Shown piece after piece: positions 1 to 64,000 of a DNA stretch of 64,000 nucleotides (its first letter is position 1; each line of letters starts with the position of its first letter). Location of the stretch: positions 2,400,001 to 2,464,000 of the forward strand of contig CBDCDC010000002.1 of assembly GCA_965215195.1 (NCBI GenBank), read 5' to 3'. This stretch comes from Candidatus Latescibacterota bacterium (lineage in GTDB: Bacteria; Latescibacterota; UBA2968; UBA8231). The notes under the pieces were generated by a model, which did not search any database, was not told the DNA's origin, and worked only from the letters and a program-made list of their open reading frames with translations. The translations under genes and the position numbers were made by a program.

Positions 1-18
1 TTTTACCCGGAGCATGTC

Positions 19-1020
19 ATGGGCCTAAGCACTGCCGAACGCCAGCAATTCTACGACCTCGGCTACGTAGTCAAAGCAGACATCTACTCTCAAGCCGATC
101 TGCAACCTCTCAAAGACGGGCTCACCGCCGTCATTGACCAGACGTGTGCCGCCTTGCAAAAGGAAGGCCTACTCGGCGCGGAGACCTTTGTGACCGAACC
201 TTTTCAAACTCGGCTCGGCGCCCTTTTCAAAGCCAACGTCGCAGTCGGCGAGCGCGTGACTCAAGCGATCATGGGGCGCGGTGGCGGCGGCTTCAAAGAA
301 CGGGCCATTCTCGACTTTTTGCGCCATCCGCCGCTCGTCTCCTGCATCGAAAGCCTCGTCGGCCCGGACATCATTGGCTCGTCCGTGTACCGCATCCGCC
401 CCAAGGCCCCCGGCTACTCGCGCGGGGCCGTGCCTTGGCACCAAGACTCGGGTTATTTCATGCCCCACTGCGACCGGAGCTTGATCGTGACTTGCTGGAT
501 TCCCCTCGTCGATGCCACCGTTGAAAACGGCTGTTTGTACGTCATCCCTCAAGCGCACCGCAGCGGCGTCTATCGCCACTACACCGGCGGGCAAGGCGGG
601 TATCTCGAAATCGCCGGCGAAGACTTGCCGGCCCCCGAGCCTGTGGCCTGCCCAATGCGCGCCGGCTCGGTGCTCTTTATGACCAATCTCACCCCGCACG
701 CCTCCTTTGAGAACAACACCGACATCGTCCGCTGGAGCGTTGATCTGCGCTACCAAGACGCGGTCGTTCCGAACAACATTGACGAAGATCCCAAAGACTT
801 TGAGCCGGAACGCGACCCGGTCACCATGGCCTGCTTACCTACGGAAGGCGATTTTGTCATCAAAGACGCGCAAAACCCAGAGCGCGAAGTCACCGACATC
901 GCCGAATTCAAGGAAATCCGCACCCGCTACGAACGGACTCCTGTACACAAGCCCGGCCGCGGCTGGACCCCTTTTGCCGAGCGCGAAACCACAACTTTGC
1001 AAGGGAGGACGACTTCGTGA
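19..1020 (+). CDS. Phytanoyl-CoA dioxygenase (PhyH) family Fe(II)/2OG oxygenase
   Basis: N-terminal 'QFYDLGYVV', HxD motif WHQD, 'CWIPLVDATVENGCL..IP..H', distal His in PHASF, then RWSVDLRY. Confidence 0.9.
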   Translation: MGLSTAERQQFYDLGYVVKADIYSQADLQPLKDGLTAVIDQTCAALQKEGLLGAETFVTEPFQTRLGALFKANVAVGERVTQAIMGRGGGGFKERAILDFLRHPPLVSCIESLVGPDIIGSSVYRIRPKAPGYSRGAVPWHQDSGYFMPHCDRSLIVTCWIPLVDATVENGCLYVIPQAHRSGVYRHYTGGQGGYLEIAGEDLPAPEPVACPMRAGSVLFMTNLTPHASFENNTDIVRWSVDLRYQDAVVPNNIDEDPKDFEPERDPVTMACLPTEGDFVIKDAQNPEREVTDIAEFKEIRTRYERTPVHKPGRGWTPFAERETTTLQGRTTS

Positions 1021-1463
1021 GCAACAACTACTCGGAAAGCGGCTTTCGGGAGAAACTGCTCGATTACGCGATTAATTACGTGATTAGCAACTTTCGGGAG
1101 AAACCGGAAAGCGGCTTTTGGGAGAAACTGCGCGATTACGCGATTAGCGGCTTTTGGGAGAAACTGCGCGATTACGCGATTGTCGCCGGGCGCGAAGTGG
1201 TCGAGAGAGCCCTTATGTTGTACTACGCAGCGCAAGCACCGGAAACGCCGATGGAGGCGAAAACGGTCATTTACGGCGCCCTCGCCTATTTTATTTTACC
1301 CGCCGATCTCGTCTCCGACTTCATCCCAGTAGCCGGGTATGTAGACGATCTGGGCGTACTGTTCAAGGCACTCGCGACGGTCGCCGCGTACATTACCCCG
1401 GAAATTGAAGAGAAAGCCAAGCGGAAAGCGGCCGAGTGGTTCGGCGACACGGGTCGTGTTTAG
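1017..1463 (+). CDS. YkvA/DUF1232 family membrane protein with N-terminal repeats
   Basis: 'GALAYFILPADLVSDFIPVAGYVDDL' signature; GTGA overlap with upstream stop. Confidence 0.85.
   Translation: MSNNYSESGFREKLLDYAINYVISNFREKPESGFWEKLRDYAISGFWEKLRDYAIVAGREVVERALMLYYAAQAPETPMEAKTVIYGALAYFILPADLVSDFIPVAGYVDDLGVLFKALATVAAYITPEIEEKAKRKAAEWFGDTGRV
1039..1181 (+). repeat. Imperfect repeats inside the YkvA-like gene (SGFWEKLRDYAI units)
   Basis: gcggctttygggagaaactgc..gattacgcgatt occurs three times, plus a partial copy. Confidence 0.85.
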
Positions 1464-1477
1464 CGGTAGCGTCCTTT

Positions 1478-2068
1478 ATGAACTTCACCCACTGGATTTT
1501 TGATCTCGATAACACCCTCGCCGATAGCGCCATTGATTTCGGCGCTATGCGCCAGCAGTTGGGCCTGCCTTTGGGCAAGGACATGCTCGAAGAAATTGAC
1601 GCCCGCCCGGCGGCCCAAGCGGCCGCGCTCAGACGCCGCCTTGCCGCGCTCGAACGCGAGTACGCGCTCCGCGCCCAACCCTTACCCGGCGTCCACGCGC
1701 TGCTGACCTCACTGGCCCAACGCAATGCTCGCCTCGGCATCCTCACCCGCAACAACCACGCCAATGCGTTGCAGACGCTCGCTGTCTGCGACCTCGCCGA
1801 ATTCTTCGATCCCGCCCACGTCTTGGGCCGCGACGAGGCCGCCCCCAAGCCCGACCCCGATGGCATCCGCAAGCTGCTCGCCGCTTGGGGTGCTGCGCCG
1901 GCAACCGCTGTGATGGTCGGCGACTTCCGCTACGACCTAGAGGCCGGCCGCCGCGCCGCGGTCACCACCATTTACTACGACGCTTCAGGGCAGGACCTCT
2001 GGACAGCTGAAGCTGACTTCCGCGTCCAAAGCCACGCCGAGCTACTTGCGCTGTGTTGTGCGGGATAA
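1478..2068 (+). CDS. HAD-superfamily hydrolase (phosphoglycolate phosphatase-like)
   Basis: FDLDNTL motif I, LTRN, KPDP, MVGDFRYD; ATG at 1478. Confidence 0.9.
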   Translation: MNFTHWIFDLDNTLADSAIDFGAMRQQLGLPLGKDMLEEIDARPAAQAAALRRRLAALEREYALRAQPLPGVHALLTSLAQRNARLGILTRNNHANALQTLAVCDLAEFFDPAHVLGRDEAAPKPDPDGIRKLLAAWGAAPATAVMVGDFRYDLEAGRRAAVTTIYYDASGQDLWTAEADFRVQSHAELLALCCAG

Positions 2069-2109
2069 CGGACGTTACGCACTTTTCGGTTGCCGGGGGA
2101 ACAACCCGA

Positions 2110-2250
2110 TCCGCAGATGACGCAGAACCGCTGGTGGGTCGCCGCGAAAACGACGCCTCTGCGTTCATCGGCGGCGTAACAGCGCGGGCTTACTACACGC
2201 CACCAGCCCTCAGCCGGCCAAGGATCGAGGGCATCTGGCCCGCGATCCCG
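2110..2250. repeat. Intergenic REP-like palindromes
   Basis: ccgcagatgacgcaga ... tctgcgttcatcggcgg inverted pair; ggatcgagggc..gcccgcgatcc hairpin related to copies near 7989, 40065 and 42267. Confidence 0.55.
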
Positions 2251-2381
2251 CACCCAGCGGAAACAGCAGAAAAGGCGTACTCAAAGTAAGGGGCGCCTAC
2301 TTTAGGGGTCGGGTACTAAGCAGCGCGGGATACGTTAAATACGATGCGACGATACCCCCCATTTGCCGCTAACGAAGAGAG

Positions 2382-4694
2382 TTGACCATGTTCGCTACCC
2401 TCGCCAAGCCCCAACTCGGCTGGCTGCGCCGCTCCGCTTTTTGCGCCTTTCTACTCTCGATAGGGGCCGGGCCGTTGCTGGGGCAAGCTGCATTCATCAA
2501 TGAAATTCACTACGACAACAGCGGCGAGGATACCGGCGAAGCCATTGAGATCGCCGGGCCGGCTGGGACCGATCTTTCTGGCTGGGTCCTTGCGCTCTAC
2601 AACGGGAGGAATGGCGCGTTATACCATACCGAGCCTTTGAGCGGCATCATACCGAATCAGGCCAATGGGTTCGGCGCGAGCACCTTCAGCTTTGCAAAAA
2701 GCATCCAGAACGGGGGGGCCGATGGGATCGCCCTAGTCGCCAACGGCAAGGGTTACGAAGGAACCTTCACGGCGGCCGGTGGACCCGCTGACGGCATGAC
2801 CAGCACTGACATCCGGGTTGCCGAATCCGGCTCCACGCCAGTGGAATTTTCCCTGCAACTCAAAGGCACCGGCACTGGGTCGGGTGATTTTTTTTGGGGC
2901 ATACCAACCCAATCTAGCTTTGGTGCCGTAAATGCCGAACAGGTCTTCGGCACAGACGCGGCAAGTGCGGCCCACGTCGCGTCTCCCCGGCTGCTCAGCA
3001 TCTGCGAAATTCAGGGGGCTGGCCACACCTCGCCGTATAAGGACGAGCAAGTCTCGACGCGGGGCATGGTAACGGCTGTCGCTCGCAATGGCTTCTATTT
3101 CCAAGACCCAACCGGAGACGGCGATGAGCGCACGTCCGACGGGATGTTCGTCTATACCAAAAAGGCCCCCAAGGTCTCGGTCGGCGACGAGGTCCAGGTG
3201 ACCGGCCCGGTGATCGAATACATTCCCGGCAGCGCGACTACCAACAATCTGTCGATAACCGAATTCTCCCAGCCCGACCGCATTCAGATTGTGTCAACCA
3301 ACAACCCGGTGCTGGCGCCGGTGATCCTTGGCGCGGCCGGCCGCCAGCCGCCGACAAGGGCAATCGACGACGACCGCTTCGCCGTTTTCGACCCAGCCGA
3401 GGACGGCATTGACTTTTACGAGTCGCTGGAGGGAATGCTAGTGGAGGTGCCAGACGCGGTCGCCATTAGTCCGACCAACCGCTTTGGCGAGATCGTCGTC
3501 CTCGCCAACGCGGGTGCCGGGCAGCCGCTCAACTCGCGCGGCGGGTTGAATCTGACGCCGCATACCCTGCATCCGCAGCGCATCCAGCTCGACGACAGCC
3601 TCCTACCCGGCGACATGCCGGCAGCGCAGGTCGGCGATGCCCTCGGGGATGTGCGCGGCCCGCTTGGCTACCGCTTTGGCAACTTTGAGGTGCTCGTCCT
3701 GACCGAGCCGGTGGTAGAGAGCGCTGGCTTGGAGCCGGAAACGACTACCCTCGTGGGCACGGCCCAGCATCTGACGGTGGGCAGTTTCAACGTGTTCAAT
3801 CTCGATCCCAATGACCGCGACAAAAGTGCGGACCTAGCGGACGGTCAATTCGCGGCCATTGCCGACCAAATCGTCCATCGCCTGCGTTCACCGGATGTGC
3901 TGGCCTTGCAGGAAGTGCAGGACAACAGTGGCGGGGTCAACGACGGCACCACTTCAGCGGACCAGACGGCGTCCGCGCTCATTGCCGCCATTGTTGCGGC
4001 CGGTGGCCCCAAGTATGCGTACGCTGATGTCGCGCCCCCAGATGGGGCCGACGGCGGCCAGCCGGGCGGCAATATCCGCGTTGCGTACCTGTACCAGCCC
4101 GATCGGGTGGCCCTAATTGGTGCGGTGGAACGCCTTGAAGACACCGATGGCGACGATGCCTTCCGCCGCAGCCGCAAACCGCTCAAGGCCGCGTTCGATT
4201 TCAAGGGAACCAAGCTGACGGTGATCAACTGCCACTTCTCGTCCAAGTTTGGCAGCCCACCCCTGTTCGGCCGAATCCAGCCGCCGACCAATGGCGGGCT
4301 TGCCAAGCGCCTCGCCCAAGCCGCGTTCATCCACGACCTCGTCGCCGAGCTGCTGGCCGCCGATCCCAACGCCAACATCGTCGTGCTCGGGGATTTCAAC
4401 GAGTGCTCGTTTCCGCTCGCCCCAGTACAACCGCCGCCGGGCCATGTCCTGCAAACGCTGGCCGGCACTCGGCCGATTCTCTTCAATCTCGGCGACGCAG
4501 TGGATGGGGATTTGGCCTATTCCTACAACTTTCAGGGAATTTCCCAGCCGCTCGATCACCTGCTGGTCAGTTCGGCCCTGCTCGCGCTCCAGCCCGAGTT
4601 CGACTATGTCCACGTCAACACCGAGTTCCCCAACCAAGCCAGCGACCACGACCCCATCCTCGCGCGGTTGCTGCTTTGCGATCGCCCAGACTAG
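2382..4694 (+). CDS. Secreted endonuclease/exonuclease/phosphatase-family nuclease (ExeM/NucH-like: lamin-tail-like + OB-fold + EEP)
   Basis: Signal-like N-terminus, FINEIHYDN, 'EIQG', SFNVFNL, ALQEVQD, LGDFN, LDHLL, SDHDP. Confidence 0.88.
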   Translation: MTMFATLAKPQLGWLRRSAFCAFLLSIGAGPLLGQAAFINEIHYDNSGEDTGEAIEIAGPAGTDLSGWVLALYNGRNGALYHTEPLSGIIPNQANGFGASTFSFAKSIQNGGADGIALVANGKGYEGTFTAAGGPADGMTSTDIRVAESGSTPVEFSLQLKGTGTGSGDFFWGIPTQSSFGAVNAEQVFGTDAASAAHVASPRLLSICEIQGAGHTSPYKDEQVSTRGMVTAVARNGFYFQDPTGDGDERTSDGMFVYTKKAPKVSVGDEVQVTGPVIEYIPGSATTNNLSITEFSQPDRIQIVSTNNPVLAPVILGAAGRQPPTRAIDDDRFAVFDPAEDGIDFYESLEGMLVEVPDAVAISPTNRFGEIVVLANAGAGQPLNSRGGLNLTPHTLHPQRIQLDDSLLPGDMPAAQVGDALGDVRGPLGYRFGNFEVLVLTEPVVESAGLEPETTTLVGTAQHLTVGSFNVFNLDPNDRDKSADLADGQFAAIADQIVHRLRSPDVLALQEVQDNSGGVNDGTTSADQTASALIAAIVAAGGPKYAYADVAPPDGADGGQPGGNIRVAYLYQPDRVALIGAVERLEDTDGDDAFRRSRKPLKAAFDFKGTKLTVINCHFSSKFGSPPLFGRIQPPTNGGLAKRLAQAAFIHDLVAELLAADPNANIVVLGDFNECSFPLAPVQPPPGHVLQTLAGTRPILFNLGDAVDGDLAYSYNFQGISQPLDHLLVSSALLALQPEFDYVHVNTEFPNQASDHDPILARLLLCDRPD

Positions 4695-5074
4695 GAACCC
4701 CGCCGACCACCCTTGCTGAAAAGCCGCCGCTGGGAGTTGGTGTTGCGCTGGTCGCCGCGAGGTGAGAAAAAGCTACTGCGCTGCTGGTCCGGGCGGTTGC
4801 CGCCCCTGCCCGCCCCGCGCCCGGCCTTATCCTTGCGCTCGTGCGCCTCGCTGAGGTGCAGCTTCTGTCCCTCAAATTCCTTGTCGTTGAGATGGGCAAT
4901 GGCCTCTTCGCCTTCGTGCCGGGTGGCCATCTCCACGTAGCCGAAGCCGCGCGAGGTGCCGCTTTTCTTGTCTCGGGCGATGGTGGCGGCCACGACCTTC
5001 CCGTATGGTTGGAAGAGCTGGATCAGCGCCTCCTTTTTGGTCGTCTTTGCCAAATTGCCTACGTGTATGTTCAC
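4691..5074 (-). CDS. RRM RNA-binding protein with basic/Gly-rich tail
   Basis: RNP2 IHVGNL and RNP1 RGFGYVEM; GTG start after AAGGAG. Confidence 0.9.
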   Translation of the reverse strand: MNIHVGNLAKTTKKEALIQLFQPYGKVVAATIARDKKSGTSRGFGYVEMATRHEGEEAIAHLNDKEFEGQKLHLSEAHERKDKAGRGAGRGGNRPDQQRSSFFSPRGDQRNTNSQRRLFSKGGRRGS

Positions 5075-5309
5075 AGTGTACTCCTTTCGCTGGCGCGGAT
5101 TGTTTTCCTTTGCGCGTCTGATTTGGATGCCGGTCAGCGCCCGTATCTCCTCGTCGAGTTTCGCAAGTCGTTTAATTTTTCGCAAATTCCTCGTGCGTCA
5201 TCCCCGCACTCAATAGCTCTAAGATCGTCTCGACGGGATACCGCAGGCCGCGAATGCAGGTAGTGTCGTGTACTAAGGCGACGTACATAATAGTGTATTT
5301 CTTTTACCG

Positions 5310-5460
5310 CTGCATCCGCGTCTTTCCGTACCAATCCATCATCCGCTCCACCATCTTTCCCCGCATGAGCCGGATCGTCGTACAGGTTGTACAACTCGTC
5401 TGGGTCCTCTTCTAAGCGATACAACTCCCCGTGTGGTAGCCGCCATCCTTGAGCTGCGCG
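5310..5460 (-). pseudogene. Sulfatase remnant with large internal deletion
   Basis: AQLKDGGYHTG (N-terminal sulfatase-like motif) lies directly next to ELYRLEEDPDELYNLYDDPAH (C-terminal sulfatase motif). Confidence 0.6.
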
Positions 5461-6300
5461 TTATTCTCGGTCTTGTTCATGCTTCTCAACGGCCTTTTCC
5501 AATTCGGGCAGCAACATGTTTTTGACCCAACTAAAATCTGGATTGATTGCAAGCGCCTTTTCAAAGGCGGCTCGCGCTAGCGATAGCTCGCCTCGGTCTT
5601 GGTAAGCGAGGCCGAGCCAAGCGTAGGTGCGGCTGTGTCCCCATGCGGGATGGATGGGATCGGCTGGCTCTTCTTGGGCGAAAAGTTCGGCGGCGCGCTG
5701 GAATCCTTGCAGGCCCTTTTCTTTGCTGCCACCAAACATTCCGGGGGTATTAAAGTCGCGGATGGCCGTGCATAGCACGACGCGCGGATTGTCGGGTGCG
5801 AGCTGCGTCGCTTTTTTTAGGGCCTGCTCTGCTCTGCGCCCCAAGACCATGCCCTTGACCGGGTTGAGGCCGATCTGTCGTCCGTACGCGCTCGCTAGCA
5901 GGGCATAGGCCTCGGCCGCTTGCGGATTGATCTCGGTAGCCTTTTGCAAATGATTGACCGTGGTTTTGAGGTGCTCAGAAGCCGCGCCTTTGTTTTCCTC
6001 GCCCGCGGCCAACAGGTGATCGGCGATGCGGTAACCGGCTAAGGCAATGTAGTAGTGGCTCCACGCGGCCAAGGCGGTGTCGGTCGAGGTGCGCTCAAAC
6101 GTGGCTTTAGCCGCGTACATCGCGTCGAGAGAGCCTTCTCGCAGCATCTGTTTGCCGCTGATGAGCAGGCTGTCGGCGGAGCTTCCCGTCGCCAGCATTG
6201 GCGACGCTTGTGCGCGGGCGAAAGCGGCGAGCGAAAAGGCGAAAGCAAGTGCAAGCCACAGCGTAGTGGCGACCAGCCGGTCACCCCTAGGGATCGGCAT
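5461..6300 (-). CDS. Secreted TPR-repeat protein
   Basis: Signal peptide; TPR-like 'ATEINPQAAEAYALLASAY', 'AWLGLAY...ARAAFEKALAINPDF'. Confidence 0.8.
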   Translation of the reverse strand: MPIPRGDRLVATTLWLALAFAFSLAAFARAQASPMLATGSSADSLLISGKQMLREGSLDAMYAAKATFERTSTDTALAAWSHYYIALAGYRIADHLLAAGEENKGAASEHLKTTVNHLQKATEINPQAAEAYALLASAYGRQIGLNPVKGMVLGRRAEQALKKATQLAPDNPRVVLCTAIRDFNTPGMFGGSKEKGLQGFQRAAELFAQEEPADPIHPAWGHSRTYAWLGLAYQDRGELSLARAAFEKALAINPDFSWVKNMLLPELEKAVEKHEQDRE

Positions 6301-6308
6301 CGCGCTTC

Positions 6309-7886
6309 TCACATCCCCCAAACATCGATCTCAACCCCCTTGCTCGCCGCCCGCCGACAATAGAAAATTTTGTCCTCCCAACGCCGACCAACGCGTCGAT
6401 CAAAAACCACCAAATGACCCGCCACTGCCGCACACCGATCCATATAGCCCGCGGTCTGTTCCAACCCCTCGGCGACGGTCTGCTCCAAGCTCTTGTGCAG
6501 CACTTTGCACTCGACCACGACCTTGTGCGTCTCCTCGCCCTGCGGCCACGCGATCAGCAGATCCGTCCGACCCCGACCCAAGCCATACTCCCGCTCAATC
6601 CGACCACCGCTGTTGACAATCCGCTGCAAAAAAGCCTGCAACAGCAACTGCGGGCCGGCCTCTTGGTATTGGAACCGCGCCACCCAATGCTCGGAGTGCT
6701 CGCGGAAAAACGTCTGAAACGCCCTCAGCAACTTGCTCACTTCCAAGCCGCCCTCGGCATCCACATACCACGCCGTCTCCTGCTCAAATTCCTCCTGAAC
6801 AACCCACGTCAATTCGCGGGGCACCACCTCGGCGTAAATCGGATTGGCCACCCGCAACGGACGACTTTGCGCCACTAGCCCCAAGTCGCGGACATACTCG
6901 AGATCGTGCGTGGAGAACGTGCGCTCGTCAGCCCCGCTCAACAGCGGCTCGACCACCCGCTGCACCCGCTCCTCTTGCAGCTTGTCGGCCAACTGATCCA
7001 GATGCGTCTCCCGCCGCAGAATGAGCTGTTCTTGCGCGTGGCGGATAGCCTCGGCCGCAATTGGAAGGCGGCGGTCGGCCGCAGCTTCCCCATAGGAGCA
7101 CGTCTCGTCGGCTAAGGCGTTGACCAGCCACGGCTGCCCTTGCGTCTGGGCCCAGATCACCTCCAATGCTTCGTCCGTAAACACCTGTCCCGTTTCTTCC
7201 GTGTGCTGCCCCAGCAGAGCAAACACCTCGTCCTGCGTAAAGTCGCCCAAGCGCAACGACCGCGCCTTGATGTTGAACGCACTACCGCCGGCAATAATCG
7301 CGTTTTCTGCGGTCGATTGGATGCGGTAGTCGCGCACATCGCGCACCCCGCACAATACCACGCTCTGCGGAAACCCCTCCGGCCGCCGCACATAGCCCGC
7401 TCGCAACTGACGCAACACCGCCAGCAGCGAGTCGCCAATCAGCGCGTCGATTTCGTCGATCAGCAGCACCAGCGGCCCGGCAGACGCCTGCGACCAGCGC
7501 GTCAACGCCTCATCCAAGGCCCCGTGTGGACCGTATTTCGCCAAGACGTCAGGCCAAACCGAGTCGAGAAACTCGTCGCCGAGCGTCATGCGCGCCCAAG
7601 AGGCCAGCGCCCCCAAAATGGTGCGCATCACCTGCTCCACGTCTTCGCGCCCGGTCTGCCCCCCTTCTACGTTGACGTACACGCAGCGGTAGCGGCCCTC
7701 GCCGTTGAGCAGGTCGCGCAACGCTAGCAACGCTGACGTCTTGCCCGTCTGACGAGGCGCGTGTAGAGCGAAATAACGCTTGTCGCGGATGAGGCGGAGA
7801 ACCTCAGTGAGATTGAGCCGGTCCAACGGTGGAATGCAATAGTGATCCGCCGCGACCACTGGCCCCGTCGTGTTAAAAAAACGCAT
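6309..7886 (-). CDS. AAA-like ATPase with C-terminal PD-(D/E)xK-like domain (paralog 1)
   Basis: FNTTGP start, Walker A APRQTGKTS, Walker B LLIDEID, C-terminal GRTDLLI...VVECK. Confidence 0.85.
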   Translation of the reverse strand: MRFFNTTGPVVAADHYCIPPLDRLNLTEVLRLIRDKRYFALHAPRQTGKTSALLALRDLLNGEGRYRCVYVNVEGGQTGREDVEQVMRTILGALASWARMTLGDEFLDSVWPDVLAKYGPHGALDEALTRWSQASAGPLVLLIDEIDALIGDSLLAVLRQLRAGYVRRPEGFPQSVVLCGVRDVRDYRIQSTAENAIIAGGSAFNIKARSLRLGDFTQDEVFALLGQHTEETGQVFTDEALEVIWAQTQGQPWLVNALADETCSYGEAAADRRLPIAAEAIRHAQEQLILRRETHLDQLADKLQEERVQRVVEPLLSGADERTFSTHDLEYVRDLGLVAQSRPLRVANPIYAEVVPRELTWVVQEEFEQETAWYVDAEGGLEVSKLLRAFQTFFREHSEHWVARFQYQEAGPQLLLQAFLQRIVNSGGRIEREYGLGRGRTDLLIAWPQGEETHKVVVECKVLHKSLEQTVAEGLEQTAGYMDRCAAVAGHLVVFDRRVGRRWEDKIFYCRRAASKGVEIDVWGM

Positions 7887-8045
7887 GGCCGAATCTCCTC
7901 GTCCGAATCAGCAAGGGTGGAGTGTGGGAAGGTACAGGATACGTTCAAGCATTAACATCTATGAGGTAATACCCTAAGCCTTAACCTCGGATCGAGGGCC
8001 GGACGCTCTCGATCCCGGACTCATCGCCCATCAACGACAAGTTAC

Positions 8046-8290
8046 TGGTATCGTGTAGTTAGGGTAATACCTTAGTACACGGCACTAAAATTTCCGCCGG
8101 GTGCGCGGGCAGCCTGCCCGCCAACAGGGGCTATGGTTTATCAAGTTTATCAAGTTTTATGGCTATATAAATCAATAAAATTAATAATATAATTAAAAAA
8201 TTGATAACGCATTCAAGGGCATCCTACCATCGAGCACTAATGTACCCACAGGAGGGGTCGTGTACTTAGGGGTAATACCTTAATTGACGC
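8046..8290. repeat. Short palindromic IS-end-like (MITE-like) elements around an AT-rich tract
   Basis: tcgtgtagttagggtaataccttagtacacg (8051) and tcgtgtacttaggggtaatacctta (8258); related end at 5261-5278. Confidence 0.5.
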
Positions 8291-8296
8291 TTGCGT

Positions 8297-8614
8297 TTAC
8301 TTAGAGGCTCGAGCCGCGCCGCAGCTCCAACAGTCTGTAAACGCTCCCGGGCACTCCTCGCCACACGCAGCGCAGGTCCACGGTTCTTCGCCTCCCACAG
8401 CCGTTGCAAGCAGGGTGTCGATGTGCGACTTCGCGGCCGCGGCCTGTCTGTCGTCCAAGACCCACAACTCCGGCCAGCACTCAATCGGGGGCAGTTCGCC
8501 CACGCCGCCGAGCAGGTGCTGACCGCGCAAAACGCATTCAATGCCCTGCGCGGCCAGCGCGTTTTTGAGGTGGCTGAGCATGGCCAAATCTTGGGTAGTA
8601 TAAACTCGTTCCAT
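8297..8614 (-). CDS. DUF2007-like protein with C-terminal zinc ribbon
   Basis: 'LKNALAAQGIEC...GELPP', WTCAAC...FTDCWSCG. Confidence 0.8.
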   Translation of the reverse strand: MERVYTTQDLAMLSHLKNALAAQGIECVLRGQHLLGGVGELPPIECWPELWVLDDRQAAAAKSHIDTLLATAVGGEEPWTCAACGEECPGAFTDCWSCGAARASK

Positions 8615-8634
8615 CGTCTGTTTCTCCTTCAGCG

Positions 8635-11523
8635 TTACGCGCTGGTCGCAACTCGCCCCCGCAAGGCCGGCAACAACCGCGTCACCTCCTCCTCCAGCAA
8701 CGCCAGCGCCTCCGCAGCGTCGGCAAACGCTTCCCCGCGCCCGATTTCCTCCAACCGATGCGCGGCCTCAGCCGTCTTCTCGGCCCCGAAAACGTGCGCC
8801 GACCCCTTGAGCGTATGCGCGGCCCGCCGCAATTCAGGGCCATCGGCGCCGGCGATGTGCGCGCGGATCTGCTGCATCAACTTGGGGCACTCGGCAAAAA
8901 ACATCTCCGCGAGCTCGCGCAGCATGGCCTCGTCGCCGCCGACGCTTTCGAGCGCGGCCTCCCACTCAAAGGGCAAATCCGCCGGCTCAAATTCACGCCT
9001 AAAGGCACTGTGAAGCCCCTCCACGGCCGCGTACAGCTCGTGCGGGCGCACGGGCTTGGCGACGTAACCGTCCATGCCGGCCGCCAAGAAGCGGTCGCGG
9101 TCGCCTTTCATGGCGTGGGCGGTCATGGCGACAATGGGGATGTGCCCGCCGGTCTGTACCTCTGCTTGGCGAATGGCGGCCGTGGCCTCTAGGCCGTCCA
9201 TGTCCGGCATTTGCACGTCCATCAGCACCACGTCAAAGGGCTGCGCAGCCACCTGCTCCACGGCCGCGCGGCCATTGTTCACTACCACGACGGAATGGCC
9301 GCGCTCTTCTAACAGCCGCACGGCCACCTGCTGGTTGATCACCCCATCCTCGGCTAAGAGGATGCGGCGGCTCTCGACCAGCTGGTCCCCGGGCGCTTCA
9401 CCGCGCCTTGAGGCGCGACCATACACCGGCGGGGCGGCTTCGAGGGCCGCGCTAATGGCCTCTAGCAGGTCGGATTGCTTGACCGGCTTGAGCAGGCTGC
9501 GGGCAATGCCCAAGGAACTCGACCGTGCGCTGTACTCGGCGCGGTCGGCCGAGGAAAGCAGCAGCACCGGCACATGGACAAACGCTGCGTTCTCGCGCAT
9601 CCTCGCTACCGTTTCTAGGCCGTCCATCCCCGGCATCATCAGATCCATCAGCACCACGTCAAAGGGCTGTTCAGCGGACTCTAAGGCCGCTATGGCAGCC
9701 GAGCCGCTCTCCACCAGCTCGACCTCCATCGCCCAGCTTTTCAGGATTTCTTCGAGAATCCGCCGATTGGTCGCATGGTCGTCGGCGACTAACACCTTTA
9801 GCCCTTGCAGGGAGACCTGATCGGTGCGCTGGGTCTCCGGCGTCCCCAGCCCCAAGCGGACCGTGCAGTAAAAGGTGCTGCCTTGGCCCTCCTCGCTCTC
9901 GACCCAGATGCGGCCCCCCATCAGCTCGACTAGCTGCTGCGAAATGGCCAAGCCCAAGCCAGAGCCGCCAAAGCGCCGCGAAGTCGAGCTATCGACTTGG
10001 CTGAACGAGTCGAATATCCGCGCCTGTTTCTCCGGCGCGATGCCGATCCCGGTGTCGCGCACCCACAGGCACAGGCAGATGTCGTCCGCCGAGGCGTCTT
10101 CTATGACTACCGCCACTTCTACTTCGCCCTCCTCGGTAAACTTGACGGCATTGCCCACCAAGTTGATCACCACTTGGCGCAAGCGGCGCGGGTCGCCGAT
10201 CAAGCGGTCGGGCACGTTCGCGGGGATGTGGCACACGAGCTCTATGTTTTTGCTCGCCGCGTGCATGGCCAGTGTCTGCACAGCGGTGCCTACCTCGTCG
10301 CGCAGGCCGAACTCGATCTTCTCCAGTGCCAAGCGGCCTGCTTCGACCTTAGAGAAGTCGAGGATGTCGTTGAGCAGGGACAGCAGGGATTCGGCCGATT
10401 GCTGCACCAAGGTCAAGTAGTTGCGCTGCTGGGATTCGAGGCGGGTGCGCCCCAAGAGCTCGGTCATGCCGATGATGCCGTTCATGGGGGTGCGGATCTC
10501 GTGGCTCATATTGGCCAAGAACGCACTCTTGGCATGGTTGGCCGCTTCGGCTTGCTCCTTGGCGTCGCGCAGGGCCTCTTGCGACTCTTCGAGTGCGAGC
10601 AGGGCCTCGTGCTCGGAATGCGCGGTTGCCGCGATTAGGTGGTATTGCTCTTGTAGCTGCTCTTCCGAGCGCCGCCTTTCCGCATCAACCCGCGAAAGCG
10701 ACGCGGCATTCCACCATATCAGCAGGGCAAAGGCCGAAATGTTGAGCAGCGTAAAGAGCGAGAGCCCAAACTCGTACCCGTAGAGGGCCTCGACCTGCAT
10801 GCGGCCCCAGTCAAGCGCGAGGGGAATGGCAAAGGCGGCCGGCAAGAGGCGGCGCGCCACCGAGCCGCCCTCGGTAGTGCTGATTATGGTGGCGATCGGC
10901 TCGCGGTGCGGCCGGGCGCAGAGCAGGCCAGCGCAGAGGATGAGGAATTCGGTCGCCGTGTCCGGGACGACCGGCACAAACCCGGAGACCCCGTAGAGCA
11001 GGAGCACGTTGTGAAAGTAGCTGCTCATCGACAAAAGCCCGATGACCGTGGCCGCGAGTACGCAGGTTTGCGGCAGATAGGCGCGGCCCCTCACCTGCAC
11101 GTCCATCAGCACCAAAGCCAAGCCTAGCAGCAAAAAGGAAAAAGCCGCATTGGGCGACATCCGATAGACGCCCAGCTTGAAGTAAAAGAGGTACGTATCG
11201 ACGCCTCGCTCCCAGTTGTACTGGTAGCCGACTAGCTTGAGCACGGCGATCAGCACCACGGTCGCCCCTAGCACTGCGCCCGCACACCGCCGCCAGCGGC
11301 TCAGGGGCTCGGCCTGCAACGACAAAAGCGCCGCGCCGGCCAAGATAAACTCCACCGCCACGAGCGGATGCGTCGCCACCCAACTGATGTGCATGAAGCT
11401 TTTGAGGTATTCGTCGTCGGCGTTCCAGCCCCACAGCACCAGTGCGCCCGAGAGCACGGTCGCGGAGGCTGCCAATCGCGCCAGCCAGCCAGCCCAGCGC
11501 AGGAAACGGGGATCGCCCCCCAT
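8635..11523 (-). CDS. Membrane-bound hybrid sensor histidine kinase (HisKA-HATPase-REC-REC-Hpt)
   Basis: Multiple TM helices, [37 protein letters not shown], two REC domains, AHTLKGS Hpt. Confidence 0.95.
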
Positions 11524-11525
11524 CG

Positions 11526-11897
11526 CTAACCCGCTACGGCCGCCCGGATAGACCGGGCCAAGCTCTCGCCATTGATCTGGGTTTTGACTAAGTAATCGCG
11601 GGCACCGGCCGCTACGGCCTCTTCGGCGAGCACTTCGTCATCGAGGCCGGTGAGGACCAATACGGGGATATGCGGGGCGGTTGCTTTGACGCGCTCGAAC
11701 GTGGCCAGCTCTTGGCTGTCGGGCAGTACTAGGTCGAGGAGAATTGCGTCAATGCCTCCGGCCTCTAGCCGCGCCAAACCGGCCGCTAAGTGATCGACCG
11801 CTTCCACGGCAAATTCCGCTTTCAGCAAGCCCTGCAACAGGCGGGCGTGAATGGGATTGTCCTCAATGAGTAGGACGGATATGGGGGCATTGGACAT
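11526..11897 (-). CDS. Single-domain response regulator
   Basis: [24 protein letters not shown]. Confidence 0.9.
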
Positions 11898-11953
11898 AGC
11901 GCACCGTTCCGTTCATCACATTCGGTGGGAGGCCAAGGTGCATGAGACAGCTG

Positions 11954-12757
11954 CTAGTCGTAATTGCTCGGCACGTGGTCGCCCAAAAGCCGCCGCTGCC
12001 GCGGCGTGGCCTCGGCCAACAGGGCCGCGTCAAATTGGAATTTGTTCAGATAGGGTGGGTACTTCTGGGTGATAATGCGCTGGGCGTAGTGTACTTGGAG
12101 CAGGTAGCGCGTCTGCTCGCTCGTATTGGCCGTGCCGCGGTGCCAAACCTCGCAGCGGAACAGCACACAGTCGCCGGCCTTGCACAAGATGCTCTGCTCC
12201 TCAACGCCCTTAAAGCTGGTCTCGCCCGCTCGAGGCCGCCGACCCGCGCGGTGGCTGCCCGGCACGAAGCGAGTCGGCCCTAGCTCCTCGGTCAGGTCGT
12301 CGAGATAGTAATGGGCCGTGGTGATAAAAATCGGAATTTTTACCGCTGGGTGGTCCATGACTTCTGCGGGCAGGGTCAGGGGCTGCCAGTCGGCGTGCAG
12401 GGTTTGGTCCGGGCGGCCCGGGCCGGTCATCCAAGCCGTCATGCCGATGCAGTGGCAGTCGTCGCCGTGTACTGCCTCGACTAGGTCGATGATTTCGGGC
12501 CGGTCCAAGTACTGGGCGAAAATTGGAGCGCGGTTGAACGCGTTGTTGATGCTCTTGTTGAGAAAGCCGTGCGCGGCCGGGTCGGTGTGGCGGTCGTAGC
12601 TTTCCTCCAGCGCGGTCAGCTCGTCCATGGCTTGGCGCAACTCGGCGATCTCTTGCTCGTTGAGCACTTGGGGAAAATAGGCGTACCCGTCTTCCTTCAT
12701 CGCCTGCACATAGCCGGCTAGATCGGGCCGCGCCACCAGCGGCAACGCCGTTGTCAT
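11954..12757 (-). CDS. PhyH-family dioxygenase
   Basis: EDGYAYF, LHAD, GPTRFVPGSH, WHRG; ATG at 12757 after GAGGA. Confidence 0.88.
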   Translation of the reverse strand: MTTALPLVARPDLAGYVQAMKEDGYAYFPQVLNEQEIAELRQAMDELTALEESYDRHTDPAAHGFLNKSINNAFNRAPIFAQYLDRPEIIDLVEAVHGDDCHCIGMTAWMTGPGRPDQTLHADWQPLTLPAEVMDHPAVKIPIFITTAHYYLDDLTEELGPTRFVPGSHRAGRRPRAGETSFKGVEEQSILCKAGDCVLFRCEVWHRGTANTSEQTRYLLQVHYAQRIITQKYPPYLNKFQFDAALLAEATPRQRRLLGDHVPSNYD

Positions 12758-12812
12758 AGCTGTATTCCTCTTTTGAGGATTGCCCGCGACGCTACTTTCC
12801 ACTTTGCTCGGC

Positions 12813-13265
12813 CTAGGGAGCATTTTCACTGAGCGAAACGCCTAGAATATCGGCGACGCGAAACAGCGACAGCTCTTCCTCTTCGCTCGTCCGGTCGGCC
12901 AGAAACGCATCCTCGCCCGAGGCCTCAGCCACCCTGCGCCCGACAAAGACCAGCATTTTTTTGAAGGCAACCGCACTCTCCTTGGCCGCCTTGCGGTCCA
13001 AGATATCCGCCGTCTGCGCCAACCCGTTTGCCATACCGCGCGCATCCACCTTGAATCCAGTGAAAAGCTCTTCGTCGCGCTGCATGTCGCGGAACACCTC
13101 CCGCACCAACGGCTCCCGGTAGAGGTCGCCTCCCTCCACCTCGCCGGCTAGGGCGGCCATCTCGTCTTCGTCGATGGTCGCGTCGGCCGAGGCCACCGCG
13201 GCAAAGACCCACAGCGGCGCGTATTTCAAGGTCTGCCACTCTACCGTCTCGAACTGCTCTCGCAT
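12813..13265 (-). CDS. Hypothetical helical protein (possibly TerB-like)
   Basis: RBS-preceded ATG; 'VASADATIDEDE', 'VAEASG...SEEE...VADILG'. Confidence 0.6.
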   Translation of the reverse strand: MREQFETVEWQTLKYAPLWVFAAVASADATIDEDEMAALAGEVEGGDLYREPLVREVFRDMQRDEELFTGFKVDARGMANGLAQTADILDRKAAKESAVAFKKMLVFVGRRVAEASGEDAFLADRTSEEEELSLFRVADILGVSLSENAP

Positions 13266-13281
13266 CCTTTTCCTTTCAGCG

Positions 13282-13316
13282 AAAAAAAGCCCTGCCGACA
13301 AATGTAGACAGGGCTT
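13282..13316 (-). terminator. Probable intrinsic terminator after nfuA
   Basis: agccctg...cagggct stem followed by a T-run on the minus strand. Confidence 0.6.
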
Positions 13317-13332
13317 CAAGAACTAGTGGTGC

Positions 13333-13902
13333 CTAGTAATACGGGTTTTCTCCCGAGGCGTGATCCGTCGCATCGACCACTTCCTCCACCTCGGGCACTG
13401 CTTCCTTGAGCATGCGAATGATGCCCTGTTTGAGCGTCACATCGGCTTGGCCACAGCCCTGACAGCCCCCGCCCATCTGCACGAAGACCGTGTTGCCCTT
13501 GATATCTACTAAGGTCACTATGCCGCCGTGCGCGGCCACGCCCGGGTTGATTTGGGTTTCGATGACGCGGTGGACGGCCTCGGCCACCGGGCCGCTCAGG
13601 TGCGCGGGCATCTTGCGCGGGCGCTCGATCTTGAAACCCGAACCCATAAGCCCATCCACGTAATCCACCTTGGCTTCCGCCAACAGATCGGCGCTTTCGG
13701 GGTCCATGTACACGTCAAAGCCCGCAAACTGGGCAACCTGATCGTCGCTGCCTACCTGCTGGTCGGATATGAATGCCAGCTTGTAGTCAACCTGCTTGAC
13801 CGGGTCGAGGCGAGCGCCGATGCGCAGGCCCTTGACCGGCTTTTCGCTCTCGGCGACTAAGGTGGCGATTTTCTGTTCTGCTGCGGCGGTAATGGTAATC
13901 AT
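13333..13902 (-). CDS. nfuA: Fe-S biogenesis protein NfuA (degenerate A-type domain + NifU domain)
   Basis: MITITAAA, INPGVAAHGG, GGGCQGCG, DATDHASGENPYY. Confidence 0.92.
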   Translation of the reverse strand: MITITAAAEQKIATLVAESEKPVKGLRIGARLDPVKQVDYKLAFISDQQVGSDDQVAQFAGFDVYMDPESADLLAEAKVDYVDGLMGSGFKIERPRKMPAHLSGPVAEAVHRVIETQINPGVAAHGGIVTLVDIKGNTVFVQMGGGCQGCGQADVTLKQGIIRMLKEAVPEVEEVVDATDHASGENPYY

Positions 13903-13973
13903 GGTCTGTCCTCCATTGGGGCGTCCTGTTTGATAATACCGAGACAGTGGGCTGCGGCGCAAGCGGCCCATTC

Positions 13974-16499
13974 CTAAAACCGAGGGTCAACCGGCTCGCT
14001 TTCCAAGGCCAAGACCCCAAAGACGCATTCGTGTACCCGGCGCAGGGGCTGCCCGGCGACAAACCGCTCCAAGCCCTCCACCCCCAGCGCGAATTCCCGC
14101 AGTGCCAACGTCTGCTTGCCCTTGAGGTTGCGGCGGCGCAAAAGCGCTAGGCGCTCTGTGTACTCAGGCCCGTAGATCAGCCGCAGATATTCGCGGCCCC
14201 GGCACTTGAGCGCCGGCTGGACGAGGCCGCGCCCGCCTGTGCAGACGAAGTCCAAGGGCTTGGCGACCAAGCCCTCGCTGCCGCTGGCGGTCAGCTTCTC
14301 CCACCAGCGGACTAGTTCGCTGCTGCTGTGCATGTCGTCCAAAACCACTCGCCGGCGCTCTATCGCGCACAGCAACTCCGGCTCGACCGCGCAGAGCTCG
14401 TCCAAGGTCTCTAAGTGCCACGCATGGGTCTGATTGACGTGAACCTGCCCCTCCGTGGCCAAGAGGTGGAAAGGGGCCACTTTGAGATCCTCGAGCGAGC
14501 GCACCGGCCAGCAATAGGGGCGATAGGCCGCTGCGTAGCGCGCCGCGGACTCGGCCCGGCCGCGGCAACGGCTCAACAGCTCGCCCACGGCCACGCCCCG
14601 CGCGGCCGCCTGCTCCAGCGCATCCACGGCCCCTGCCAGCGACACGCGCGCGGCCGCGCCGACCGCTGCGTATTGATCTTCGACTAGCTGCTGCGCCTTG
14701 GCCGACCAAGGCATGATCTCGGCGTCGAGTATGGCCCAGTCCGTCGCCAGCGCACTCCACAGCTTGCTGCGCTCAAAGGCCCGGCGCACGTGGTCCAAGA
14801 GGCCCGCTTCCAAGCCTGCATCCACAAAGAAGCGGCGGCCCGTGCGCGTGTAGCAGATGCCGGCGCGGCCGTCGTCTATTCCAAAGCGCCGCTGCGCAGT
14901 TGCCGGGTTGCGGCAGACGACCAGCACGGCCCGCGAGCCCATCTGCTTCTCCTCGCAGACGAGCTCGCGCACGCCGCAGCCGCGATAGTACGCTAAGACC
15001 TCGTCCGGATGTTCGAGCAGGTCCGGGCGGGTGCTGGTTCGGGGCGGGGCCATCGTCGGCGGCAAATAGACCAACCACCGGTGATCAACGGCAAAGCGGC
15101 TCATCACCTCTAGCGCCGCAGCCGCCCGCTCCGCATGGACGGTAACTCGGCCCATCAACCGCGTCTCCACGCGCCGCTTCCCGGCCACATCCGCTAAGTC
15201 GAGCATATCGTCGTTCGCCGGTTGTACCGCCAAGGGGCGGACCGGGTCGGCGTACTGGGCCTTAGCCGGGACGGATACGAGTTCCAGCTCGGGATAGCGC
15301 AGTGCCGTTAGCGCACCGCCAAAGACGCAACCAGTGTCGATGTTGATCGCGTTGTTGATCCACTCCGGCCGCGCCACAGGCGTGTGGCCATAGACGACGC
15401 GGGCGCGGCCCCGATACTCGGCCGCCCAATCGCGGCGCACCGGCAAGCCAAACTCGTCCTCCTCGCCGGTGGGATCTCCGTACAGGGCAAACGCCCGCAC
15501 GGCCCCGGAGGCGCGGCCGGCCATTTCCTCCTTCATGCCAGCGTGTGCTACCACCAGCGCACCCCGGTCGAGGACGTAGTGGCTGACTAGGCTGCCGAGA
15601 AAGGTCTCGACTTTTTTCTCGAACTCCGCGGTCTCGCCGGCGAGCTGGGCGAGCGTCTCCTCCAAGCCGTGTGTGCGTTGGACCTTTCTGCCCTGCAAGG
15701 CCCGCACCAAGCGCGCGTCGTGGTTGCCCGGTACGCACAGGGCCGAGCCCGACTCCACCATGCGCATGACCAGCGCGAGGACGCCGGGGGCATTGGGGCC
15801 GCGGTCCACCAAATCGCCGACAAAAACGGCCTTGCGCCCCGGCGGCGGCTCCACCTTTTCTCCTGCGATGCGATACCCCAGCCGGGCGAGCAGGGCTTCG
15901 AGTTCGGCGCAACACCCGTGTACATCGCCGATGATGTCAAACGGACCGCGCTCCTCGCGGCGGTCGGGCCACAGCTTCTCCCGCACCACTTCGACCCGCG
16001 CCACCTCTGCGGGCGTGCGCAGCGCAAAGGTGCGGCGAAAGCCCTCGCGCTTGAGGCCCTTGAGGCCGCGGCGCAACTGGCGGTGTTGCCGGGGGATCAC
16101 GTGGGGGGGCAAGTCGCGGTCTGTGCGCATGGCCGCGCGCTCTTCGCAGAGCACCCGGGGGAGGTCGAAGACAATGGCCACCGGCTGGGCGTGGTAGCGC
16201 TTGGCCAGCGCAACCAGCGGCTTGCGCGCCTCGGGCTGGACGTTGGTTGCATCGACCACGGTCAAAAGGCCCCGCGCCAAGCGGCGGGCGGCGACAAAGT
16301 GCAGGGCGGCAAACGCATCGTCCGTGGCCTCTAAGCTGTTTTCGTCGTCGGCGACCAAGGCGCGAAAAGAGTCCGCGGAAAGCACTTGGCTCCGGGGGAA
16401 GTGCTCGCGGGCAAAGGTCGATTTGCCCGCGCTAGAGACGCCGATTAGCACTACCAGCGAGAGGTCGGGTATGGAGAGGCGGATTTTTTCGTCAGCCAC
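13974..16499 (-). CDS. pnkp: Bacterial polynucleotide kinase-phosphatase-ligase Pnkp
   Basis: P-loop GVSSAGKST, VDATN; metallophosphoesterase GDVHG/GDLVDRG/GNHD/GHTP; ligase EEKQMGSR, EGLVAKP, KCRGREYLR; ends EPVDPRF. Confidence 0.95.
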   Translation of the reverse strand: MADEKIRLSIPDLSLVVLIGVSSAGKSTFAREHFPRSQVLSADSFRALVADDENSLEATDDAFAALHFVAARRLARGLLTVVDATNVQPEARKPLVALAKRYHAQPVAIVFDLPRVLCEERAAMRTDRDLPPHVIPRQHRQLRRGLKGLKREGFRRTFALRTPAEVARVEVVREKLWPDRREERGPFDIIGDVHGCCAELEALLARLGYRIAGEKVEPPPGRKAVFVGDLVDRGPNAPGVLALVMRMVESGSALCVPGNHDARLVRALQGRKVQRTHGLEETLAQLAGETAEFEKKVETFLGSLVSHYVLDRGALVVAHAGMKEEMAGRASGAVRAFALYGDPTGEEDEFGLPVRRDWAAEYRGRARVVYGHTPVARPEWINNAINIDTGCVFGGALTALRYPELELVSVPAKAQYADPVRPLAVQPANDDMLDLADVAGKRRVETRLMGRVTVHAERAAAALEVMSRFAVDHRWLVYLPPTMAPPRTSTRPDLLEHPDEVLAYYRGCGVRELVCEEKQMGSRAVLVVCRNPATAQRRFGIDDGRAGICYTRTGRRFFVDAGLEAGLLDHVRRAFERSKLWSALATDWAILDAEIMPWSAKAQQLVEDQYAAVGAAARVSLAGAVDALEQAAARGVAVGELLSRCRGRAESAARYAAAYRPYCWPVRSLEDLKVAPFHLLATEGQVHVNQTHAWHLETLDELCAVEPELLCAIERRRVVLDDMHSSSELVRWWEKLTASGSEGLVAKPLDFVCTGGRGLVQPALKCRGREYLRLIYGPEYTERLALLRRRNLKGKQTLALREFALGVEGLERFVAGQPLRRVHECVFGVLALESEPVDPRF

Positions 16500-17871
16500 G
16501 AGGGGCCTCCGCAGAAAAAATCGCCATTTGCGTCGGCGCACCTAGCTCGGGGTCCTCCGGGCCGACGGGCGCGACGCGCACGGCATAGCCATGGCGTTGC
16601 CCCACCCCCTCGGCCCACGCCCCAAATTCCGCTCGCCGCCACTCAAAGCGGTGGTCGGGATGGCGGAATGCACCGGCCGGCAGCGCGGCCCAATGGGCGT
16701 TGTACTCGGCGTTGGGAGTGGTTATCACGACCGTAGCGGGACGGGCGAACTCGAACACGGCCCGCTCGCAGGCCCGTAGCTGCGGCGGATCCAAATGCTC
16801 GACGACCTCCACCAATGCTGCGGCGTCGTACCCGCTCAAGCGGGCGTCGCGATAGGCCAGCGACCCCTGGAACACCGCAACCTGTTCGCCGCCGGGCAGC
16901 CTCGTTAGCCGCTGGCGCGCCCGCGACAGGGCTTGCGGCGACACATCCATCCCGGCCACTTCGGCGAACTGGGCTTCCGCTGCCAACAGCGCGAGCAACC
17001 GTCCCTCCCCACAGCCGAGGTCCAGCACCCGCCGCGCACCGCTCGCCTTGAGCACCTCAAACACGGCGGCCAAGCGCTGCTGGTTCAAGCTCAGCTCCGC
17101 TTCGAGTGCCTCTTCGCCGGCGTGATTTTCGGCCTCCCCTCCTTCCTCTGCCAAAAGCCGCGACAGGGCGGCCTTCTTCAGACCTCGCTGGTGCTTTAGG
17201 TAGCGCTCGACGACTAGGTCGCGCAGCGGGTGGCCGGCCAGCCACTCCCCGCCTCGCCGCATCAGCTTGTCGATCTCTTCCTCGCCCACGTAGTAGTGCT
17301 TCTCGTCGTCGAGCACGGGTATCAGCACGTACAGGTGCGCCAGCACTTCTTTTAATGGCCGCACGCACTGTAGCTCGACCTCGTAATAGGGGCTTTTTCC
17401 CCACTCTAAAAAATGTTCGTCGAGCAAGAAGCCCCTCGCCTGCACCGCATATCCCAACGGCTCAAAAAGGCCGTGCAACAAGTCCTTGCCCCCTCGGCAG
17501 GGCAAGGCGCTAACGCCGACTCGCAGCGGCAGGGCCTTTTCTGCTAGCTCGGCCCGTTCTCGGCACTGTCCGTTCAAGGCCGAGGTAAGCACTCGGGCAA
17601 TGGCTACACTAAGAAAAGAAGAGGCCGAGTACGGACGGTCGTTGACATACGACGCCAGCGCGAAGCCCGGAGATGCCGAGCGCCGCTTGAGCGCGGTTGG
17701 ATCTACGTCGAGGAGCAACGCGGCCGTGCATCGCTCAGACGAGGCTTCTACATAGAAGACGTGCGCCGTTCCAAAGGGCAGGTCGAAGGCTTGGGCGCGG
17801 CCCGGGTGCTTGTGCAGGAGATAGCCCAAGTCCGTGGCGGGTCGATGGGTTGTGGAGATCGTCAGGAGCAT
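16492..17871 (-). CDS. hen1: 3'-terminal RNA ribose 2'-O-methyltransferase Hen1
   Basis: ATDLGYLLHKHP, YVNDRPY, DLGCGEG, VEVVEHL, FRHPDHRFEW; overlaps the pnkp start. Confidence 0.95.
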   Translation of the reverse strand: MLLTISTTHRPATDLGYLLHKHPGRAQAFDLPFGTAHVFYVEASSERCTAALLLDVDPTALKRRSASPGFALASYVNDRPYSASSFLSVAIARVLTSALNGQCRERAELAEKALPLRVGVSALPCRGGKDLLHGLFEPLGYAVQARGFLLDEHFLEWGKSPYYEVELQCVRPLKEVLAHLYVLIPVLDDEKHYYVGEEEIDKLMRRGGEWLAGHPLRDLVVERYLKHQRGLKKAALSRLLAEEGGEAENHAGEEALEAELSLNQQRLAAVFEVLKASGARRVLDLGCGEGRLLALLAAEAQFAEVAGMDVSPQALSRARQRLTRLPGGEQVAVFQGSLAYRDARLSGYDAAALVEVVEHLDPPQLRACERAVFEFARPATVVITTPNAEYNAHWAALPAGAFRHPDHRFEWRRAEFGAWAEGVGQRHGYAVRVAPVGPEDPELGAPTQMAIFSAEAPRG

Positions 17872-18134
17872 GGATCATCGCTCAAATGGCTCAATGTAGA
17901 AACGAACCATAAGGAAATCATGTCAACCCCGTTCCATTGCTGGATCCGCAGAGCAAGATGCTCTGGAGCACCATTAGTTAGGTAGCGATCATACGCCGCT
18001 TCGCTCTTAAAGGGCGGACACAGACTGCGGGCCTTGTGCCAGCCGCGGGTTGCTATTTTCTTTGAGCGGCCAGCGATTCGCCTGTGCCGAGGAATCCCGC
18101 CCACATTCTCTTAGAGTGACGGAAAATAAGCACC

Positions 18135-19103
18135 ATGTGCCAGAAACGGAACCAGCCCATCAGCGGGTATGTTTTCTTAGGCATTACCTGCCTGGTGACA
18201 ATGGTCGCCTGCATCGAAGAAGATCCGATAAGCCCACTGGTCGAACAATGCCAGGAACGGGAACAAGTCCCGCAAGAAGTACTAGACCCACGGGCGCGGC
18301 AAATTAGGTACGTCGGCGACATCTTTCGCGACTGTCCAAGTTGCCCGGAGATGGTCGTCCTGCCCGGCGGTTCCTTCCTGATGGGTTCCCCTCTAGAAGT
18401 TTGGAGCTCTTCCGAGGAGCGGCCCCATCACCCGGTGACGATTGCAGAGCCCTTGGCCGTGGGGCGCTACGAAGTGACCTTCGATGAGTGGGACGCCTGC
18501 GTGGCCGAAGGCGGCTGTGCCTGCTATGAGCCCGAAGACAACGACTGGGGCCGGGGCCGCCGTCCGGTGATCAATGTGAGTTGGGAGGACGCCCAAGACT
18601 ATCTCTACTGGCTCGGCCAAAAGACCGGCAAACCATACCGCCTGCTGAGCGAAGCCGAGTGGGAATACGCGGTTCGGGCCGGAACCACCACGGCGTATTA
18701 CTGGGGGGATTACGACAAGAGGGGGCGCGATGCGATCTGTGCCTATGCGAACGTGGGCGAGAGTGCCTTCGACTGCGATGGAGAAGAGAAAACCCTGCCC
18801 GTCGGGTCGTTTCGCCCCAACCCCTTCGGCCTGTACGACATGATCGGCAACGTCCAGGAGTGGACCGCCGACTGCTGGAACGACACCTACGACGGGGGCC
18901 CGGCCGACGGGCGCGCTTGGCAGCAGGGCGATTGCACCTTGCGCGTCACGCGCGGGCGCTCGTTCTATTGGGAAGATCGCTATTCGGCTGACTTTCGTTC
19001 TGCCGCGCGCCATACGGCTCGGCCCGGTTGGAGAGAGACCTACATTGGCTTCCGGGTGGCCCGGGCGATGACCGTGGCACAGCCTCTCGTCCCCTTGGAG
19101 TGA
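18135..19103 (+). CDS. FGE-sulfatase (SUMF1/CLec-fold) domain lipoprotein
   Basis: Lipobox-like MVAC; FRDCPSCPEMV, RPVINVSW, RLLSEAEWEYA, PNPFGLYDMIGNVQEW, IGFRVAR. Confidence 0.92.
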   Translation: MCQKRNQPISGYVFLGITCLVTMVACIEEDPISPLVEQCQEREQVPQEVLDPRARQIRYVGDIFRDCPSCPEMVVLPGGSFLMGSPLEVWSSSEERPHHPVTIAEPLAVGRYEVTFDEWDACVAEGGCACYEPEDNDWGRGRRPVINVSWEDAQDYLYWLGQKTGKPYRLLSEAEWEYAVRAGTTTAYYWGDYDKRGRDAICAYANVGESAFDCDGEEKTLPVGSFRPNPFGLYDMIGNVQEWTADCWNDTYDGGPADGRAWQQGDCTLRVTRGRSFYWEDRYSADFRSAARHTARPGWRETYIGFRVARAMTVAQPLVPLE

Positions 19104-19128
19104 TGGTAAAGAGATCGTACCCTTTTTG

Positions 19129-19723
19129 ATGAAAAATGGGGCCAATATGGACGTACTGAAAAATTTGCCCGACGAATACCAGTTCGTCGAATCGCTCAAT
19201 GACGCAAATACTGTAATGCGCGTTGAATCCGTTGCCACGAAGGGGCAGTACGTTTTGAAGCTGCTTGATCTAAACTCCCTAGCCAACGACACGTTTCACG
19301 AACAACTGCGGATCCGGTCTCAAACAGAGGGTAATCGTCTGAATACCCCGGTTCGAACGGGCAGCATCGCAGACGGACGATATTTCACCGTGACCGATTA
19401 CCGCCCGGAAGGCTCGCTGTATTCCTGCCTTACAAACTGTACTCCTCTGCCCCGCGAGGCGATTCGCCCGCTTATCAACCGCCGACTGCTGGAACGACAC
19501 CTACGACGGGGCCCCGGCCGACGGGCGCACTTGGCAGCAAGGGGATTGCTCCTGGCGCGTCACGCGCGGGCGCTCATTCTATTGGAAAGATAGCTATTTG
19601 CATCACTTTCGTTCTGCCGCACACCATAGGATTCCGTCCGGTTGGCAAGAGACCTACATTGGATTCCGGGTGGCCCGGGCGATGACTGTGCCGAGGAATC
19701 CCGCTCGCATTCCCTTGGAATGA
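19129..19723 (+). pseudogene. Ser/Thr-kinase N-lobe fragment joined out of frame to a second FGE C-terminal segment
   Basis: YQFVESL...QYVLKLL...YFTVTDY.PEGSL is kinase-like; 19478-19690 aligns without gaps to 18864-19076. Confidence 0.6.
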
Positions 19724-19743
19724 TGGTAATTACAGATCGTACA

Positions 19744-21102
19744 TCACCCCACGCCCGCCAAAGCCGCGCCCAATACCCGCACCTGCTCCTCGTCCTCGGC
19801 ATTGACCGTAAACAAACACCCGTCGCACCCGTGCCCAGCCACCACCGCGCCCAACGCCCGCACTAGCTCGGGGGGTGCCCCCGCTGAAAGGGGCGGATAC
19901 AGCGGCACCGCCCCACTAGTCTGCGCTTTTAAGCGGGCCACTTCCCGCTCGTACAGGGCGGCGATGGGCAACGGCCCTTCCGCCACCCCCACCACAGTCT
20001 CCGGCAAATCCAGATCCTCCACCCCGAACATGCGCCACACCAGAGCCAATACCTCGCTTTCGTCCAGCCCTTGAGCGTACCGACACAAAGCCGCAGTCCA
20101 CTCCCGCGCCAAGTTAGTTACCCCGGTCGCCCAACCCACCCCGCCTCCGTGCGAACTCCCCCCCGTGAGAAAATCCGTCGCCTCCTCCCATTTGCCGTAC
20201 CAATGCCCGCCCAACAGCGCTGTGGAGGCGGGGAACACATCGCTGCCAAAGACTTTGTCGCGGCCCCCGGCTTCCTGCACAGCGGCGCGAAATTCCCCCA
20301 TGCGCTCGGCCAGTATATGGGCGCGAAACTGCACCCAATCAAGCACGGCCCCATCCTCGGCCAACAAGCCCAAAAAGTCCATCAAACCCGGTCGCCCCGC
20401 AGCCAAAGCCCGCACCTCGGCCAAAGTCAATTGCCCTAGGCGCTGGCGCAGGGCCAATATGCTGCGCCGCATGGCCGCAAAATCGTAGCCCAAGCGGGCG
20501 GCTTCGTCTTGGCAGTTGGCACAGCCGCAGGCCATCAGGCTGTGTACATTGGCCGGGGCCGGATAGCGAGCGTGGTCCACGTCAAAGCCGTCGATAGCGT
20601 AGCGTTGCACCGCTTCGACCAAGCAGTCGCGCGTCCACTCGTTGATCGCCTTACGGCTCGGACACAGGCCAATGCCCCACTCCTGATAGCGCCGGTCCAA
20701 TGGCCGCCCCCCTAGGTCGCGCAGGGCAAATTCTGGATAGACCTCGCCGCCGTAGCTCCACAAGCCGATGTGCCCCCACACCTCAATCCCCGTGCTTTTA
20801 CACGCTTCGATGACGCGCAGCAAGGGCGCGTCGTCAAAGCCGCTGACAATCCCCGCCACCGGCGGGTACACGCCCTCTGCACCGCTCGGCCAAGCATCGA
20901 GACGCTGACGCCAGTCCTCAAAAGGCCCTCGCTTGGTCAACTCCGTCGAGGCGCTAAAGCCCGAGGTATGGCACACCGGACTTTCGGGCATAATCGTCGT
21001 CAGGCCGACGGCGTCCTTGAGTTTTTGCAGGGACTCGGGATGCTGGGCCACGTATTCTGTGTGGCAAAACCAGATGCGGCGGGATTTATGCGTGGGCGTC
21101 AT
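19744..21102 (-). CDS. Hypothetical protein, possibly glycoside-hydrolase-like TIM barrel
   Basis: GLCPS...YAIDGFDVDHARY, CGCANC motif; family not confirmed. Confidence 0.55.
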   Translation of the reverse strand: MTPTHKSRRIWFCHTEYVAQHPESLQKLKDAVGLTTIMPESPVCHTSGFSASTELTKRGPFEDWRQRLDAWPSGAEGVYPPVAGIVSGFDDAPLLRVIEACKSTGIEVWGHIGLWSYGGEVYPEFALRDLGGRPLDRRYQEWGIGLCPSRKAINEWTRDCLVEAVQRYAIDGFDVDHARYPAPANVHSLMACGCANCQDEAARLGYDFAAMRRSILALRQRLGQLTLAEVRALAAGRPGLMDFLGLLAEDGAVLDWVQFRAHILAERMGEFRAAVQEAGGRDKVFGSDVFPASTALLGGHWYGKWEEATDFLTGGSSHGGGVGWATGVTNLAREWTAALCRYAQGLDESEVLALVWRMFGVEDLDLPETVVGVAEGPLPIAALYEREVARLKAQTSGAVPLYPPLSAGAPPELVRALGAVVAGHGCDGCLFTVNAEDEEQVRVLGAALAGVG

Positions 21103-21697
21103 ATTTGTCTGGCTCCAGCCAAGCAACCAACTGGCGCACGATGCGAAAGGTCAGCCCCCACAACAGCGGCCGCCCCGGCCCCAACAGGTCGAGCGCCGCA
21201 AAGGCCTGCTCTGCGCCACGGTGCCGCAGCCGGTACTGAGTCTGCTTACCGGGATCGCGCAATCGGTCGGCCCCCACCCAAAAAGCCGTGCTGACCTCTT
21301 GGCTGAGGACCAAATCCGCTGGCGTCTCCAAGCGATAGACGAAACCAGACACCACCACCGGCAGCATGTACCCAGTCAAATCGTCCAGCCGACCCCAGTA
21401 CTCGGCCACGGACAGATCGAGCCCGACCTCCTCCAAGGTCTCGCGCTCGGCCGCAGCCCGTGGCGAGGGGTCGTCTGCCTCAATGCGCCCGCCGGGAAAG
21501 GCGATGTGCCCGGACCAAGGATCGTCCGGGTGCTGGGCGCGTTCGATAAAGAGTAGCTGCAAGCCCCTCGGCATTGGTCCCAAGACCACGGCTACTGCGG
21601 CCCGCGTCTTGTCCGTAGAGCCTACCAAGCAGGGCCGGTGCCGGGCGAGCCCCGCCTGCACCGCAGCCCAAGGGCCTAGGCCCACGACCGCTTCCAA
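21086..21697 (-). CDS. Nudix hydrolase, CoA pyrophosphatase-like
   Basis: SGHIAFPGGR...AAERETLEEVG, WGLT. Confidence 0.88.
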   Translation of the reverse strand: MEAVVGLGPWAAVQAGLARHRPCLVGSTDKTRAAVAVVLGPMPRGLQLLFIERAQHPDDPWSGHIAFPGGRIEADDPSPRAAAERETLEEVGLDLSVAEYWGRLDDLTGYMLPVVVSGFVYRLETPADLVLSQEVSTAFWVGADRLRDPGKQTQYRLRHRGAEQAFAALDLLGPGRPLLWGLTFRIVRQLVAWLEPDKYDAHA

Positions 21698-21700
21698 TCG

Positions 21701-23164
21701 CTAAATGTCGTCAAAGGGATAGAGTTGGCGACCCAGCCGCTTAAAGGCCAGTTTGCCCTCGGCCGGAGCGTGTACCGACGGTTCGGAGATCACTTGGATC
21801 TGGCCAGCCCACGACTCAAAACCAGCGCGAAAGTGAGCCGCAGACTTGACGCCGACATAGCGCATCTGCCTCGGATCCAAACCCAAGGTGCGGGCAAACG
21901 CCGTGCAAAACGGTTGCTCGCGCTTGTTCACCAACAGCACGTGGACCCCGCCCTGAAGGATGTGAGCCGAGGGGCCCATGGTGCCCTCTAGGCCGGCGTA
22001 CATCGGCCCGTCGTAGCGAAAGCGGCCATCGGTCAAGGCCACCACTTCGGCCCGCATGGAGCAAGGCTCGCCTTGTAGAGGAGACGATTTGCCGCCTACC
22101 TCTAAATCGAGCACCGCCCCGACGCCCGCTTGGTGGCAAGCAGCCACGGCTTCGGGATCGACGATGTACAGCACACAGGCGTCTTGCAGATCCGCCGCCA
22201 AAAAAGCTCGCAACAGCCCGGTGCTGTCGCCGGGCGAGCCGCCGCCGGTATTGTCGTTGCGGTCGGCCAAGACTATGGGGTAACGCCCGGTCTTTTCGGC
22301 TTCTTGCAGGGCTTCTGCGGTAGAAGGCATGGCCGCCTGCCAAGCGGCCCGGCGCTCCCAGAGCCAAGCGGCCAACTCGTCGGCGCAGGATTGGGCCAAG
22401 GAGAGGTCGTTGTCGGTGGCCACGTACACGGAAGCACCCATATCGGGAATGTCAGCCAGAGGGAAGCAGGTGGCTATGGAGCCGCAGAGCACCCCGGGCC
22501 GCGCCTCAATTTGGTGCAGGTATTCGATGGCTTGGCGCATGGGCGGATGGGCTGTTACTTGGTTCATGCCCCACACTAAAGGCAGTTGGTGCAAGGCCAT
22601 GGTCGGCCGCACGCCTTCCCGCACCATGCGCACCAGCACATCGACGCACTCGCGGCCCCTCGGTGCCATATCGATCTCTGGATAGGTCTCCCGCCCAATC
22701 AGGACATCGGCGGCTTCGATCATGCCTTGGGAGACATTGGAGTGGATGTCCAACTGCCCGACGATGGGCGTGTCGGGGCCGACCAACCGGCGCACTGCGG
22801 CCAAGATATGTCCTTCGGCGTCGTCAATGCCCTCGGCCACCATGGCCCCGTGCAATTCCAATAAAACCCCGTCAATAGCACCCGCCGCCTCAATGCCGTT
22901 GAGCAGTTCGCCCACCAGCCCAGCGAAAATGGAGCGGGGCGTCGGGGCGCTGGGAAAAGCCTCGGCTAACATCGTGGGCACTACTTCAAAGCCGTGCGCC
23001 TCGGCCCCTTCGATGAAGCCGCCAATGGGCGTATTGACCCCGGCAAAGCGCTCGACAATGGCCGCTCCGTGGAGATAGCTGCGCTCCCGGAAACTGTCCA
23101 GCGTGGTGGCTACGTTGGTGAAGGTACTGCTCTCGTGGGAAATGCCTCCAATCGCGACGCGCAT
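21701..23164 (-). CDS. MlrC/M81 family metallopeptidase
   Basis: ISHESSTF, LHGAM, LDIHSN, TYPEID, DNTGGG, VKSAAHFRA. Confidence 0.9.
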   Translation of the reverse strand: MRVAIGGISHESSTFTNVATTLDSFRERSYLHGAAIVERFAGVNTPIGGFIEGAEAHGFEVVPTMLAEAFPSAPTPRSIFAGLVGELLNGIEAAGAIDGVLLELHGAMVAEGIDDAEGHILAAVRRLVGPDTPIVGQLDIHSNVSQGMIEAADVLIGRETYPEIDMAPRGRECVDVLVRMVREGVRPTMALHQLPLVWGMNQVTAHPPMRQAIEYLHQIEARPGVLCGSIATCFPLADIPDMGASVYVATDNDLSLAQSCADELAAWLWERRAAWQAAMPSTAEALQEAEKTGRYPIVLADRNDNTGGGSPGDSTGLLRAFLAADLQDACVLYIVDPEAVAACHQAGVGAVLDLEVGGKSSPLQGEPCSMRAEVVALTDGRFRYDGPMYAGLEGTMGPSAHILQGGVHVLLVNKREQPFCTAFARTLGLDPRQMRYVGVKSAAHFRAGFESWAGQIQVISEPSVHAPAEGKLAFKRLGRQLYPFDDI

Positions 23165-23376
23165 CTGCTGCTCCTTTCGGTTTTTTCTCGCTCGTCTCTG
23201 TCACTTCAACTCCGACAGGCGGGCGAAGAGTTCGCCGGCCGCTTGCAGCCGAGTATGTGGTCTTGGGTGTTGTAGTAATGGACATTTTCAAGTGGAGGAT
23301 TTACCTTCTAAGCTATCAACTCCCCTAACCCCATCAAAGGTAGGCAAAAATGTCCCAGCCCGTAAGGAGGCCCCCC

Positions 23377-24264
23377 ATGATCCAGATCCCTAAGTCCATC
23401 CTCGGCATCATCGCCATCGTCTTCCTCGTCTTCCTCATCAGCCCGCGCTTCTACCAAAGCGTCCCGGCCGGCCACGTGGCCGTCGCCACCCTCTTCGGCG
23501 AAGTCCAGCCCAAACACTTCAGCGAGGGCTTGCACATCCCGGTCAACCCGCTCTACCAATGGCACTTCTACGACGTGCGCCAGAAGACCCACTCCGAAAC
23601 CTCCAACGTCCCCAGCCAAGACCAGCTACAGACCAAGATCGACGTCAGCGTCCAGTACCGCCTCGTCGCCAGAGACACGCCGCGCATCTTAAAAGAGACC
23701 GGCACTGCCCTTGACGTGAACAGCGTACACATCGTGCCCAAGCTGCGCTCGCAGATCCGCGAACAGGGCAAGAGCATCAAACGCGCCGAGGACTTCTTTT
23801 TGGAGGAGACCCAAGCGATGTTGCAGATCGCCCTGCTCGAAGGCCTGAAGGATTATCTGGGCACCAAGGGGGTTGCAGTCGAGGCCGTGTTGATCCGCGA
23901 CATCTCCCTGCCGCCCTTTATCACCAAGGCCATTGAGGCCAAAAAAGAGCGCGAGCAGGAAGTTGAAAAGCAAAAGGCCGAGCTGGAGCGCTTCACCACC
24001 GAGCAGAAACAGAAAGTTGCCGCCGCCGAGGCCGAAAAGGACGCCGCCTCGGCCGAGGCCGAAAAGCGCCGCCTGCTCGCCGACGCCCGGGCCTACGAGA
24101 TCACCAAGATCAACGAGGCCATCGGCAAAAATCCCAACTACGTCAAGCTCCAAGCACTCGAAGCCCTGCAAGCCATCTCCAAGGATCCGGCCGCCAAGGT
24201 CTATTTCATCGACGGCGACAGCCCTGCCCCGCTGCCGCTGATGCACCTAGGCGACGCCAAGTAG
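23377..24264 (+). CDS. SPFH/prohibitin family protein
   Basis: N-terminal TM, VPAGHVAV..LFG, band-7 domain, AIEAK coiled coil; AAGGAGG RBS. Confidence 0.88.
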   Translation: MIQIPKSILGIIAIVFLVFLISPRFYQSVPAGHVAVATLFGEVQPKHFSEGLHIPVNPLYQWHFYDVRQKTHSETSNVPSQDQLQTKIDVSVQYRLVARDTPRILKETGTALDVNSVHIVPKLRSQIREQGKSIKRAEDFFLEETQAMLQIALLEGLKDYLGTKGVAVEAVLIRDISLPPFITKAIEAKKEREQEVEKQKAELERFTTEQKQKVAAAEAEKDAASAEAEKRRLLADARAYEITKINEAIGKNPNYVKLQALEALQAISKDPAAKVYFIDGDSPAPLPLMHLGDAK

Positions 24265-24375
24265 GGGCAACCCTTGTGGTTGCCCACAAGTGGTCAGTGC
24301 CCTGTGACCAGTGGCTCGTCCCCTCTCCTCTCCACCCAGCCGGAGGGAGGGGAGGACTGACCAGTGACCACTGAA
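24261..24375. repeat. REP-like palindromes
   Basis: GTAGGGGCAACCCTTGTGGTTGCCC (GTAG-headed hairpin), tggtca..tgacca, cccctctcc...ggaggggagg. Confidence 0.65.
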
Positions 24376-24383
24376 AGGACTCT

Positions 24384-25472
24384 ATGCCTGCCAAATACCG
24401 CGTCGGCGTCATCGCCTCTGGTCGCATTGCCCGCGAGCACGGCCGCGGTTGGGCCGAGTGCGAACACACTGAAATCGTCGCCTGTGCCGACTCTCACTCG
24501 GAAGCCCTAACCAGCTACGCCGCGGATTTCAACGTCGAAAAACAGTACCTCGACTACCGCGAGATGCTCGACGTGGAAAACCTCGACATCATCAGCGTCT
24601 GCTCTTGGGACCCCCAGCACGCGGAAATGTCCATCGCCGCCTGCGCCCGCCGGCCCAAAGCGGTGCTCTGCGAAAAGCCCATGGCCGTCTCCCTCGGCGA
24701 GGCCGAGGCCATGGTCATCGCCGCAGAGCGCAACGACGTCAAGCTGGCCATCGGCCACCAGCGCCGCTTTTACTCCTGCTGGCGCGAGGCGCGGCGGATG
24801 ATCGCCGACGGCGCACTTGGCAAGCCCCAGCGGCTGTGGTCCGCGGTCAAGGCCGGGATGATGAACACCGGCACCCACTGCATCGACTTCCAGCTCTACG
24901 CCCTCGGCGATCCGCAGGCCGAGTGGGTCATGGGCGCGGTCGAGCGCCACACCGACCACTTTGTCTTCGGCCACCGGGTCGAAGACCGCTGCGTGGGGGT
25001 TATCGGCTATCCCGACGGGGTCGAAGGCGTGATCGAAAACGAGATGAACGATATGTATCAGGTGGGTGCTACCATCTACGGCGAAGACGGCATCATGGTC
25101 GTCAGCGACAACAGCCTGCGCTATATGACGGCTACCTCCGGCGGCTGGCAGAACTTCGCGCCCGACGACAAAGCCAGCGGCTACGGCAATGCCTTCGTCG
25201 ATCAGGCCTACGGGATCTGCCGCTGGATCGAGGGCGATTTTGAGTCCTACTATGGCAAGGCCGAGCACGGCAAGGCCGCCACCGAGATCATGATGGGCGT
25301 CTATGAGTCCGCTAGGCTGCACGAGCGCGTGGCCCTGCCGCTGCAAACTCGGGCCAATCCGCTCGACGTCGCTGTCGAGGAGGGCCGCATCCCCGTCACC
25401 CGGCCCGGTCCTTGGGACGAGCGTTCCTTTCTGGTGCGCGGCGAGGGCATGAGCTGGATCAGGGACCAATAG
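24384..25472 (+). CDS. Gfo/Idh/MocA oxidoreductase
   Basis: VGVIASGRIA, CEKPMA, GHQRRF, GTHCID. Confidence 0.92.
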   Translation: MPAKYRVGVIASGRIAREHGRGWAECEHTEIVACADSHSEALTSYAADFNVEKQYLDYREMLDVENLDIISVCSWDPQHAEMSIAACARRPKAVLCEKPMAVSLGEAEAMVIAAERNDVKLAIGHQRRFYSCWREARRMIADGALGKPQRLWSAVKAGMMNTGTHCIDFQLYALGDPQAEWVMGAVERHTDHFVFGHRVEDRCVGVIGYPDGVEGVIENEMNDMYQVGATIYGEDGIMVVSDNSLRYMTATSGGWQNFAPDDKASGYGNAFVDQAYGICRWIEGDFESYYGKAEHGKAATEIMMGVYESARLHERVALPLQTRANPLDVAVEEGRIPVTRPGPWDERSFLVRGEGMSWIRDQ

Positions 25473-25474
25473 TC

Positions 25475-26272
25475 GTGCAAATCGGCCTCTTAGTCACCAA
25501 TCGCCGAGAGCTTGAAGAGTCCGCCGACTGGGACTTCGACTATCTCGAAGGCTTTCCCGGTCTGCTCGGTGCCGATGCCGACGACTCCCAAGCCGAGCGC
25601 GAGTGCCTAGCGCTTTTGGAGAAACACCCGCTGCGGATGCCGACGATGTGCGGCTTTATTCCCAATCCGCAGGGGCGCGGGCTGATGGTAGTTGGCCCCG
25701 ACGTCAGCTTGGACCGGCTGCGCACTTTTGTGACGCAGGTCTTCGACCTCATGCAGCGGGCTGGGGCTGAGGTCATCGGCTACGGGAGCGGTGGCTCGCG
25801 TTGGGTGCCCGACGGTTTCGACCGCGACAAAGCGCACCAACAGGTCGCCGACTTCTTGCACCTGTGCGCCGACCTCGGGGAGCCACGGGGCGTCAAGGTC
25901 GCGCTCGAACCCTACAACCGCGACGACGCCAACCTGCTCAATACCGTCTCCGAAGCGACCGAGTTCACAAGGGAAGTTGACCGCTCGCACGCCAAGCTGA
26001 TGGCCGACTTCTTCCACATGAAGCTCAACGGCGAGTCCTTCGACGCGCTCAAACAAGCCGGGCCACACCTAATTCACGCCCACATTGCCGAACCGGGGCG
26101 CGGCCGACCGCAAACCACGCCAGCCGACCACGCGCTCTTTTTGCACGCGTTGCGCACTGCCGGCTACGACGGGCGCGTAACCCTGAGCGGCGCGCTGCCG
26201 GCCTATGTTGACGACCGAGCCACTGCCATCGCCCTCAAGAAAGCCATCCCTCCTTCGCCTACAGCCGCATGA
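25475..26272 (+). CDS. Sugar-phosphate isomerase/epimerase (xylose-isomerase-like TIM barrel)
   Basis: GSGGSR, ALEPYN, ADFFHM, HAHIAE. Confidence 0.85.
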   Translation: MQIGLLVTNRRELEESADWDFDYLEGFPGLLGADADDSQAERECLALLEKHPLRMPTMCGFIPNPQGRGLMVVGPDVSLDRLRTFVTQVFDLMQRAGAEVIGYGSGGSRWVPDGFDRDKAHQQVADFLHLCADLGEPRGVKVALEPYNRDDANLLNTVSEATEFTREVDRSHAKLMADFFHMKLNGESFDALKQAGPHLIHAHIAEPGRGRPQTTPADHALFLHALRTAGYDGRVTLSGALPAYVDDRATAIALKKAIPPSPTAA

Positions 26273-26333
26273 TTGACCTTTCGCGGCCCCTCACGCCATC
26301 GGAAAGTCGCTTCATCCACTACTGCACGGCGCG
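26247..26333 (+). repeat. 87-bp direct repeat, copy A (copy B at 28016-28102) flanking the AAA gene
   Basis: 82/87 identical by manual alignment. Confidence 0.9.
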
Positions 26334-26366
26334 GGATCCCCTCTAATCGCGAAAAGAGGCCCATCT

Positions 26367-28004
26367 ATGACGGAGACATCGCCGTCCGCACGGGCGCGGT
26401 TCACTACCCGGCCTCCGCGCTTCTTCAACACGGCCGGCCCCATCAAGCCGGATAGGCACTATCACATCCCACCGTTGGAACGGCTCGACCTCGACGGGGT
26501 GCTGGCGCTGATCGAGCAAGAAAAGTACTTCGTGCTGCACGCGCCCCGGCAGACGGGCAAGACCTCGGCACTGCTGGCGCTGATGGAGGAGCTGAACGGC
26601 AGCGGCTGGTATCGCTGCGTGTACGTCAACGTGGAGATCGGCCAGTCTGCCCGCGAGGACGTAGGCGCGGCCATGCAGGCCATACTCAGTGAGCTGGCGT
26701 CGAGGGCGGAACGTCTCTTGGGCGAGCAGGTCGTGAAGGAGGTCTGGCGCGAAGTGCGCGATGAGGCCGGCCCCCACGGCGTGTTGCAGGCGGTGCTGAG
26801 TCGCTGGGCGGCGGCCGATGAGAGGCCGCTAGTGCTGCTGATCGACGAGATCGACGCCCTGATCGGCGACACCCTCTTGGCCGTGCTGCGGCAACTGCGC
26901 GCCGGCTACCCCGACCGGCCGCAGCACTACCCGCAGAGCGTGATCCTATGCGGGGTGCGCGACGTGCGCGACTACCGCATCCACTCCACGGCCGAGAACG
27001 CCATCATCGCTGGCGGCAGTGCGTTCAACATCCGCGCCAAGTCCCTGCGCTTGGGCGATTTCACCGCGGACGACATGCGCGTACTGCTGGCGCAACACAC
27101 TGCGGCGACCGGCCAAGCGTTCACTGAGGATGCCCTAAACGAGGTCTGGCGACAAACGCAGGGCCAGCCGTGGCTGGTGAACGCGCTGGCCTACGAAGCC
27201 TGCTTTGAGAACAAGGCCGGCCGGGACCGCAGCCAGCCCATCACCGCCGAAGCGGTCGCCGACGCCCGCGAGCAACTCATCCTGCGCCGCGAGACGCATC
27301 TCGACCAACTCACCGACAAGCTGCAAGAAGAACGCGTCCGCCGCGTCATCGAACCCCTGCTGAGCGGGGCCGAAGACGACGAAGCGATTCCCGAAGACGA
27401 CGTGGACTACGTCCGCGATCTGGGCTTGGTGCGCCTATCCCCTTTCGCCATTGCCAATCCGATCTATCAGGAGGTCATCCCCCGCGCCTTGACCTATACC
27501 ACCCAGCTCCGGTTCCGACACGACCCGGCTTGGTATGTGGATGCCGACGGCACCCTGCGCGTCGCCGATCTGCTGGCCGCCTTCCAAGCGTTCTTCCGCG
27601 AACATTCCGAGCACTGGGTTGAGCGGTTCCAATACAAGGAAGCCGGTCCGCAGTTGCTGCTGCAAGCGTTCTTGCAGCGCATCGTCAACAGCGGGGGTCG
27701 GATCGAGCGGGAGTATGGCTTGGGGCGGCGGCGCACCGATCTGCTGCTCATCTGGCCGGTGCCCGGGGCGACTCGGCCGGGTCAAGCGGTGCAGAAGGTG
27801 GTAGTCGAATGCAAGGTGCTGTACAAGGGCTTGGAGGAGACGGTGCGGGCAGGCGTAGAACAGACCCGTGCCTACATGGATCTGTGCGCCACCGCAGAGG
27901 GGCACCTCGTGGTCTTCGACCGCACCGTCGGCAAGTCGTGGGACGAAAAGATATTCCGCGAGCAGGGCACGGGCGAGGCGAACATCACCGTGTGGGGGAT
28001 GTGA
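26367..28004 (+). CDS. AAA-like ATPase with C-terminal PD-(D/E)xK-like domain (paralog 2)
   Basis: FNTAGP, APRQTGKTS, LLIDEID, RRTDLL...VVECK; strongly similar to 6309-7886. Confidence 0.85.
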   Translation: MTETSPSARARFTTRPPRFFNTAGPIKPDRHYHIPPLERLDLDGVLALIEQEKYFVLHAPRQTGKTSALLALMEELNGSGWYRCVYVNVEIGQSAREDVGAAMQAILSELASRAERLLGEQVVKEVWREVRDEAGPHGVLQAVLSRWAAADERPLVLLIDEIDALIGDTLLAVLRQLRAGYPDRPQHYPQSVILCGVRDVRDYRIHSTAENAIIAGGSAFNIRAKSLRLGDFTADDMRVLLAQHTAATGQAFTEDALNEVWRQTQGQPWLVNALAYEACFENKAGRDRSQPITAEAVADAREQLILRRETHLDQLTDKLQEERVRRVIEPLLSGAEDDEAIPEDDVDYVRDLGLVRLSPFAIANPIYQEVIPRALTYTTQLRFRHDPAWYVDADGTLRVADLLAAFQAFFREHSEHWVERFQYKEAGPQLLLQAFLQRIVNSGGRIEREYGLGRRRTDLLLIWPVPGATRPGQAVQKVVVECKVLYKGLEETVRAGVEQTRAYMDLCATAEGHLVVFDRTVGKSWDEKIFREQGTGEANITVWGM

Positions 28005-28037
28005 AGGATGAAGGTTCCCTCCTTCGCCTACAGCCGC

Positions 28038-28673
28038 ATGATCGACCTCTCGCGGCCCATCACGCCGTCGGAAGGTCGCTTCATCCACTACTGCACGGCG
28101 CGCGTACCGGTTGACGACCCGCCGACCGACCGCTGGTATATCACCACCAGCATCGAAATAGGCGGTCACGCCGGCACCCATGTCGAAGGGCCTTTGCACG
28201 CTGTACAAGGCGGCCCGGCCATTGCCGAGCTCGATGTCGAGCGCTTTTTCGGCGAGGCCATCGTCTTCGACTTTAGTAATGCTCCGCTGGGTGAGCCGCT
28301 CTCGCCGGCGCAATTCCAACGGGCCGCCGACCCGGGTGGGGGCGTCCACCCGGGCGACATCGCACTCTTTCGCTTTGACTGGGATCAACGGGCTACCGCT
28401 GGTTCTCATCCGCCTTATCCTTCGAGCGCCGCTTTGCGCTGGCTCGTCCAAGCAGGCGTCAAACTGGTCGGCATCGACACCCCCGGCCTAGATATTCCGG
28501 GCGATCGCAGCCTGCCCAACCACCACCTACTTTTCGCACACAGCATCCCCCTAATCGAGAGCCTAGACCGCTTGGGCGACCTGCGACAATCTCGCGTTTA
28601 CCTTTTCGCCCAGCCGCTGCCGGCGGCCGAAACCGACGCCATTCCGCTGCGCGTACTCGCTTTTGAAGGGTAG
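28038..28673 (+). CDS. Cyclase/kynurenine formamidase-family metal hydrolase
   Basis: MIDLSRPI, HAGTHVEGPLH, VGIDTPG, LIESL. Confidence 0.88.
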   Translation: MIDLSRPITPSEGRFIHYCTARVPVDDPPTDRWYITTSIEIGGHAGTHVEGPLHAVQGGPAIAELDVERFFGEAIVFDFSNAPLGEPLSPAQFQRAADPGGGVHPGDIALFRFDWDQRATAGSHPPYPSSAALRWLVQAGVKLVGIDTPGLDIPGDRSLPNHHLLFAHSIPLIESLDRLGDLRQSRVYLFAQPLPAAETDAIPLRVLAFEG

Positions 28674-28846
28674 AGTGTCCACTCAGCGAGTCCGTCGTCT
28701 ATGGGATATGCCCGACTCAGCACCCGTTAGCGCACCCTCTACTACATCGAGGAGCTTGCCGGTGACGTCGGGCTGAAGGGTTGCCGCATGGGAGAGTAGT
28801 TCGCCGAGATCTTTGGCTGGGGAATTGCTTCCAAGATTCGTTACTA

Positions 28847-29731
28847 ACCAATGGTGCTAGTGAGTTGACCGTGGTCGAGGTAGTTCCTACGCTGAGGGTG
28901 TCCCCCCTTCCAGCGAAGGAGCGTCCCATGACCACGGCCGAGTTTATAATAGCCCTCTTCTATCGGATCGACAACCAGATGGGCGATGTGCCCAAACACC
29001 CCCAAGCCGCCTTATATCCCAGCGAAACGGTGACCCTGGCGGTTCTATATGCGCTCAAAGGGGACGGCAAACGGGCGTTTTATCGCTGGGTAGTGCGCGA
29101 TTGGCGCGCCTTTTTCCCGCGCCTGCCCGAACGCACCCGCTTGTTCCGCCTGTTTGTCGCCCATGCGGACTGGACCGATCGCTTTCGAGCGGACCCCACC
29201 CCCTTAGGCGTGATCGATAGCTATGGCATCGAGTTGATCCATCCAGTACGCGAAGGCCGCTCCGCTCACCCTATCGGCCAGAAAGGGTTGTCCAATCACC
29301 GCTGGATCGTCGGCGGCAAGCTGGGCTTGATCGTCAACCAGTGGGGCTTGATCGTCGATTGGGATTGTAACACGGCCAATGTCCACGATTCGGTCTTTCA
29401 CCCGATGATTGGTCGCTACGAAGAGCAGATGATCCTCCTCAGCGACCAAGGCTTTCATGCCAAAGAAGGTGATCCGGCTAATCTGAAAGTGTGTCCCCGC
29501 AAAACCTGGGGCGACCGGATGGTCATCGAGACCGTCTTTTCGATGCTGACCCGCATTGGCCGGTTCAAGCGACAGACCCATCGAGCTTGGGCCTACTTTA
29601 GAGCGCATCTGAGCGCGGCCATGGCCGCCTTTAACCTGCTGGCACAGTGGCATGGATTGCAACCGGATGAAAATGGATTCGTCCCGTTGTCCATCGCGGA
29701 ATTTAGCTTGTAGCCCACTAGCACCATTGGT
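28847..29731 (+). mobile_element. IS982-family insertion sequence, copy 1 (885 bp)
   Basis: Terminal IR ACCAATGGTGCTAGTG, 5-bp TSD TACTA. Confidence 0.88.
28928..29713 (+). CDS. IS982-like DDE transposase
   Basis: VIDS, NVHD, LSDQGF, RMVIETVFS. Confidence 0.85.
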   Translation: MTTAEFIIALFYRIDNQMGDVPKHPQAALYPSETVTLAVLYALKGDGKRAFYRWVVRDWRAFFPRLPERTRLFRLFVAHADWTDRFRADPTPLGVIDSYGIELIHPVREGRSAHPIGQKGLSNHRWIVGGKLGLIVNQWGLIVDWDCNTANVHDSVFHPMIGRYEEQMILLSDQGFHAKEGDPANLKVCPRKTWGDRMVIETVFSMLTRIGRFKRQTHRAWAYFRAHLSAAMAAFNLLAQWHGLQPDENGFVPLSIAEFSL

Positions 29732-29979
29732 TACTAGAGCGGCAATGCGCTCTTCTTGACGCTGTTTGGCGGCAATGCGCTCGCGGCGACCGCGTTCGAC
29801 GATCGCCGTAATTCCCGCTAACCAAACCTGCGCTTCTAGTACCCGCCTTTGCTCAACCAATTCTCGTGCCCGGCGCAGTGTATTTTCCACGAGACTTTTC
29901 AGCCTTGGATCTTCGGCCAGCACCGTCTTCAACTCGGTTGTGGCGAGTTCCGAGTGCAGTCGCGCATGTAAGGTAGCCA

Positions 29980-30963
29980 TTAATTTTTTAGCTGGTCAAG
30001 CAAGTGACCCCACAGTTGCCCGGATCTTTCCGCAGCTTCGTCGTGAGCCTTTTTTTGCTTTTCCAACATTTTTTCGAAATGATCGCGGTCAGCGCGTTTT
30101 TGCTCCTCCTGCCTCCGCGTCTCCGCTTCAACGAGTGAGCGAAGTGCCTCAATTGCCTTTTCAAATTCTGAATTGAGTTTTTTGCGAGTGTCTTCAACTA
30201 GTGCAAAGGTGTCTTTTACTTTCGCCAACTCTTCATCGATGGCCTTGTTTCTCCGTTCCGCCACATCTTCTTGCCATGCTCGCTCTTGCGCGGCCAGTGT
30301 TGCAAGATTCTTCTCAAAAGACGAAGCCAATGCCTGCGTCACGGATTGCCATTCGGCGAGTACGTTCGCCTGCCGTTTGGCGAAGTGATCCTCAACGGCT
30401 TCAATGGTCTTTTGCGTCGCTTGAATTACGGCTGCGTGTTGTTCCACCGCCTCTTTTGTCGCCTCGCAGAGCTGTGCAAATTCACTGCGTGCTTGTTTCG
30501 CTTCGGCCTGCATGGCCTCGGTTCTCGATTGCACCGCTTCTTCTTGCCATGCTCGCTCTTGCTCGGCCAGTGTTGCAAGATGCGAGCGAACATCCGATAA
30601 CATCTTTTCAAAAGACGAATCCAATGCTTGCGTCACAGATTGCCATTCGGCCAGCGTCTTGGTACGCCAGTCTTGGTCTCGCTTTCCGTACTCCTCGACA
30701 AGACGCTCAAACCGTTCCGCGAGAATTTTGTTTGCCTCGCTTTGCGCCGCTTTAGCTTCTTTGTTTGCTTCCCCGAGCCCTTCGTGAATGCTCAAGAGCA
30801 ACTGAACCAAATTCTGTCCAGCTTGCGCTGAAAGTACCCCGGCGACCACAGCAAGCCCCATCACAATAGCCCACGTTTCAACAGGGGGCATGACGATGGT
30901 TAAAACAGCCCCGGCGACCAAGGGGAACACAGCAACGAATGCAAATGATACCGTTTTCTTCAA
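29980..30963 (-). CDS. 2-TM membrane-anchored coiled-coil protein with internal duplication
   Basis: TTG start (TTGA overlap, AGGAG RBS); two hydrophobic helices; EWQSVTQAL.SSFEK..LATLA.QERAWQE twice. Confidence 0.75.
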   Translation of the reverse strand: MKKTVSFAFVAVFPLVAGAVLTIVMPPVETWAIVMGLAVVAGVLSAQAGQNLVQLLLSIHEGLGEANKEAKAAQSEANKILAERFERLVEEYGKRDQDWRTKTLAEWQSVTQALDSSFEKMLSDVRSHLATLAEQERAWQEEAVQSRTEAMQAEAKQARSEFAQLCEATKEAVEQHAAVIQATQKTIEAVEDHFAKRQANVLAEWQSVTQALASSFEKNLATLAAQERAWQEDVAERRNKAIDEELAKVKDTFALVEDTRKKLNSEFEKAIEALRSLVEAETRRQEEQKRADRDHFEKMLEKQKKAHDEAAERSGQLWGHLLDQLKN

Positions 30964-31619
30964 GAGTCTGTCTCCTCTCCTTTTAATGTTTCGTCGATGC
31001 GCTGTATGTGTGTAGCCAAGTCGCGGATACGCACCATATCTGCCCGCCATTTGTCCCATAGCTTCCGATAAAGCTTCCATAGATTTGGCCGGAAGACATC
31101 GTACAGCACGACTCCACCATCCAACTCATCTCGCCAGTCATCGTACCTTGCGCGATCTTTTGCAAGGCGTACTCGAAATGCCTTGAGGGAATGCGTCAAT
31201 TCGCCGACAAATTCGTTGCGGAGCCGCTCGGTATAGGCTTCTGTGACAAGCCCCTCAACCGCACTTTGCAATACGATGAACCGTTTCGGTGAGTCGGCAA
31301 AAGTCCCGGCCTCAACCATTGATCGAGTCGCTGCCGAGAAGAGCCTATCTACTTGGGGATTATCCAGTAAAGCACTCGCGGACGGCAGGTTTTGACTTGT
31401 TCCTTCCTCGAGTACTTTCCTCAGAACGCCCAAAATTTCGTACACCAGTTTCAGGATTTCGTCTTGAGCCTCCAATGGCGGCTCCCCCATCTCGGCCGTG
31501 TCGCCTATCTCTGGGGGCCTAACGACCGGGAAACGCTGGCTTTTTGCAAAGGCATCGCGCCCGTCAAAGCCGGTGAGGAACCCGATGAATTCGGAAGAAT
31601 TTTTTGCCCATGTCGTCAT
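30960..31619 (-). CDS. Hypothetical protein (dynamin operon gene 5)
   Basis: TAATG coupling to the upstream gene; ~219 aa, helical character. Confidence 0.7.
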   Translation of the reverse strand: MTTWAKNSSEFIGFLTGFDGRDAFAKSQRFPVVRPPEIGDTAEMGEPPLEAQDEILKLVYEILGVLRKVLEEGTSQNLPSASALLDNPQVDRLFSAATRSMVEAGTFADSPKRFIVLQSAVEGLVTEAYTERLRNEFVGELTHSLKAFRVRLAKDRARYDDWRDELDGGVVLYDVFRPNLWKLYRKLWDKWRADMVRIRDLATHIQRIDETLKGEETDS

Positions 31620-32626
31620 TATGGCTCTACCACGATCCAAGGCTGGTTCTTAATCGCATTGAACTTTTCGAGTGCTCGGCTAACTTTTGGCAACACTTTT
31701 GAGCGTACCCCTTCATCGTTTTCTCCACGCACGAGAGATGCCGCTCTAAAGAGTCCTATGCGAACAGGTGTGTCTTGCCAAAAGTGGGAAAGCCAGTCAA
31801 TTACGTCTCGAGGTCCTATTTGCTCTCTATTGACGCACCACACGACCCGGCGTACTCGCCGCCATTGATGCAACTCCGCCGCTTCGGGAAGCACTTTCAA
31901 CTCTGGCCATAAGACAATCCAGCGATCGCGGGCGAGCAACGGATTTGGAACCTCAACTGCAATGGTTTCACCTTCAAAATGCGATAAAGTCGAATGGGAA
32001 GATGCCAGAACTTTTGCAGCATCAGTGCTTGTCAGCGATTCGGTTACACGTAGGCGACGGGGCCAACCCTCCCGCGTGACCTCTACGCGGTGATACTCGG
32101 GTGCGATGAGCCTTGATCGGTGAGAGCCGAAGAGCAGTAGCGGGCGGTTTGTGGGGAAAACATCCCTCGTGAGCCCCATTGATAGGAGCACGTGTTCCAG
32201 TGCGGGACGCGACCGAGACAACCAGAGATCAGCCGACTCCTCGAAGAGTATATCTACGGCGTTCTCTGCTTCATATCGCTCAGACTCAGTGTCGAAACTG
32301 GCGAATGGACCATCCTCGTCAAATTCAGTATTGAGACCGGCGAATGGACCATCCTCGTCAAATTCAGTATTGAGACCGGCGAATGGACCATCCTCGTCAA
32401 ACTCAGTATTGAGACCGGCGGATGGACCATCATCGTCAAACTCAGTGTCGAGACCGGCGAATGGATCATCAATCTCTGGTTCAGACCCATCATCAGCGAT
32501 CCCTGTATCGAAACCGGCAAGTGGATCATCGCTCGAGTCGACTACACTGGCGTCGGACAAGGCTTTCTCCAAGCCCCGTTTTCTTTTGAGAACCCGTTCC
32601 CAGAGATCTGCTGTGCCTTGACTCAT
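31619..32626 (-). CDS. Acidic-repeat protein with possible degenerate dynamin-type G domain
   Basis: ATGA coupling; (GPFAGLNTEFDED)n; IAVEVPNPLLARDRWIVLWP resembles the strand before DTPG in DLPs. Confidence 0.7.
   Translation of the reverse strand: MSQGTADLWERVLKRKRGLEKALSDASVVDSSDDPLAGFDTGIADDGSEPEIDDPFAGLDTEFDDDGPSAGLNTEFDEDGPFAGLNTEFDEDGPFAGLNTEFDEDGPFASFDTESERYEAENAVDILFEESADLWLSRSRPALEHVLLSMGLTRDVFPTNRPLLLFGSHRSRLIAPEYHRVEVTREGWPRRLRVTESLTSTDAAKVLASSHSTLSHFEGETIAVEVPNPLLARDRWIVLWPELKVLPEAAELHQWRRVRRVVWCVNREQIGPRDVIDWLSHFWQDTPVRIGLFRAASLVRGENDEGVRSKVLPKVSRALEKFNAIKNQPWIVVEP
32287..32530 (-). repeat. 39-bp tandem repeat (13-aa acidic unit), about 5 copies plus a degenerate one
   Basis: accggcgaatggaccatcctcgtcaaattcagtattgag repeated in tandem. 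Confidence 0.92.
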
Positions 32627-34989
32627 AATGCCTCCAACTGTGACAATGCAGACTGAAGGGCCAAACGCATCTTCTCGTTGTTTTCGAGGGCTTCTTTGAC
32701 GGCAGCTTCCCCCTGAGCCTGTTTTGCTTGCGCTTCCTTCAACGCGGCTTGAACCTCGGCCTTGATCGCACGCACACGCTCCCGCAGGTGATTCTCAAGT
32801 GCTTCATGGGCGGAATCAAAACCTGCGCTCACTGCCCGGCGAATATCCGCGAAAAGAGAATCCCCATCGCGAGCGAGCAATTGGCGAGCGAGCTGGTCCA
32901 CTAGTGCCGCCTTAGCCTTAGATGCTTCTTCCTCCCGCTCTATATTCTGCCGGTGTACCTCCAAACGTGCGGTTCGTTGTTCTACGCTCTCCAGTTCGGT
33001 GCGTTTTTCCCGCAGGCGTTGCTCAAAATGATCCTGCCGCAACCGAATTTTTTCTCGCTCATATCCGAGCTTGAGTATCTCATCGTCGTAGGGTTTCTTG
33101 AGCTTGAGAAACTCCTGACGAACCTCTTCGTTTTCGATTTCGACTATTTTATTTGGATGTAGATGACCGCCAATTTTTTCCCCCAAGCGTTCTCCCCACG
33201 TTTCAAGGGACAAGTTTTCGCCAATTTTCGCCAACCAACTCTGGGATCCCTGTTCTGTCGTCGTCCAGCCGCGCTTAATCGGTATATGTTGTGCGCCCGT
33301 CGCCCAGCTGCGCAGCCATTTGTTGCGAGCGGCGATGAGGCCATTGTATTTCTTGATCCCACCAATGATCTGATTACTCCGTGGTAGATTTTTCAAAAAC
33401 ATGCCGACTTTTCCACTGGTGGGAATAGGAATAGGTGCTAAGGTCAAAACCACATCGGCTATCTTTCCCACTACGCGCCCAGCTTCCTGAAATTCTCGCT
33501 TTCCTTGGTCCAGAGAAACCTTATCCTTCTGCGGCACATAGACGAGTTTATCGCGCTCCGCTTGTGTAACAGACAGCGCCCGCTGGATGTCTTCCAGCTC
33601 CTCGGTCATGGGCGCGTGTTCCTGCAATTCCTTAATTTGGCGCAATAAGTCTGCTCGGGAACGCTGCAAATTTTCGACATCTGTCGCGTCCTCACCGGCG
33701 CGATTGGCTATTGTTCCCTCTGGCAGTTCTTGTAGCCAATCCGTTGAAATTCCCATCTGCTCAAAGTGTTGGGCTGCCACGGTCTGGGCGATTTGGACAC
33801 CCGCTTGATCGAGCTGTCTCAAGCGATCTTCGGCCGTGGCAATACACGCTTTGTGCCATTGTAGGACATAGCCGCGAATGGAACCATCGGCGAATCGCTG
33901 GACTTCGTCCCGGCCCTGCAATGTAGCGATCTTTGCGGAAATGGTTTGGAGGGTCTCCTTACCGATTTCGTACATGTGATTGAACGCCTCCAAACGCAAC
34001 CGCTTACAGCGACCCTTCAATGTATTGGTGGCATCTCTGAGACCGGCCTCCTGATCGGCCCCTTCCTCGACAATATCGCGCTCTTCGCCCTTGCCTTGTT
34101 CTTTTATGGTCAAAGCCTCAGCTTCGAGAGCCGACTGCTTGAGGCGGAGAGCCGACAATTCACTCTCAATTTTCGCAATCACGCGCCCGCCAATATGGTA
34201 CGCGACCAACTGATCGCGGCGCGTTCCCGTTACTTCTGACAAAACCTGCCGAAGAGTAGCAATACCTCTCCCTTCGGTACTCGATGTCGGCAATATCTCA
34301 AGCGGCGAGATGCCGCACTCTGCGAGGCGATTGCGAAAATCGTCGATCACCCGATCTACTTCACCTGAAGGAAGTAGATCTATTTTTGTCAGCGCGATTA
34401 CGACACTCGCCGAATTGTCGCCCAAACTATCCAAGTAATCAATATCAGTTCTCCGGCTCGTACTAGTCGCGGGAATGGCTAATATCACCACTGGCGCGGT
34501 AGCGGCAGCAGCCCAAGCGCGTCCCTCCAACTCCGGCGTGTTGGTATTCATTCCGGGTGTATCCACGATACTCGCGTTCCAAGTCGCCAAATCGTCGCAT
34601 CGCAGACCGACTTCGAGGCGCGAACCGTCAGCGAGCGTTTCTTTGCCCCGCACCAGTGCGTCCCAACGTGCGTCATCTTCGCTACACTCCTCCCATTCAC
34701 CGGTATCATCATGCACCACGGCGCGATAGCCGGCTGGCGCATATTTGACCTCGACCGGGCGCGCCGTGGATTCGAGAACATCTTGGGGAAAACTCGTCGC
34801 CGTATCAGCACCAAAGATGCGAGTAACCAACGCGCTTTTTCCCGATCCGGTTTCGCCGATGATGGGAATGCTCAACGGTGCTGCGTGTGCCGCATTAGAC
34901 TCATCGCGCACATAAGCCGCCAAACGGTCCAATCCAGCCGAATCCAGTGTCTCGACGATCGCTTTCCAGCGTTCCACAGCGTTGCTCAT
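32623..34989 (-). CDS. Dynamin-like GTPase 3
   Basis: G1 GETGSGKS, G2 LEST, G3 DTPG, G4 TKID; long helical stalk; hydrophobic VVGKIADVVLTLAPIPIP. Confidence 0.88.
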   Translation of the reverse strand: MSNAVERWKAIVETLDSAGLDRLAAYVRDESNAAHAAPLSIPIIGETGSGKSALVTRIFGADTATSFPQDVLESTARPVEVKYAPAGYRAVVHDDTGEWEECSEDDARWDALVRGKETLADGSRLEVGLRCDDLATWNASIVDTPGMNTNTPELEGRAWAAAATAPVVILAIPATSTSRRTDIDYLDSLGDNSASVVIALTKIDLLPSGEVDRVIDDFRNRLAECGISPLEILPTSSTEGRGIATLRQVLSEVTGTRRDQLVAYHIGGRVIAKIESELSALRLKQSALEAEALTIKEQGKGEERDIVEEGADQEAGLRDATNTLKGRCKRLRLEAFNHMYEIGKETLQTISAKIATLQGRDEVQRFADGSIRGYVLQWHKACIATAEDRLRQLDQAGVQIAQTVAAQHFEQMGISTDWLQELPEGTIANRAGEDATDVENLQRSRADLLRQIKELQEHAPMTEELEDIQRALSVTQAERDKLVYVPQKDKVSLDQGKREFQEAGRVVGKIADVVLTLAPIPIPTSGKVGMFLKNLPRSNQIIGGIKKYNGLIAARNKWLRSWATGAQHIPIKRGWTTTEQGSQSWLAKIGENLSLETWGERLGEKIGGHLHPNKIVEIENEEVRQEFLKLKKPYDDEILKLGYEREKIRLRQDHFEQRLREKRTELESVEQRTARLEVHRQNIEREEEASKAKAALVDQLARQLLARDGDSLFADIRRAVSAGFDSAHEALENHLRERVRAIKAEVQAALKEAQAKQAQGEAAVKEALENNEKMRLALQSALSQLEAL

Positions 34990-34991
34990 TT

Positions 34992-37436
34992 TTACTTCTC
35001 CTCGCCAGACTCGGCGACAAAAGCCTCGTGCTTTTTATTTAATGCGTCGCCGTCTCTTGCTAGGGTCTCCAAGTCTTCTATTGCCTGCGTAATCCCTTCC
35101 TTTGCCGTGTCCCGCTCGCTCTCTTTGACTTCCTTCATAGATTGGAGCTTTGCCAACTCCTGATTGTGGTCCTTCAAAGTGGCATCGAGTTCCGCCATTG
35201 CGTTCTCGATAAAATCCGTGGCCACCTTTTCGGTCTGACCGATACAGTGCTCCACAGCGGCTTTTAGGGTTTCCTCAACGCGTTGAAAGGTGTTGACCAG
35301 TTCTCCTTTGGCTGATACCAAAGCGGATTTACGGGCTTTCCCCTTCTTTTCCCGATACTGGCTTTCTACCCGTTTCAATGCCTGCTCCTGCTTTCGCTTG
35401 AGTTCTTCCAGCTTCTCGGAGCGGCGTCTCGCCAGCACCTCGGCGTCATACTTTTCTTTCGCCTTTTCCGCTAAGCGGTCGAGTTCAGCCAATTTCTCAG
35501 CGTGCTCCGTCTGAATGTTCCTACGACACTGATCATAATGTTTTCGGTCTGTGTCATCTCTAACCGTTTCCTCATAAGATTCCTGCCCTGTTCTGGACGA
35601 CCCTATTAGGCCTCCGCCAGCTCCTCCAGCCGCTGCACCTAACAGTGCCCCTATTGGACCTCCGAGAAAAAATCCCAATACGCCTCCTGCTACACTCCCA
35701 CCAGCCGCTCCCTTTGCTCCTCCACTCGGAACTTCTCTCTGTTTTACTTCTGGATAAACTCTCACTTCGGGACGGCTGCCGAGATGTTGGAGTTCACTGT
35801 GATATTCCTCGCTCAGTTGCTGCCTTTTCTCCTTTAGGTCCTTGTAGCGATGTTCGTCTATGCCTGCTCGGGCGTCATCCAACTTCTCCAACTGTCGATC
35901 GATGTCTTCTATTTCTCGCTCGCTTTTCTTGAGCTTCGCTTCTTCGGCTCCATCGATCTTTGGTGCCTGCAACTGAAAAGTCATTTCCGGCACTTCTGGA
36001 AGGTCGAAAGTGACTTCTCCCAATTCGCTCTGGATCTGTTTCCGAATCTCTCGAGTCTGCTTACGCAACACGCGACCTACAGCGTCATTCAAAAATTTCC
36101 CCGCTTGCCTATCGAGTGCCGCCAACTTTCTGCCCGGTAAGTCGGCCAAGCGGGCACCATCATTCCAGTTATCTTTAAGTGCCTCATGAGAGTCGTAGGC
36201 GTTGAGCTCGTCTCGAATCGCTTCTAAGGCGAGTTTGCATTGCTCCTCAAAAGCCTCTTGTGCTTTCAATAATTCCTGTGATAATTCCTCGGACAGTTCA
36301 TCCGTCATGCCTTCGAGTTCGCGTTTGCGATCTTCAACAATTCGTTCCGTTTTTTCTATTTCCCGTTCGAGGCCGGATAGATCAAAGGTGCCGTCGAGAA
36401 CCTCAAGTTGCCGATTCAACTTGTCGATGAGTTTGGCGGCCTCGCTTTCAATAAACGAGAGCGGACTATGCAAGAGATCACGACCCTTGCCTCCACCAAA
36501 AAGATACCGCTCAAGGTCGTCCTCAAAGGCATCGATCCCGGACTCTTCGATCAAAGTTTTGCAAAACCGCGGATCCTCTAACTTACTCCGCTCATTCTCC
36601 GCCAAAATCGGAGTTTTCGCGTACCCAGTACGCCCGATCAGTGCCTTCGCACCGGATACGCCAAAGACGCGGCGCATCTTGGACTGATCCACGACATTCC
36701 GAATATTACCTTCCACGCGCTCCAAAACCCGGCTGACTTCACTCCTGTCAACACTGTCAATTTTGTTCACGACAAAGAACAGACGAGCGACCGCTTCTTC
36801 CACACCTTCGAGAAACTCCCGATCCGACCGGGTCATTTGCGTTTCTGCACCAAACAGAAAAATTGCCGCATTACTGCGGTCGATCTGATCGTTGGTAATC
36901 CGAATATGGTTGTGGGTCGTTGTATTCGTTCCCGGGGTATCCACGAGCAGTACGTTGTCCGCGAGGAAGCGCGATTCAACGAAGGCATCTACATGATGCA
37001 CCGAATCCGCCACCTTGTCGCTGCCGAGGGCTGAGAGCCGCGAGGTATAATCCGCGAGTTTATCAACCGGCACTTTTTCCGGTGGCCTTTCATCGGTAAA
37101 ATGGACCTCGACGTAGCCGGATGACTGATCTCTTTCTGCCTTTGGATACCGAAGAAAATTGACTGTTGCCGTACACTCAAGTACGTCCATTGTGAGTAAT
37201 TGCTTGCGCATCATTGCGTTGAGGAGCATGGATTTCCCGCGATTCATTTCGCCGACGACCACGACCACGAATTCCTCACTCTTAACCGTGTTGGCCCGTT
37301 CTTGGAAAGTCTGTGGAAGGCCGCTTGCTCTTTCATCGCCCAAGTGTGGGACGACATTCTCCATGACTGCGGCGGCTCGATTCAATAGGTCAACCACCTC
37401 GTCGCGCAATTCTGCAAACCGATCTTTGATGCTCAT
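34992..37436 (-). CDS. Dynamin-like GTPase 2
   Basis: G1 GEMNRGKS, G2 LECT, G3 DTPG, G4 NKID; glycine-zipper paddle GGVLGFFLGGPIGALLGAAAGG. Confidence 0.92.
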   Translation of the reverse strand: MSIKDRFAELRDEVVDLLNRAAAVMENVVPHLGDERASGLPQTFQERANTVKSEEFVVVVVGEMNRGKSMLLNAMMRKQLLTMDVLECTATVNFLRYPKAERDQSSGYVEVHFTDERPPEKVPVDKLADYTSRLSALGSDKVADSVHHVDAFVESRFLADNVLLVDTPGTNTTTHNHIRITNDQIDRSNAAIFLFGAETQMTRSDREFLEGVEEAVARLFFVVNKIDSVDRSEVSRVLERVEGNIRNVVDQSKMRRVFGVSGAKALIGRTGYAKTPILAENERSKLEDPRFCKTLIEESGIDAFEDDLERYLFGGGKGRDLLHSPLSFIESEAAKLIDKLNRQLEVLDGTFDLSGLEREIEKTERIVEDRKRELEGMTDELSEELSQELLKAQEAFEEQCKLALEAIRDELNAYDSHEALKDNWNDGARLADLPGRKLAALDRQAGKFLNDAVGRVLRKQTREIRKQIQSELGEVTFDLPEVPEMTFQLQAPKIDGAEEAKLKKSEREIEDIDRQLEKLDDARAGIDEHRYKDLKEKRQQLSEEYHSELQHLGSRPEVRVYPEVKQREVPSGGAKGAAGGSVAGGVLGFFLGGPIGALLGAAAGGAGGGLIGSSRTGQESYEETVRDDTDRKHYDQCRRNIQTEHAEKLAELDRLAEKAKEKYDAEVLARRRSEKLEELKRKQEQALKRVESQYREKKGKARKSALVSAKGELVNTFQRVEETLKAAVEHCIGQTEKVATDFIENAMAELDATLKDHNQELAKLQSMKEVKESERDTAKEGITQAIEDLETLARDGDALNKKHEAFVAESGEEK

Positions 37437-39649
37437 GTTCTTTCTCCTTGGTCTTCGTTGAGAAAAGTCCCCAATGCTTCCTCAAGCGTCTTGCGAACAC
37501 CTTCTCGATTCACTCGTTCAGCATCTGCTGCACGTGCCTCTGCCCTTCTCCGCTTTATCTCGTCTGCGAGCAATTTGTGCTGTCGGTCCGCATTCTTTTT
37601 GAAGTGCTTAATGAAATCCCGTGAAATCTCCTCCAGCATTTGCTTAGCCCCCTGTTCGAGTCCATCGGGAAGTGACGCGAAAAGACCTTCCAACTCCCTT
37701 CGGGTACTTGCCTTAAGCTGTGCTTGTCGGGTTTTTATGCCCGCCTGACGATACCTCTCCCTTTCTTCTGCCAGACGGGCCTCTGCCCGCCTCAGACGTG
37801 CTTTGGTGTTGTCAGCGTCTCGCTGCAATTTTGGGAGTTCACCTCTGGCCTTTTGCATCTCTGTCCGCATATTTTTGAGAGGCGCGATCTTCCGTTCTAA
37901 ATCGGAAACCTTCTTATCCGCCGCCTTGAATTTGCGTTCCCATTCCTCCACGCGGCTGTAGTCTTTGCGTTGCCGCTGCACCGCGACCTCCTCTTCTTTG
38001 GGACCAAGTAGCCAGTCTAGGAAGCCTAATCCACCACGCTTTACTTTTTTCGTCTCGTATGCAGTGTAATTTTCCACTTTTGGAGTTGGTTTCGGCCCGA
38101 GTTGCGTTCTATTTCGCACAGCCTTTTTGCGTTGCGTCTCTAAATTCTCTAACTGAGCAGACTGTCTCTTAAGTGTTTCGATCTCTGCCTCTCGCATTTG
38201 CACAGCCCGCTCGCACCTTGCGACCTCCCTCTTCAGCCTACCAATTTCGTCCTCGCGGCGGCTTAACACCTCACTCGCTTTGTCGGCGTGCTGTTTCAAT
38301 ACCGCCGTATCTATATCTAATTGAATGGAAACCTTCCCGACATTTAACGGAGCGACCGCTCTCACTTCGAGGTCATAGGCCAATCGACGCGCTGCTGCTT
38401 CCAACAGTCGGGAGACTCTGTTAAAAATAGATTTTTGCATTCTTCCTTTAAGCCATTCAGACACGTTCTTTTGCGCTAGATCTAGATTTTCTTGTTCGAG
38501 CAACTCAGCCCCTAGCCCATCGACAAACCCCATCATCTCTCGTTCAATTTGGAATTTCTCTTTGTCCAAAAAGCCAGAGAGGATCCTCAATTCCTCCATC
38601 AGAGTTTCTCGTGCCAATTGGAGAGTTTTCTCTAGTGAGTTTTGTAGGTTTTCTTCGGCTTCTTTGAGCTGCTTTTTCGCTTCCTCCAATTCCCTTTCGG
38701 CCCCGCACTCTTTCTCAATTTTTTTGATGCGTTCGATCTCCGCCTTGCAAATTTCGCGCAAGAGTAATAATGGATGCCTTCGTAGTGCCGAAGTCGGATC
38801 CTCTAAAGCACTCTTCCGCAGATCGTGCTTAAAGCGGACCTCTTCGTTCTCTAGTTCCTGCTCGCCCTCACAGTAAGCACCACCTTCGAAAGCGCGTTTG
38901 GCAGAGAGCGTATAAATGTCTTCGCGAGGAAGATCGGGAACTCTCCGGCGAAGTTCCTCTCTAAACTGCTCAAACTCATCGCCCATCTTTGCGTATTGAT
39001 CGCACTTGTTGATGACAACCATGACGCGGTCGGCAATGGACCGTGCCTTTTTGATCAACTCGGCATCGCTCTTGCGCCCAATCCCATCGACAGGAACCAC
39101 GACAATGGTCACATGGGACATACCAAGCTGGTGCATGCTCCGCGCTTCCAATTCTGTATTGCCATTGAGTCCAGGCGTATCCACGAGCACAAGGCCGGTT
39201 AGTTGCCTCTCGCTTTCTACGGGCAGTGCAACCTCGACTCGTTCAATGGTCTCCCAAGCATCTTCATCAAGGGTGGTCCGGGCACTGACTTCGGAAAGGG
39301 GCATGGCGTCCGTATCGCCATTCGCATAAACGACGGTGGCCGGTCGATTCTCATCAAAGCTCTCTTCGTCGCTCCACCGAACCCAAGTCGGCACGGCCGT
39401 ACACTCCAATTGGTCGGTCGCAAGCAGGTCTTCTCCGATGAAAGCGTTGAGGAGGGTGGATTTTCCCGTGTTGAACTCGCCCATCACGGTGATGCAAAGG
39501 CGTTGTTGTTCAAAATGCACGAGCGAACTCTCGAAAGCCCTTTGGTCGCGCTCGCGGTCTTCAAGGCCTTCAAGAGCTTTCCAAATCGGCTCGGCCTGCC
39601 GACGCAAAGCAGCCGTCTCAGCCTTCAACGTTTCTCGCGAAATCCTCAT
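37433..39649 (-). CDS. Dynamin-like GTPase 1
   Basis: G1 GEFNTGKS, G2 LECT, G3 DTPG, G4 NKCD; amphipathic RGGLGFLDWLLG; AAGGAG RBS before ATG 39649. Confidence 0.92.
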   Translation of the reverse strand: MRISRETLKAETAALRRQAEPIWKALEGLEDRERDQRAFESSLVHFEQQRLCITVMGEFNTGKSTLLNAFIGEDLLATDQLECTAVPTWVRWSDEESFDENRPATVVYANGDTDAMPLSEVSARTTLDEDAWETIERVEVALPVESERQLTGLVLVDTPGLNGNTELEARSMHQLGMSHVTIVVVPVDGIGRKSDAELIKKARSIADRVMVVINKCDQYAKMGDEFEQFREELRRRVPDLPREDIYTLSAKRAFEGGAYCEGEQELENEEVRFKHDLRKSALEDPTSALRRHPLLLLREICKAEIERIKKIEKECGAERELEEAKKQLKEAEENLQNSLEKTLQLARETLMEELRILSGFLDKEKFQIEREMMGFVDGLGAELLEQENLDLAQKNVSEWLKGRMQKSIFNRVSRLLEAAARRLAYDLEVRAVAPLNVGKVSIQLDIDTAVLKQHADKASEVLSRREDEIGRLKREVARCERAVQMREAEIETLKRQSAQLENLETQRKKAVRNRTQLGPKPTPKVENYTAYETKKVKRGGLGFLDWLLGPKEEEVAVQRQRKDYSRVEEWERKFKAADKKVSDLERKIAPLKNMRTEMQKARGELPKLQRDADNTKARLRRAEARLAEERERYRQAGIKTRQAQLKASTRRELEGLFASLPDGLEQGAKQMLEEISRDFIKHFKKNADRQHKLLADEIKRRRAEARAADAERVNREGVRKTLEEALGTFLNEDQGERT

Positions 39650-39903
39650 TTTAGTACACTCCTTGATTGCGGATGTACTAGGGCCGTAGGCTATGTATTT
39701 ATTGTAAGAACTTGGATCAGCGAGGTGCTGACATCGCCCTGACGGCTCCCGAGGGAGCCGGGCAGTGTCGTAGTCGCGCAAATTGATGCGGGAATCCTAC
39801 CTATTTACTCAGCGGTTGGAAGCTATCCAACCGTTTCAGAATGAGCTCTTGTATTCAGCAGGCCACCCGACATAGGACGACTTGCGCTACTACGACGGCA
39901 TTG

Positions 39904-39931
39904 AATATACGCCATAAATTCAGGAATACAA
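39904..39931 (-). promoter_or_regulatory. Candidate sigma70 promoter of the dynamin operon
   Basis: TTGTAT-N16-TATATT on the minus strand. Confidence 0.5.
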
Positions 39932-39969
39932 GGGAGAAAATCGACGCCATGCCGCTGCGCGTACCGTGC

Positions 39970-40089
39970 TAAGAAGCCGTCTGCTTCACCGCGCCTTTAG
40001 GCGTGACAAACCCCTGTCGGGCTGCTTTGCAAGGCGATCCAGCGACCTCGGCGTCCGGCGTTGTTCGAGGGCGAGACGCCCTCGATCCC
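39970..40089 (+). repeat. ~118-bp repeat element (inverted partner at ~42267-42382)
   Basis: agaagc.gtctgcttcaccgcgcctttaggcgtgacaaacc ... tcgagggcgagacgccctcgatcc shared in inverted orientation. Confidence 0.8.
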
Positions 40090-40153
40090 AGCGGCTTGGA
40101 GTCAAGGCCGAGAGCGAAACCTTAGCTTTTGCAGGGTAGGGGTCTAGCGCAGA

Positions 40154-41143
40154 CTACGACTCCCAAGGAACGGGCACAGCGATCTCTGTGGCGATGCACT
40201 GCAACATGCCGAGATGTTCTTCGGCCAGTGGGATGCCGCTTTGCACGTGTGCTTGTTCGCGTTGCCATTCCAAGCTGCCGGGAACTTCGGCGCTTGCCAA
40301 GCCCGGCATGGGGTTCAGCGACCGGCTCTCGCGCAAAATGCGAGCAATCTCTGCCTTATAAGCCTCCAAATCGCCCAACCGCGCCACATCAATCGCCACA
40401 ATCGTGAACCCCCGCGTGGCACTTGCAAATGTTGGGTTGTGCGATTCAGGCGTCGCCGTGCCCGCTAAAATGCCCGCCAAGAACCACGACGTAAATCGCA
40501 TTCCCAAACTCTTAAAAACAAAATCTGGAAATGTCAGCAATGCTTCGGGAAGTTTGCTGCGGTCCTTCAACATGTTCGCATTCATATCCAGTACAAACGG
40601 CGGATCTTCTGCCGTTGGAATGCCAAAACACATCGGCGGAGAATGCATCGCATCCCATACCGTTGCATTGGGGCACGTCGGCTTTTCCCAAGCGATACCT
40701 CCTGCTACACAAAAGGTCGCCAAGTCGCGTGTTAGTGCTAGTCGCGCATAAATCCCCACGCTGCCCACATGGCCGTGATTGCGCGTACACGCAACGGCAA
40801 TGCCATTTGCTTTCGCCTTTTCAATGACGGCCTCTGTCGCCCGCGTTGCCACCAAGTAACCCGCACCACCGTCGCCGTCAAAAATCGCCATTGAAGGAGC
40901 ATCCATGATTTGGGCAATCTCGGGTTGTGGGTTAATACGCCCCTCGCGAAACTCAGCCACATACCGTTGCAACTGGCGCGTACCGTGGGAGACCACTCCG
41001 CGCAAATCCACCTCCACCAGATAGCGCGCAATCAACGCAGCATCGCCGTCGGGCAAGTGGACTTTGCACAGTACTTCGGTGGCAAAATCGCGCAACAGAT
41101 CAGGCATAATGCGCTTGGCGTCTTTGGGAATACAAACAGGCAT
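40154..41143 (-). CDS. Ldh_2 family (malate/L-lactate/ureidoglycolate dehydrogenase-like)
   Basis: DLRGVVSHG, FDGDGGAG, RNHGHVG. Confidence 0.88.
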   Translation of the reverse strand: MPVCIPKDAKRIMPDLLRDFATEVLCKVHLPDGDAALIARYLVEVDLRGVVSHGTRQLQRYVAEFREGRINPQPEIAQIMDAPSMAIFDGDGGAGYLVATRATEAVIEKAKANGIAVACTRNHGHVGSVGIYARLALTRDLATFCVAGGIAWEKPTCPNATVWDAMHSPPMCFGIPTAEDPPFVLDMNANMLKDRSKLPEALLTFPDFVFKSLGMRFTSWFLAGILAGTATPESHNPTFASATRGFTIVAIDVARLGDLEAYKAEIARILRESRSLNPMPGLASAEVPGSLEWQREQAHVQSGIPLAEEHLGMLQCIATEIAVPVPWES

Positions 41144-41165
41144 GAAAGTCTCCTATCTACGACCG

Positions 41166-42185
41166 TCAGAAGTCATTCCGCACTTTCTCCGGCATCCCCG
41201 ATCTGAGGGAGGCCCAACACGCAAGCCCTGTGGCAACGACCCGTGCTCCCTCGCGGACGCCGACCCAAGGCTTTGTCCCGTTCAGGACGCAATCTGCCAT
41301 GTGCCGCAGCATGACGATCATTTCGCTGGCGTGACCCCGCATAGATGAGAATTCTGCTGTGATCTTGCGCGAGGGCAGGTCGCCGGTTGGGTCGAGGCTT
41401 TTTACGCCGTTGTGAATGGTGCCACGGGTTCCGTAAACGGTCAGGCTGTTCATCGGAACGTCGTGTGGGTGGATGATGCCGAGGAAGTTCGCAATGCGTC
41501 CGATCTTGCCGGATGTGAACTTTGCGTTGATGACGAAGTTGTCCTCTTGGGGATAGTCCGGTGCGACGCCGCTGCGCAGCCCGTAACAGTGGACTTCGTC
41601 GATGTCGCCCATGAACCAGCGCAAAAGATCAATCGGGTGGCAGGCACCGCCGAGGATCAGGTCTTGGGGCATTTCGACCCGCCAAGAGGAGTAGTCATAG
41701 ACCGGGCGGAGATCGTGAACGTAGTGGGCCTCGGCCATGAAGAGTTCGCCGATCTCGCCGGCATCGCAGGCGCGCTTCGCCTCGATGAAGTCATACCGGC
41801 CGCGCAGACTTTGGGTGACGAGCAACACCTTGCCGGATCGGTCAACAGCTTCCACAACCTGCTCCACCTCTTCCATCGCGTACACCATCGACTTGGTGAC
41901 CATCACATGCTTACCTGCATCAAGTGCGGTCAAGATCTGCTGCGCGTGGAGCGGTCCGGGCGTGTAGATGCCAATGATGTCGAGGTCGCTGCGCGCGACC
42001 AGTTCGTCGAAATCAGAGGTGAGGACGTCAATTCCAAACTCGCGCCCGAGCGCTTCGAGCTTGTCCTGCTGCGCGTCGCACAGCGCGGTGACGCGGACCG
42101 GCAAGGCCCTGTTTTCTGGCTGGTTAGCGCCAAGCAGGGTTCGGCCGTGGCCGAGTCCGGCGACGCCTATGCTGAGTTGGCTCAT
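41166..42185 (-). CDS. Gfo/Idh/MocA oxidoreductase
   Basis: IGVAGLGHG, GKHVMVTK, GACHPIDL. Confidence 0.88.
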   Translation of the reverse strand: MSQLSIGVAGLGHGRTLLGANQPENRALPVRVTALCDAQQDKLEALGREFGIDVLTSDFDELVARSDLDIIGIYTPGPLHAQQILTALDAGKHVMVTKSMVYAMEEVEQVVEAVDRSGKVLLVTQSLRGRYDFIEAKRACDAGEIGELFMAEAHYVHDLRPVYDYSSWRVEMPQDLILGGACHPIDLLRWFMGDIDEVHCYGLRSGVAPDYPQEDNFVINAKFTSGKIGRIANFLGIIHPHDVPMNSLTVYGTRGTIHNGVKSLDPTGDLPSRKITAEFSSMRGHASEMIVMLRHMADCVLNGTKPWVGVREGARVVATGLACWASLRSGMPEKVRNDF

Positions 42186-42266
42186 TGTCGTTTTTCTCCC
42201 AGTTGAAGTTCTAAGAAGCGGTCTGAAAATTCCGCGAACCGTCCCTTGTGTGCAGCAAACAATCGA

Positions 42267-42382
42267 GGATCGAGGGCGTCTCGCCCTCGAAAAACGCGCC
42301 ATCCGAGGGCCGCTTGACCACTACTCAACGCGGTCCGCCAGCGGTTTGTCACGCCTAAAGGCGCGGTGAAGCAGACCGCTTC
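42267..42382 (-). repeat. Inverted partner of the 39970-40089 element
   Basis: Both ends match the first copy; the middle diverges. Confidence 0.8.
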
Positions 42383-42391
42383 TAACGCCTG

Positions 42392-43639
42392 TCAAAGGGG
42401 GCCGCGGCATCCAGTTTGTGTGGCCGTCCAACTGGCGATGAAGTCGGCCGTGCCATAGTCCGCGGGCATCTCGTTGAAGTAGTGCTTCATCGGGGTGGCC
42501 TGGAAGCCCGGCACAAAGTGTTCCTCATCCGCTTGCAGCAGGGCCTCGAGCCGACTGAAGCGATCCCAAAGCGCACGGGCCTCGTCCGGGGTGAATCGAT
42601 CGGCGAACTTCGGCCCCCAGTTGAGCGTGATGGGGTGCTTCCCCAAAACGCGACTTCGGAGGTCTGCGGCGATTCCACGAAGCGGGGGATCCTTTTGCAG
42701 TCGAATCGCAAGCGCTGCCTTGCAGAGAAAGACCGTTGACAGCATTCTGCCTTTCTCGGCCCGCTCTAAGTGGAGGCTGTCCAAGGCGCCTATATACGCG
42801 GGGCCATCTCCCGCGAGAACGGCCCGCAGAGCCGACTCCGTGTGCTGCTTCATTTGCTCGCTGCGGTCGTTCCAGCGCGCGAATGCCGCCTGTGCGTCTG
42901 CGGAGATGTGGTCGGCAAACGAGAGGTCGTCAATTGAAGTATAGGTCGAGAAGCCGCCGTGAACGGTTCGCCGCATTTTGGGGCTGTAGTTGCTGCCCCA
43001 GTGGAGGATCGGGAGAATGTAAACCACGCCGTCACCGGCTTTGAGATGGGTCTGCACACCATTGGGCAGCGGGCAGCGGGGATCGGCTAACATCCGTTCG
43101 TTCTCTGCGGGCGTATTCAGCCGCAGATGACTGCCCGGCACTACCCAAAGGACGCTGTCGTCGTAGAGCGGGATGTTCCACTGGACGTAGCGCGGGCCGC
43201 CTTCGAGAATGTCGTCGATATAGCCTTGCAGCGGTGCCGTGTCGATGGGGTGGAGATCGCGGTGCCATTTTGCCGGGCCGTGCGCTCTGACGGGATTGCA
43301 CATCATCATCATCTCTGTGACGGCCCCATCCGCTATATCGAGGAGTTCTGTGCTGACCCCGTGGATATTCTCTGCGAGCCATACCTCGACCGCGGGCGCG
43401 GTCTCTCGGTCAATTTGATTGACGAGCGGCGGCCTTGAGAGTTGGAGGCGGGGCTGCGGAGCGGTCTCCCAGACGCCTTCAGGTGGATCACTTTCTGTGC
43501 GCTCGGCCTTCCAATTCTCGCGCTGGCGGTTGACGAGCGTTTCGTATGCCTGCCGGACGCGTTCGAGTTTGTCGCGTGGCACGGCTTCCTCGACGATGAG
43601 GTAGCCGGTTTCGAGAAATTCGTCGCGGTTGAGTTTCAT
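42392..43639 (-). CDS. PhyH-family dioxygenase with C-terminal extension
   Basis: FLETGYL, WHRD, WVVPGSH, LHWG. Confidence 0.85.
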   Translation of the reverse strand: MKLNRDEFLETGYLIVEEAVPRDKLERVRQAYETLVNRQRENWKAERTESDPPEGVWETAPQPRLQLSRPPLVNQIDRETAPAVEVWLAENIHGVSTELLDIADGAVTEMMMMCNPVRAHGPAKWHRDLHPIDTAPLQGYIDDILEGGPRYVQWNIPLYDDSVLWVVPGSHLRLNTPAENERMLADPRCPLPNGVQTHLKAGDGVVYILPILHWGSNYSPKMRRTVHGGFSTYTSIDDLSFADHISADAQAAFARWNDRSEQMKQHTESALRAVLAGDGPAYIGALDSLHLERAEKGRMLSTVFLCKAALAIRLQKDPPLRGIAADLRSRVLGKHPITLNWGPKFADRFTPDEARALWDRFSRLEALLQADEEHFVPGFQATPMKHYFNEMPADYGTADFIASWTATQTGCRGPL

Positions 43640-43663
43640 GGCGGACTCCTCTTTTACTTTGCG

Positions 43664-43963
43664 TTAGACCGGGTGCATCTGGACTTCTCGATCCAGTCTG
43701 TCCGCTAAGGCTTCAAGTGTCGTTTCGAGTTCGTACCGCGTTTGAAGATTCATCCAGAATTGTGCTTCCATCCTAAAGAAACGACCTAGTCGCAAAGCCG
43801 TATCTGCCGTGATCCCTCGCTTGCCATGCACAATTTCATTGATGCGACGCGGTGGCACACCGATTGCCCGCGCCAAATGGTATTGACTGATTTGCATTGG
43901 CTTGAGAAAATCCTCGAATAGGATTTCACCTGGATGGATTGGTGGAAAGTCTCGTTTGGTCAT
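43664..43963 (-). CDS. higA: HigA/VapI antitoxin (HTH)
   Basis: [35 protein letters not shown]. Confidence 0.93.
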
Positions 43964-43973
43964 GATTTTCACC

Positions 43974-44255
43974 TCAATGATAATCAACGATCTCGACATC
44001 AAAGGCATTATCGTTACGCCATACGAAGCACACACGCCACTGATCGTTCACGCGAATGCTATGCTGCCCCTGCCGGTCATGGCTCAGTGCTTCGAGCCGG
44101 TTGCCGGGCGGTACGCGTAGGGTTTCAAGAATCGTAGCAGCGTTGAGTTGCTCGAGTTTGCGTGCAGCTATTCGTTGAATAGTATGCGGCAATTTGCGGG
44201 AAAATTGGCCGCGAAAAACTTTTTCGGTCTCCTTGTCCTTAAACGATTTAATCAT
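43974..44255 (-). CDS. higB: HigB (RelE-like) toxin
   Basis: [34 protein letters not shown]. Confidence 0.93.
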
Positions 44256-44261
44256 ATTTTG

Positions 44262-44290
44262 ATCATAACGACTCTCGTTAGCAACATCAA
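44262..44290 (-). promoter_or_regulatory. higBA promoter with palindromic operator; probably leaderless
   Basis: TTGATG-N17-TATGAT, 6 nt before ATG; TAACGA-ctc-TCGTTA palindrome overlapping the spacer. Confidence 0.65.
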
Positions 44291-44431
44291 ACGTATTGAC
44301 GAGCTGATTCGAGTGCCGATTCAGCGTGAGAAAGCACTTTCCCAAGGGGTTCTGGTTTGCGTTGACAAAGAACTTCCAGCCACAACCACGCGATGTTGCC
44401 TTCGTCCAATAATCACACAGGAATCCAACCC

Positions 44432-45421
44432 ATGCCTAAACTAACCCCTTCTCAACTCGACCACTACCGCGAGCACGGCTTCGTCCTTGTCGAAGACCTC
44501 CTCAACCCCACCACCGACATCGATCCGGTCTTGGCCGAATACGACGCAGTCCTCGACGAGCTCGCCAACGAGCTTTTCGCCACAGGTCAGATCGCCTCCA
44601 CCTACGCCGATCTCGGCTTTGATGAGCGCCTCTGCCAGATCTACAATGAAACCGGCCAAGTTCACGCCCAGCACTTCGACATCTCCCTGCCCCAAGGCGG
44701 CATCGGCCCGGACTCGCCCATCGCGGTTGGCCCGGCCACCTTCGCGATGCTGCGCCACGAAAAGCTCCTCGACATCATCGAAGACCTCATCGGCCCGGAA
44801 ATCTACTCCAACCCGGTCCAGCACATCCGCATCAAACCGCCCGAGCAGCACCTGCCCGGCATCCCCAAAGATCACCACGGCCGCATCGCCGGCTTCGCGG
44901 TTGGGGCCACGCCTTGGCACCAAGACAACGGAGTAGTCCTGCCCGAGGCCGACGAGACCGACATGCTCACCGTGTGGGTGCCGCTGACCAATGCCTTCCG
45001 CGAGCACGGCTGTATCGAAGTCGTGGCCGGCAGCCACCGCGATGGCCTGTTGCACCACTGCTTGTTCAAGGGCGTCGGCCACTTTATCCAAGACCAAGAG
45101 CTAGCCCTCGACCGCGTCGTCACCGCCGAAATGAAGCGCGGCGATGTGCTCTTCATGCATCGGCGGACTTGCCATTCGTCGCTGCCCAACGTCAGCGAGC
45201 AGGTGCGGATCAGCTTCGACCTCCGCTACAACCCCACTGGCCAGCCCACCGGCCGGCCGCTCTTTCCCGGCTTTGTCGCCCGCAGCCGCAAAGATCCCCA
45301 CAGCGAACTGCGCGACCCAGCGGCTTGGGCGCAATTTTGGTACGACGCTCGCGAAAGACTGACTGACAAAAACTTGCCCTCCTTCAATCGCTGGCCGTTT
45401 GAAGACCCCACCTGCGCCTGA
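44432..45421 (+). CDS. PhyH-family dioxygenase
   Basis: YREHGFV, PWHQD, VWVPLT, CHSS, RISFDLRY. Confidence 0.9.
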   Translation: MPKLTPSQLDHYREHGFVLVEDLLNPTTDIDPVLAEYDAVLDELANELFATGQIASTYADLGFDERLCQIYNETGQVHAQHFDISLPQGGIGPDSPIAVGPATFAMLRHEKLLDIIEDLIGPEIYSNPVQHIRIKPPEQHLPGIPKDHHGRIAGFAVGATPWHQDNGVVLPEADETDMLTVWVPLTNAFREHGCIEVVAGSHRDGLLHHCLFKGVGHFIQDQELALDRVVTAEMKRGDVLFMHRRTCHSSLPNVSEQVRISFDLRYNPTGQPTGRPLFPGFVARSRKDPHSELRDPAAWAQFWYDARERLTDKNLPSFNRWPFEDPTCA

Positions 45422-45426
45422 ACGCT

Positions 45427-46281
45427 ATGGTCGAATTGGAATTGAGCGCGGCCGAACGCGACGTACGCAAGCTAAAACCGGAGCACTTGCAACAGGCTGT
45501 CGCCGCCTTGCACGACGATGGCTTCGTCGTCCTCCACCACGCCATTGATCCCGCGCATATCAAAGTGTTGCGCGAGCGCATGCTCGCCGACGTCGAAGCG
45601 ATCCTCGCCCTCGCCGACGTCCCCTATCAGTTCAACGACGGGCATCTGCAACAGGACCCGCCGCCCTTTCCGCCTTACCTCTTCCGCGACGTGCTAGTCA
45701 ACGACCTCGTCGTCGAAATAACTCAGGCCGTGCTCGGCGAGGGCGTCAAAAACGCCTTCTACAGCGGCAACACCTGCCTGCCCAACACCACCCAGCAACC
45801 CCTCCACGTGGACGCGGGTCAGCTCTGGCCCAATCTCGAGGTGGCGACGCCGGCCTACGGCATGGTCGTCAATGTGCCCGTCGTCGATGCTACGCCCGCA
45901 AACGGCAGCACCGAACTGTGGCCCGGCACCCACCTAGACACCACCCGCGCCCTCAGCGACGGCGACATCAAGCTGCCGCCCGCAACCGAAGAACGCCTCC
46001 GCGCCGAGTGCAAGCCCCTACAGCCGAGCGTGCCCGCCGGCAGCGTGCTGATCCGCGACATGCGCCTCTGGCATCGCGGCATGCCCAACCTCACCGACCA
46101 GCCTCGCCCGATGATTGCCATGATCCACTGGGTGCGCTGGTGGCACACAGAGAAGCCGCTGTTGTTTCCCAAGGGGACGGAAGAATTGTTTGCAGATAGT
46201 GCGTTGGAGACGGTAGCGGAGTTTGTCGATGGGCCGATCGACTATATCAGCCGCAATCGGAAATACGATTACTCCGAGTAG
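45427..46281 (+). CDS. PhyH-family dioxygenase
   Basis: DDGFVVL, LHVD, GSTELWPGTH, WHRG. Confidence 0.9.
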   Translation: MVELELSAAERDVRKLKPEHLQQAVAALHDDGFVVLHHAIDPAHIKVLRERMLADVEAILALADVPYQFNDGHLQQDPPPFPPYLFRDVLVNDLVVEITQAVLGEGVKNAFYSGNTCLPNTTQQPLHVDAGQLWPNLEVATPAYGMVVNVPVVDATPANGSTELWPGTHLDTTRALSDGDIKLPPATEERLRAECKPLQPSVPAGSVLIRDMRLWHRGMPNLTDQPRPMIAMIHWVRWWHTEKPLLFPKGTEELFADSALETVAEFVDGPIDYISRNRKYDYSE

Positions 46282-46317
46282 GCCCAGCAGTCCGGCCCCT
46301 GCATGGGGCCGCAACGC

Positions 46318-47631
46318 TTACGGCACTAGCCGCCGACACTCCAAGTAGTAGCGCTTCTCTGCGGCCTCGCCCAGCGAGAATGTCTTGCGCGGCGCGGCCC
46401 CGTCAATGGCGATTGTTTTGAACAAGTCGCGCTTGTTCATGGCCGGCAGCAAGAAGCCGATGCGGTCCGGCATTGAGGCCAGCTTCTCTAACACGGCCTC
46501 GCCGTGAATGTAGTCGAGGCGGGCGCGGGGATGCGCTTCGAGATAGCAGTCCAAAAAAGCCTGTAAGGACGCTACTTCGAGCTGGAAGTTGGGTCTGGCA
46601 ATGCTCAACAGGCCGCGCTCTGTCCCGCTTACGTAGGGAATGTGATGCCCCGGGCCGACGGCCGCTTCGCGCCAAGCCGCCTCCCACCCGTCCCGATCAG
46701 TGAAGGTCCGACGGCTAAATCCCCACTCTGTGCAGTGCGTCTTCATTGCCCGCAAGAGATCGGTCGCATCTACTCCAAAAACCACCCGATGGATGGACGC
46801 AAACTCCAAGCCCTCGTCGTGGACGTTGACTAGTTCGGCCAAGGCGTAGCGCACCGGGTGATTCATTATCTGGCACTCGTCCTCGGCCTCCGCCTTGAGC
46901 CGCTCCCAGACGGCCCGCGCCGTCGCGAAGGAGTGGTTGCCGTCGCCCAGCGCGTAGATCAGCGGCGGCTCGCCGTGCGCGAGGCGGGCGAGGGCTTGGG
47001 CGATTTCGGCGATCAGCGTCCCGTCGTCAATGTGCCAGCCCCGGAGCCGACCACCGCCCAGCATCAGCTCGACATCGTAGGCTTGCTGCAGGTCTTCTTC
47101 GCCAAGCGGCTCAATCACCGTCTGCTGCGGATCGTCGATCAGCACCATGATGTGCGGCGTTTCCAGCGACGCCTTCTCCCGCACCTGAATTCTCGGCGGC
47201 AACCGACTCTGATCGGTGCCTTCGGTCGTGCGGATCAGCTTTTGCGCACCGTCTCGGTAGTCGTACTGCTCCAAGTCCAAGGCGACGACCAGTCCCCAGC
47301 GCGACCCAGCGCGGCCCACCTCGCGCTCCACCAGCATAAAACCGGGCCGCTGCTCCACCAGTACGCCGCTTTTTAGATACTCCTGCATCCGCTGGTTAAT
47401 GCCGGCGATGGCCTGCTTGCGGCAAGCCGCCTCGAGGTATGCTTCGGGGAAAATCAGATGCAGCGTCGAAGGAGCGGCCCCGACGATCCGCTGCACCTCC
47501 TCCCAGTATTCGGGCTGGGAGGTGTACTGGTCGCAGGCAATGACCGACCAAATTTCGAGGGGAATGTCTGCTCTCGGCAGAAGCAAGGTCGGCACGTGTA
47601 GGGCGACCTTGGGATAGTATCGCTGCGTCAT
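46318..47631 (-). CDS. DUF1015 family protein
   Basis: ACDQYTS, TEGT..RLPPR, GDGNHS, PRKTFS. Confidence 0.88.
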   Translation of the reverse strand: MTQRYYPKVALHVPTLLLPRADIPLEIWSVIACDQYTSQPEYWEEVQRIVGAAPSTLHLIFPEAYLEAACRKQAIAGINQRMQEYLKSGVLVEQRPGFMLVEREVGRAGSRWGLVVALDLEQYDYRDGAQKLIRTTEGTDQSRLPPRIQVREKASLETPHIMVLIDDPQQTVIEPLGEEDLQQAYDVELMLGGGRLRGWHIDDGTLIAEIAQALARLAHGEPPLIYALGDGNHSFATARAVWERLKAEAEDECQIMNHPVRYALAELVNVHDEGLEFASIHRVVFGVDATDLLRAMKTHCTEWGFSRRTFTDRDGWEAAWREAAVGPGHHIPYVSGTERGLLSIARPNFQLEVASLQAFLDCYLEAHPRARLDYIHGEAVLEKLASMPDRIGFLLPAMNKRDLFKTIAIDGAAPRKTFSLGEAAEKRYYLECRRLVP

Positions 47632-47634
47632 CGG

Positions 47635-48462
47635 CTAACCGAGCAACGGTCTGACCCAGGCCGGAAAAATCGGGAATATCGCCTCTGGAGCCTCTAGTTC
47701 GGGATGCCAGCGCTTCTCGTGCTCAAACATGATCCAGCCGTCGTACCCGTGCCCCTTGAGCAGGGCTATGGCCTCGGCTAAGGGCAACTGGCCCGCGCCC
47801 GGCCGCACGTAGCGCCAACCATCCCTCATGGCCGCGGCGTGTTCGGGATCGTAGACGGCGTCTTTGACGTGGGTATAACCTATGCGCGGCCCCACTGCCT
47901 GATAGGTCTGCTCCGGCGACTCCTCGCCCACCCGCGCCGTGTGGCCCATGTCCCACAGTACGCCGAAAGCCTCGTTGGAAATGCGGTCGAGCAGCAGCTT
48001 GCACTCCACCGCCTTGATCCACTCGTCGTGGGTCTCAAAAAGCCACTTGAGCTGGCCGGCTCCATCCAATTCGAGGATCTGTTCCATCGTCTCCCGCCCG
48101 ATGTCGGCTAGCTGCTCCTTGGAATAGGTCTTGGAGTCGCCGCCGCCAAAAACTCGGATCGCGCCGCAGCCCAACTCATTAGCCACTGGGATTGAGCGCC
48201 GCGCTTCCTCCACGTTCTCCGTTAGCTTCTCCGGCACGCAGACCCGGATGCTGGAGCTGATTCCCGACACCTCCATGCCGGCGTCTGCTAGCTGGCGTTG
48301 GGTCTGGGCGACCCCGCTGGTGAAGGCCGGCAATTGGGTAATGTCCATCGTCTCCTGCAACCCGCGGAAATCGACGCCGTCGTACCCGTATTCGCTCCCC
48401 CGGCGGCAAATGGTATCCAAGTCCCAATCTGGACAGCCCAACGTCGTAAAGCTGATTTTCAT
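47635..48462 (-). CDS. Sugar-phosphate isomerase/epimerase
   Basis: FTTLGCPDW, FETHD, WDMGH, HVKD, EHEKRWHP. Confidence 0.88.
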   Translation of the reverse strand: MKISFTTLGCPDWDLDTICRRGSEYGYDGVDFRGLQETMDITQLPAFTSGVAQTQRQLADAGMEVSGISSSIRVCVPEKLTENVEEARRSIPVANELGCGAIRVFGGGDSKTYSKEQLADIGRETMEQILELDGAGQLKWLFETHDEWIKAVECKLLLDRISNEAFGVLWDMGHTARVGEESPEQTYQAVGPRIGYTHVKDAVYDPEHAAAMRDGWRYVRPGAGQLPLAEAIALLKGHGYDGWIMFEHEKRWHPELEAPEAIFPIFPAWVRPLLG

Positions 48463-49184
48463 GGTCTTTCTCCGTATCCGTTTTCGTTCATGGCATCTCT
48501 AAAAAAGTCAAACACGTGCTGGTCCCGGTCCGTTTTCCACCGCCCAATCGACTCCGGCCGCACCACGATCCGGCCCAACTCAATCCCCAAAAACGCCTCC
48601 AATTCCCCCAACACCTCCTCCTGCTTGAGCACGAAATCCTCAAACCGCACCAACATCCACTTCTTTGGCTTGGGCGTGGCCTTCATCAGCTCGTACTGGT
48701 ATTTCCACGAAATGGCCCGCCGCCGCCGGATGTCGTCCGTGCGCTCGTACTCGATGCCGAAATCCGCTAGGTCATCGGTCTTGTGGCCGCCGATGATGCT
48801 GTCGCGCGGATCGCGAATCCAGTGAATGTAGTGGATGTCGGGAAACATCCGCACAATCCACGGATAAATCAGCGTCGTCTCGGGCAGCTTCCAGCCCTTG
48901 TGCTCCGAGCGGTCCGCCGCAATGTCTTGCAGATATTCGCCGATCAAGTCCTCGAATTCCGGGTCGATTTTTGCGCTGTGCAGGGCGTCGAAATCCCACT
49001 CCAAGCCCCCCTTCCACTTGACGTATTTGGCCATGACCCGACAGGCCGCGTAGAGCGCGTGGGGCGGCACCTTGTCGCCCGAGCGATTGATCGCGTGGCC
49101 CATAAAAACACCGCTGGCATAGAGGGTGTGGGCTATGGCGCGCGTACCCGAGTGGCCGCGGCCAATGACCGTGATTATAGCCAT
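48459..49184 (-). CDS. Sulfotransferase family protein
   Basis: GRGHSGT (PAPS loop), GWKLP, RDPRD, RFED. Confidence 0.85.
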   Translation of the reverse strand: MAIITVIGRGHSGTRAIAHTLYASGVFMGHAINRSGDKVPPHALYAACRVMAKYVKWKGGLEWDFDALHSAKIDPEFEDLIGEYLQDIAADRSEHKGWKLPETTLIYPWIVRMFPDIHYIHWIRDPRDSIIGGHKTDDLADFGIEYERTDDIRRRRAISWKYQYELMKATPKPKKWMLVRFEDFVLKQEEVLGELEAFLGIELGRIVVRPESIGRWKTDRDQHVFDFFRDAMNENGYGERP

Positions 49185-49335
49185 ACAGGTTCCTCAGATT
49201 AGGGCATAAGAAAACCGCCTGTACCCTAAAATCGCGTGCGGTGGTTGTATTGGCTGGATAGTATCGCTAAGGACATAAAAAGAAAGGAAACAGACTATGC
49301 CCGGACAAAAAAAGACCTAGTAAGCCAAGGAACAA

Positions 49336-49375
49336 AAAAGTGGAGATAACAGCCTTGCTCGCTACCTCCACTTTT
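49336..49375. terminator. Hairpin, possible bidirectional terminator
   Basis: aaaagtggag...ctccactttt. Confidence 0.45.
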
Positions 49376-49490
49376 CGCGTTTAATAGTGCCTATGTCCAC
49401 GACCGTTGATGCTTTTGTGGATTCACCGCGACGTTAGGCGCGACCACGACGCTGTTTCTCCGCGGGCACCGGATAGCCGCCGCTGTCGCG

Positions 49491-50081
49491 TTACTTGAGC
49501 ACCGCGACAGCTACCCCCATAGCCGTGACGAGGATGCTGGTACAGGCGATGAGCATGGCCATCAGCCGCGCATAGCGCGAATCAAGTTGTTTGGCTAAGT
49601 CGTGGATGCGCTCATTGGTCTGGTCAATCCGCCCGTTAGTCTCATCAATCCGCCCGTTAGTCTCGTCGATGCGCTCATTAGTCTGGTCGAAGCGCTCGTT
49701 CATCTCAGAGCGCAAGTCGTGGATGCGCTCATTGGTCTGGTCAATCCGCCCGTTAGTCTCGTCAATCCGCCCGTTAGTCTCGTCAATCCGCCCGTTAGTC
49801 TCGTCGAAGCGCTCGTTCATCTCAGAGCGCAAGTCATGGATGCGCTCATTGGTCTGGTCAATCCGCCCGTTAGTCTCGTCAATCCGCCCGTTAGTCTGAT
49901 CGAAGCGCCCGTTAGTCTGGTCGAAGCGCTCATTGGTCTCGTGGATGCGCTCATTGGTCTGATCAATCCGCCCGTGTATTTGGCGCACATCTTGGCGGAG
50001 GTCCTGAATATCCTCGCGCAGGAAGCTGAGAGCGAGTGTGGATTCCGTTGGCTGGACGGGCTGGGGCTGATGCTCGGTCAT
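49491..50081 (-). CDS. Heptad/hendecad-repeat coiled-coil protein with C-terminal membrane anchor (DUF1640/CCDC90-like architecture)
   Basis: IDETNGR/IDQTNER heptads plus IHDLRSEMNER hendecads, C-terminal TM; AAGGAGG RBS. Confidence 0.8.
   Translation of the reverse strand: MTEHQPQPVQPTESTLALSFLREDIQDLRQDVRQIHGRIDQTNERIHETNERFDQTNGRFDQTNGRIDETNGRIDQTNERIHDLRSEMNERFDETNGRIDETNGRIDETNGRIDQTNERIHDLRSEMNERFDQTNERIDETNGRIDETNGRIDQTNERIHDLAKQLDSRYARLMAMLIACTSILVTAMGVAVAVLK
49600..49975 (-). repeat. 21-bp and 33-bp tandem repeats
   Basis: tcaatccgcccgttagtctcg units. Confidence 0.92.
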
Positions 50082-50278
50082 GAGAAGGTCCTCCTTGGGT
50101 AAAGGTAAGTACTCGCCCCCTTCAAGCAAAAAGCAGGCCATGCTTGGCCAACCGCCCGTTCTCTCTGATGGCGATGGATGCGGTGTGTCTTAGCGACAAC
50201 AACGCTGTTTCTCAGAGGCAACGCGTCCCTTCGCTTGACCCGCGCGGGCACCGGATAGCCGCCGCTGTTGCGTTAATA

Positions 50279-51163
50279 ACCAATGGTGCTAGTGGGCTAC
50301 AAGCTAAATTCCGCGATGGACAACGGGACGAATCCATTTTCATCCGGTTGCAATCCATGCCACTGTGCCAGCAGGTTAAAGGCGGCCATGGCCGCGCTCA
50401 GATGCGCTCTAAAGTAGGCCCAAGCTCGATGGGTCTGTCGCTTGAACCGGCCGATGCGGGTCAGCATCGAAAAGACGGTCTCGATGACCATCCGGTCGCC
50501 CCAGGTTTTGCGGGGACACACTTTCAGATTAGCCGGATCACCTTCTTTGGCATGAAAGCCTTGGTCGCTGAGGAGGATCATCTGCTCTTCGTAGCGACCA
50601 ATCATCGGGTGAAAGACCGAATCGTGGACATTGGCCGTGTTACAATCCCAATCGACGATCAAGCCCCACTGGTTGACGATCAAGCCCAGCTTGCCGCCGA
50701 CGATCCAGCGGTGATTGGACAACCCTTTCTGGCCGATAGGGTGAGCGGAGCGGCCTTCGCGTACTGGATGGATCAACTCGATGCCATAGCTATCGATCAC
50801 GCCTAAGGGGGTGGGGTCCGCTCGAAAGCGATCGGTCCAGTCCGCATGGGCGACAAACAGGCGGAACAAGCGGGTGCGTTCGGGCAGGCGCGGGAAAAAG
50901 GCGCGCCAATCGCGCACTACCCAGCGATAAAACGCCCGTTTGCCGTCCCCTTTGAGCGCATATAGAACCGCCAGGGTCACCGTTTCGCTGGGATATAAGG
51001 CGGCTTGGGGGTGTTTGGGCACATCGCCCATCTGGTTGTCGATCCGATAGAAGAGGGCTATTATAAACTCGGCCGTGGTCATGGGACGCTCCTTCGCTGG
51101 AAGGGGGGACACCCTCAGCGTAGGAACTACCTCGACCACGGTCAACTCACTAGCACCATTGGT
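50279..51163 (-). mobile_element. IS982-family insertion sequence, copy 2 (885 bp)
   Basis: Same IRs, 5-bp TSD TAATA; near-identical to copy 1. Confidence 0.88.
50297..51082 (-). CDS. IS982-like DDE transposase
   Basis: Same protein as 28928-29713. Confidence 0.85.
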   Translation of the reverse strand: MTTAEFIIALFYRIDNQMGDVPKHPQAALYPSETVTLAVLYALKGDGKRAFYRWVVRDWRAFFPRLPERTRLFRLFVAHADWTDRFRADPTPLGVIDSYGIELIHPVREGRSAHPIGQKGLSNHRWIVGGKLGLIVNQWGLIVDWDCNTANVHDSVFHPMIGRYEEQMILLSDQGFHAKEGDPANLKVCPRKTWGDRMVIETVFSMLTRIGRFKRQTHRAWAYFRAHLSAAMAAFNLLAQWHGLQPDENGFVPLSIAEFSL

Positions 51164-52380
51164 TAATAGTAAAAACTAATCTGCAGCAACCCACTCTTGG
51201 CCGCCCCACCATACTCACTCTGCAATATCCCCTGTCTCGGCCTCGCCCCATAGGGCCAGTACGCGTTCGCCGCTAGGGTCAGCTCGTCCGAGAAAATCCA
51301 CGTCACCACGCCCGTTAGCACCCCGGAGCCATCTATCGGGGAGAAGAGCCAACCGAGTGTCCTCGGCAGAGTGCCGGTGATTCCCTGCGATAGCTGCAAG
51401 GCACCGGCGTACCGCCCCAAGATCTGCGCGTCTCCTCGACTCAGACGCGCCAGGTAAGGGGCCGCAGCTAGCTCGGCAATGTCGCTGACGCCAAAGCCCG
51501 AGAAGTGGTATTCGCCCACGAGCAACAGGCCGCCCAAGGCGTCCCATGCGTACGAGCCGCCCACAAGGGCCTTGAGCACCACCTCGCCCCCTGCTGTGGC
51601 GGGCGTCTTGAACGACGCTAGCTCGCCGTGTATCTCAGCACCTGTGACCCGCACGGACGCGGCCGTGCCGGCAAAGCGATCGCCGCGGCGATGCCCTAAC
51701 AGCAACTCCCCGTCGAGTGCGCCGATATGGCCGTAGAGCCGCCCGACAAAGGCCGATTCGTCAACCGACGCACAGCCAGCCGCTACCGCGTCCAGCGAAA
51801 AGCGAGCCGCAAGCGGCACGGAAACGCGCAGCGCATCAACCCCGCGCCGCCATTCGCGGTCGCTTTCTAAAGGGTTAAACGGCGCGAAAACATCCACCGC
51901 GCCAAAGAGCACACCGCGCCCCCACCCAATGGCTTGACGGCCGATTTGTACCTCGCCACGCCCTACGCGCCAAGCCACGAATGCGCGGTCTAGCTCGTGC
52001 CGGTAGGCGACGTTCTCGCCCATAGCCAGCGCATCATCGAGCTGTTTGAGCCGATACGGCGCACGGATCTGCGGTACCAATATACCTGCGCCCGCGCCCG
52101 CGCCCGCACCTGTAGAAACCGCCCGCGCCCGTTGCTCGTAGGCCAAGCGCACGTGCAGAGCCGCCGCCGCTTGGCCCCGCAGCGCGAGCCGCCCCCTTCC
52201 CAGTGTGGCCGCGCTCCAGCGCTCGGGGTACAAAAGCGGCGCGTCGGGTGCGTGCGACGAGAGCGCGGTCCACTTCAACGCGGCATCCAGTGCCCAGTAG
52301 CGACTCCCGTCAGCACTCGACCACAAGCTGACGCCCAACGCGGGCTGCGCCGCCAAGAGAACCGCCAGCGTCAGCCGCAT
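51163..52380 (-). CDS. Putative outer-membrane beta-barrel protein of the ABC operon
   Basis: Signal peptide, ELDRAFV, GRQAIGWG, aromatic C-terminus ISFYY. Confidence 0.7.
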   Translation of the reverse strand: MRLTLAVLLAAQPALGVSLWSSADGSRYWALDAALKWTALSSHAPDAPLLYPERWSAATLGRGRLALRGQAAAALHVRLAYEQRARAVSTGAGAGAGAGILVPQIRAPYRLKQLDDALAMGENVAYRHELDRAFVAWRVGRGEVQIGRQAIGWGRGVLFGAVDVFAPFNPLESDREWRRGVDALRVSVPLAARFSLDAVAAGCASVDESAFVGRLYGHIGALDGELLLGHRRGDRFAGTAASVRVTGAEIHGELASFKTPATAGGEVVLKALVGGSYAWDALGGLLLVGEYHFSGFGVSDIAELAAAPYLARLSRGDAQILGRYAGALQLSQGITGTLPRTLGWLFSPIDGSGVLTGVVTWIFSDELTLAANAYWPYGARPRQGILQSEYGGAAKSGLLQISFYY

Positions 52381-53081
52381 GCCCCCTTGCGCTCGTCGCT
52401 CAGCACCTCGCCATCGCGCAAAGTAACCACCCGCGAGGCATACGAGACTACCAAGGGGTCGTGCGTCGAAAAGACAAAGGTCATGCCCATGTCGTCGCGG
52501 AGCCGCCGCATCATCTGCAAGAGAGCCTGCGCGTTGTCGCTGTCGAGATTGGCCGTTGGCTCGTCGGCGAGCACCAAGCCCGGCCGCGAGGCCACGGCCC
52601 GCGCCACAGCCACCCGCTGCTGCTGGCCGCCCGACATCTGGCTGGGCCGCCGGTGGGCGAGTTCGCCTAGCCCCAGCTCCGTTAGGGTCTCCTCGGCTCG
52701 CGCCCGCCGCTTTTTGGGGTCCATGCCCTGCAACTCCAGCACAAATTCCACGTTCTCACGCGCCGTCAACACCGGCACTAGGTTGTAGGCCTGGAACACA
52801 AAGCCCAAGGATCGGAGCCGGAGCTCGGCCCGCTCGCTGCGGCTCAGCGGCCCCAAGTCGCGGCCAAAGAGCACAATGCGCCCGCCGGTGGGCACGTCGA
52901 GCGCACCGATTAGATTGAGTAGGGTCGTCTTGCCGCTGCCGCTCGGCCCGACGATGGCCATAAACTCCCCGCTGCCGATTGCGAGGTCTATTCCGCGCAG
53001 GGCCTCCACGGCAATATCGCCCGCCCGAAAGACTTTTTTCACGCCTTGGGCAACTACTAGCGCTCCGTCCATATCACGCAT
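52371..53081 (-). CDS. ABC transporter ATP-binding protein (LolD/MacB-like)
   Basis: GPSGSGKT, MSGGQQQR, LADEPT, STHD. Confidence 0.93.
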   Translation of the reverse strand: MRDMDGALVVAQGVKKVFRAGDIAVEALRGIDLAIGSGEFMAIVGPSGSGKTTLLNLIGALDVPTGGRIVLFGRDLGPLSRSERAELRLRSLGFVFQAYNLVPVLTARENVEFVLELQGMDPKKRRARAEETLTELGLGELAHRRPSQMSGGQQQRVAVARAVASRPGLVLADEPTANLDSDNAQALLQMMRRLRDDMGMTFVFSTHDPLVVSYASRVVTLRDGEVLSDERKGACG

Positions 53082-54345
53082 CCCGCTGGCTCAGGGCCGC
53101 CGCCGGATCCAAGCGCGTGGCAGACCAAGCCGGATAAAGCGCGGCCAAAAGCGTTGCACAAAGTCCCAAGCCGAAGGCGTAGGGCAGCATCCACATCCCC
53201 ATGTCCGCGTAGATTATTGGGTCGAAGAAAACGCCCATGACCGTCATATCGTCGCCCATCATCGCGGAAAAATCAATCCCCGCTGTCGCCGTGTGCCAAA
53301 CGAGCGGCAACGCGAGCAACAGGCCCAAGAGCGCGCCGAGGGCACCCATGAACACGGCCTCAAAAAGCACCAAGCCCACCAGCTTGAATTCCCCGAGACC
53401 CAGTGCCATCAGCACGGCAAATTCGCGCCTCCTTTCCAGCATGGCCGTCAGTTGTGCGCTCGTCACGCCCAAAATTACCACTGCGGCTACGACCGCAATA
53501 AAAAAGTTGGAAAAGGCCCGGTCGGCTGCCGCGTCGCCGCCCATCGCTGGCAGGACCTCGCGCCAAGTGAGCACTTCGTCGCCCTGCACTCGCTGGGCCA
53601 GCTCGGCCGAGCGCACCGCCACCTGTTGCGGGTCTGCGAAGGCTACCGACACCTCGGCTGCGCCCTGCAGGCCCGTCATTTTCTCGACATCAGCGAGCAT
53701 TGCGTGGCAGATGGTCTCGTCAATCGTGCGGCTGCCGGTAGATGCGATCCCGACGATCCGCAACATCGCGTACTCCATCTCCCCGTCGGCGCGCGTCAGC
53801 GTCAACAACAAGTCATCCCCCAACGCTACGTCCAAGCGCTCGACGAGGGCCTTGCCGACTACTACCGCGCCCTCGTCGCCTGCTTGCAAGTAACGCCCCT
53901 CGTCGATGGTGCGCACCAGCCTGTTGAGCCGCGGCTCAGCGGCTGGATCCACGCCCAAAAGCTGGACGCCGGCCACTCGCGTACCAAAGGCCAAAAGGCC
54001 CTGCACCCGCACGTGGGCAGCCACAACAGCTACGCCTTCGAGGCCGCGTGCGGCTTTGAGCGCGGCCGCTGAGTCCTGCAAGCGCAACTCGTCGCGCCGA
54101 CTTTGCGCCCAGCCCGCGGGTGCGATCCGCAGGTGGCCGTACCCACTCTGGGAAATGGCCTGCACCCGCATGGTTTGGCCGCCGCGCATAAAGGCCGTGG
54201 CAAAGAGCGCAATGGCGCATCCCAACCCCACGCCCAAGATGGACAGGCCGGTCCGGCGGCGACTGCGCCCCAGCGAGCGCAAGGCGTATTGCACCGACAG
54301 GTTCACCGCCCCTTTGGGTCGGCGGATGAGGCGTTGCCCGCTCAC
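53074..54345 (-). CDS. LolC/E-MacB-like ABC permease
   Basis: RRTGLS TM, periplasmic domain, ERRREFAVLMALG. Confidence 0.9.
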   Translation of the reverse strand: MSGQRLIRRPKGAVNLSVQYALRSLGRSRRRTGLSILGVGLGCAIALFATAFMRGGQTMRVQAISQSGYGHLRIAPAGWAQSRRDELRLQDSAAALKAARGLEGVAVVAAHVRVQGLLAFGTRVAGVQLLGVDPAAEPRLNRLVRTIDEGRYLQAGDEGAVVVGKALVERLDVALGDDLLLTLTRADGEMEYAMLRIVGIASTGSRTIDETICHAMLADVEKMTGLQGAAEVSVAFADPQQVAVRSAELAQRVQGDEVLTWREVLPAMGGDAAADRAFSNFFIAVVAAVVILGVTSAQLTAMLERRREFAVLMALGLGEFKLVGLVLFEAVFMGALGALLGLLLALPLVWHTATAGIDFSAMMGDDMTVMGVFFDPIIYADMGMWMLPYAFGLGLCATLLAALYPAWSATRLDPAAALSQRDA

Positions 54346-55580
54346 GTCCGCATGGCCTCCACCGGCTCCAGCCGCGCCACGTGCAGCAGCGGCCAGACGC
54401 AGGCCGAAAGGGCCGTCACCAGCACGGCCGACACCCCGGCCAACACGTCGGCCCCGCGCACCTCGGGGTAGACCCGCGAAGCTATCTGCACACCTTGGAA
54501 CCCCATTTCAAAGGACTCCTCGCCGCCCAACTCGGCGAGGTCAAAGCCCGATCCAGCCGTCAGTGCCGCAAAACACGCGCCGAGCGCAGTACCCAGCAAC
54601 ACCCCCAAAGCGCCCAACAGCACGGCCTCGGTCGCCACCATCCGAAAGAGCCGGCCCGGATTCGCGCCCAGTGCCAACAACATCCCCAACTCGCGGCGGC
54701 GCTCAAAGGTGGACATCATCATGGTATTGGCAATACCGGCTATGGACGCCAAGCAGACGATCCCCAAAACCACCAGCGAATACATGTCCATCATTTTGAT
54801 GATCCCGGCTAGCTGCGGTACGACCTCGTGCCAGAGCTTGATTTCCGTCCCTTGCAGTGCTGGCTGCGCGCCGAGCGAGTCTGCGACCGGATCTATCTGC
54901 TCGGCCTCGTGCAAGCGGACGACAATCTCGTGCGCTTCGTCATCCATCCTCAAAAGTGCCCGCGCGTCTTGCAGCCCGGCGACGATGCCAATGCTGTTGA
55001 CGAGCTCGACCGGCGACTCGACAACCGCCGCCACTTCGTATAGCTCGCTGGCAATGGAGCCGTCAATGTCTTGGCCCACCACGGCCAACTCGGCACCGGC
55101 CTCAATGCCGTGCTGCCGCGCCAAGCCTTTCCCCACCAGCACCCGGCCGTCTCCCAAGAGGCCGGCCAACTCTTCGCTGCCCAACAGGCCGCCCGCGGCT
55201 CCCTCTAGTACCGGGTCCGCACCGACGACCATTCCCACAAAACCTTCCTCTTCGAGCGCGGCCAACACGGGCGCGTAAATCCTCGGCACGGCCCGCGCCA
55301 CTTGGGGCTGCCCGCGAAGCGCCGCTAGCATGGTCTCGACATCGTCCAGCGTCTGCTCAACGGCGCGCTCCTCGCGCCAGCCCGCTGCCACGATCTGCAC
55401 GTGCCCGACCAAAGGACCGGTCACCGAATCAAAGTAGTGGTCGGCATAGCCTCGCATGATCCCAGCCGTGGCCAAGAACGCAAACTGCCCCAGCCCAATC
55501 GCCGCCACCGCCAAGGCCGAGCGCTTGCGGTTGCGGCCCAAGCCGCGCCAAGCCATGCGCAGTGTGCTGTTTGCGGCCAT
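54342..55580 (-). CDS. LolC/E-MacB-like ABC permease
   Basis: AWRGLGRNRKRS, ERRRELGMLLALG, LEPVEAMR. Confidence 0.9.
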   Translation of the reverse strand: MAANSTLRMAWRGLGRNRKRSALAVAAIGLGQFAFLATAGIMRGYADHYFDSVTGPLVGHVQIVAAGWREERAVEQTLDDVETMLAALRGQPQVARAVPRIYAPVLAALEEEGFVGMVVGADPVLEGAAGGLLGSEELAGLLGDGRVLVGKGLARQHGIEAGAELAVVGQDIDGSIASELYEVAAVVESPVELVNSIGIVAGLQDARALLRMDDEAHEIVVRLHEAEQIDPVADSLGAQPALQGTEIKLWHEVVPQLAGIIKMMDMYSLVVLGIVCLASIAGIANTMMMSTFERRRELGMLLALGANPGRLFRMVATEAVLLGALGVLLGTALGACFAALTAGSGFDLAELGGEESFEMGFQGVQIASRVYPEVRGADVLAGVSAVLVTALSACVWPLLHVARLEPVEAMRT

Positions 55581-56324
55581 CTAGCGCCTGCGTTCTAACT
55601 GCGCCAAGCTAAAGAGGCTCTCTTCCAGCTCGACGTCGAATTCCACATGTAAATAGGTCAATACCGTGCGCCGGCCCTCCTCGCGCTCGGGCGAAATCAC
55701 AATCCGGGTGGGTATCAGCCGGTCTCCCATCTTTTTGATCTCTTCGAGCTGCATCGTGCGCGAGAGCCGGCCTTTGCGGTCGTAGTAGCGCACGAGTATG
55801 GGTAGCTGTTCTGCGTGCGCAAAGACGACCTCCACCCGCTCCCACAAACCCGGCACCTCGGGTTTGGCCTCTAGATCTACCTGCCGTCCGGGCGGATCTT
55901 CGCTCGGGCCGACCCCTGCCACCGCGTAGTCGTGGGCGTATGACGACTCGCGCACCAAGTCGTCGTTGGTCAAATCGCTGCCCATCCACGCGCCCATCAT
56001 CAGCGCGGGCGGCACGCGGATCGTGCGCGAAATTTTGGGCAGGTAGTTCCACAGGTTGCTGCCGACCCGGAGCGTGGCCGTGCCGGCGTCGCGGGCCGGC
56101 GCGTCAATGACCACCAGCGCCTTGTCCTCGCCTTGGCTCCAAGAGCGCATCCGCATCGTCCGCACCTTATTCGGCCGCTCAATTTTAATCTCGATCCGTG
56201 CGGCCGTGCCCGCCGATCGATACATATCGTCGAACTGTGCCAATAGGGCTTGCGCCGCAGGCACGGTGTCTTGCGCTGCACTTGGGGCCGCGCAAAGCAC
56301 CATCACCGCTAGCAATGTACTCAT
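55581..56324 (-). CDS. LolA-like outer-membrane lipoprotein-sorting protein
   Basis: PARDAGTATL, WNYLP, MGSDLTNDD. Confidence 0.85.
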   Translation of the reverse strand: MSTLLAVMVLCAAPSAAQDTVPAAQALLAQFDDMYRSAGTAARIEIKIERPNKVRTMRMRSWSQGEDKALVVIDAPARDAGTATLRVGSNLWNYLPKISRTIRVPPALMMGAWMGSDLTNDDLVRESSYAHDYAVAGVGPSEDPPGRQVDLEAKPEVPGLWERVEVVFAHAEQLPILVRYYDRKGRLSRTMQLEEIKKMGDRLIPTRIVISPEREEGRRTVLTYLHVEFDVELEESLFSLAQLERRR

Positions 56325-56526
56325 CTTTTGTCTTCTCAAGCGAAGTATCTGACGTGAACGGCTTAGCCCGCCAACGGACCTAATACATGCAAACGCAGGG
56401 GTCGATATAGCACGGTCGATTCGACAGCCAACGCCGCTGCCGCTACATTAGGGCAAAACGAAGGGCCGTGTAGCCATCTGCCGTGCGGCCCTAAAGCAAA
56501 CCATTCTTAGTCCGAAAGGCTAATCT

Positions 56527-57453
56527 ATGCTTATCCGTATAGTCGATTTTTTGCACCAACACAATCTCTTGCTTGTGCTGGTAGCCGCTTCAATTTTGGC
56601 CTGCTCAGAAGAGCCGCCGGTTGCTCAATCGGCCTTTGATGCCGAGGCGGGGCCGTGGCAGACGGTTTCGATCAACGGCGCGATCTACTACCGTGCCGCG
56701 GCCAAGGCCAACGCGACAGCTCAGCAAGGCGGTTTGCGGATCTCTATTCCCTACACCATCTCTGAGGGAAGCATCCGCTTCTCCGACACCGCAGAGATCG
56801 CAGGCCGCACCTATACGACCGACTGCTCGGCCACAGGCGGCGGTACAAACGACGAACTGCCCGTAGAAGAGCCGTCGCCCGTTGACATCCGCCTCCCCGA
56901 TAATCCGAACCTAACGGATCGGGAAGTAATGATGACTCTCTATGAAGCCACGGGCGGCGGTGTTGCTTGGGACAACTTCGGTTGGGGAACCGATAGCATG
57001 CGGGAATGGGTGGGCGTAATGTTAGATGGCGATTACGTCGCCACTATTGAGCTCGCAGGCTACTTGTTAACCTTCGGACAATTAGAAAACTCAATACCTC
57101 CTGAGTTAGGTCAACTGACCCAACTGAGAAGCCTAAACCTGTCCGGCAACCAGTTGAGCGGCTCAATACCCCCTGAGTTAGGCCAACTGACGAGCTTACA
57201 AGACCTGAAACTATACAGCAACGACTTAAGTGGCCCGATACCTCCTGAGTTCGGCCAACTGACCCAACTGAGAAGCCTAATTCTCTCCCAAAACCAGTTG
57301 AGCGGCTCAATACCCCCTGAGTTAGGCCAACTGACCCAACTGACAGAACTGAGACTGGCCGGCAACCAGTTCAGCGGGTGCATCCCCGCCACTCTGCGAG
57401 GGATACCGCGACATGACCTAGAGCAAGTGGGATTGCTTTTCTGCGATGAATGA
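56527..57453 (+). CDS. Lipoprotein with plant-type leucine-rich repeats
   Basis: Lipobox ILAC; DREVMMTLYEAT cap; about 4 copies of IPPELGQLTQLRSLNLSGNQLSGS (72-bp repeats). Confidence 0.9.
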   Translation: MLIRIVDFLHQHNLLLVLVAASILACSEEPPVAQSAFDAEAGPWQTVSINGAIYYRAAAKANATAQQGGLRISIPYTISEGSIRFSDTAEIAGRTYTTDCSATGGGTNDELPVEEPSPVDIRLPDNPNLTDREVMMTLYEATGGGVAWDNFGWGTDSMREWVGVMLDGDYVATIELAGYLLTFGQLENSIPPELGQLTQLRSLNLSGNQLSGSIPPELGQLTSLQDLKLYSNDLSGPIPPEFGQLTQLRSLILSQNQLSGSIPPELGQLTQLTELRLAGNQFSGCIPATLRGIPRHDLEQVGLLFCDE

Positions 57454-57614
57454 TCTTCGCTTTGCCAAAGCCATGTCGTCCATGGCCGAGGGAGTTTGCA
57501 AAGGGACTTACTTTCCAGCCTGAATCCACTGGATTCCCGCGAAAGCGGGCTTCACCGCACCTTTAGGCGTACCATCCACCACTAAGCTGTGGACCTATCA
57601 AAAGGAGAGCTGTT

Positions 57615-58400
57615 ATGACCTTAGAGCGAGTGTTTCAGTTGAAACGGAGACTATCCCTTATCTTGGCCTTGTGCAGCCTATCTTTCGGCTGTGACGCCCA
57701 CAAGCCTACGGCTGAAGGACCTGCTTTGATCCAGACCATTGAATTGGATGGTTCAACCTATCGCCGTGTCGCTTCAAAGGCCAATGCAACCAGCGGCCAA
57801 GACTTGTCTCTTGAACTGTTCTATGCCGTAGAAGGCGACGAGGCATACATAGACATGGTAAGAATAGATGGCGTGGAGTACCGAGCCGATTGCACCGACC
57901 CACCCGACCCACCCGAACCACCATACCAAGAGCCGCCCGATGTTAGTCGGGAACCTCCGCTGCCCACAACAACAGAGCCTCGCATCGAAATAGACGACCA
58001 CCTAAGAAACCGCTTCAGCACGGCTGTCGTAGCTGCTGATATTAATTTGCCCTCAGAAGTAGAGGGCAGAAGCATAACGGGGGGCTACAGTGCGTTCTCC
58101 ACCTTGGGCAAGGGAGAAGATGATTTTTTTCGTTTCGATCTTACGGAAAGAGGCTGTTATAATTTTGTTACTAGTGGCGATACGGATACCTATGGCGAGG
58201 TTTTCCGGGATGATGATGGTGACATTACATTCATTATAGGCACGAGCGATTTTGGTGTGTATCCCAACTTTGGCGTGGAAGCAGTATTAGATCCGGGCAC
58301 ACACTACCTAAGAGTAAGCGGAGACAACCAAGAGGTGGAAGGGCGCTACCAGGTGTTTATATACGGCTGGCCAGTAGAATTCTGTACTGGTTACTACTAG
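57615..58400 (+). CDS. Lipoprotein with Pro-rich linker and C-terminal PPC-like domain
   Basis: Lipobox SFGC; DDFFRF, TSGDTDTYG, LDPGTHYLRV. Confidence 0.75.
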   Translation: MTLERVFQLKRRLSLILALCSLSFGCDAHKPTAEGPALIQTIELDGSTYRRVASKANATSGQDLSLELFYAVEGDEAYIDMVRIDGVEYRADCTDPPDPPEPPYQEPPDVSREPPLPTTTEPRIEIDDHLRNRFSTAVVAADINLPSEVEGRSITGGYSAFSTLGKGEDDFFRFDLTERGCYNFVTSGDTDTYGEVFRDDDGDITFIIGTSDFGVYPNFGVEAVLDPGTHYLRVSGDNQEVEGRYQVFIYGWPVEFCTGYY

Positions 58401-58467
58401 GGTACTCCATTAACTTAGGGGGGCTTGGTAACTATCGTATATAATTCCCTTTGCAAAGAGCCAAGCA

Positions 58468-58505
58468 CAAAAAGGGCCGCGAAGCACATGGCTTCGCGGC
58501 CCCCT
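58468..58505. terminator. Hairpin terminator between convergent genes
   Basis: ggccgcgaagc...gcttcgcggcc with A-run on the left. Confidence 0.7.
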
Positions 58506-58530
58506 AAATCCCATCCCTTTTTGCCGTCGA

Positions 58531-59079
58531 TTACTGCGCTTCCTCGGCGGCCGGGAGGATCACCCCCACGAAGTCGCGGGCGTGGACAGTGCCCCACTCG
58601 CGGCTATCCTCAACGCCTTGGGCGCGGTTGTCAGCGTGGACGTAAAAAAGGCTGTCGCCCAACGATGGAGCCGCCTCGTATGCAGACAGAGCCATTTGCA
58701 GTACGATAGTGTAATTGCCAGCGGCTAGGTCTGCAACGTAAACGGGCGGGTTATCCTCGTTCATAGGCGTGTCCTTGTGCAGCCACGCGATATGATCTTC
58801 AAGTAGCGATCCAAACCGCCATGTGCTGTTCCGGCGTTTTTCAAAACGGGGGTCTATTGCAAGAACCCCATCTGTGGGAGTGCCCACCACGCGCCGGGCG
58901 ACCTGCTGGCCGGCGCGGTTGAATACGACGATGTAGCCCGGGATTAAGGAATCGACAGAGGCCATCGCGTAGGACGAACCCGAGGCTAGGGCCGGGGCCA
59001 TCGCCGCGTCCGGTGCGCGGAACGTGGGCGACTGGGCCAAAGCCGAGGTTGCAATGAGCAAAACAACGAGAAATCGCAT
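58531..59079 (-). CDS. Secreted hypothetical protein
   Basis: Signal peptide ALA-Q; AGGA RBS. Confidence 0.7.
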   Translation of the reverse strand: MRFLVVLLIATSALAQSPTFRAPDAAMAPALASGSSYAMASVDSLIPGYIVVFNRAGQQVARRVVGTPTDGVLAIDPRFEKRRNSTWRFGSLLEDHIAWLHKDTPMNEDNPPVYVADLAAGNYTIVLQMALSAYEAAPSLGDSLFYVHADNRAQGVEDSREWGTVHARDFVGVILPAAEEAQ

Positions 59080-59100
59080 GGTGGATTTCCTTTCTAAAGG

Positions 59101-60228
59101 TTAAAGGTTGAGATCGTGGCAGGTGATGCTCCTAAAGGTGTTGTACCCTCCTCCCCTTCCTTCGGTTACGGTAAGTCTATTATTATCCAAAAAAAGTCCC
59201 ACGCCTCCCTGCGAAGTCACGGTGGTATAACTGAACATTTCATCTTTACCTTTTCCCTTGCAGTAAGCATGACCTGCCAGAGTCCCCACTCTGAGTCCGT
59301 AGCCCGTGTGATGATTATACCCAGCAGAAACTGTGTCATAAGGCTCACGGCTTGGCGTAGGATACGTCCCCGTCACGCCGAAGATGCTCACTCCCTTTTT
59401 GATGTTGGCTGCCACGAGATCGGAGTCGCCTTTGTCTGTGGCGTCGTTGTCGTCCTCGTCCAAGGTACTAGTGATCCCGTCTGCGTCATTATCCACCACC
59501 GAAGAAACGACAAGCGTTCCCTCGATGTCGAAGATATCCACGCCGGACTTGATGTTGGCTGGCACGAGGTCCGAGTCGCCCTTCACAACATGACTGACGG
59601 ACTCATCGCCATCATAAACGCCGGCTGGTACTCTTACGGATGCTGTCTGCGCAGAAGCACTCGGCGTCGTCGCTGCGATTGCGAAGCTACCACGCTCCGT
59701 CAGGTTGCCCGACACGCCAAAAATATCGATGCCGCCTCGAATGTTGTTGGCAATAAGGTCGGAATCGCCTTTGTCTGTGGCGTCGTTGTCGTCCTCGTCC
59801 AAGGTACTAGTGATCCCGTCTGCGTCATTATCCACCACCGAAGAAACGACAAGCGTTCCCTCGATGTCGAAGATATCCACGCCGGACTTGATGTTGGCTG
59901 GCACGAGGTCCGAGTCGCCTTTGTCTGTAGCGTCGTTGTCGTCCTCGTCGGTGCCCCTGACGTGGCCATCGCCATCGGCGTCGATGACCACGGACTGCCA
60001 CTGACTGTCCATGCAGGCCGTGGTTTCTTCCCCGTCGTCATAGACAAACCCTTGGAGCGACGTGCTGCATTCGGGGCGGTCAACATCATCCAGCGTTATA
60101 AGGATGCCGCGGACGAGCCGGTCTGACGACGCCGACTCGCTTTCGGTATTCGACGCTACCGACTCGACGAGACCCATCGCCGAAAGGGCGATGATAAGGG
60201 TAGCGAGAACTGGACGGAAGTGTTTCAC
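59101..60228 (-). CDS. Secreted acidic-repeat protein
   Basis: Signal peptide; DxDxDG..DEDDND and DSDLVPANIKSGVDIF repeats; Cys-containing C-terminal domain. Confidence 0.78.
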   Translation of the reverse strand: MKHFRPVLATLIIALSAMGLVESVASNTESESASSDRLVRGILITLDDVDRPECSTSLQGFVYDDGEETTACMDSQWQSVVIDADGDGHVRGTDEDDNDATDKGDSDLVPANIKSGVDIFDIEGTLVVSSVVDNDADGITSTLDEDDNDATDKGDSDLIANNIRGGIDIFGVSGNLTERGSFAIAATTPSASAQTASVRVPAGVYDGDESVSHVVKGDSDLVPANIKSGVDIFDIEGTLVVSSVVDNDADGITSTLDEDDNDATDKGDSDLVAANIKKGVSIFGVTGTYPTPSREPYDTVSAGYNHHTGYGLRVGTLAGHAYCKGKGKDEMFSYTTVTSQGGVGLFLDNNRLTVTEGRGGGYNTFRSITCHDLNL

Positions 60229-60253
60229 GATGATACTCCTTTCTTAATAGATA

Positions 60254-61063
60254 TTAAAAGGTTACGCTAGCGCAGCTTACACTAGAGAGGGCGTCTGCGC
60301 TTTCTTGGGTCCGCACAACCCCTCCATTGGCGTTTGGATCGCTATTCTCGCAGTGCATAAACTGCCAGTTGACCGAAGTAGCCGAAGTAGAATAACTGAC
60401 AACGTAGTTGGTAGCCCTAGCACCACAGATGGATGCCAGCATACAGGGGCTACTTTTGGGGTACGTCGAAACATTAGCAAGGGTCAGCCTCAAGTCATTG
60501 GCTCTGGCGAATGCGTTCCATTGCCGTACTGGATATGTCCCTACGATGTTGAAGATGTCCACACCGGACTTGATGTTCTCTGCCAGCAATTGCGGGTCGC
60601 CGTTGTCCGAGGGATCGTTGTCGTTGTCGTCCACGTCAACGGTGTGTCCATCGCCGTCATTGTCAACAGCACCGGACGCAGAAAGCGTTCCTATTACATC
60701 AAAGATATCCACTCCCTCTTTGATGTTCTCTGCCAGCAATTGCGAGTCGCCGTTGTCCGAGGGATCGGTGTCATCCTCATCCGTCCCTTCTGTGTGGCCG
60801 TCGCCATCGCTGTCGATGGCCGCGACTTTCCACTGGCCGTCGAGGCAGATGGTGGTTTCCGCCTCGCTATTGTAGACAAATCCTTGTAGCGACGTGCTAC
60901 ATGCGGGACGGGTCGTGTCTTCCAGCATCAGAAGAACACCGCCGATAAGCCTACTGTCATTCGTAGAACTACCGGACCTGTCAGATGCCAGAGAATCGGC
61001 GATCCATGTGGCCGGAAAAGCCGTGAGAAAAAGCACAGCTACTACTGTGCGAAGATATTTCAT
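60254..61063 (-). CDS. Secreted acidic-repeat protein (paralog)
   Basis: Shared RPxCSTSLQGFVY module and ENIK.GVDIF repeats; different C-terminus. Confidence 0.78.
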   Translation of the reverse strand: MKYLRTVVAVLFLTAFPATWIADSLASDRSGSSTNDSRLIGGVLLMLEDTTRPACSTSLQGFVYNSEAETTICLDGQWKVAAIDSDGDGHTEGTDEDDTDPSDNGDSQLLAENIKEGVDIFDVIGTLSASGAVDNDGDGHTVDVDDNDNDPSDNGDPQLLAENIKSGVDIFNIVGTYPVRQWNAFARANDLRLTLANVSTYPKSSPCMLASICGARATNYVVSYSTSATSVNWQFMHCENSDPNANGGVVRTQESADALSSVSCASVTF

Positions 61064-61238
61064 TTCTAACTCCTTTGGGTATGAGTAGTGAATAGGGCAC
61101 CCACTACTTTCTGCGCAAAAGATGATAAGGCTTGGTGTCTAGCCTACATCCAGTGAGGCGCGAAGGTTGTGGGCAACGCACGACGCCGTTTAGTGCGGCC
61201 TCCTTTTCCGTATCGGCATCGACTTCGATGATATACAA

Positions 61239-61254
61239 GCACATTCCGTGCCAA
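61239..61254 (-). promoter_or_regulatory. Candidate sigma54 promoter
   Basis: TTGGCACGGAATGTGC (GG-N10-GC) ~175 nt upstream of 61063. Confidence 0.6.
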
Positions 61255-61477
61255 GGCTCACACGTCGCGCAAAAATTCTCCAAGAATGCCCTAACAGACT
61301 GAAAAACATGAGGTAAAAAATGAAATTTACTTTCCACACGTTGTCAGCCCATTTGTCGTTGCCCATCATTTGAACCACTTTTTGCTCCTGTTGCCCAACC
61401 TGCTGTTCACTTGCATAACCTTTTGTCCATCGGGACACCCTGCCCCGTCTGCCGGTACAAGCATCTACGACGACGGC

Positions 61478-61620
61478 TTCGGCCGCTGTATCCCACACTT
61501 GCACATCCGCTAGCGCAGCATCTGATGCCCCATGCCCAACAAGCGTACCGCGCCCCGAGACGACCCAATTTGTCTTCTGAAGGGCCGCGACAAGGCGCGG
61601 CTTCTCCACCTCGTCCTCAG
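61478..61620 (-). pseudogene. Remnant of a sigma54-dependent activator C-terminal Fis-type HTH
   Basis: ALQKTNWVVSG / AVRLLGMGHQMLR*RMCKCGIQRP with frameshift and stop. Confidence 0.6.
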
Positions 61621-61760
61621 CAAGCGGCACCTCTTGGTCGGGATATGCGGCATGGCGGACCCCGATCACAACGCGCTCGTCGTCGCATTTTCGCTCCATG
61701 AATGACGTCATCAAGTGCGACCTCCTTGTCCGCATCGGCTTCAATTTTAATTGGCTATAC

Positions 61761-61776
61761 GCACATTTCATGCCAA
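61761..61776 (-). promoter_or_regulatory. Second candidate sigma54 promoter
   Basis: TTGGCATGAAATGTGC (GG-N10-GC). Confidence 0.45.
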
Positions 61777-61892
61777 CGACCGGCCGCGCACAAAAAAATC
61801 CTTTAGGAATGCCCTAAAGGATTGGAAAACATGAACCTTAGAAATATAGGAGGGGAGTTTCATTGTGACATCCTCCTTTTGAGAAAATTCGT

Positions 61893-62735
61893 TCAAAAAC
61901 GCACTGTGGTAACGACTAACAAATGCCCTTGACTACCGGGCATTAGGGAGACAGAGATGCGGTGGGCCGGAGTGTCCTTAGGAGGCTGGCGCGACCACTC
62001 TGACGCAATCGTAGCTAGGGCTGGCGAACTGACGTATATTCCCCATGGTCTCCACGTACTAGGGAGCGCTAAACTCCCTAGCCCCCCTAGAAAACTGGCC
62101 AACACCAGACGATCAGGATCATCGTATGGGTCCCACAGAGTCACTCCTGCTGGGACCGCCCCAAGATAGCCTACGGCTGCGCCAAGTATGGCACCAGAAA
62201 CGCCACTAAGCTCACCCGGCTCGTCCTGCGTAAACTGAGCACCTACATGAATAGAGCAGTACGCAGCTAGAGTCCCGGTGCTAAACTTGAGGACAATCCG
62301 TTCACCGGTCCCTAGATTGGCAAATCTCCCCGTTCTCGCCGAACGGCCCTCTCCAACTGCAAGGTCGGGTTCTATCCCTTCGGCTCGCGTACTGTCCCTA
62401 GGCACCAAAGAATGAGACAGGTCACCCATAATCAACTTGTAGAAGTATGGAATGACCGTGATGGAGTCAGTATACGTCGTGTGGGTCGTCTGGTAATCAC
62501 CAGCTTTATCTCCTCCGAGACGGAATACCTCGAACCATAGATTCGACGAGGAATCAGCACCGACAATTTCCACCGGGTCAGGTTTGAGGACGCTATATTC
62601 CCCTTCTGTATCTTTCGTAAGTATTAATATGGGAGAACACTTATGCGCCAAGTCCAAGTCGCTGGCCAGACTCTCGTGTGCATTCCCAACCAGCAATAAG
62701 GCGAACCATGTAACTGCAACCATCCAACGCTTCAT
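61893..62735 (-). CDS. Secreted hypothetical protein with Gly-rich hydrophobic C-terminal domain (possibly mosaic or degraded)
   Basis: Signal peptide MKRWMVAV...; ends ISVSLMPGSQGHLLVVTTVRF. Confidence 0.5.
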   Translation of the reverse strand: MKRWMVAVTWFALLLVGNAHESLASDLDLAHKCSPILILTKDTEGEYSVLKPDPVEIVGADSSSNLWFEVFRLGGDKAGDYQTTHTTYTDSITVIPYFYKLIMGDLSHSLVPRDSTRAEGIEPDLAVGEGRSARTGRFANLGTGERIVLKFSTGTLAAYCSIHVGAQFTQDEPGELSGVSGAILGAAVGYLGAVPAGVTLWDPYDDPDRLVLASFLGGLGSLALPSTWRPWGIYVSSPALATIASEWSRQPPKDTPAHRISVSLMPGSQGHLLVVTTVRF

Positions 62736-62794
62736 TAGTGTTTTCCCCCTATTGAGTAGAAAGTTGATTATCCAATCGTCTTCCGACGCACCGT

Positions 62795-63646
62795 TCAAAA
62801 TCGCAGCGCGGCGAAGGTATACAGGCCTCCCCGGCGGTCCGGTGCCACACCGAGGGAGAGACGAGAAGCTGCGGGGGCATAGCGGGACAACTCCGACATA
62901 ATCGTCGCGCCAATAACAGACGAAGCCAACAGATCCCACATATCAGATCTCTCATCGACAGCGGAATCGATATCTATCACTCTAGTAAGCAATAGCATCC
63001 CCATCACGCTGCCAGTCAGAGCCGAGATGTAATGGTCATTTTGATCGACTCTACTCACGCCGACTGGAGTCACGAACGTATATCCGAGCAGCCGGCCAAA
63101 AAAGAAACTGGCACCGAAGTCGTTACCGCCGTTTCTATTCAAGCCAATTAGAATCTGCTCTAATAGAAAGCCAGAAAGTGCGCCCCCAAGAGCACCAGTA
63201 CCCAATTTCTTGACAATCCGTTTGCCGGTTCCCCTCTCGTTTCCTTTTGCGGTTCTCCCCAAAAGACTATCCGGCATCGCTCGTAACCCGCTCGCAGCGT
63301 GGCCAGAATCTACTTGCACACGGTCACTAGCAACCGATCTTTGGGAAAGCACTTGCACGGTCGTCTTCCCGCAGTTGACAAAGGCGATATGATTCATCCT
63401 GACGAGCCCGCCCATCTTAGCATACAGGCAGCGAAGGCCAGTCACATCGCCGCCGACATACACCGTGTCGCGCCACGTCGTGTCCTGTTCGATCCGACCC
63501 GTATAGGAGTCGAGAGAGGCGTCCGGGGGGGACGTGCGTTGTATAGAAGAGGGGGCTTCTTTGATTTCTTGAGCCGCCCCAGCGGACTGAAAAATCAGGG
63601 AGAGCACCAACAATCTCATCCCGTTCAAAGCGCCTATGCGTTTCAT
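62795..63646 (-). CDS. Secreted hypothetical protein with related C-terminal domain (possibly mosaic)
   Basis: Signal peptide; GRIEQDTTW; ends LSLGVAPDRRGGLYTFAALRF. Confidence 0.5.
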   Translation of the reverse strand: MKRIGALNGMRLLVLSLIFQSAGAAQEIKEAPSSIQRTSPPDASLDSYTGRIEQDTTWRDTVYVGGDVTGLRCLYAKMGGLVRMNHIAFVNCGKTTVQVLSQRSVASDRVQVDSGHAASGLRAMPDSLLGRTAKGNERGTGKRIVKKLGTGALGGALSGFLLEQILIGLNRNGGNDFGASFFFGRLLGYTFVTPVGVSRVDQNDHYISALTGSVMGMLLLTRVIDIDSAVDERSDMWDLLASSVIGATIMSELSRYAPAASRLSLGVAPDRRGGLYTFAALRF

Positions 63647-64000
63647 CTTATGCTCCTCGTGTGCCGGGTACGCCCCAACCATGTGGGTTGTATCGCGGGT
63701 CTGTGCCCGCCGCAGGGCGAGGGGCCGACCCCTTATTATGAGAGAATCGGTCTGTTGCACAAGGCCGCCCAGACCCCATCGGCGCTTAACCGATTAGACC
63801 CTAAAAGGGAACGGCGAGCCACTTGAGCTTGAGCAACGCACGACGCCATGTTAACGAATACTACGTTCAAAGTGGATATTTATCCCCCCAAAGAGGTCAG
63901 CTTCTACCCGTACATTGAACCGCTTCGATATGGGACTCTCCACTCCAAGTCCCAAACGAAGTATACTGGGGCACGATGCCTCCCATTCCCGGTCACATCT

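What the first reader, a model, noticed from the sequence alone, without database searches (positions are those of the whole stretch)
28683..39649. Seven-gene operon with three tandem dynamin-like GTPases plus membrane and coiled-coil accessories: candidate new membrane-remodelling or anti-phage system
Seen: seven minus-strand genes, all coupled (ATGA, TAATG or TTGA overlaps, or a 2-bp gap). Three ~740-815-aa proteins each have intact G1-G4 motifs, long helical stalks and different hydrophobic paddles (amphipathic FLDWLLG, a glycine zipper, VLTLAPIPIP). They are followed by an acidic-repeat protein, a 219-aa protein, a 2-TM coiled-coil protein and a 135-aa protein. The block is visibly more AT-rich than its flanks. 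Known: bacterial DLPs usually occur as pairs or fusions (B. subtilis DynA, C. jejuni DLP1/2, Streptomyces DynAB); E. coli LeoABC/Eleos and DynA act in phage defence or membrane repair. Inference: three full-length DLPs with four dedicated accessory genes is a larger architecture than those I recognise, and it looks horizontally acquired. It may be a hetero-oligomeric membrane machine tethered by the 2-TM protein, possibly defensive.
Basis: partly seen in the sequence, partly recalled or inferred. Interest (0 to 1): 0.85.

Follow-up and report, generated by a model that had tools for sequence, protein, structure and literature searches.

The report
Mobile seven-gene triple-dynamin island
An 11-kb horizontally acquired island in a Latescibacterota genome encodes three dynamin-like GTPases plus four proteins of no known family; this rare, strictly conserved set probably reshapes or guards the cell membrane, possibly against phages, but its function is untested.

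Summary
Seven translationally coupled minus-strand genes lie at 28683-39649. Three are full-length dynamin-like GTPases with intact G1-G4 motifs. The others are an acidic-repeat protein, a 219-aa helical bundle, a TM-hairpin coiled-coil protein and a 135-aa protein split by a multicopy IS.

The set keeps the same order in 5 of 5 orthologous loci. It is a low-GC3 insertion at a variable site: 2 of 5 complete congeners checked have the site empty. It is rare: 5 of 168 genomes in the phylum and 1 of 301 in the order of a distant host. The distant host's copy is far more similar than its neighbouring RecQ gene, which indicates horizontal transfer.

No curated family claims it. LeoA/LeoBC matches are weak and generic, the DynA and CrfC models score far below cut-off, and the four accessory proteins match nothing.

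Three tandem DLPs are not unique in themselves. The same genome has two other triple-DLP clusters, all patchy within the genus.

Most likely it is an accessory GTP-driven membrane machine for defence or membrane repair. That function is inferred. Only 1 of 3 independent contexts contains defence genes. I rate it a new variant of a known kind, of moderate interest.

The parts
28630..28656 (.). Direct repeat, left copy: the real 3' end of the cyclase gene, at the g7-proximal edge of the island
   Evidence: (D7) pairs it 25 of 27 nt with 39938-39964. One search shows homology to the empty sites ending at the cyclase stop codon (28670-28673).
28683..28844 (-). g7 C-terminal fragment (53 codons plus stop), still in frame
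   Evidence: The frame-1 translation matches the C-termini of intact orthologues in alignment A4.
28842..29736 (+). IS5-type insertion sequence interrupting g7. The transposase ORF lies at about 28928-29713. A 7-nt direct repeat sits at 28840-28846 and 29730-29736.
   Evidence: Inverted repeats of 21 nt, 95% complementary (I1). DDE_Tnp_1_3 at 28.7 bits. Of 27 matches in the genome, 20 are near full length, 10 of them at 99-100% identity. The flanking repeat is read.
29738..29980 (-). g7 N-terminal fragment (81 codons). It is the most conserved protein of the set.
   Evidence: 75-94% identity to orthologues, dN/dS 0.09-0.23. No family or Atlas hit.
29980..30963 (-). g6: N-terminal TM hairpin followed by about 270 aa of coiled coil with two internal repeats of about 91-98 aa
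   Evidence: KD19 peaks of 2.52 and 1.87, conserved in 6 of 6 loci. Repeats D2 and D3. Only weak coiled-coil-type hits: ZorA tail 20.8 bits, SMC 14 bits.
30960..31619 (-). g5: 219-aa protein with a conserved but poorly modelled N-terminus and an all-helical bundle
   Evidence: AF2 mean pLDDT 81.4. No fold match with E <= 0.001 in PDB or BFVD. The family is closed: 55 clusters and 12 representatives in 1.84 billion proteins.
31619..32626 (-). g4: conserved N-terminal helix, acidic repeat region (13-aa units), and a C-terminal alpha/beta domain (about residues 133-335)
   Evidence: Alignments A2 and A5. 39-nt repeats (D1). AF2 pLDDT 72-90 for residues 133-285 and below 50 for residues 1-132. The best Foldseek hits are dynamin-family G domains, but none has E <= 0.001.
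32623..34989 (-). g3: third, most divergent DLP (788 aa) with a conserved hydrophobic 'LTLAPIP..GGKVG' segment
   Evidence: Dynamin_N 29.2 bits. G motifs. No DLP hit by sequence in the PDB. Hydrophobic-segment alignment.
34992..37436 (-). g2: BDLP/mitofusin-class DLP (814 aa) with a glycine-zipper expansion found only in the window's copy among six loci
   Evidence: Dynamin_N 78.5 bits. Family profile against Nostoc BDLP 2j68 gives E 9.8e-26. Hydrophobic-segment alignment.
37433..39649 (-). g1: DLP (738 aa). Its closest solved relative by sequence is C. jejuni DLP2.
   Evidence: Dynamin_N 64.2 bits. 5owv_C at E 9.5e-11. G motifs and hydrophobic loop.
39650..39937 (-). Upstream non-coding leader of the operon, inside the island
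   Evidence: Sequence read. No promoter-like site was found there by the consensus scan. No Rfam family.
39938..39964 (.). Direct repeat, right copy: a duplicated piece of the cyclase 3' end at the g1-proximal edge
   Evidence: D7. One search matches it to the cyclase 3' end of the empty sites. In L004 the equivalent copy is 54-60 nt at 91-95% identity.
39969..40129 (.). Interspersed repeat of about 160 bp (MITE/REP-like) between the island edge and Ldh_2
   Evidence: 47 further matches in the genome. Contig depth about 7800 against about 400 for the cluster in run X1.

Best explanation
This is a rare, horizontally mobile seven-gene module built around three paralogous bacterial dynamin-like GTPases.

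SHOWN. All three DLPs keep their GTP-binding motifs and carry a short hydrophobic membrane-insertion segment. g6 is a membrane protein with a TM hairpin and a long cytoplasmic coiled coil. The seven genes travel together as one translationally coupled block. The block sits in variable genome sites and has moved between distant hosts.

INFERRED. The three DLPs assemble on the cytoplasmic membrane, recruited or tethered by g6. They use GTP hydrolysis to tubulate, fuse or seal membrane. g4 (acidic tail plus an alpha/beta domain that may be a degenerate G domain), g5 and g7 act as adaptors or regulators. The biological role is an accessory protective one: anti-phage defence or repair of membrane damage, as for B. 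subtilis DynA and the two-gene Eleos system.

In this particular assembly the last gene is split by an IS. This copy may therefore be inactive, although IS-free alleles exist in related populations.
For: ANATOMY. Dynamin_N is above cut-off in g1-g3, with G1, G3 and G4 intact. The g2 profile matches Nostoc BDLP (E 9.8e-26), C. jejuni DLP1 and mitofusins. g1 matches C. jejuni DLP2. The TM hairpin is conserved in 6 of 6 loci. All gene junctions are coupled.

CONSERVED SET. All seven genes lie in the same order in 5 of 5 orthologous loci. The DLP2, g4 and g5 families are closed and of similar size, at 55, 62 and 55 clusters. Within the genus, DLP2 and g5 occur in the same 3 of 30 other genomes.

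ACCESSORY AND MOBILE.
- Distribution: 5 of 168 phylum genomes including the window's own, and 1 of 301 in the order of the distant host G168.
- Empty site: cyclase and Ldh_2 are only 93 and 43 bp apart in 2 of 5 complete congeners, and the other 3 carry different cargo there.
- Edges and composition: a 27-nt flanking direct repeat, 54-60 nt in L004, and GC3 of 0.50-0.57 against 0.72-0.84.
- Transfer: L008's RecQ is 40-47% identical to Latescibacterota RecQ, whereas g3 is 72% identical.

CONFLICT-LIKE SIGNALS. dN/dS is 0.16-0.47 for g1-g6 (0.29-0.47 against same-genus loci) versus 0.05-0.20 for five flank genes. In L006 the block lies between a ThsB-type TIR protein plus a type II/III-like methyltransferase on one side and a D12 methyltransferase on the other.

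PRECEDENT. DynA and a two-gene dynamin system protect against phages (passages of bioRxiv 10.1101/2022.05.11.491447).
Against: - There is no direct functional evidence of any kind.
- Only 1 of 3 independent contexts (L006) has defence-type neighbours. The window's genus has metabolic flanks, and L008 has RecQ, glyoxalase and an AMP-binding enzyme.
- PADLOC gives only weak, generic LeoA/LeoBC hits of 20-60 bits. The genome's other DLPs score in the same range, 24-68 bits.
- dN/dS is well below 1. The excess over the flanks could simply reflect weakly constrained coiled coils.
- The alternative cargo at the same site in congeners is not clearly defensive: a Cu/Zn superoxide dismutase, and a protein whose HSDR_N_2 hit is just under cut-off.
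- The G-like reading of g4 has no sequence support. hhalign probabilities are 0.03-0.21 and there is no PDB sequence hit.
- g7 is disrupted in this assembly.
Confidence: 0.5

Rival explanations
1. It is a physiological membrane-remodelling module unrelated to conflict. Examples would be vesicle formation, membrane fusion or fission during growth, or adaptation to a host-associated or sediment niche. It would be carried as an optional niche-adaptation island.
For: DLPs of the BDLP/mitofusin class are general membrane fusion and fission machines (matches). In the window's genus the flanks are metabolic genes. The alternative cargo at the same site includes a superoxide dismutase, which is a stress gene rather than a defence gene.
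Against: It is very patchy even within one genus: 3 of 30 other genomes. It shows transfer between distant hosts. One context contains a TIR protein and methyltransferases. dN/dS is elevated.
Confidence: 0.2
2. It is simply a divergent member of the Eleos (LeoA/LeoBC) dynamin defence system, with an extra DLP and passenger genes.
For: g1 and g2 hit the PADLOC LeoBC model (48.3 and 59.7 bits, 372-391 of 601 positions), and g1 hits LeoA at 39.5 bits. The Eleos paper notes that one gene can be split, so gene number varies (passage).
Against: - The LeoA match covers only 63 of 559 model positions, around the P-loop.
- All other DLPs in this genome and in two Bacillota loci give the same kind of weak hit, 24-100 bits.
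- Eleos has two DLP genes and no accessories. Here three full-length DLPs and four family-specific proteins are conserved in 5 of 5 loci.
Confidence: 0.1
3. The module serves the mobile island itself. It could mediate membrane events for the island's transfer or maintenance, or exclude competing elements, rather than benefit the host.
For: The island has att-like direct repeats and sits in a variable hotspot. In L006 it lies next to a protein with a weak TnsA-like endonuclease match, 20.9 bits and below cut-off.
Against: No integrase, transposase (other than the late IS), relaxase or conjugation gene lies inside the 11.3-kb island. The module was not found in viral contigs.
Confidence: 0.08
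4. In this genome the module is a decaying, non-functional remnant. The IS hit in the most conserved gene has inactivated it.
For: g7 is split after codon 81 by an IS that has 20 near-full copies in the genome. g7 has the lowest dN/dS of the set, which suggests it matters.
Against: All other ORFs are intact, and both g7 pieces are undamaged. The IS copy is 100% identical to other copies, so the insertion is recent. Contigs in 2 of 4 runs laid bridge the site without the IS, at a depth similar to the cluster's. This rival concerns only this copy, not the nature of the system.
Confidence: 0.1

Closest known systems
Eleos / LeoA-LeoBC two-gene dynamin defence system (Millman et al. 2022; passages read)
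   Same: Tandem, co-transcribed bacterial DLPs. The GTPase motifs are needed for defence in that system. It is patchy and island-borne. There are weak HMM matches to LeoBC and LeoA.
   Different: Eleos has two DLPs (or three genes when one is split) and no accessory proteins. Here there are three full-length DLPs plus four proteins of no known family. The HMM matches are no better than for unrelated DLPs.
C. jejuni DLP1/DLP2 pair (PDB 5owv) and Nostoc BDLP (PDB 2j68)
   Same: These are the closest solved relatives by sequence. The g2 profile matches BDLP at E 9.8e-26 and DLP1 at 2e-16. g1 matches DLP2 at 9.5e-11. That DLP1 and DLP2 form a heterotypic pair is my recollection of the 5owv paper; the entry title speaks of 'an oligomerised bacterial dynamin pair'.
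   Different: The matches cover mainly the G domain and neck. There is a third, very divergent DLP (g3) with no DLP hit in the PDB by sequence, and there are dedicated accessory genes.
B. subtilis DynA (fused double DLP)
   Same: DLP acting at the membrane, with a reported role in phage resistance (cited in the passage read).
   Different: The NCBIfam DynA model NF052648 scores 21.7 and 30.1 bits against a cut-off of 1600. DynA is a single fused protein, not an operon.
Other triple-DLP operons: two in the same genome (L001, L002) and two in Bacillota (L009 Pseudoneobacillus, L010 Bacillus hominis)
   Same: Three tandem DLP genes, often followed by small or membrane proteins. g1 and g2 group with the Bacillota DLPs in a quick tree (SH-aLRT 87-91). 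All are patchy within the genus, found in 3-5 of 30 other genomes.
   Different: No homologue of g4-g7 was found in those loci by tblastn at E <= 0.001. hhalign of the g4 and g5 profiles against the 409-aa L009 accessory protein gave nothing. I found no paper describing these operons.
Mycobacterial iniBAC (IniA and IniC DLPs plus IniB)
   Same: An operon of DLPs with a non-DLP partner, induced by envelope stress (recalled; IniA 6j72 is a weak PDB match, E 2.4e-06).
   Different: iniBAC has two DLPs and one Gly-rich partner. No similarity of g4-g7 to any PDB or family entry was detected.

Membership tests
Dynamin superfamily (bacterial DLP) | Dynamin_N G domain above Pfam's gathering score | tested here: met
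   g1 64.2, g2 78.5 and g3 29.2 bits against a cut-off of 27.
Dynamin superfamily (bacterial DLP) | Intact G1 (GxxxxGKS/T), G3 (DxxG) and G4 (N/TKxD) motifs | tested here: met
   All three proteins have them. The motifs are invariant in alignments A1, A7 and A8.
Dynamin superfamily (bacterial DLP) | Helical stalk with a membrane-binding paddle | tested here: inconclusive
   Short hydrophobic segments lie at about two thirds of each protein's length and are aligned across orthologues.
Eleos (LeoA + LeoBC) | One protein matching the LeoA model over most of its length | tested here: not met
   The best LeoA hit is g1 at 39.5 bits, covering positions 40-102 of 559.
Eleos (LeoA + LeoBC) | One protein matching the LeoBC model | tested here: inconclusive
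   g2 scores 59.7 bits and g1 48.3 bits over about 65% of the model. Unrelated DLPs in the genome and in Bacillota score 24-100 bits. No bona fide Eleos protein was available as a positive control.
Eleos (LeoA + LeoBC) | Two-DLP architecture without dedicated accessory genes | tested here: not met
   Three DLPs plus four accessory genes are conserved in 5 of 5 loci.
DynA (NCBIfam NF052648) | Score above the equivalog cut-off of 1600 bits; fused double DLP | tested here: not met
   21.7 bits (g1) and 30.1 bits (g2).
CrfC (NCBIfam NF007368) | Score above the cut-off of 1146 bits | tested here: not met
   24.9 bits for g1.
Zorya ZorA (for g6) | MotA/ExbB-type channel domain with a long tail | tested here: not met
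   Only the coiled-coil tail of the ZorA3 model matches (20.8 bits, positions 256-530 of 692). g6 has a two-TM hairpin and no Pfam domain.
Dynamin-type G domain (for the g4 C-terminal domain) | G-domain fold and nucleotide-binding motifs | tested here: inconclusive
   The first 25 Foldseek PDB ranks are all dynamin-superfamily chains, with best E 0.012, probability 0.82 and TM-score 0.21-0.33. No hit reaches E <= 0.001. hhalign against the three DLP profiles gives probabilities of 0.03-0.21. No P-loop Lys/Ser or DxxG motif is present (read).

The most novel reading that the evidence does not exclude
This is a previously undescribed, self-contained dynamin machine. Three active DLPs and a fourth, degenerate G-like subunit (g4) with an acidic tail would assemble on a dedicated TM-hairpin coiled-coil anchor (g6), with two further novel subunits (g5, g7). 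It would act as a mobile anti-phage or membrane-rescue system that spreads between phyla. It would also be one of several distinct multi-DLP islands forming a variable 'dynamin immune repertoire' in Latescibacterota.
Probability: 0.3. Interest if true: 0.75.

Novelty: new variant of a known kind. Interest (0 to 1): 0.55.

Why it matters
Bacterial dynamins are known as single proteins or as pairs, and how they are recruited and regulated is largely unknown. This module offers a defined, conserved partner set: a membrane anchor, an acidic-tail protein that may carry a degenerate G domain, and two small helical proteins. These partners could show how DLP machines are targeted and switched.

Its mobility and rarity, and the coexistence of several different multi-DLP islands in one genus, suggest that dynamin-based systems are a more diverse accessory (possibly immune) repertoire than the single Eleos entry in current catalogues. 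If it is defensive, it would add a membrane-acting mechanism with eukaryotic parallels such as Mx proteins and mitofusins.

The limits are that the hosts are uncultured and that everything beyond the anatomy and distribution is inference.

Tried and rejected
COMPLEX PREDICTION. Complex prediction of full-length g3 with the g4 C-terminal domain failed twice, so there is no result and no verdict.

FOLD AND PROFILE SEARCHES.
- The VIA libraries (pdb_via_wide, pdb_via) were not on the machine. Only Foldseek was used.
- The g5 fold gave nothing with E <= 0.001 in PDB or BFVD.
- The Protein Atlas gave no usable hit for g7 or for the g4 C-domain.
- hhalign of the g4 profile against the g1, g2 and g3 profiles gave nothing.
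- The g4 profile against PDB sequences gave 0 hits at E <= 10.
- The g4 and g5 profiles against the 409-aa accessory protein of L009 gave nothing.

COLLECTION SCANS. The JGI metagenome-contig scan with the DLP2 alignment returned only one non-orthologous locus. The viral-contig scan returned none.

CO-OCCURRENCE PROXY. I tried matching 'longest contig' lengths between the three family hit lists. This gave only partial overlap, for example 12 of 14 for DLP2 contigs of at least 200 kb. I rejected it as a measure, because clusters at 90% identity report one contig each.

OPERON SIGNALS. The promoter and terminator scan found no more sites than shuffled sequence. Rfam found no family.

EXPRESSION. 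No RNA holder was listed among 16 runs that hold the stretch, so nothing can be said about expression.

TREE. The DLP tree is the quick version only. It has many long branches and no named reference DLPs, so I use it only for the grouping of orthologues.

LITERATURE. Searches for a described triple-DLP system found none. The nearest item is an H. pylori island said to contain three DLP-helical proteins (PMC8935386, passages read). Supplements are closed, so Table S5 of the Eleos paper, which lists system variants, could not be checked.

Full report
OBSERVATION.
The region 28683-39649 holds seven co-directional minus-strand genes.
- g1 (738 aa), g2 (814 aa) and g3 (788 aa) carry Dynamin_N above Pfam's cut-off, at 64.2, 78.5 and 29.2 bits against 27. 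Their G1, G3 and G4 motifs are intact and invariant among orthologues.
- g4 (335 aa) has five 39-nt acidic repeats.
- g5 is 219 aa.
- g6 most likely starts at a TTG that overlaps the g5 stop codon, giving 327 aa. It has an N-terminal TM hairpin conserved in 6 of 6 loci, followed by a coiled coil with two internal repeats.
- g7 is cut after codon 81 by an 895-bp IS with 21-nt inverted repeats. Its C-terminal piece is still in frame and matches intact orthologues of 128-146 aa.
- The cluster is compositionally distinct. GC is 0.48-0.56 against 0.61-0.66 in the flanks. GC3 is 0.50-0.57 against 0.72-0.84 in 7 of 8 flank genes.
The five orthologues have a short Gly-hydrophobic loop there.

WHOSE GENOME.
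The window is G000:C2:2400001-2464000, in a 6.13-Mb assembly of two contigs (95.2% complete, 8.5% contamination). Its flanks are 88-90% identical in DNA to three chromosomes titled 'MAG: Candidatus Latescibacterota bacterium' (L004, L005, L007). The genome search places these in the same genus.

THE SET IS CONSERVED.
- DLP2 (g2) has 55 orthologue clusters at E <= 1.5e-118, and the next hit drops to 2.1e-39 (134 proteins at E <= 0.001 among 8000 candidates scored).
- The reference-genome scan gave 8 loci, 5 of them orthologous (L004-L008).
- In 5 of 5 of these, tblastn finds g1 to g7 in the same order. In L008, g1 is cut by the contig end.
- The g4 and g5 families are closed. g4 has 62 clusters, all at E <= 4.5e-84. 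g5 has 55 clusters. None has a Pfam domain or a name. An exhaustive HMM search of 1.84 billion representatives found only 12 g5 relatives.
- Within the genus, g5 and DLP2 occur in the same 3 of 30 other genomes (G133, G136, G141).

IT IS A MOBILE ISLAND IN A VARIABLE SITE.
- Five complete congeners that lack the set were examined. In G129 and G131 the cyclase and Ldh_2 genes are 93 and 43 bp apart. G130, G134 and G135 carry 1.2-1.45 kb of other cargo there: a protein with an HSDR_N_2 match just under cut-off, or a Cu/Zn superoxide dismutase with a small neighbour.
- In the window, homology to the empty site stops at the cyclase stop codon and resumes at the Ldh_2 3' end.
- A 27-nt piece of the cyclase 3' end (25 of 27 identical) is repeated at 39938-39964. 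The equivalent copy in L004 is 54-60 nt long.
- No integrase lies in the island.
- In the phylum, 5 of 168 genomes including G000 hold g5.
- L008 comes from a genome labelled Pseudomonadales. Its RecQ gene, next to the cluster, is only 40-47% identical to Latescibacterota RecQ, while g3 is 72% identical to the window's.
- In that genome's order, only G168 itself among 301 sampled genomes holds g5.
- L006 and L008 have unrelated flanks.
- The set was not found in viral contigs.

EVOLUTIONARY RATE.
Against the same-genus loci, dN/dS (NG86) is 0.29-0.47 for g1-g6 and 0.09-0.16 for the g7 N-terminal piece. Five flank genes give 0.05-0.20. dS is 0.27-0.79 in the cluster against 0.27-0.47 in the flanks. 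The proteins are under purifying selection that is weaker than in their neighbours. This fits a conflict system, but it also fits coiled-coil-rich proteins in general.

WHAT THE PARTS ARE.
- g2's family profile matches Nostoc BDLP (E 9.8e-26), C. jejuni DLP1 (2e-16), Fzo1/mitofusins, SynDLP and IniA. g1 matches C. jejuni DLP2 (9.5e-11) and BDLP. g3 matches no DLP in the PDB by sequence.
- g4: AF2 on a 62-sequence alignment gives a disordered N-terminal part (residues 1-132, pLDDT below 50) and an alpha/beta domain (residues 133-285, pLDDT 72-90). In Foldseek against the PDB, the first 25 ranks are all dynamin-superfamily chains (Drp1, MxA, MxB, IniA, mitofusin, Cj-DLP2, Mgm1). The best E is 0.012 and none reaches 0.001.
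- Profile-profile comparison of g4 with the three DLP families is negative. By eye, g4's conserved strands (LLIFGSHRS, VAVEVPNPLL, VVWCV[ND]REQ) fall in the order of G1, G3 and G4 but lack the catalytic residues. This is my inference. A degenerate G-like domain is therefore a lead, not a result.
- g5 folds confidently (pLDDT 81.4) into a helical bundle with no significant fold match.
- g7 has no match anywhere.

COMPARISON WITH KNOWN SYSTEMS.
- PADLOC 2.0 gives LeoBC at 48.3, 59.7 and 20.3 bits for g1-g3. LeoA scores 39.5 bits for g1 over only 63 of 559 model positions.
- The genome's other eight DLPs and six Bacillota DLPs give the same kind of hit, 24-100 bits. These matches therefore reflect general DLP similarity.
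- The NCBIfam DynA and CrfC models score 22-30 bits against cut-offs of 1600 and 1146.
- The Eleos paper describes a two-gene dynamin operon, sometimes with the first gene split. It lies next to defence systems in 60% of cases, needs both P-loops, and is active against jumbo phages (passages read).
- I found no paper describing a three-DLP operon with such accessories.

THREE DLPs ARE NOT UNIQUE.
- G000 has 13 Dynamin_N matches, of which 11 are over cut-off on their own. They are arranged as three triplets and one pair.
- All of these are patchy within the genus. The L003 type is in 5 of 30 other genomes, the L002 type in 4 of 30, and this type in 3 of 30.
- All have low GC3, 0.50-0.66.
- Pseudoneobacillus (L009) and Bacillus hominis (L010) also carry three tandem DLPs with their own downstream genes.
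- No homologue of g4-g7 was found in any of those loci.

CONTEXT EVIDENCE FOR DEFENCE.
There are three independent contexts.
- In L006 the block lies between a ThsB-type TIR protein (69.2 bits) plus a type II/III-like N6/N4 methyltransferase on one side and a D12 methyltransferase on the other.
- In L008 the neighbours are RecQ, a glyoxalase and an AMP-binding enzyme.
- In the window's genus the flanks are metabolic genes.
The defence signal is therefore 1 of 3, which is suggestive only.

THE IS AND POPULATION DATA.
- The IS has 27 matches in G000. Twenty are near full length, 10 of them at 99-100% identity, so the insertion is recent.
- Of 4 runs laid, contigs from 2 (X1 and X6, from two studies) join 28818 to 29726 without the IS. 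Eight other letters lie between, which corresponds to a small in-frame difference in g7. In X1 the depth of this contig (301) is similar to the cluster's (256-415).
- IS-free alleles therefore exist. X1 may be the source sample, so it is not independent support.

VERDICT.
The anatomy, conservation, rarity and mobility are shown. The mechanism is inferred: three DLPs working together on the membrane with g6 as anchor and g4, g5 and g7 as regulators. So is the role, defence or membrane rescue. I put the protective-module reading at 0.5. The rivals are ordinary physiological remodelling (0.2), a divergent Eleos (0.1), an element-serving function (0.08) and a dead copy (0.1).

I file it as a new variant of a known kind (bacterial multi-DLP systems) rather than categorically new.

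Noticed in passing
G000 C1:544-549 kb (L001), C1:610-616 kb (L002), C2:1393-1396 kb (L003): The same genome has two more triple-DLP clusters and a DLP pair. All have low GC3 (0.50-0.66) and are patchy within the genus, in 4-5 of 30 other genomes. Two of the DLPs (L001 935 aa, L003 second 772 aa) carry ankyrin-like C-terminal parts that match PADLOC candidate PDC-M72A at 104-147 bits.
   Followed up: partly
window 28842-29736; window 50274-51168; G000 C1:550978-551872 and C1:609924-610125: Copies of the same IS lie inside this cluster, directly beside the L001 triple-DLP cluster and, as a 200-nt remnant, beside the L002 cluster. The genome has 20 near-full copies, so three of them next to DLP clusters looks like more than chance. 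I ran no formal test.
   Followed up: partly
window 39969-40129 and 42267-42383: An interspersed repeat of about 160 bp (MITE/REP-like) has 47 further matches in the genome. One copy sits between the island edge and Ldh_2. The last ~90 nt of the GFO-gene query (window about 42210-42302) also hit many places in congeners.
   Followed up: partly
window 26367-28004 (+): A 545-aa AAA ATPase gene (AAA_22, AAA_16, AAA_35; GC3 0.84) is present in the window but absent from L004, L005 and L007, where window positions 26333 and 28009 are adjacent. It is a second strain-specific insertion, one gene away from the island. It has no PADLOC or NCBIfam hit.
   Followed up: partly
L007 17620-18110: Between g7 and the cyclase gene, L007 carries extra fragments: a 116-nt copy of the cyclase 3' end and pieces of Ldh_2 (98 nt internal plus about 75 nt of the 3' end). 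These are scars of repeated recombination at this site. L005 lacks Ldh_2 altogether and has a 174-aa ORF with a weak BrxE-like hit (18 bits) in its place.
   Followed up: partly
window 42392-46281: Three PhyH-family dioxygenase genes (415, 342 and 284 aa) cluster next to GFO/IDH/MocA and Ldh_2 oxidoreductases. This looks like a small catabolic or modification gene group and is unrelated to the finding.
   Followed up: no
L006 16-2581: Upstream of the L006 copy lie a 716-aa protein with a weak TnsA-like endonuclease match and a 134-aa ThsB-type TIR protein with no ThsA detected in the fetched stretch. This may be another defence or mobile module.
   Followed up: no
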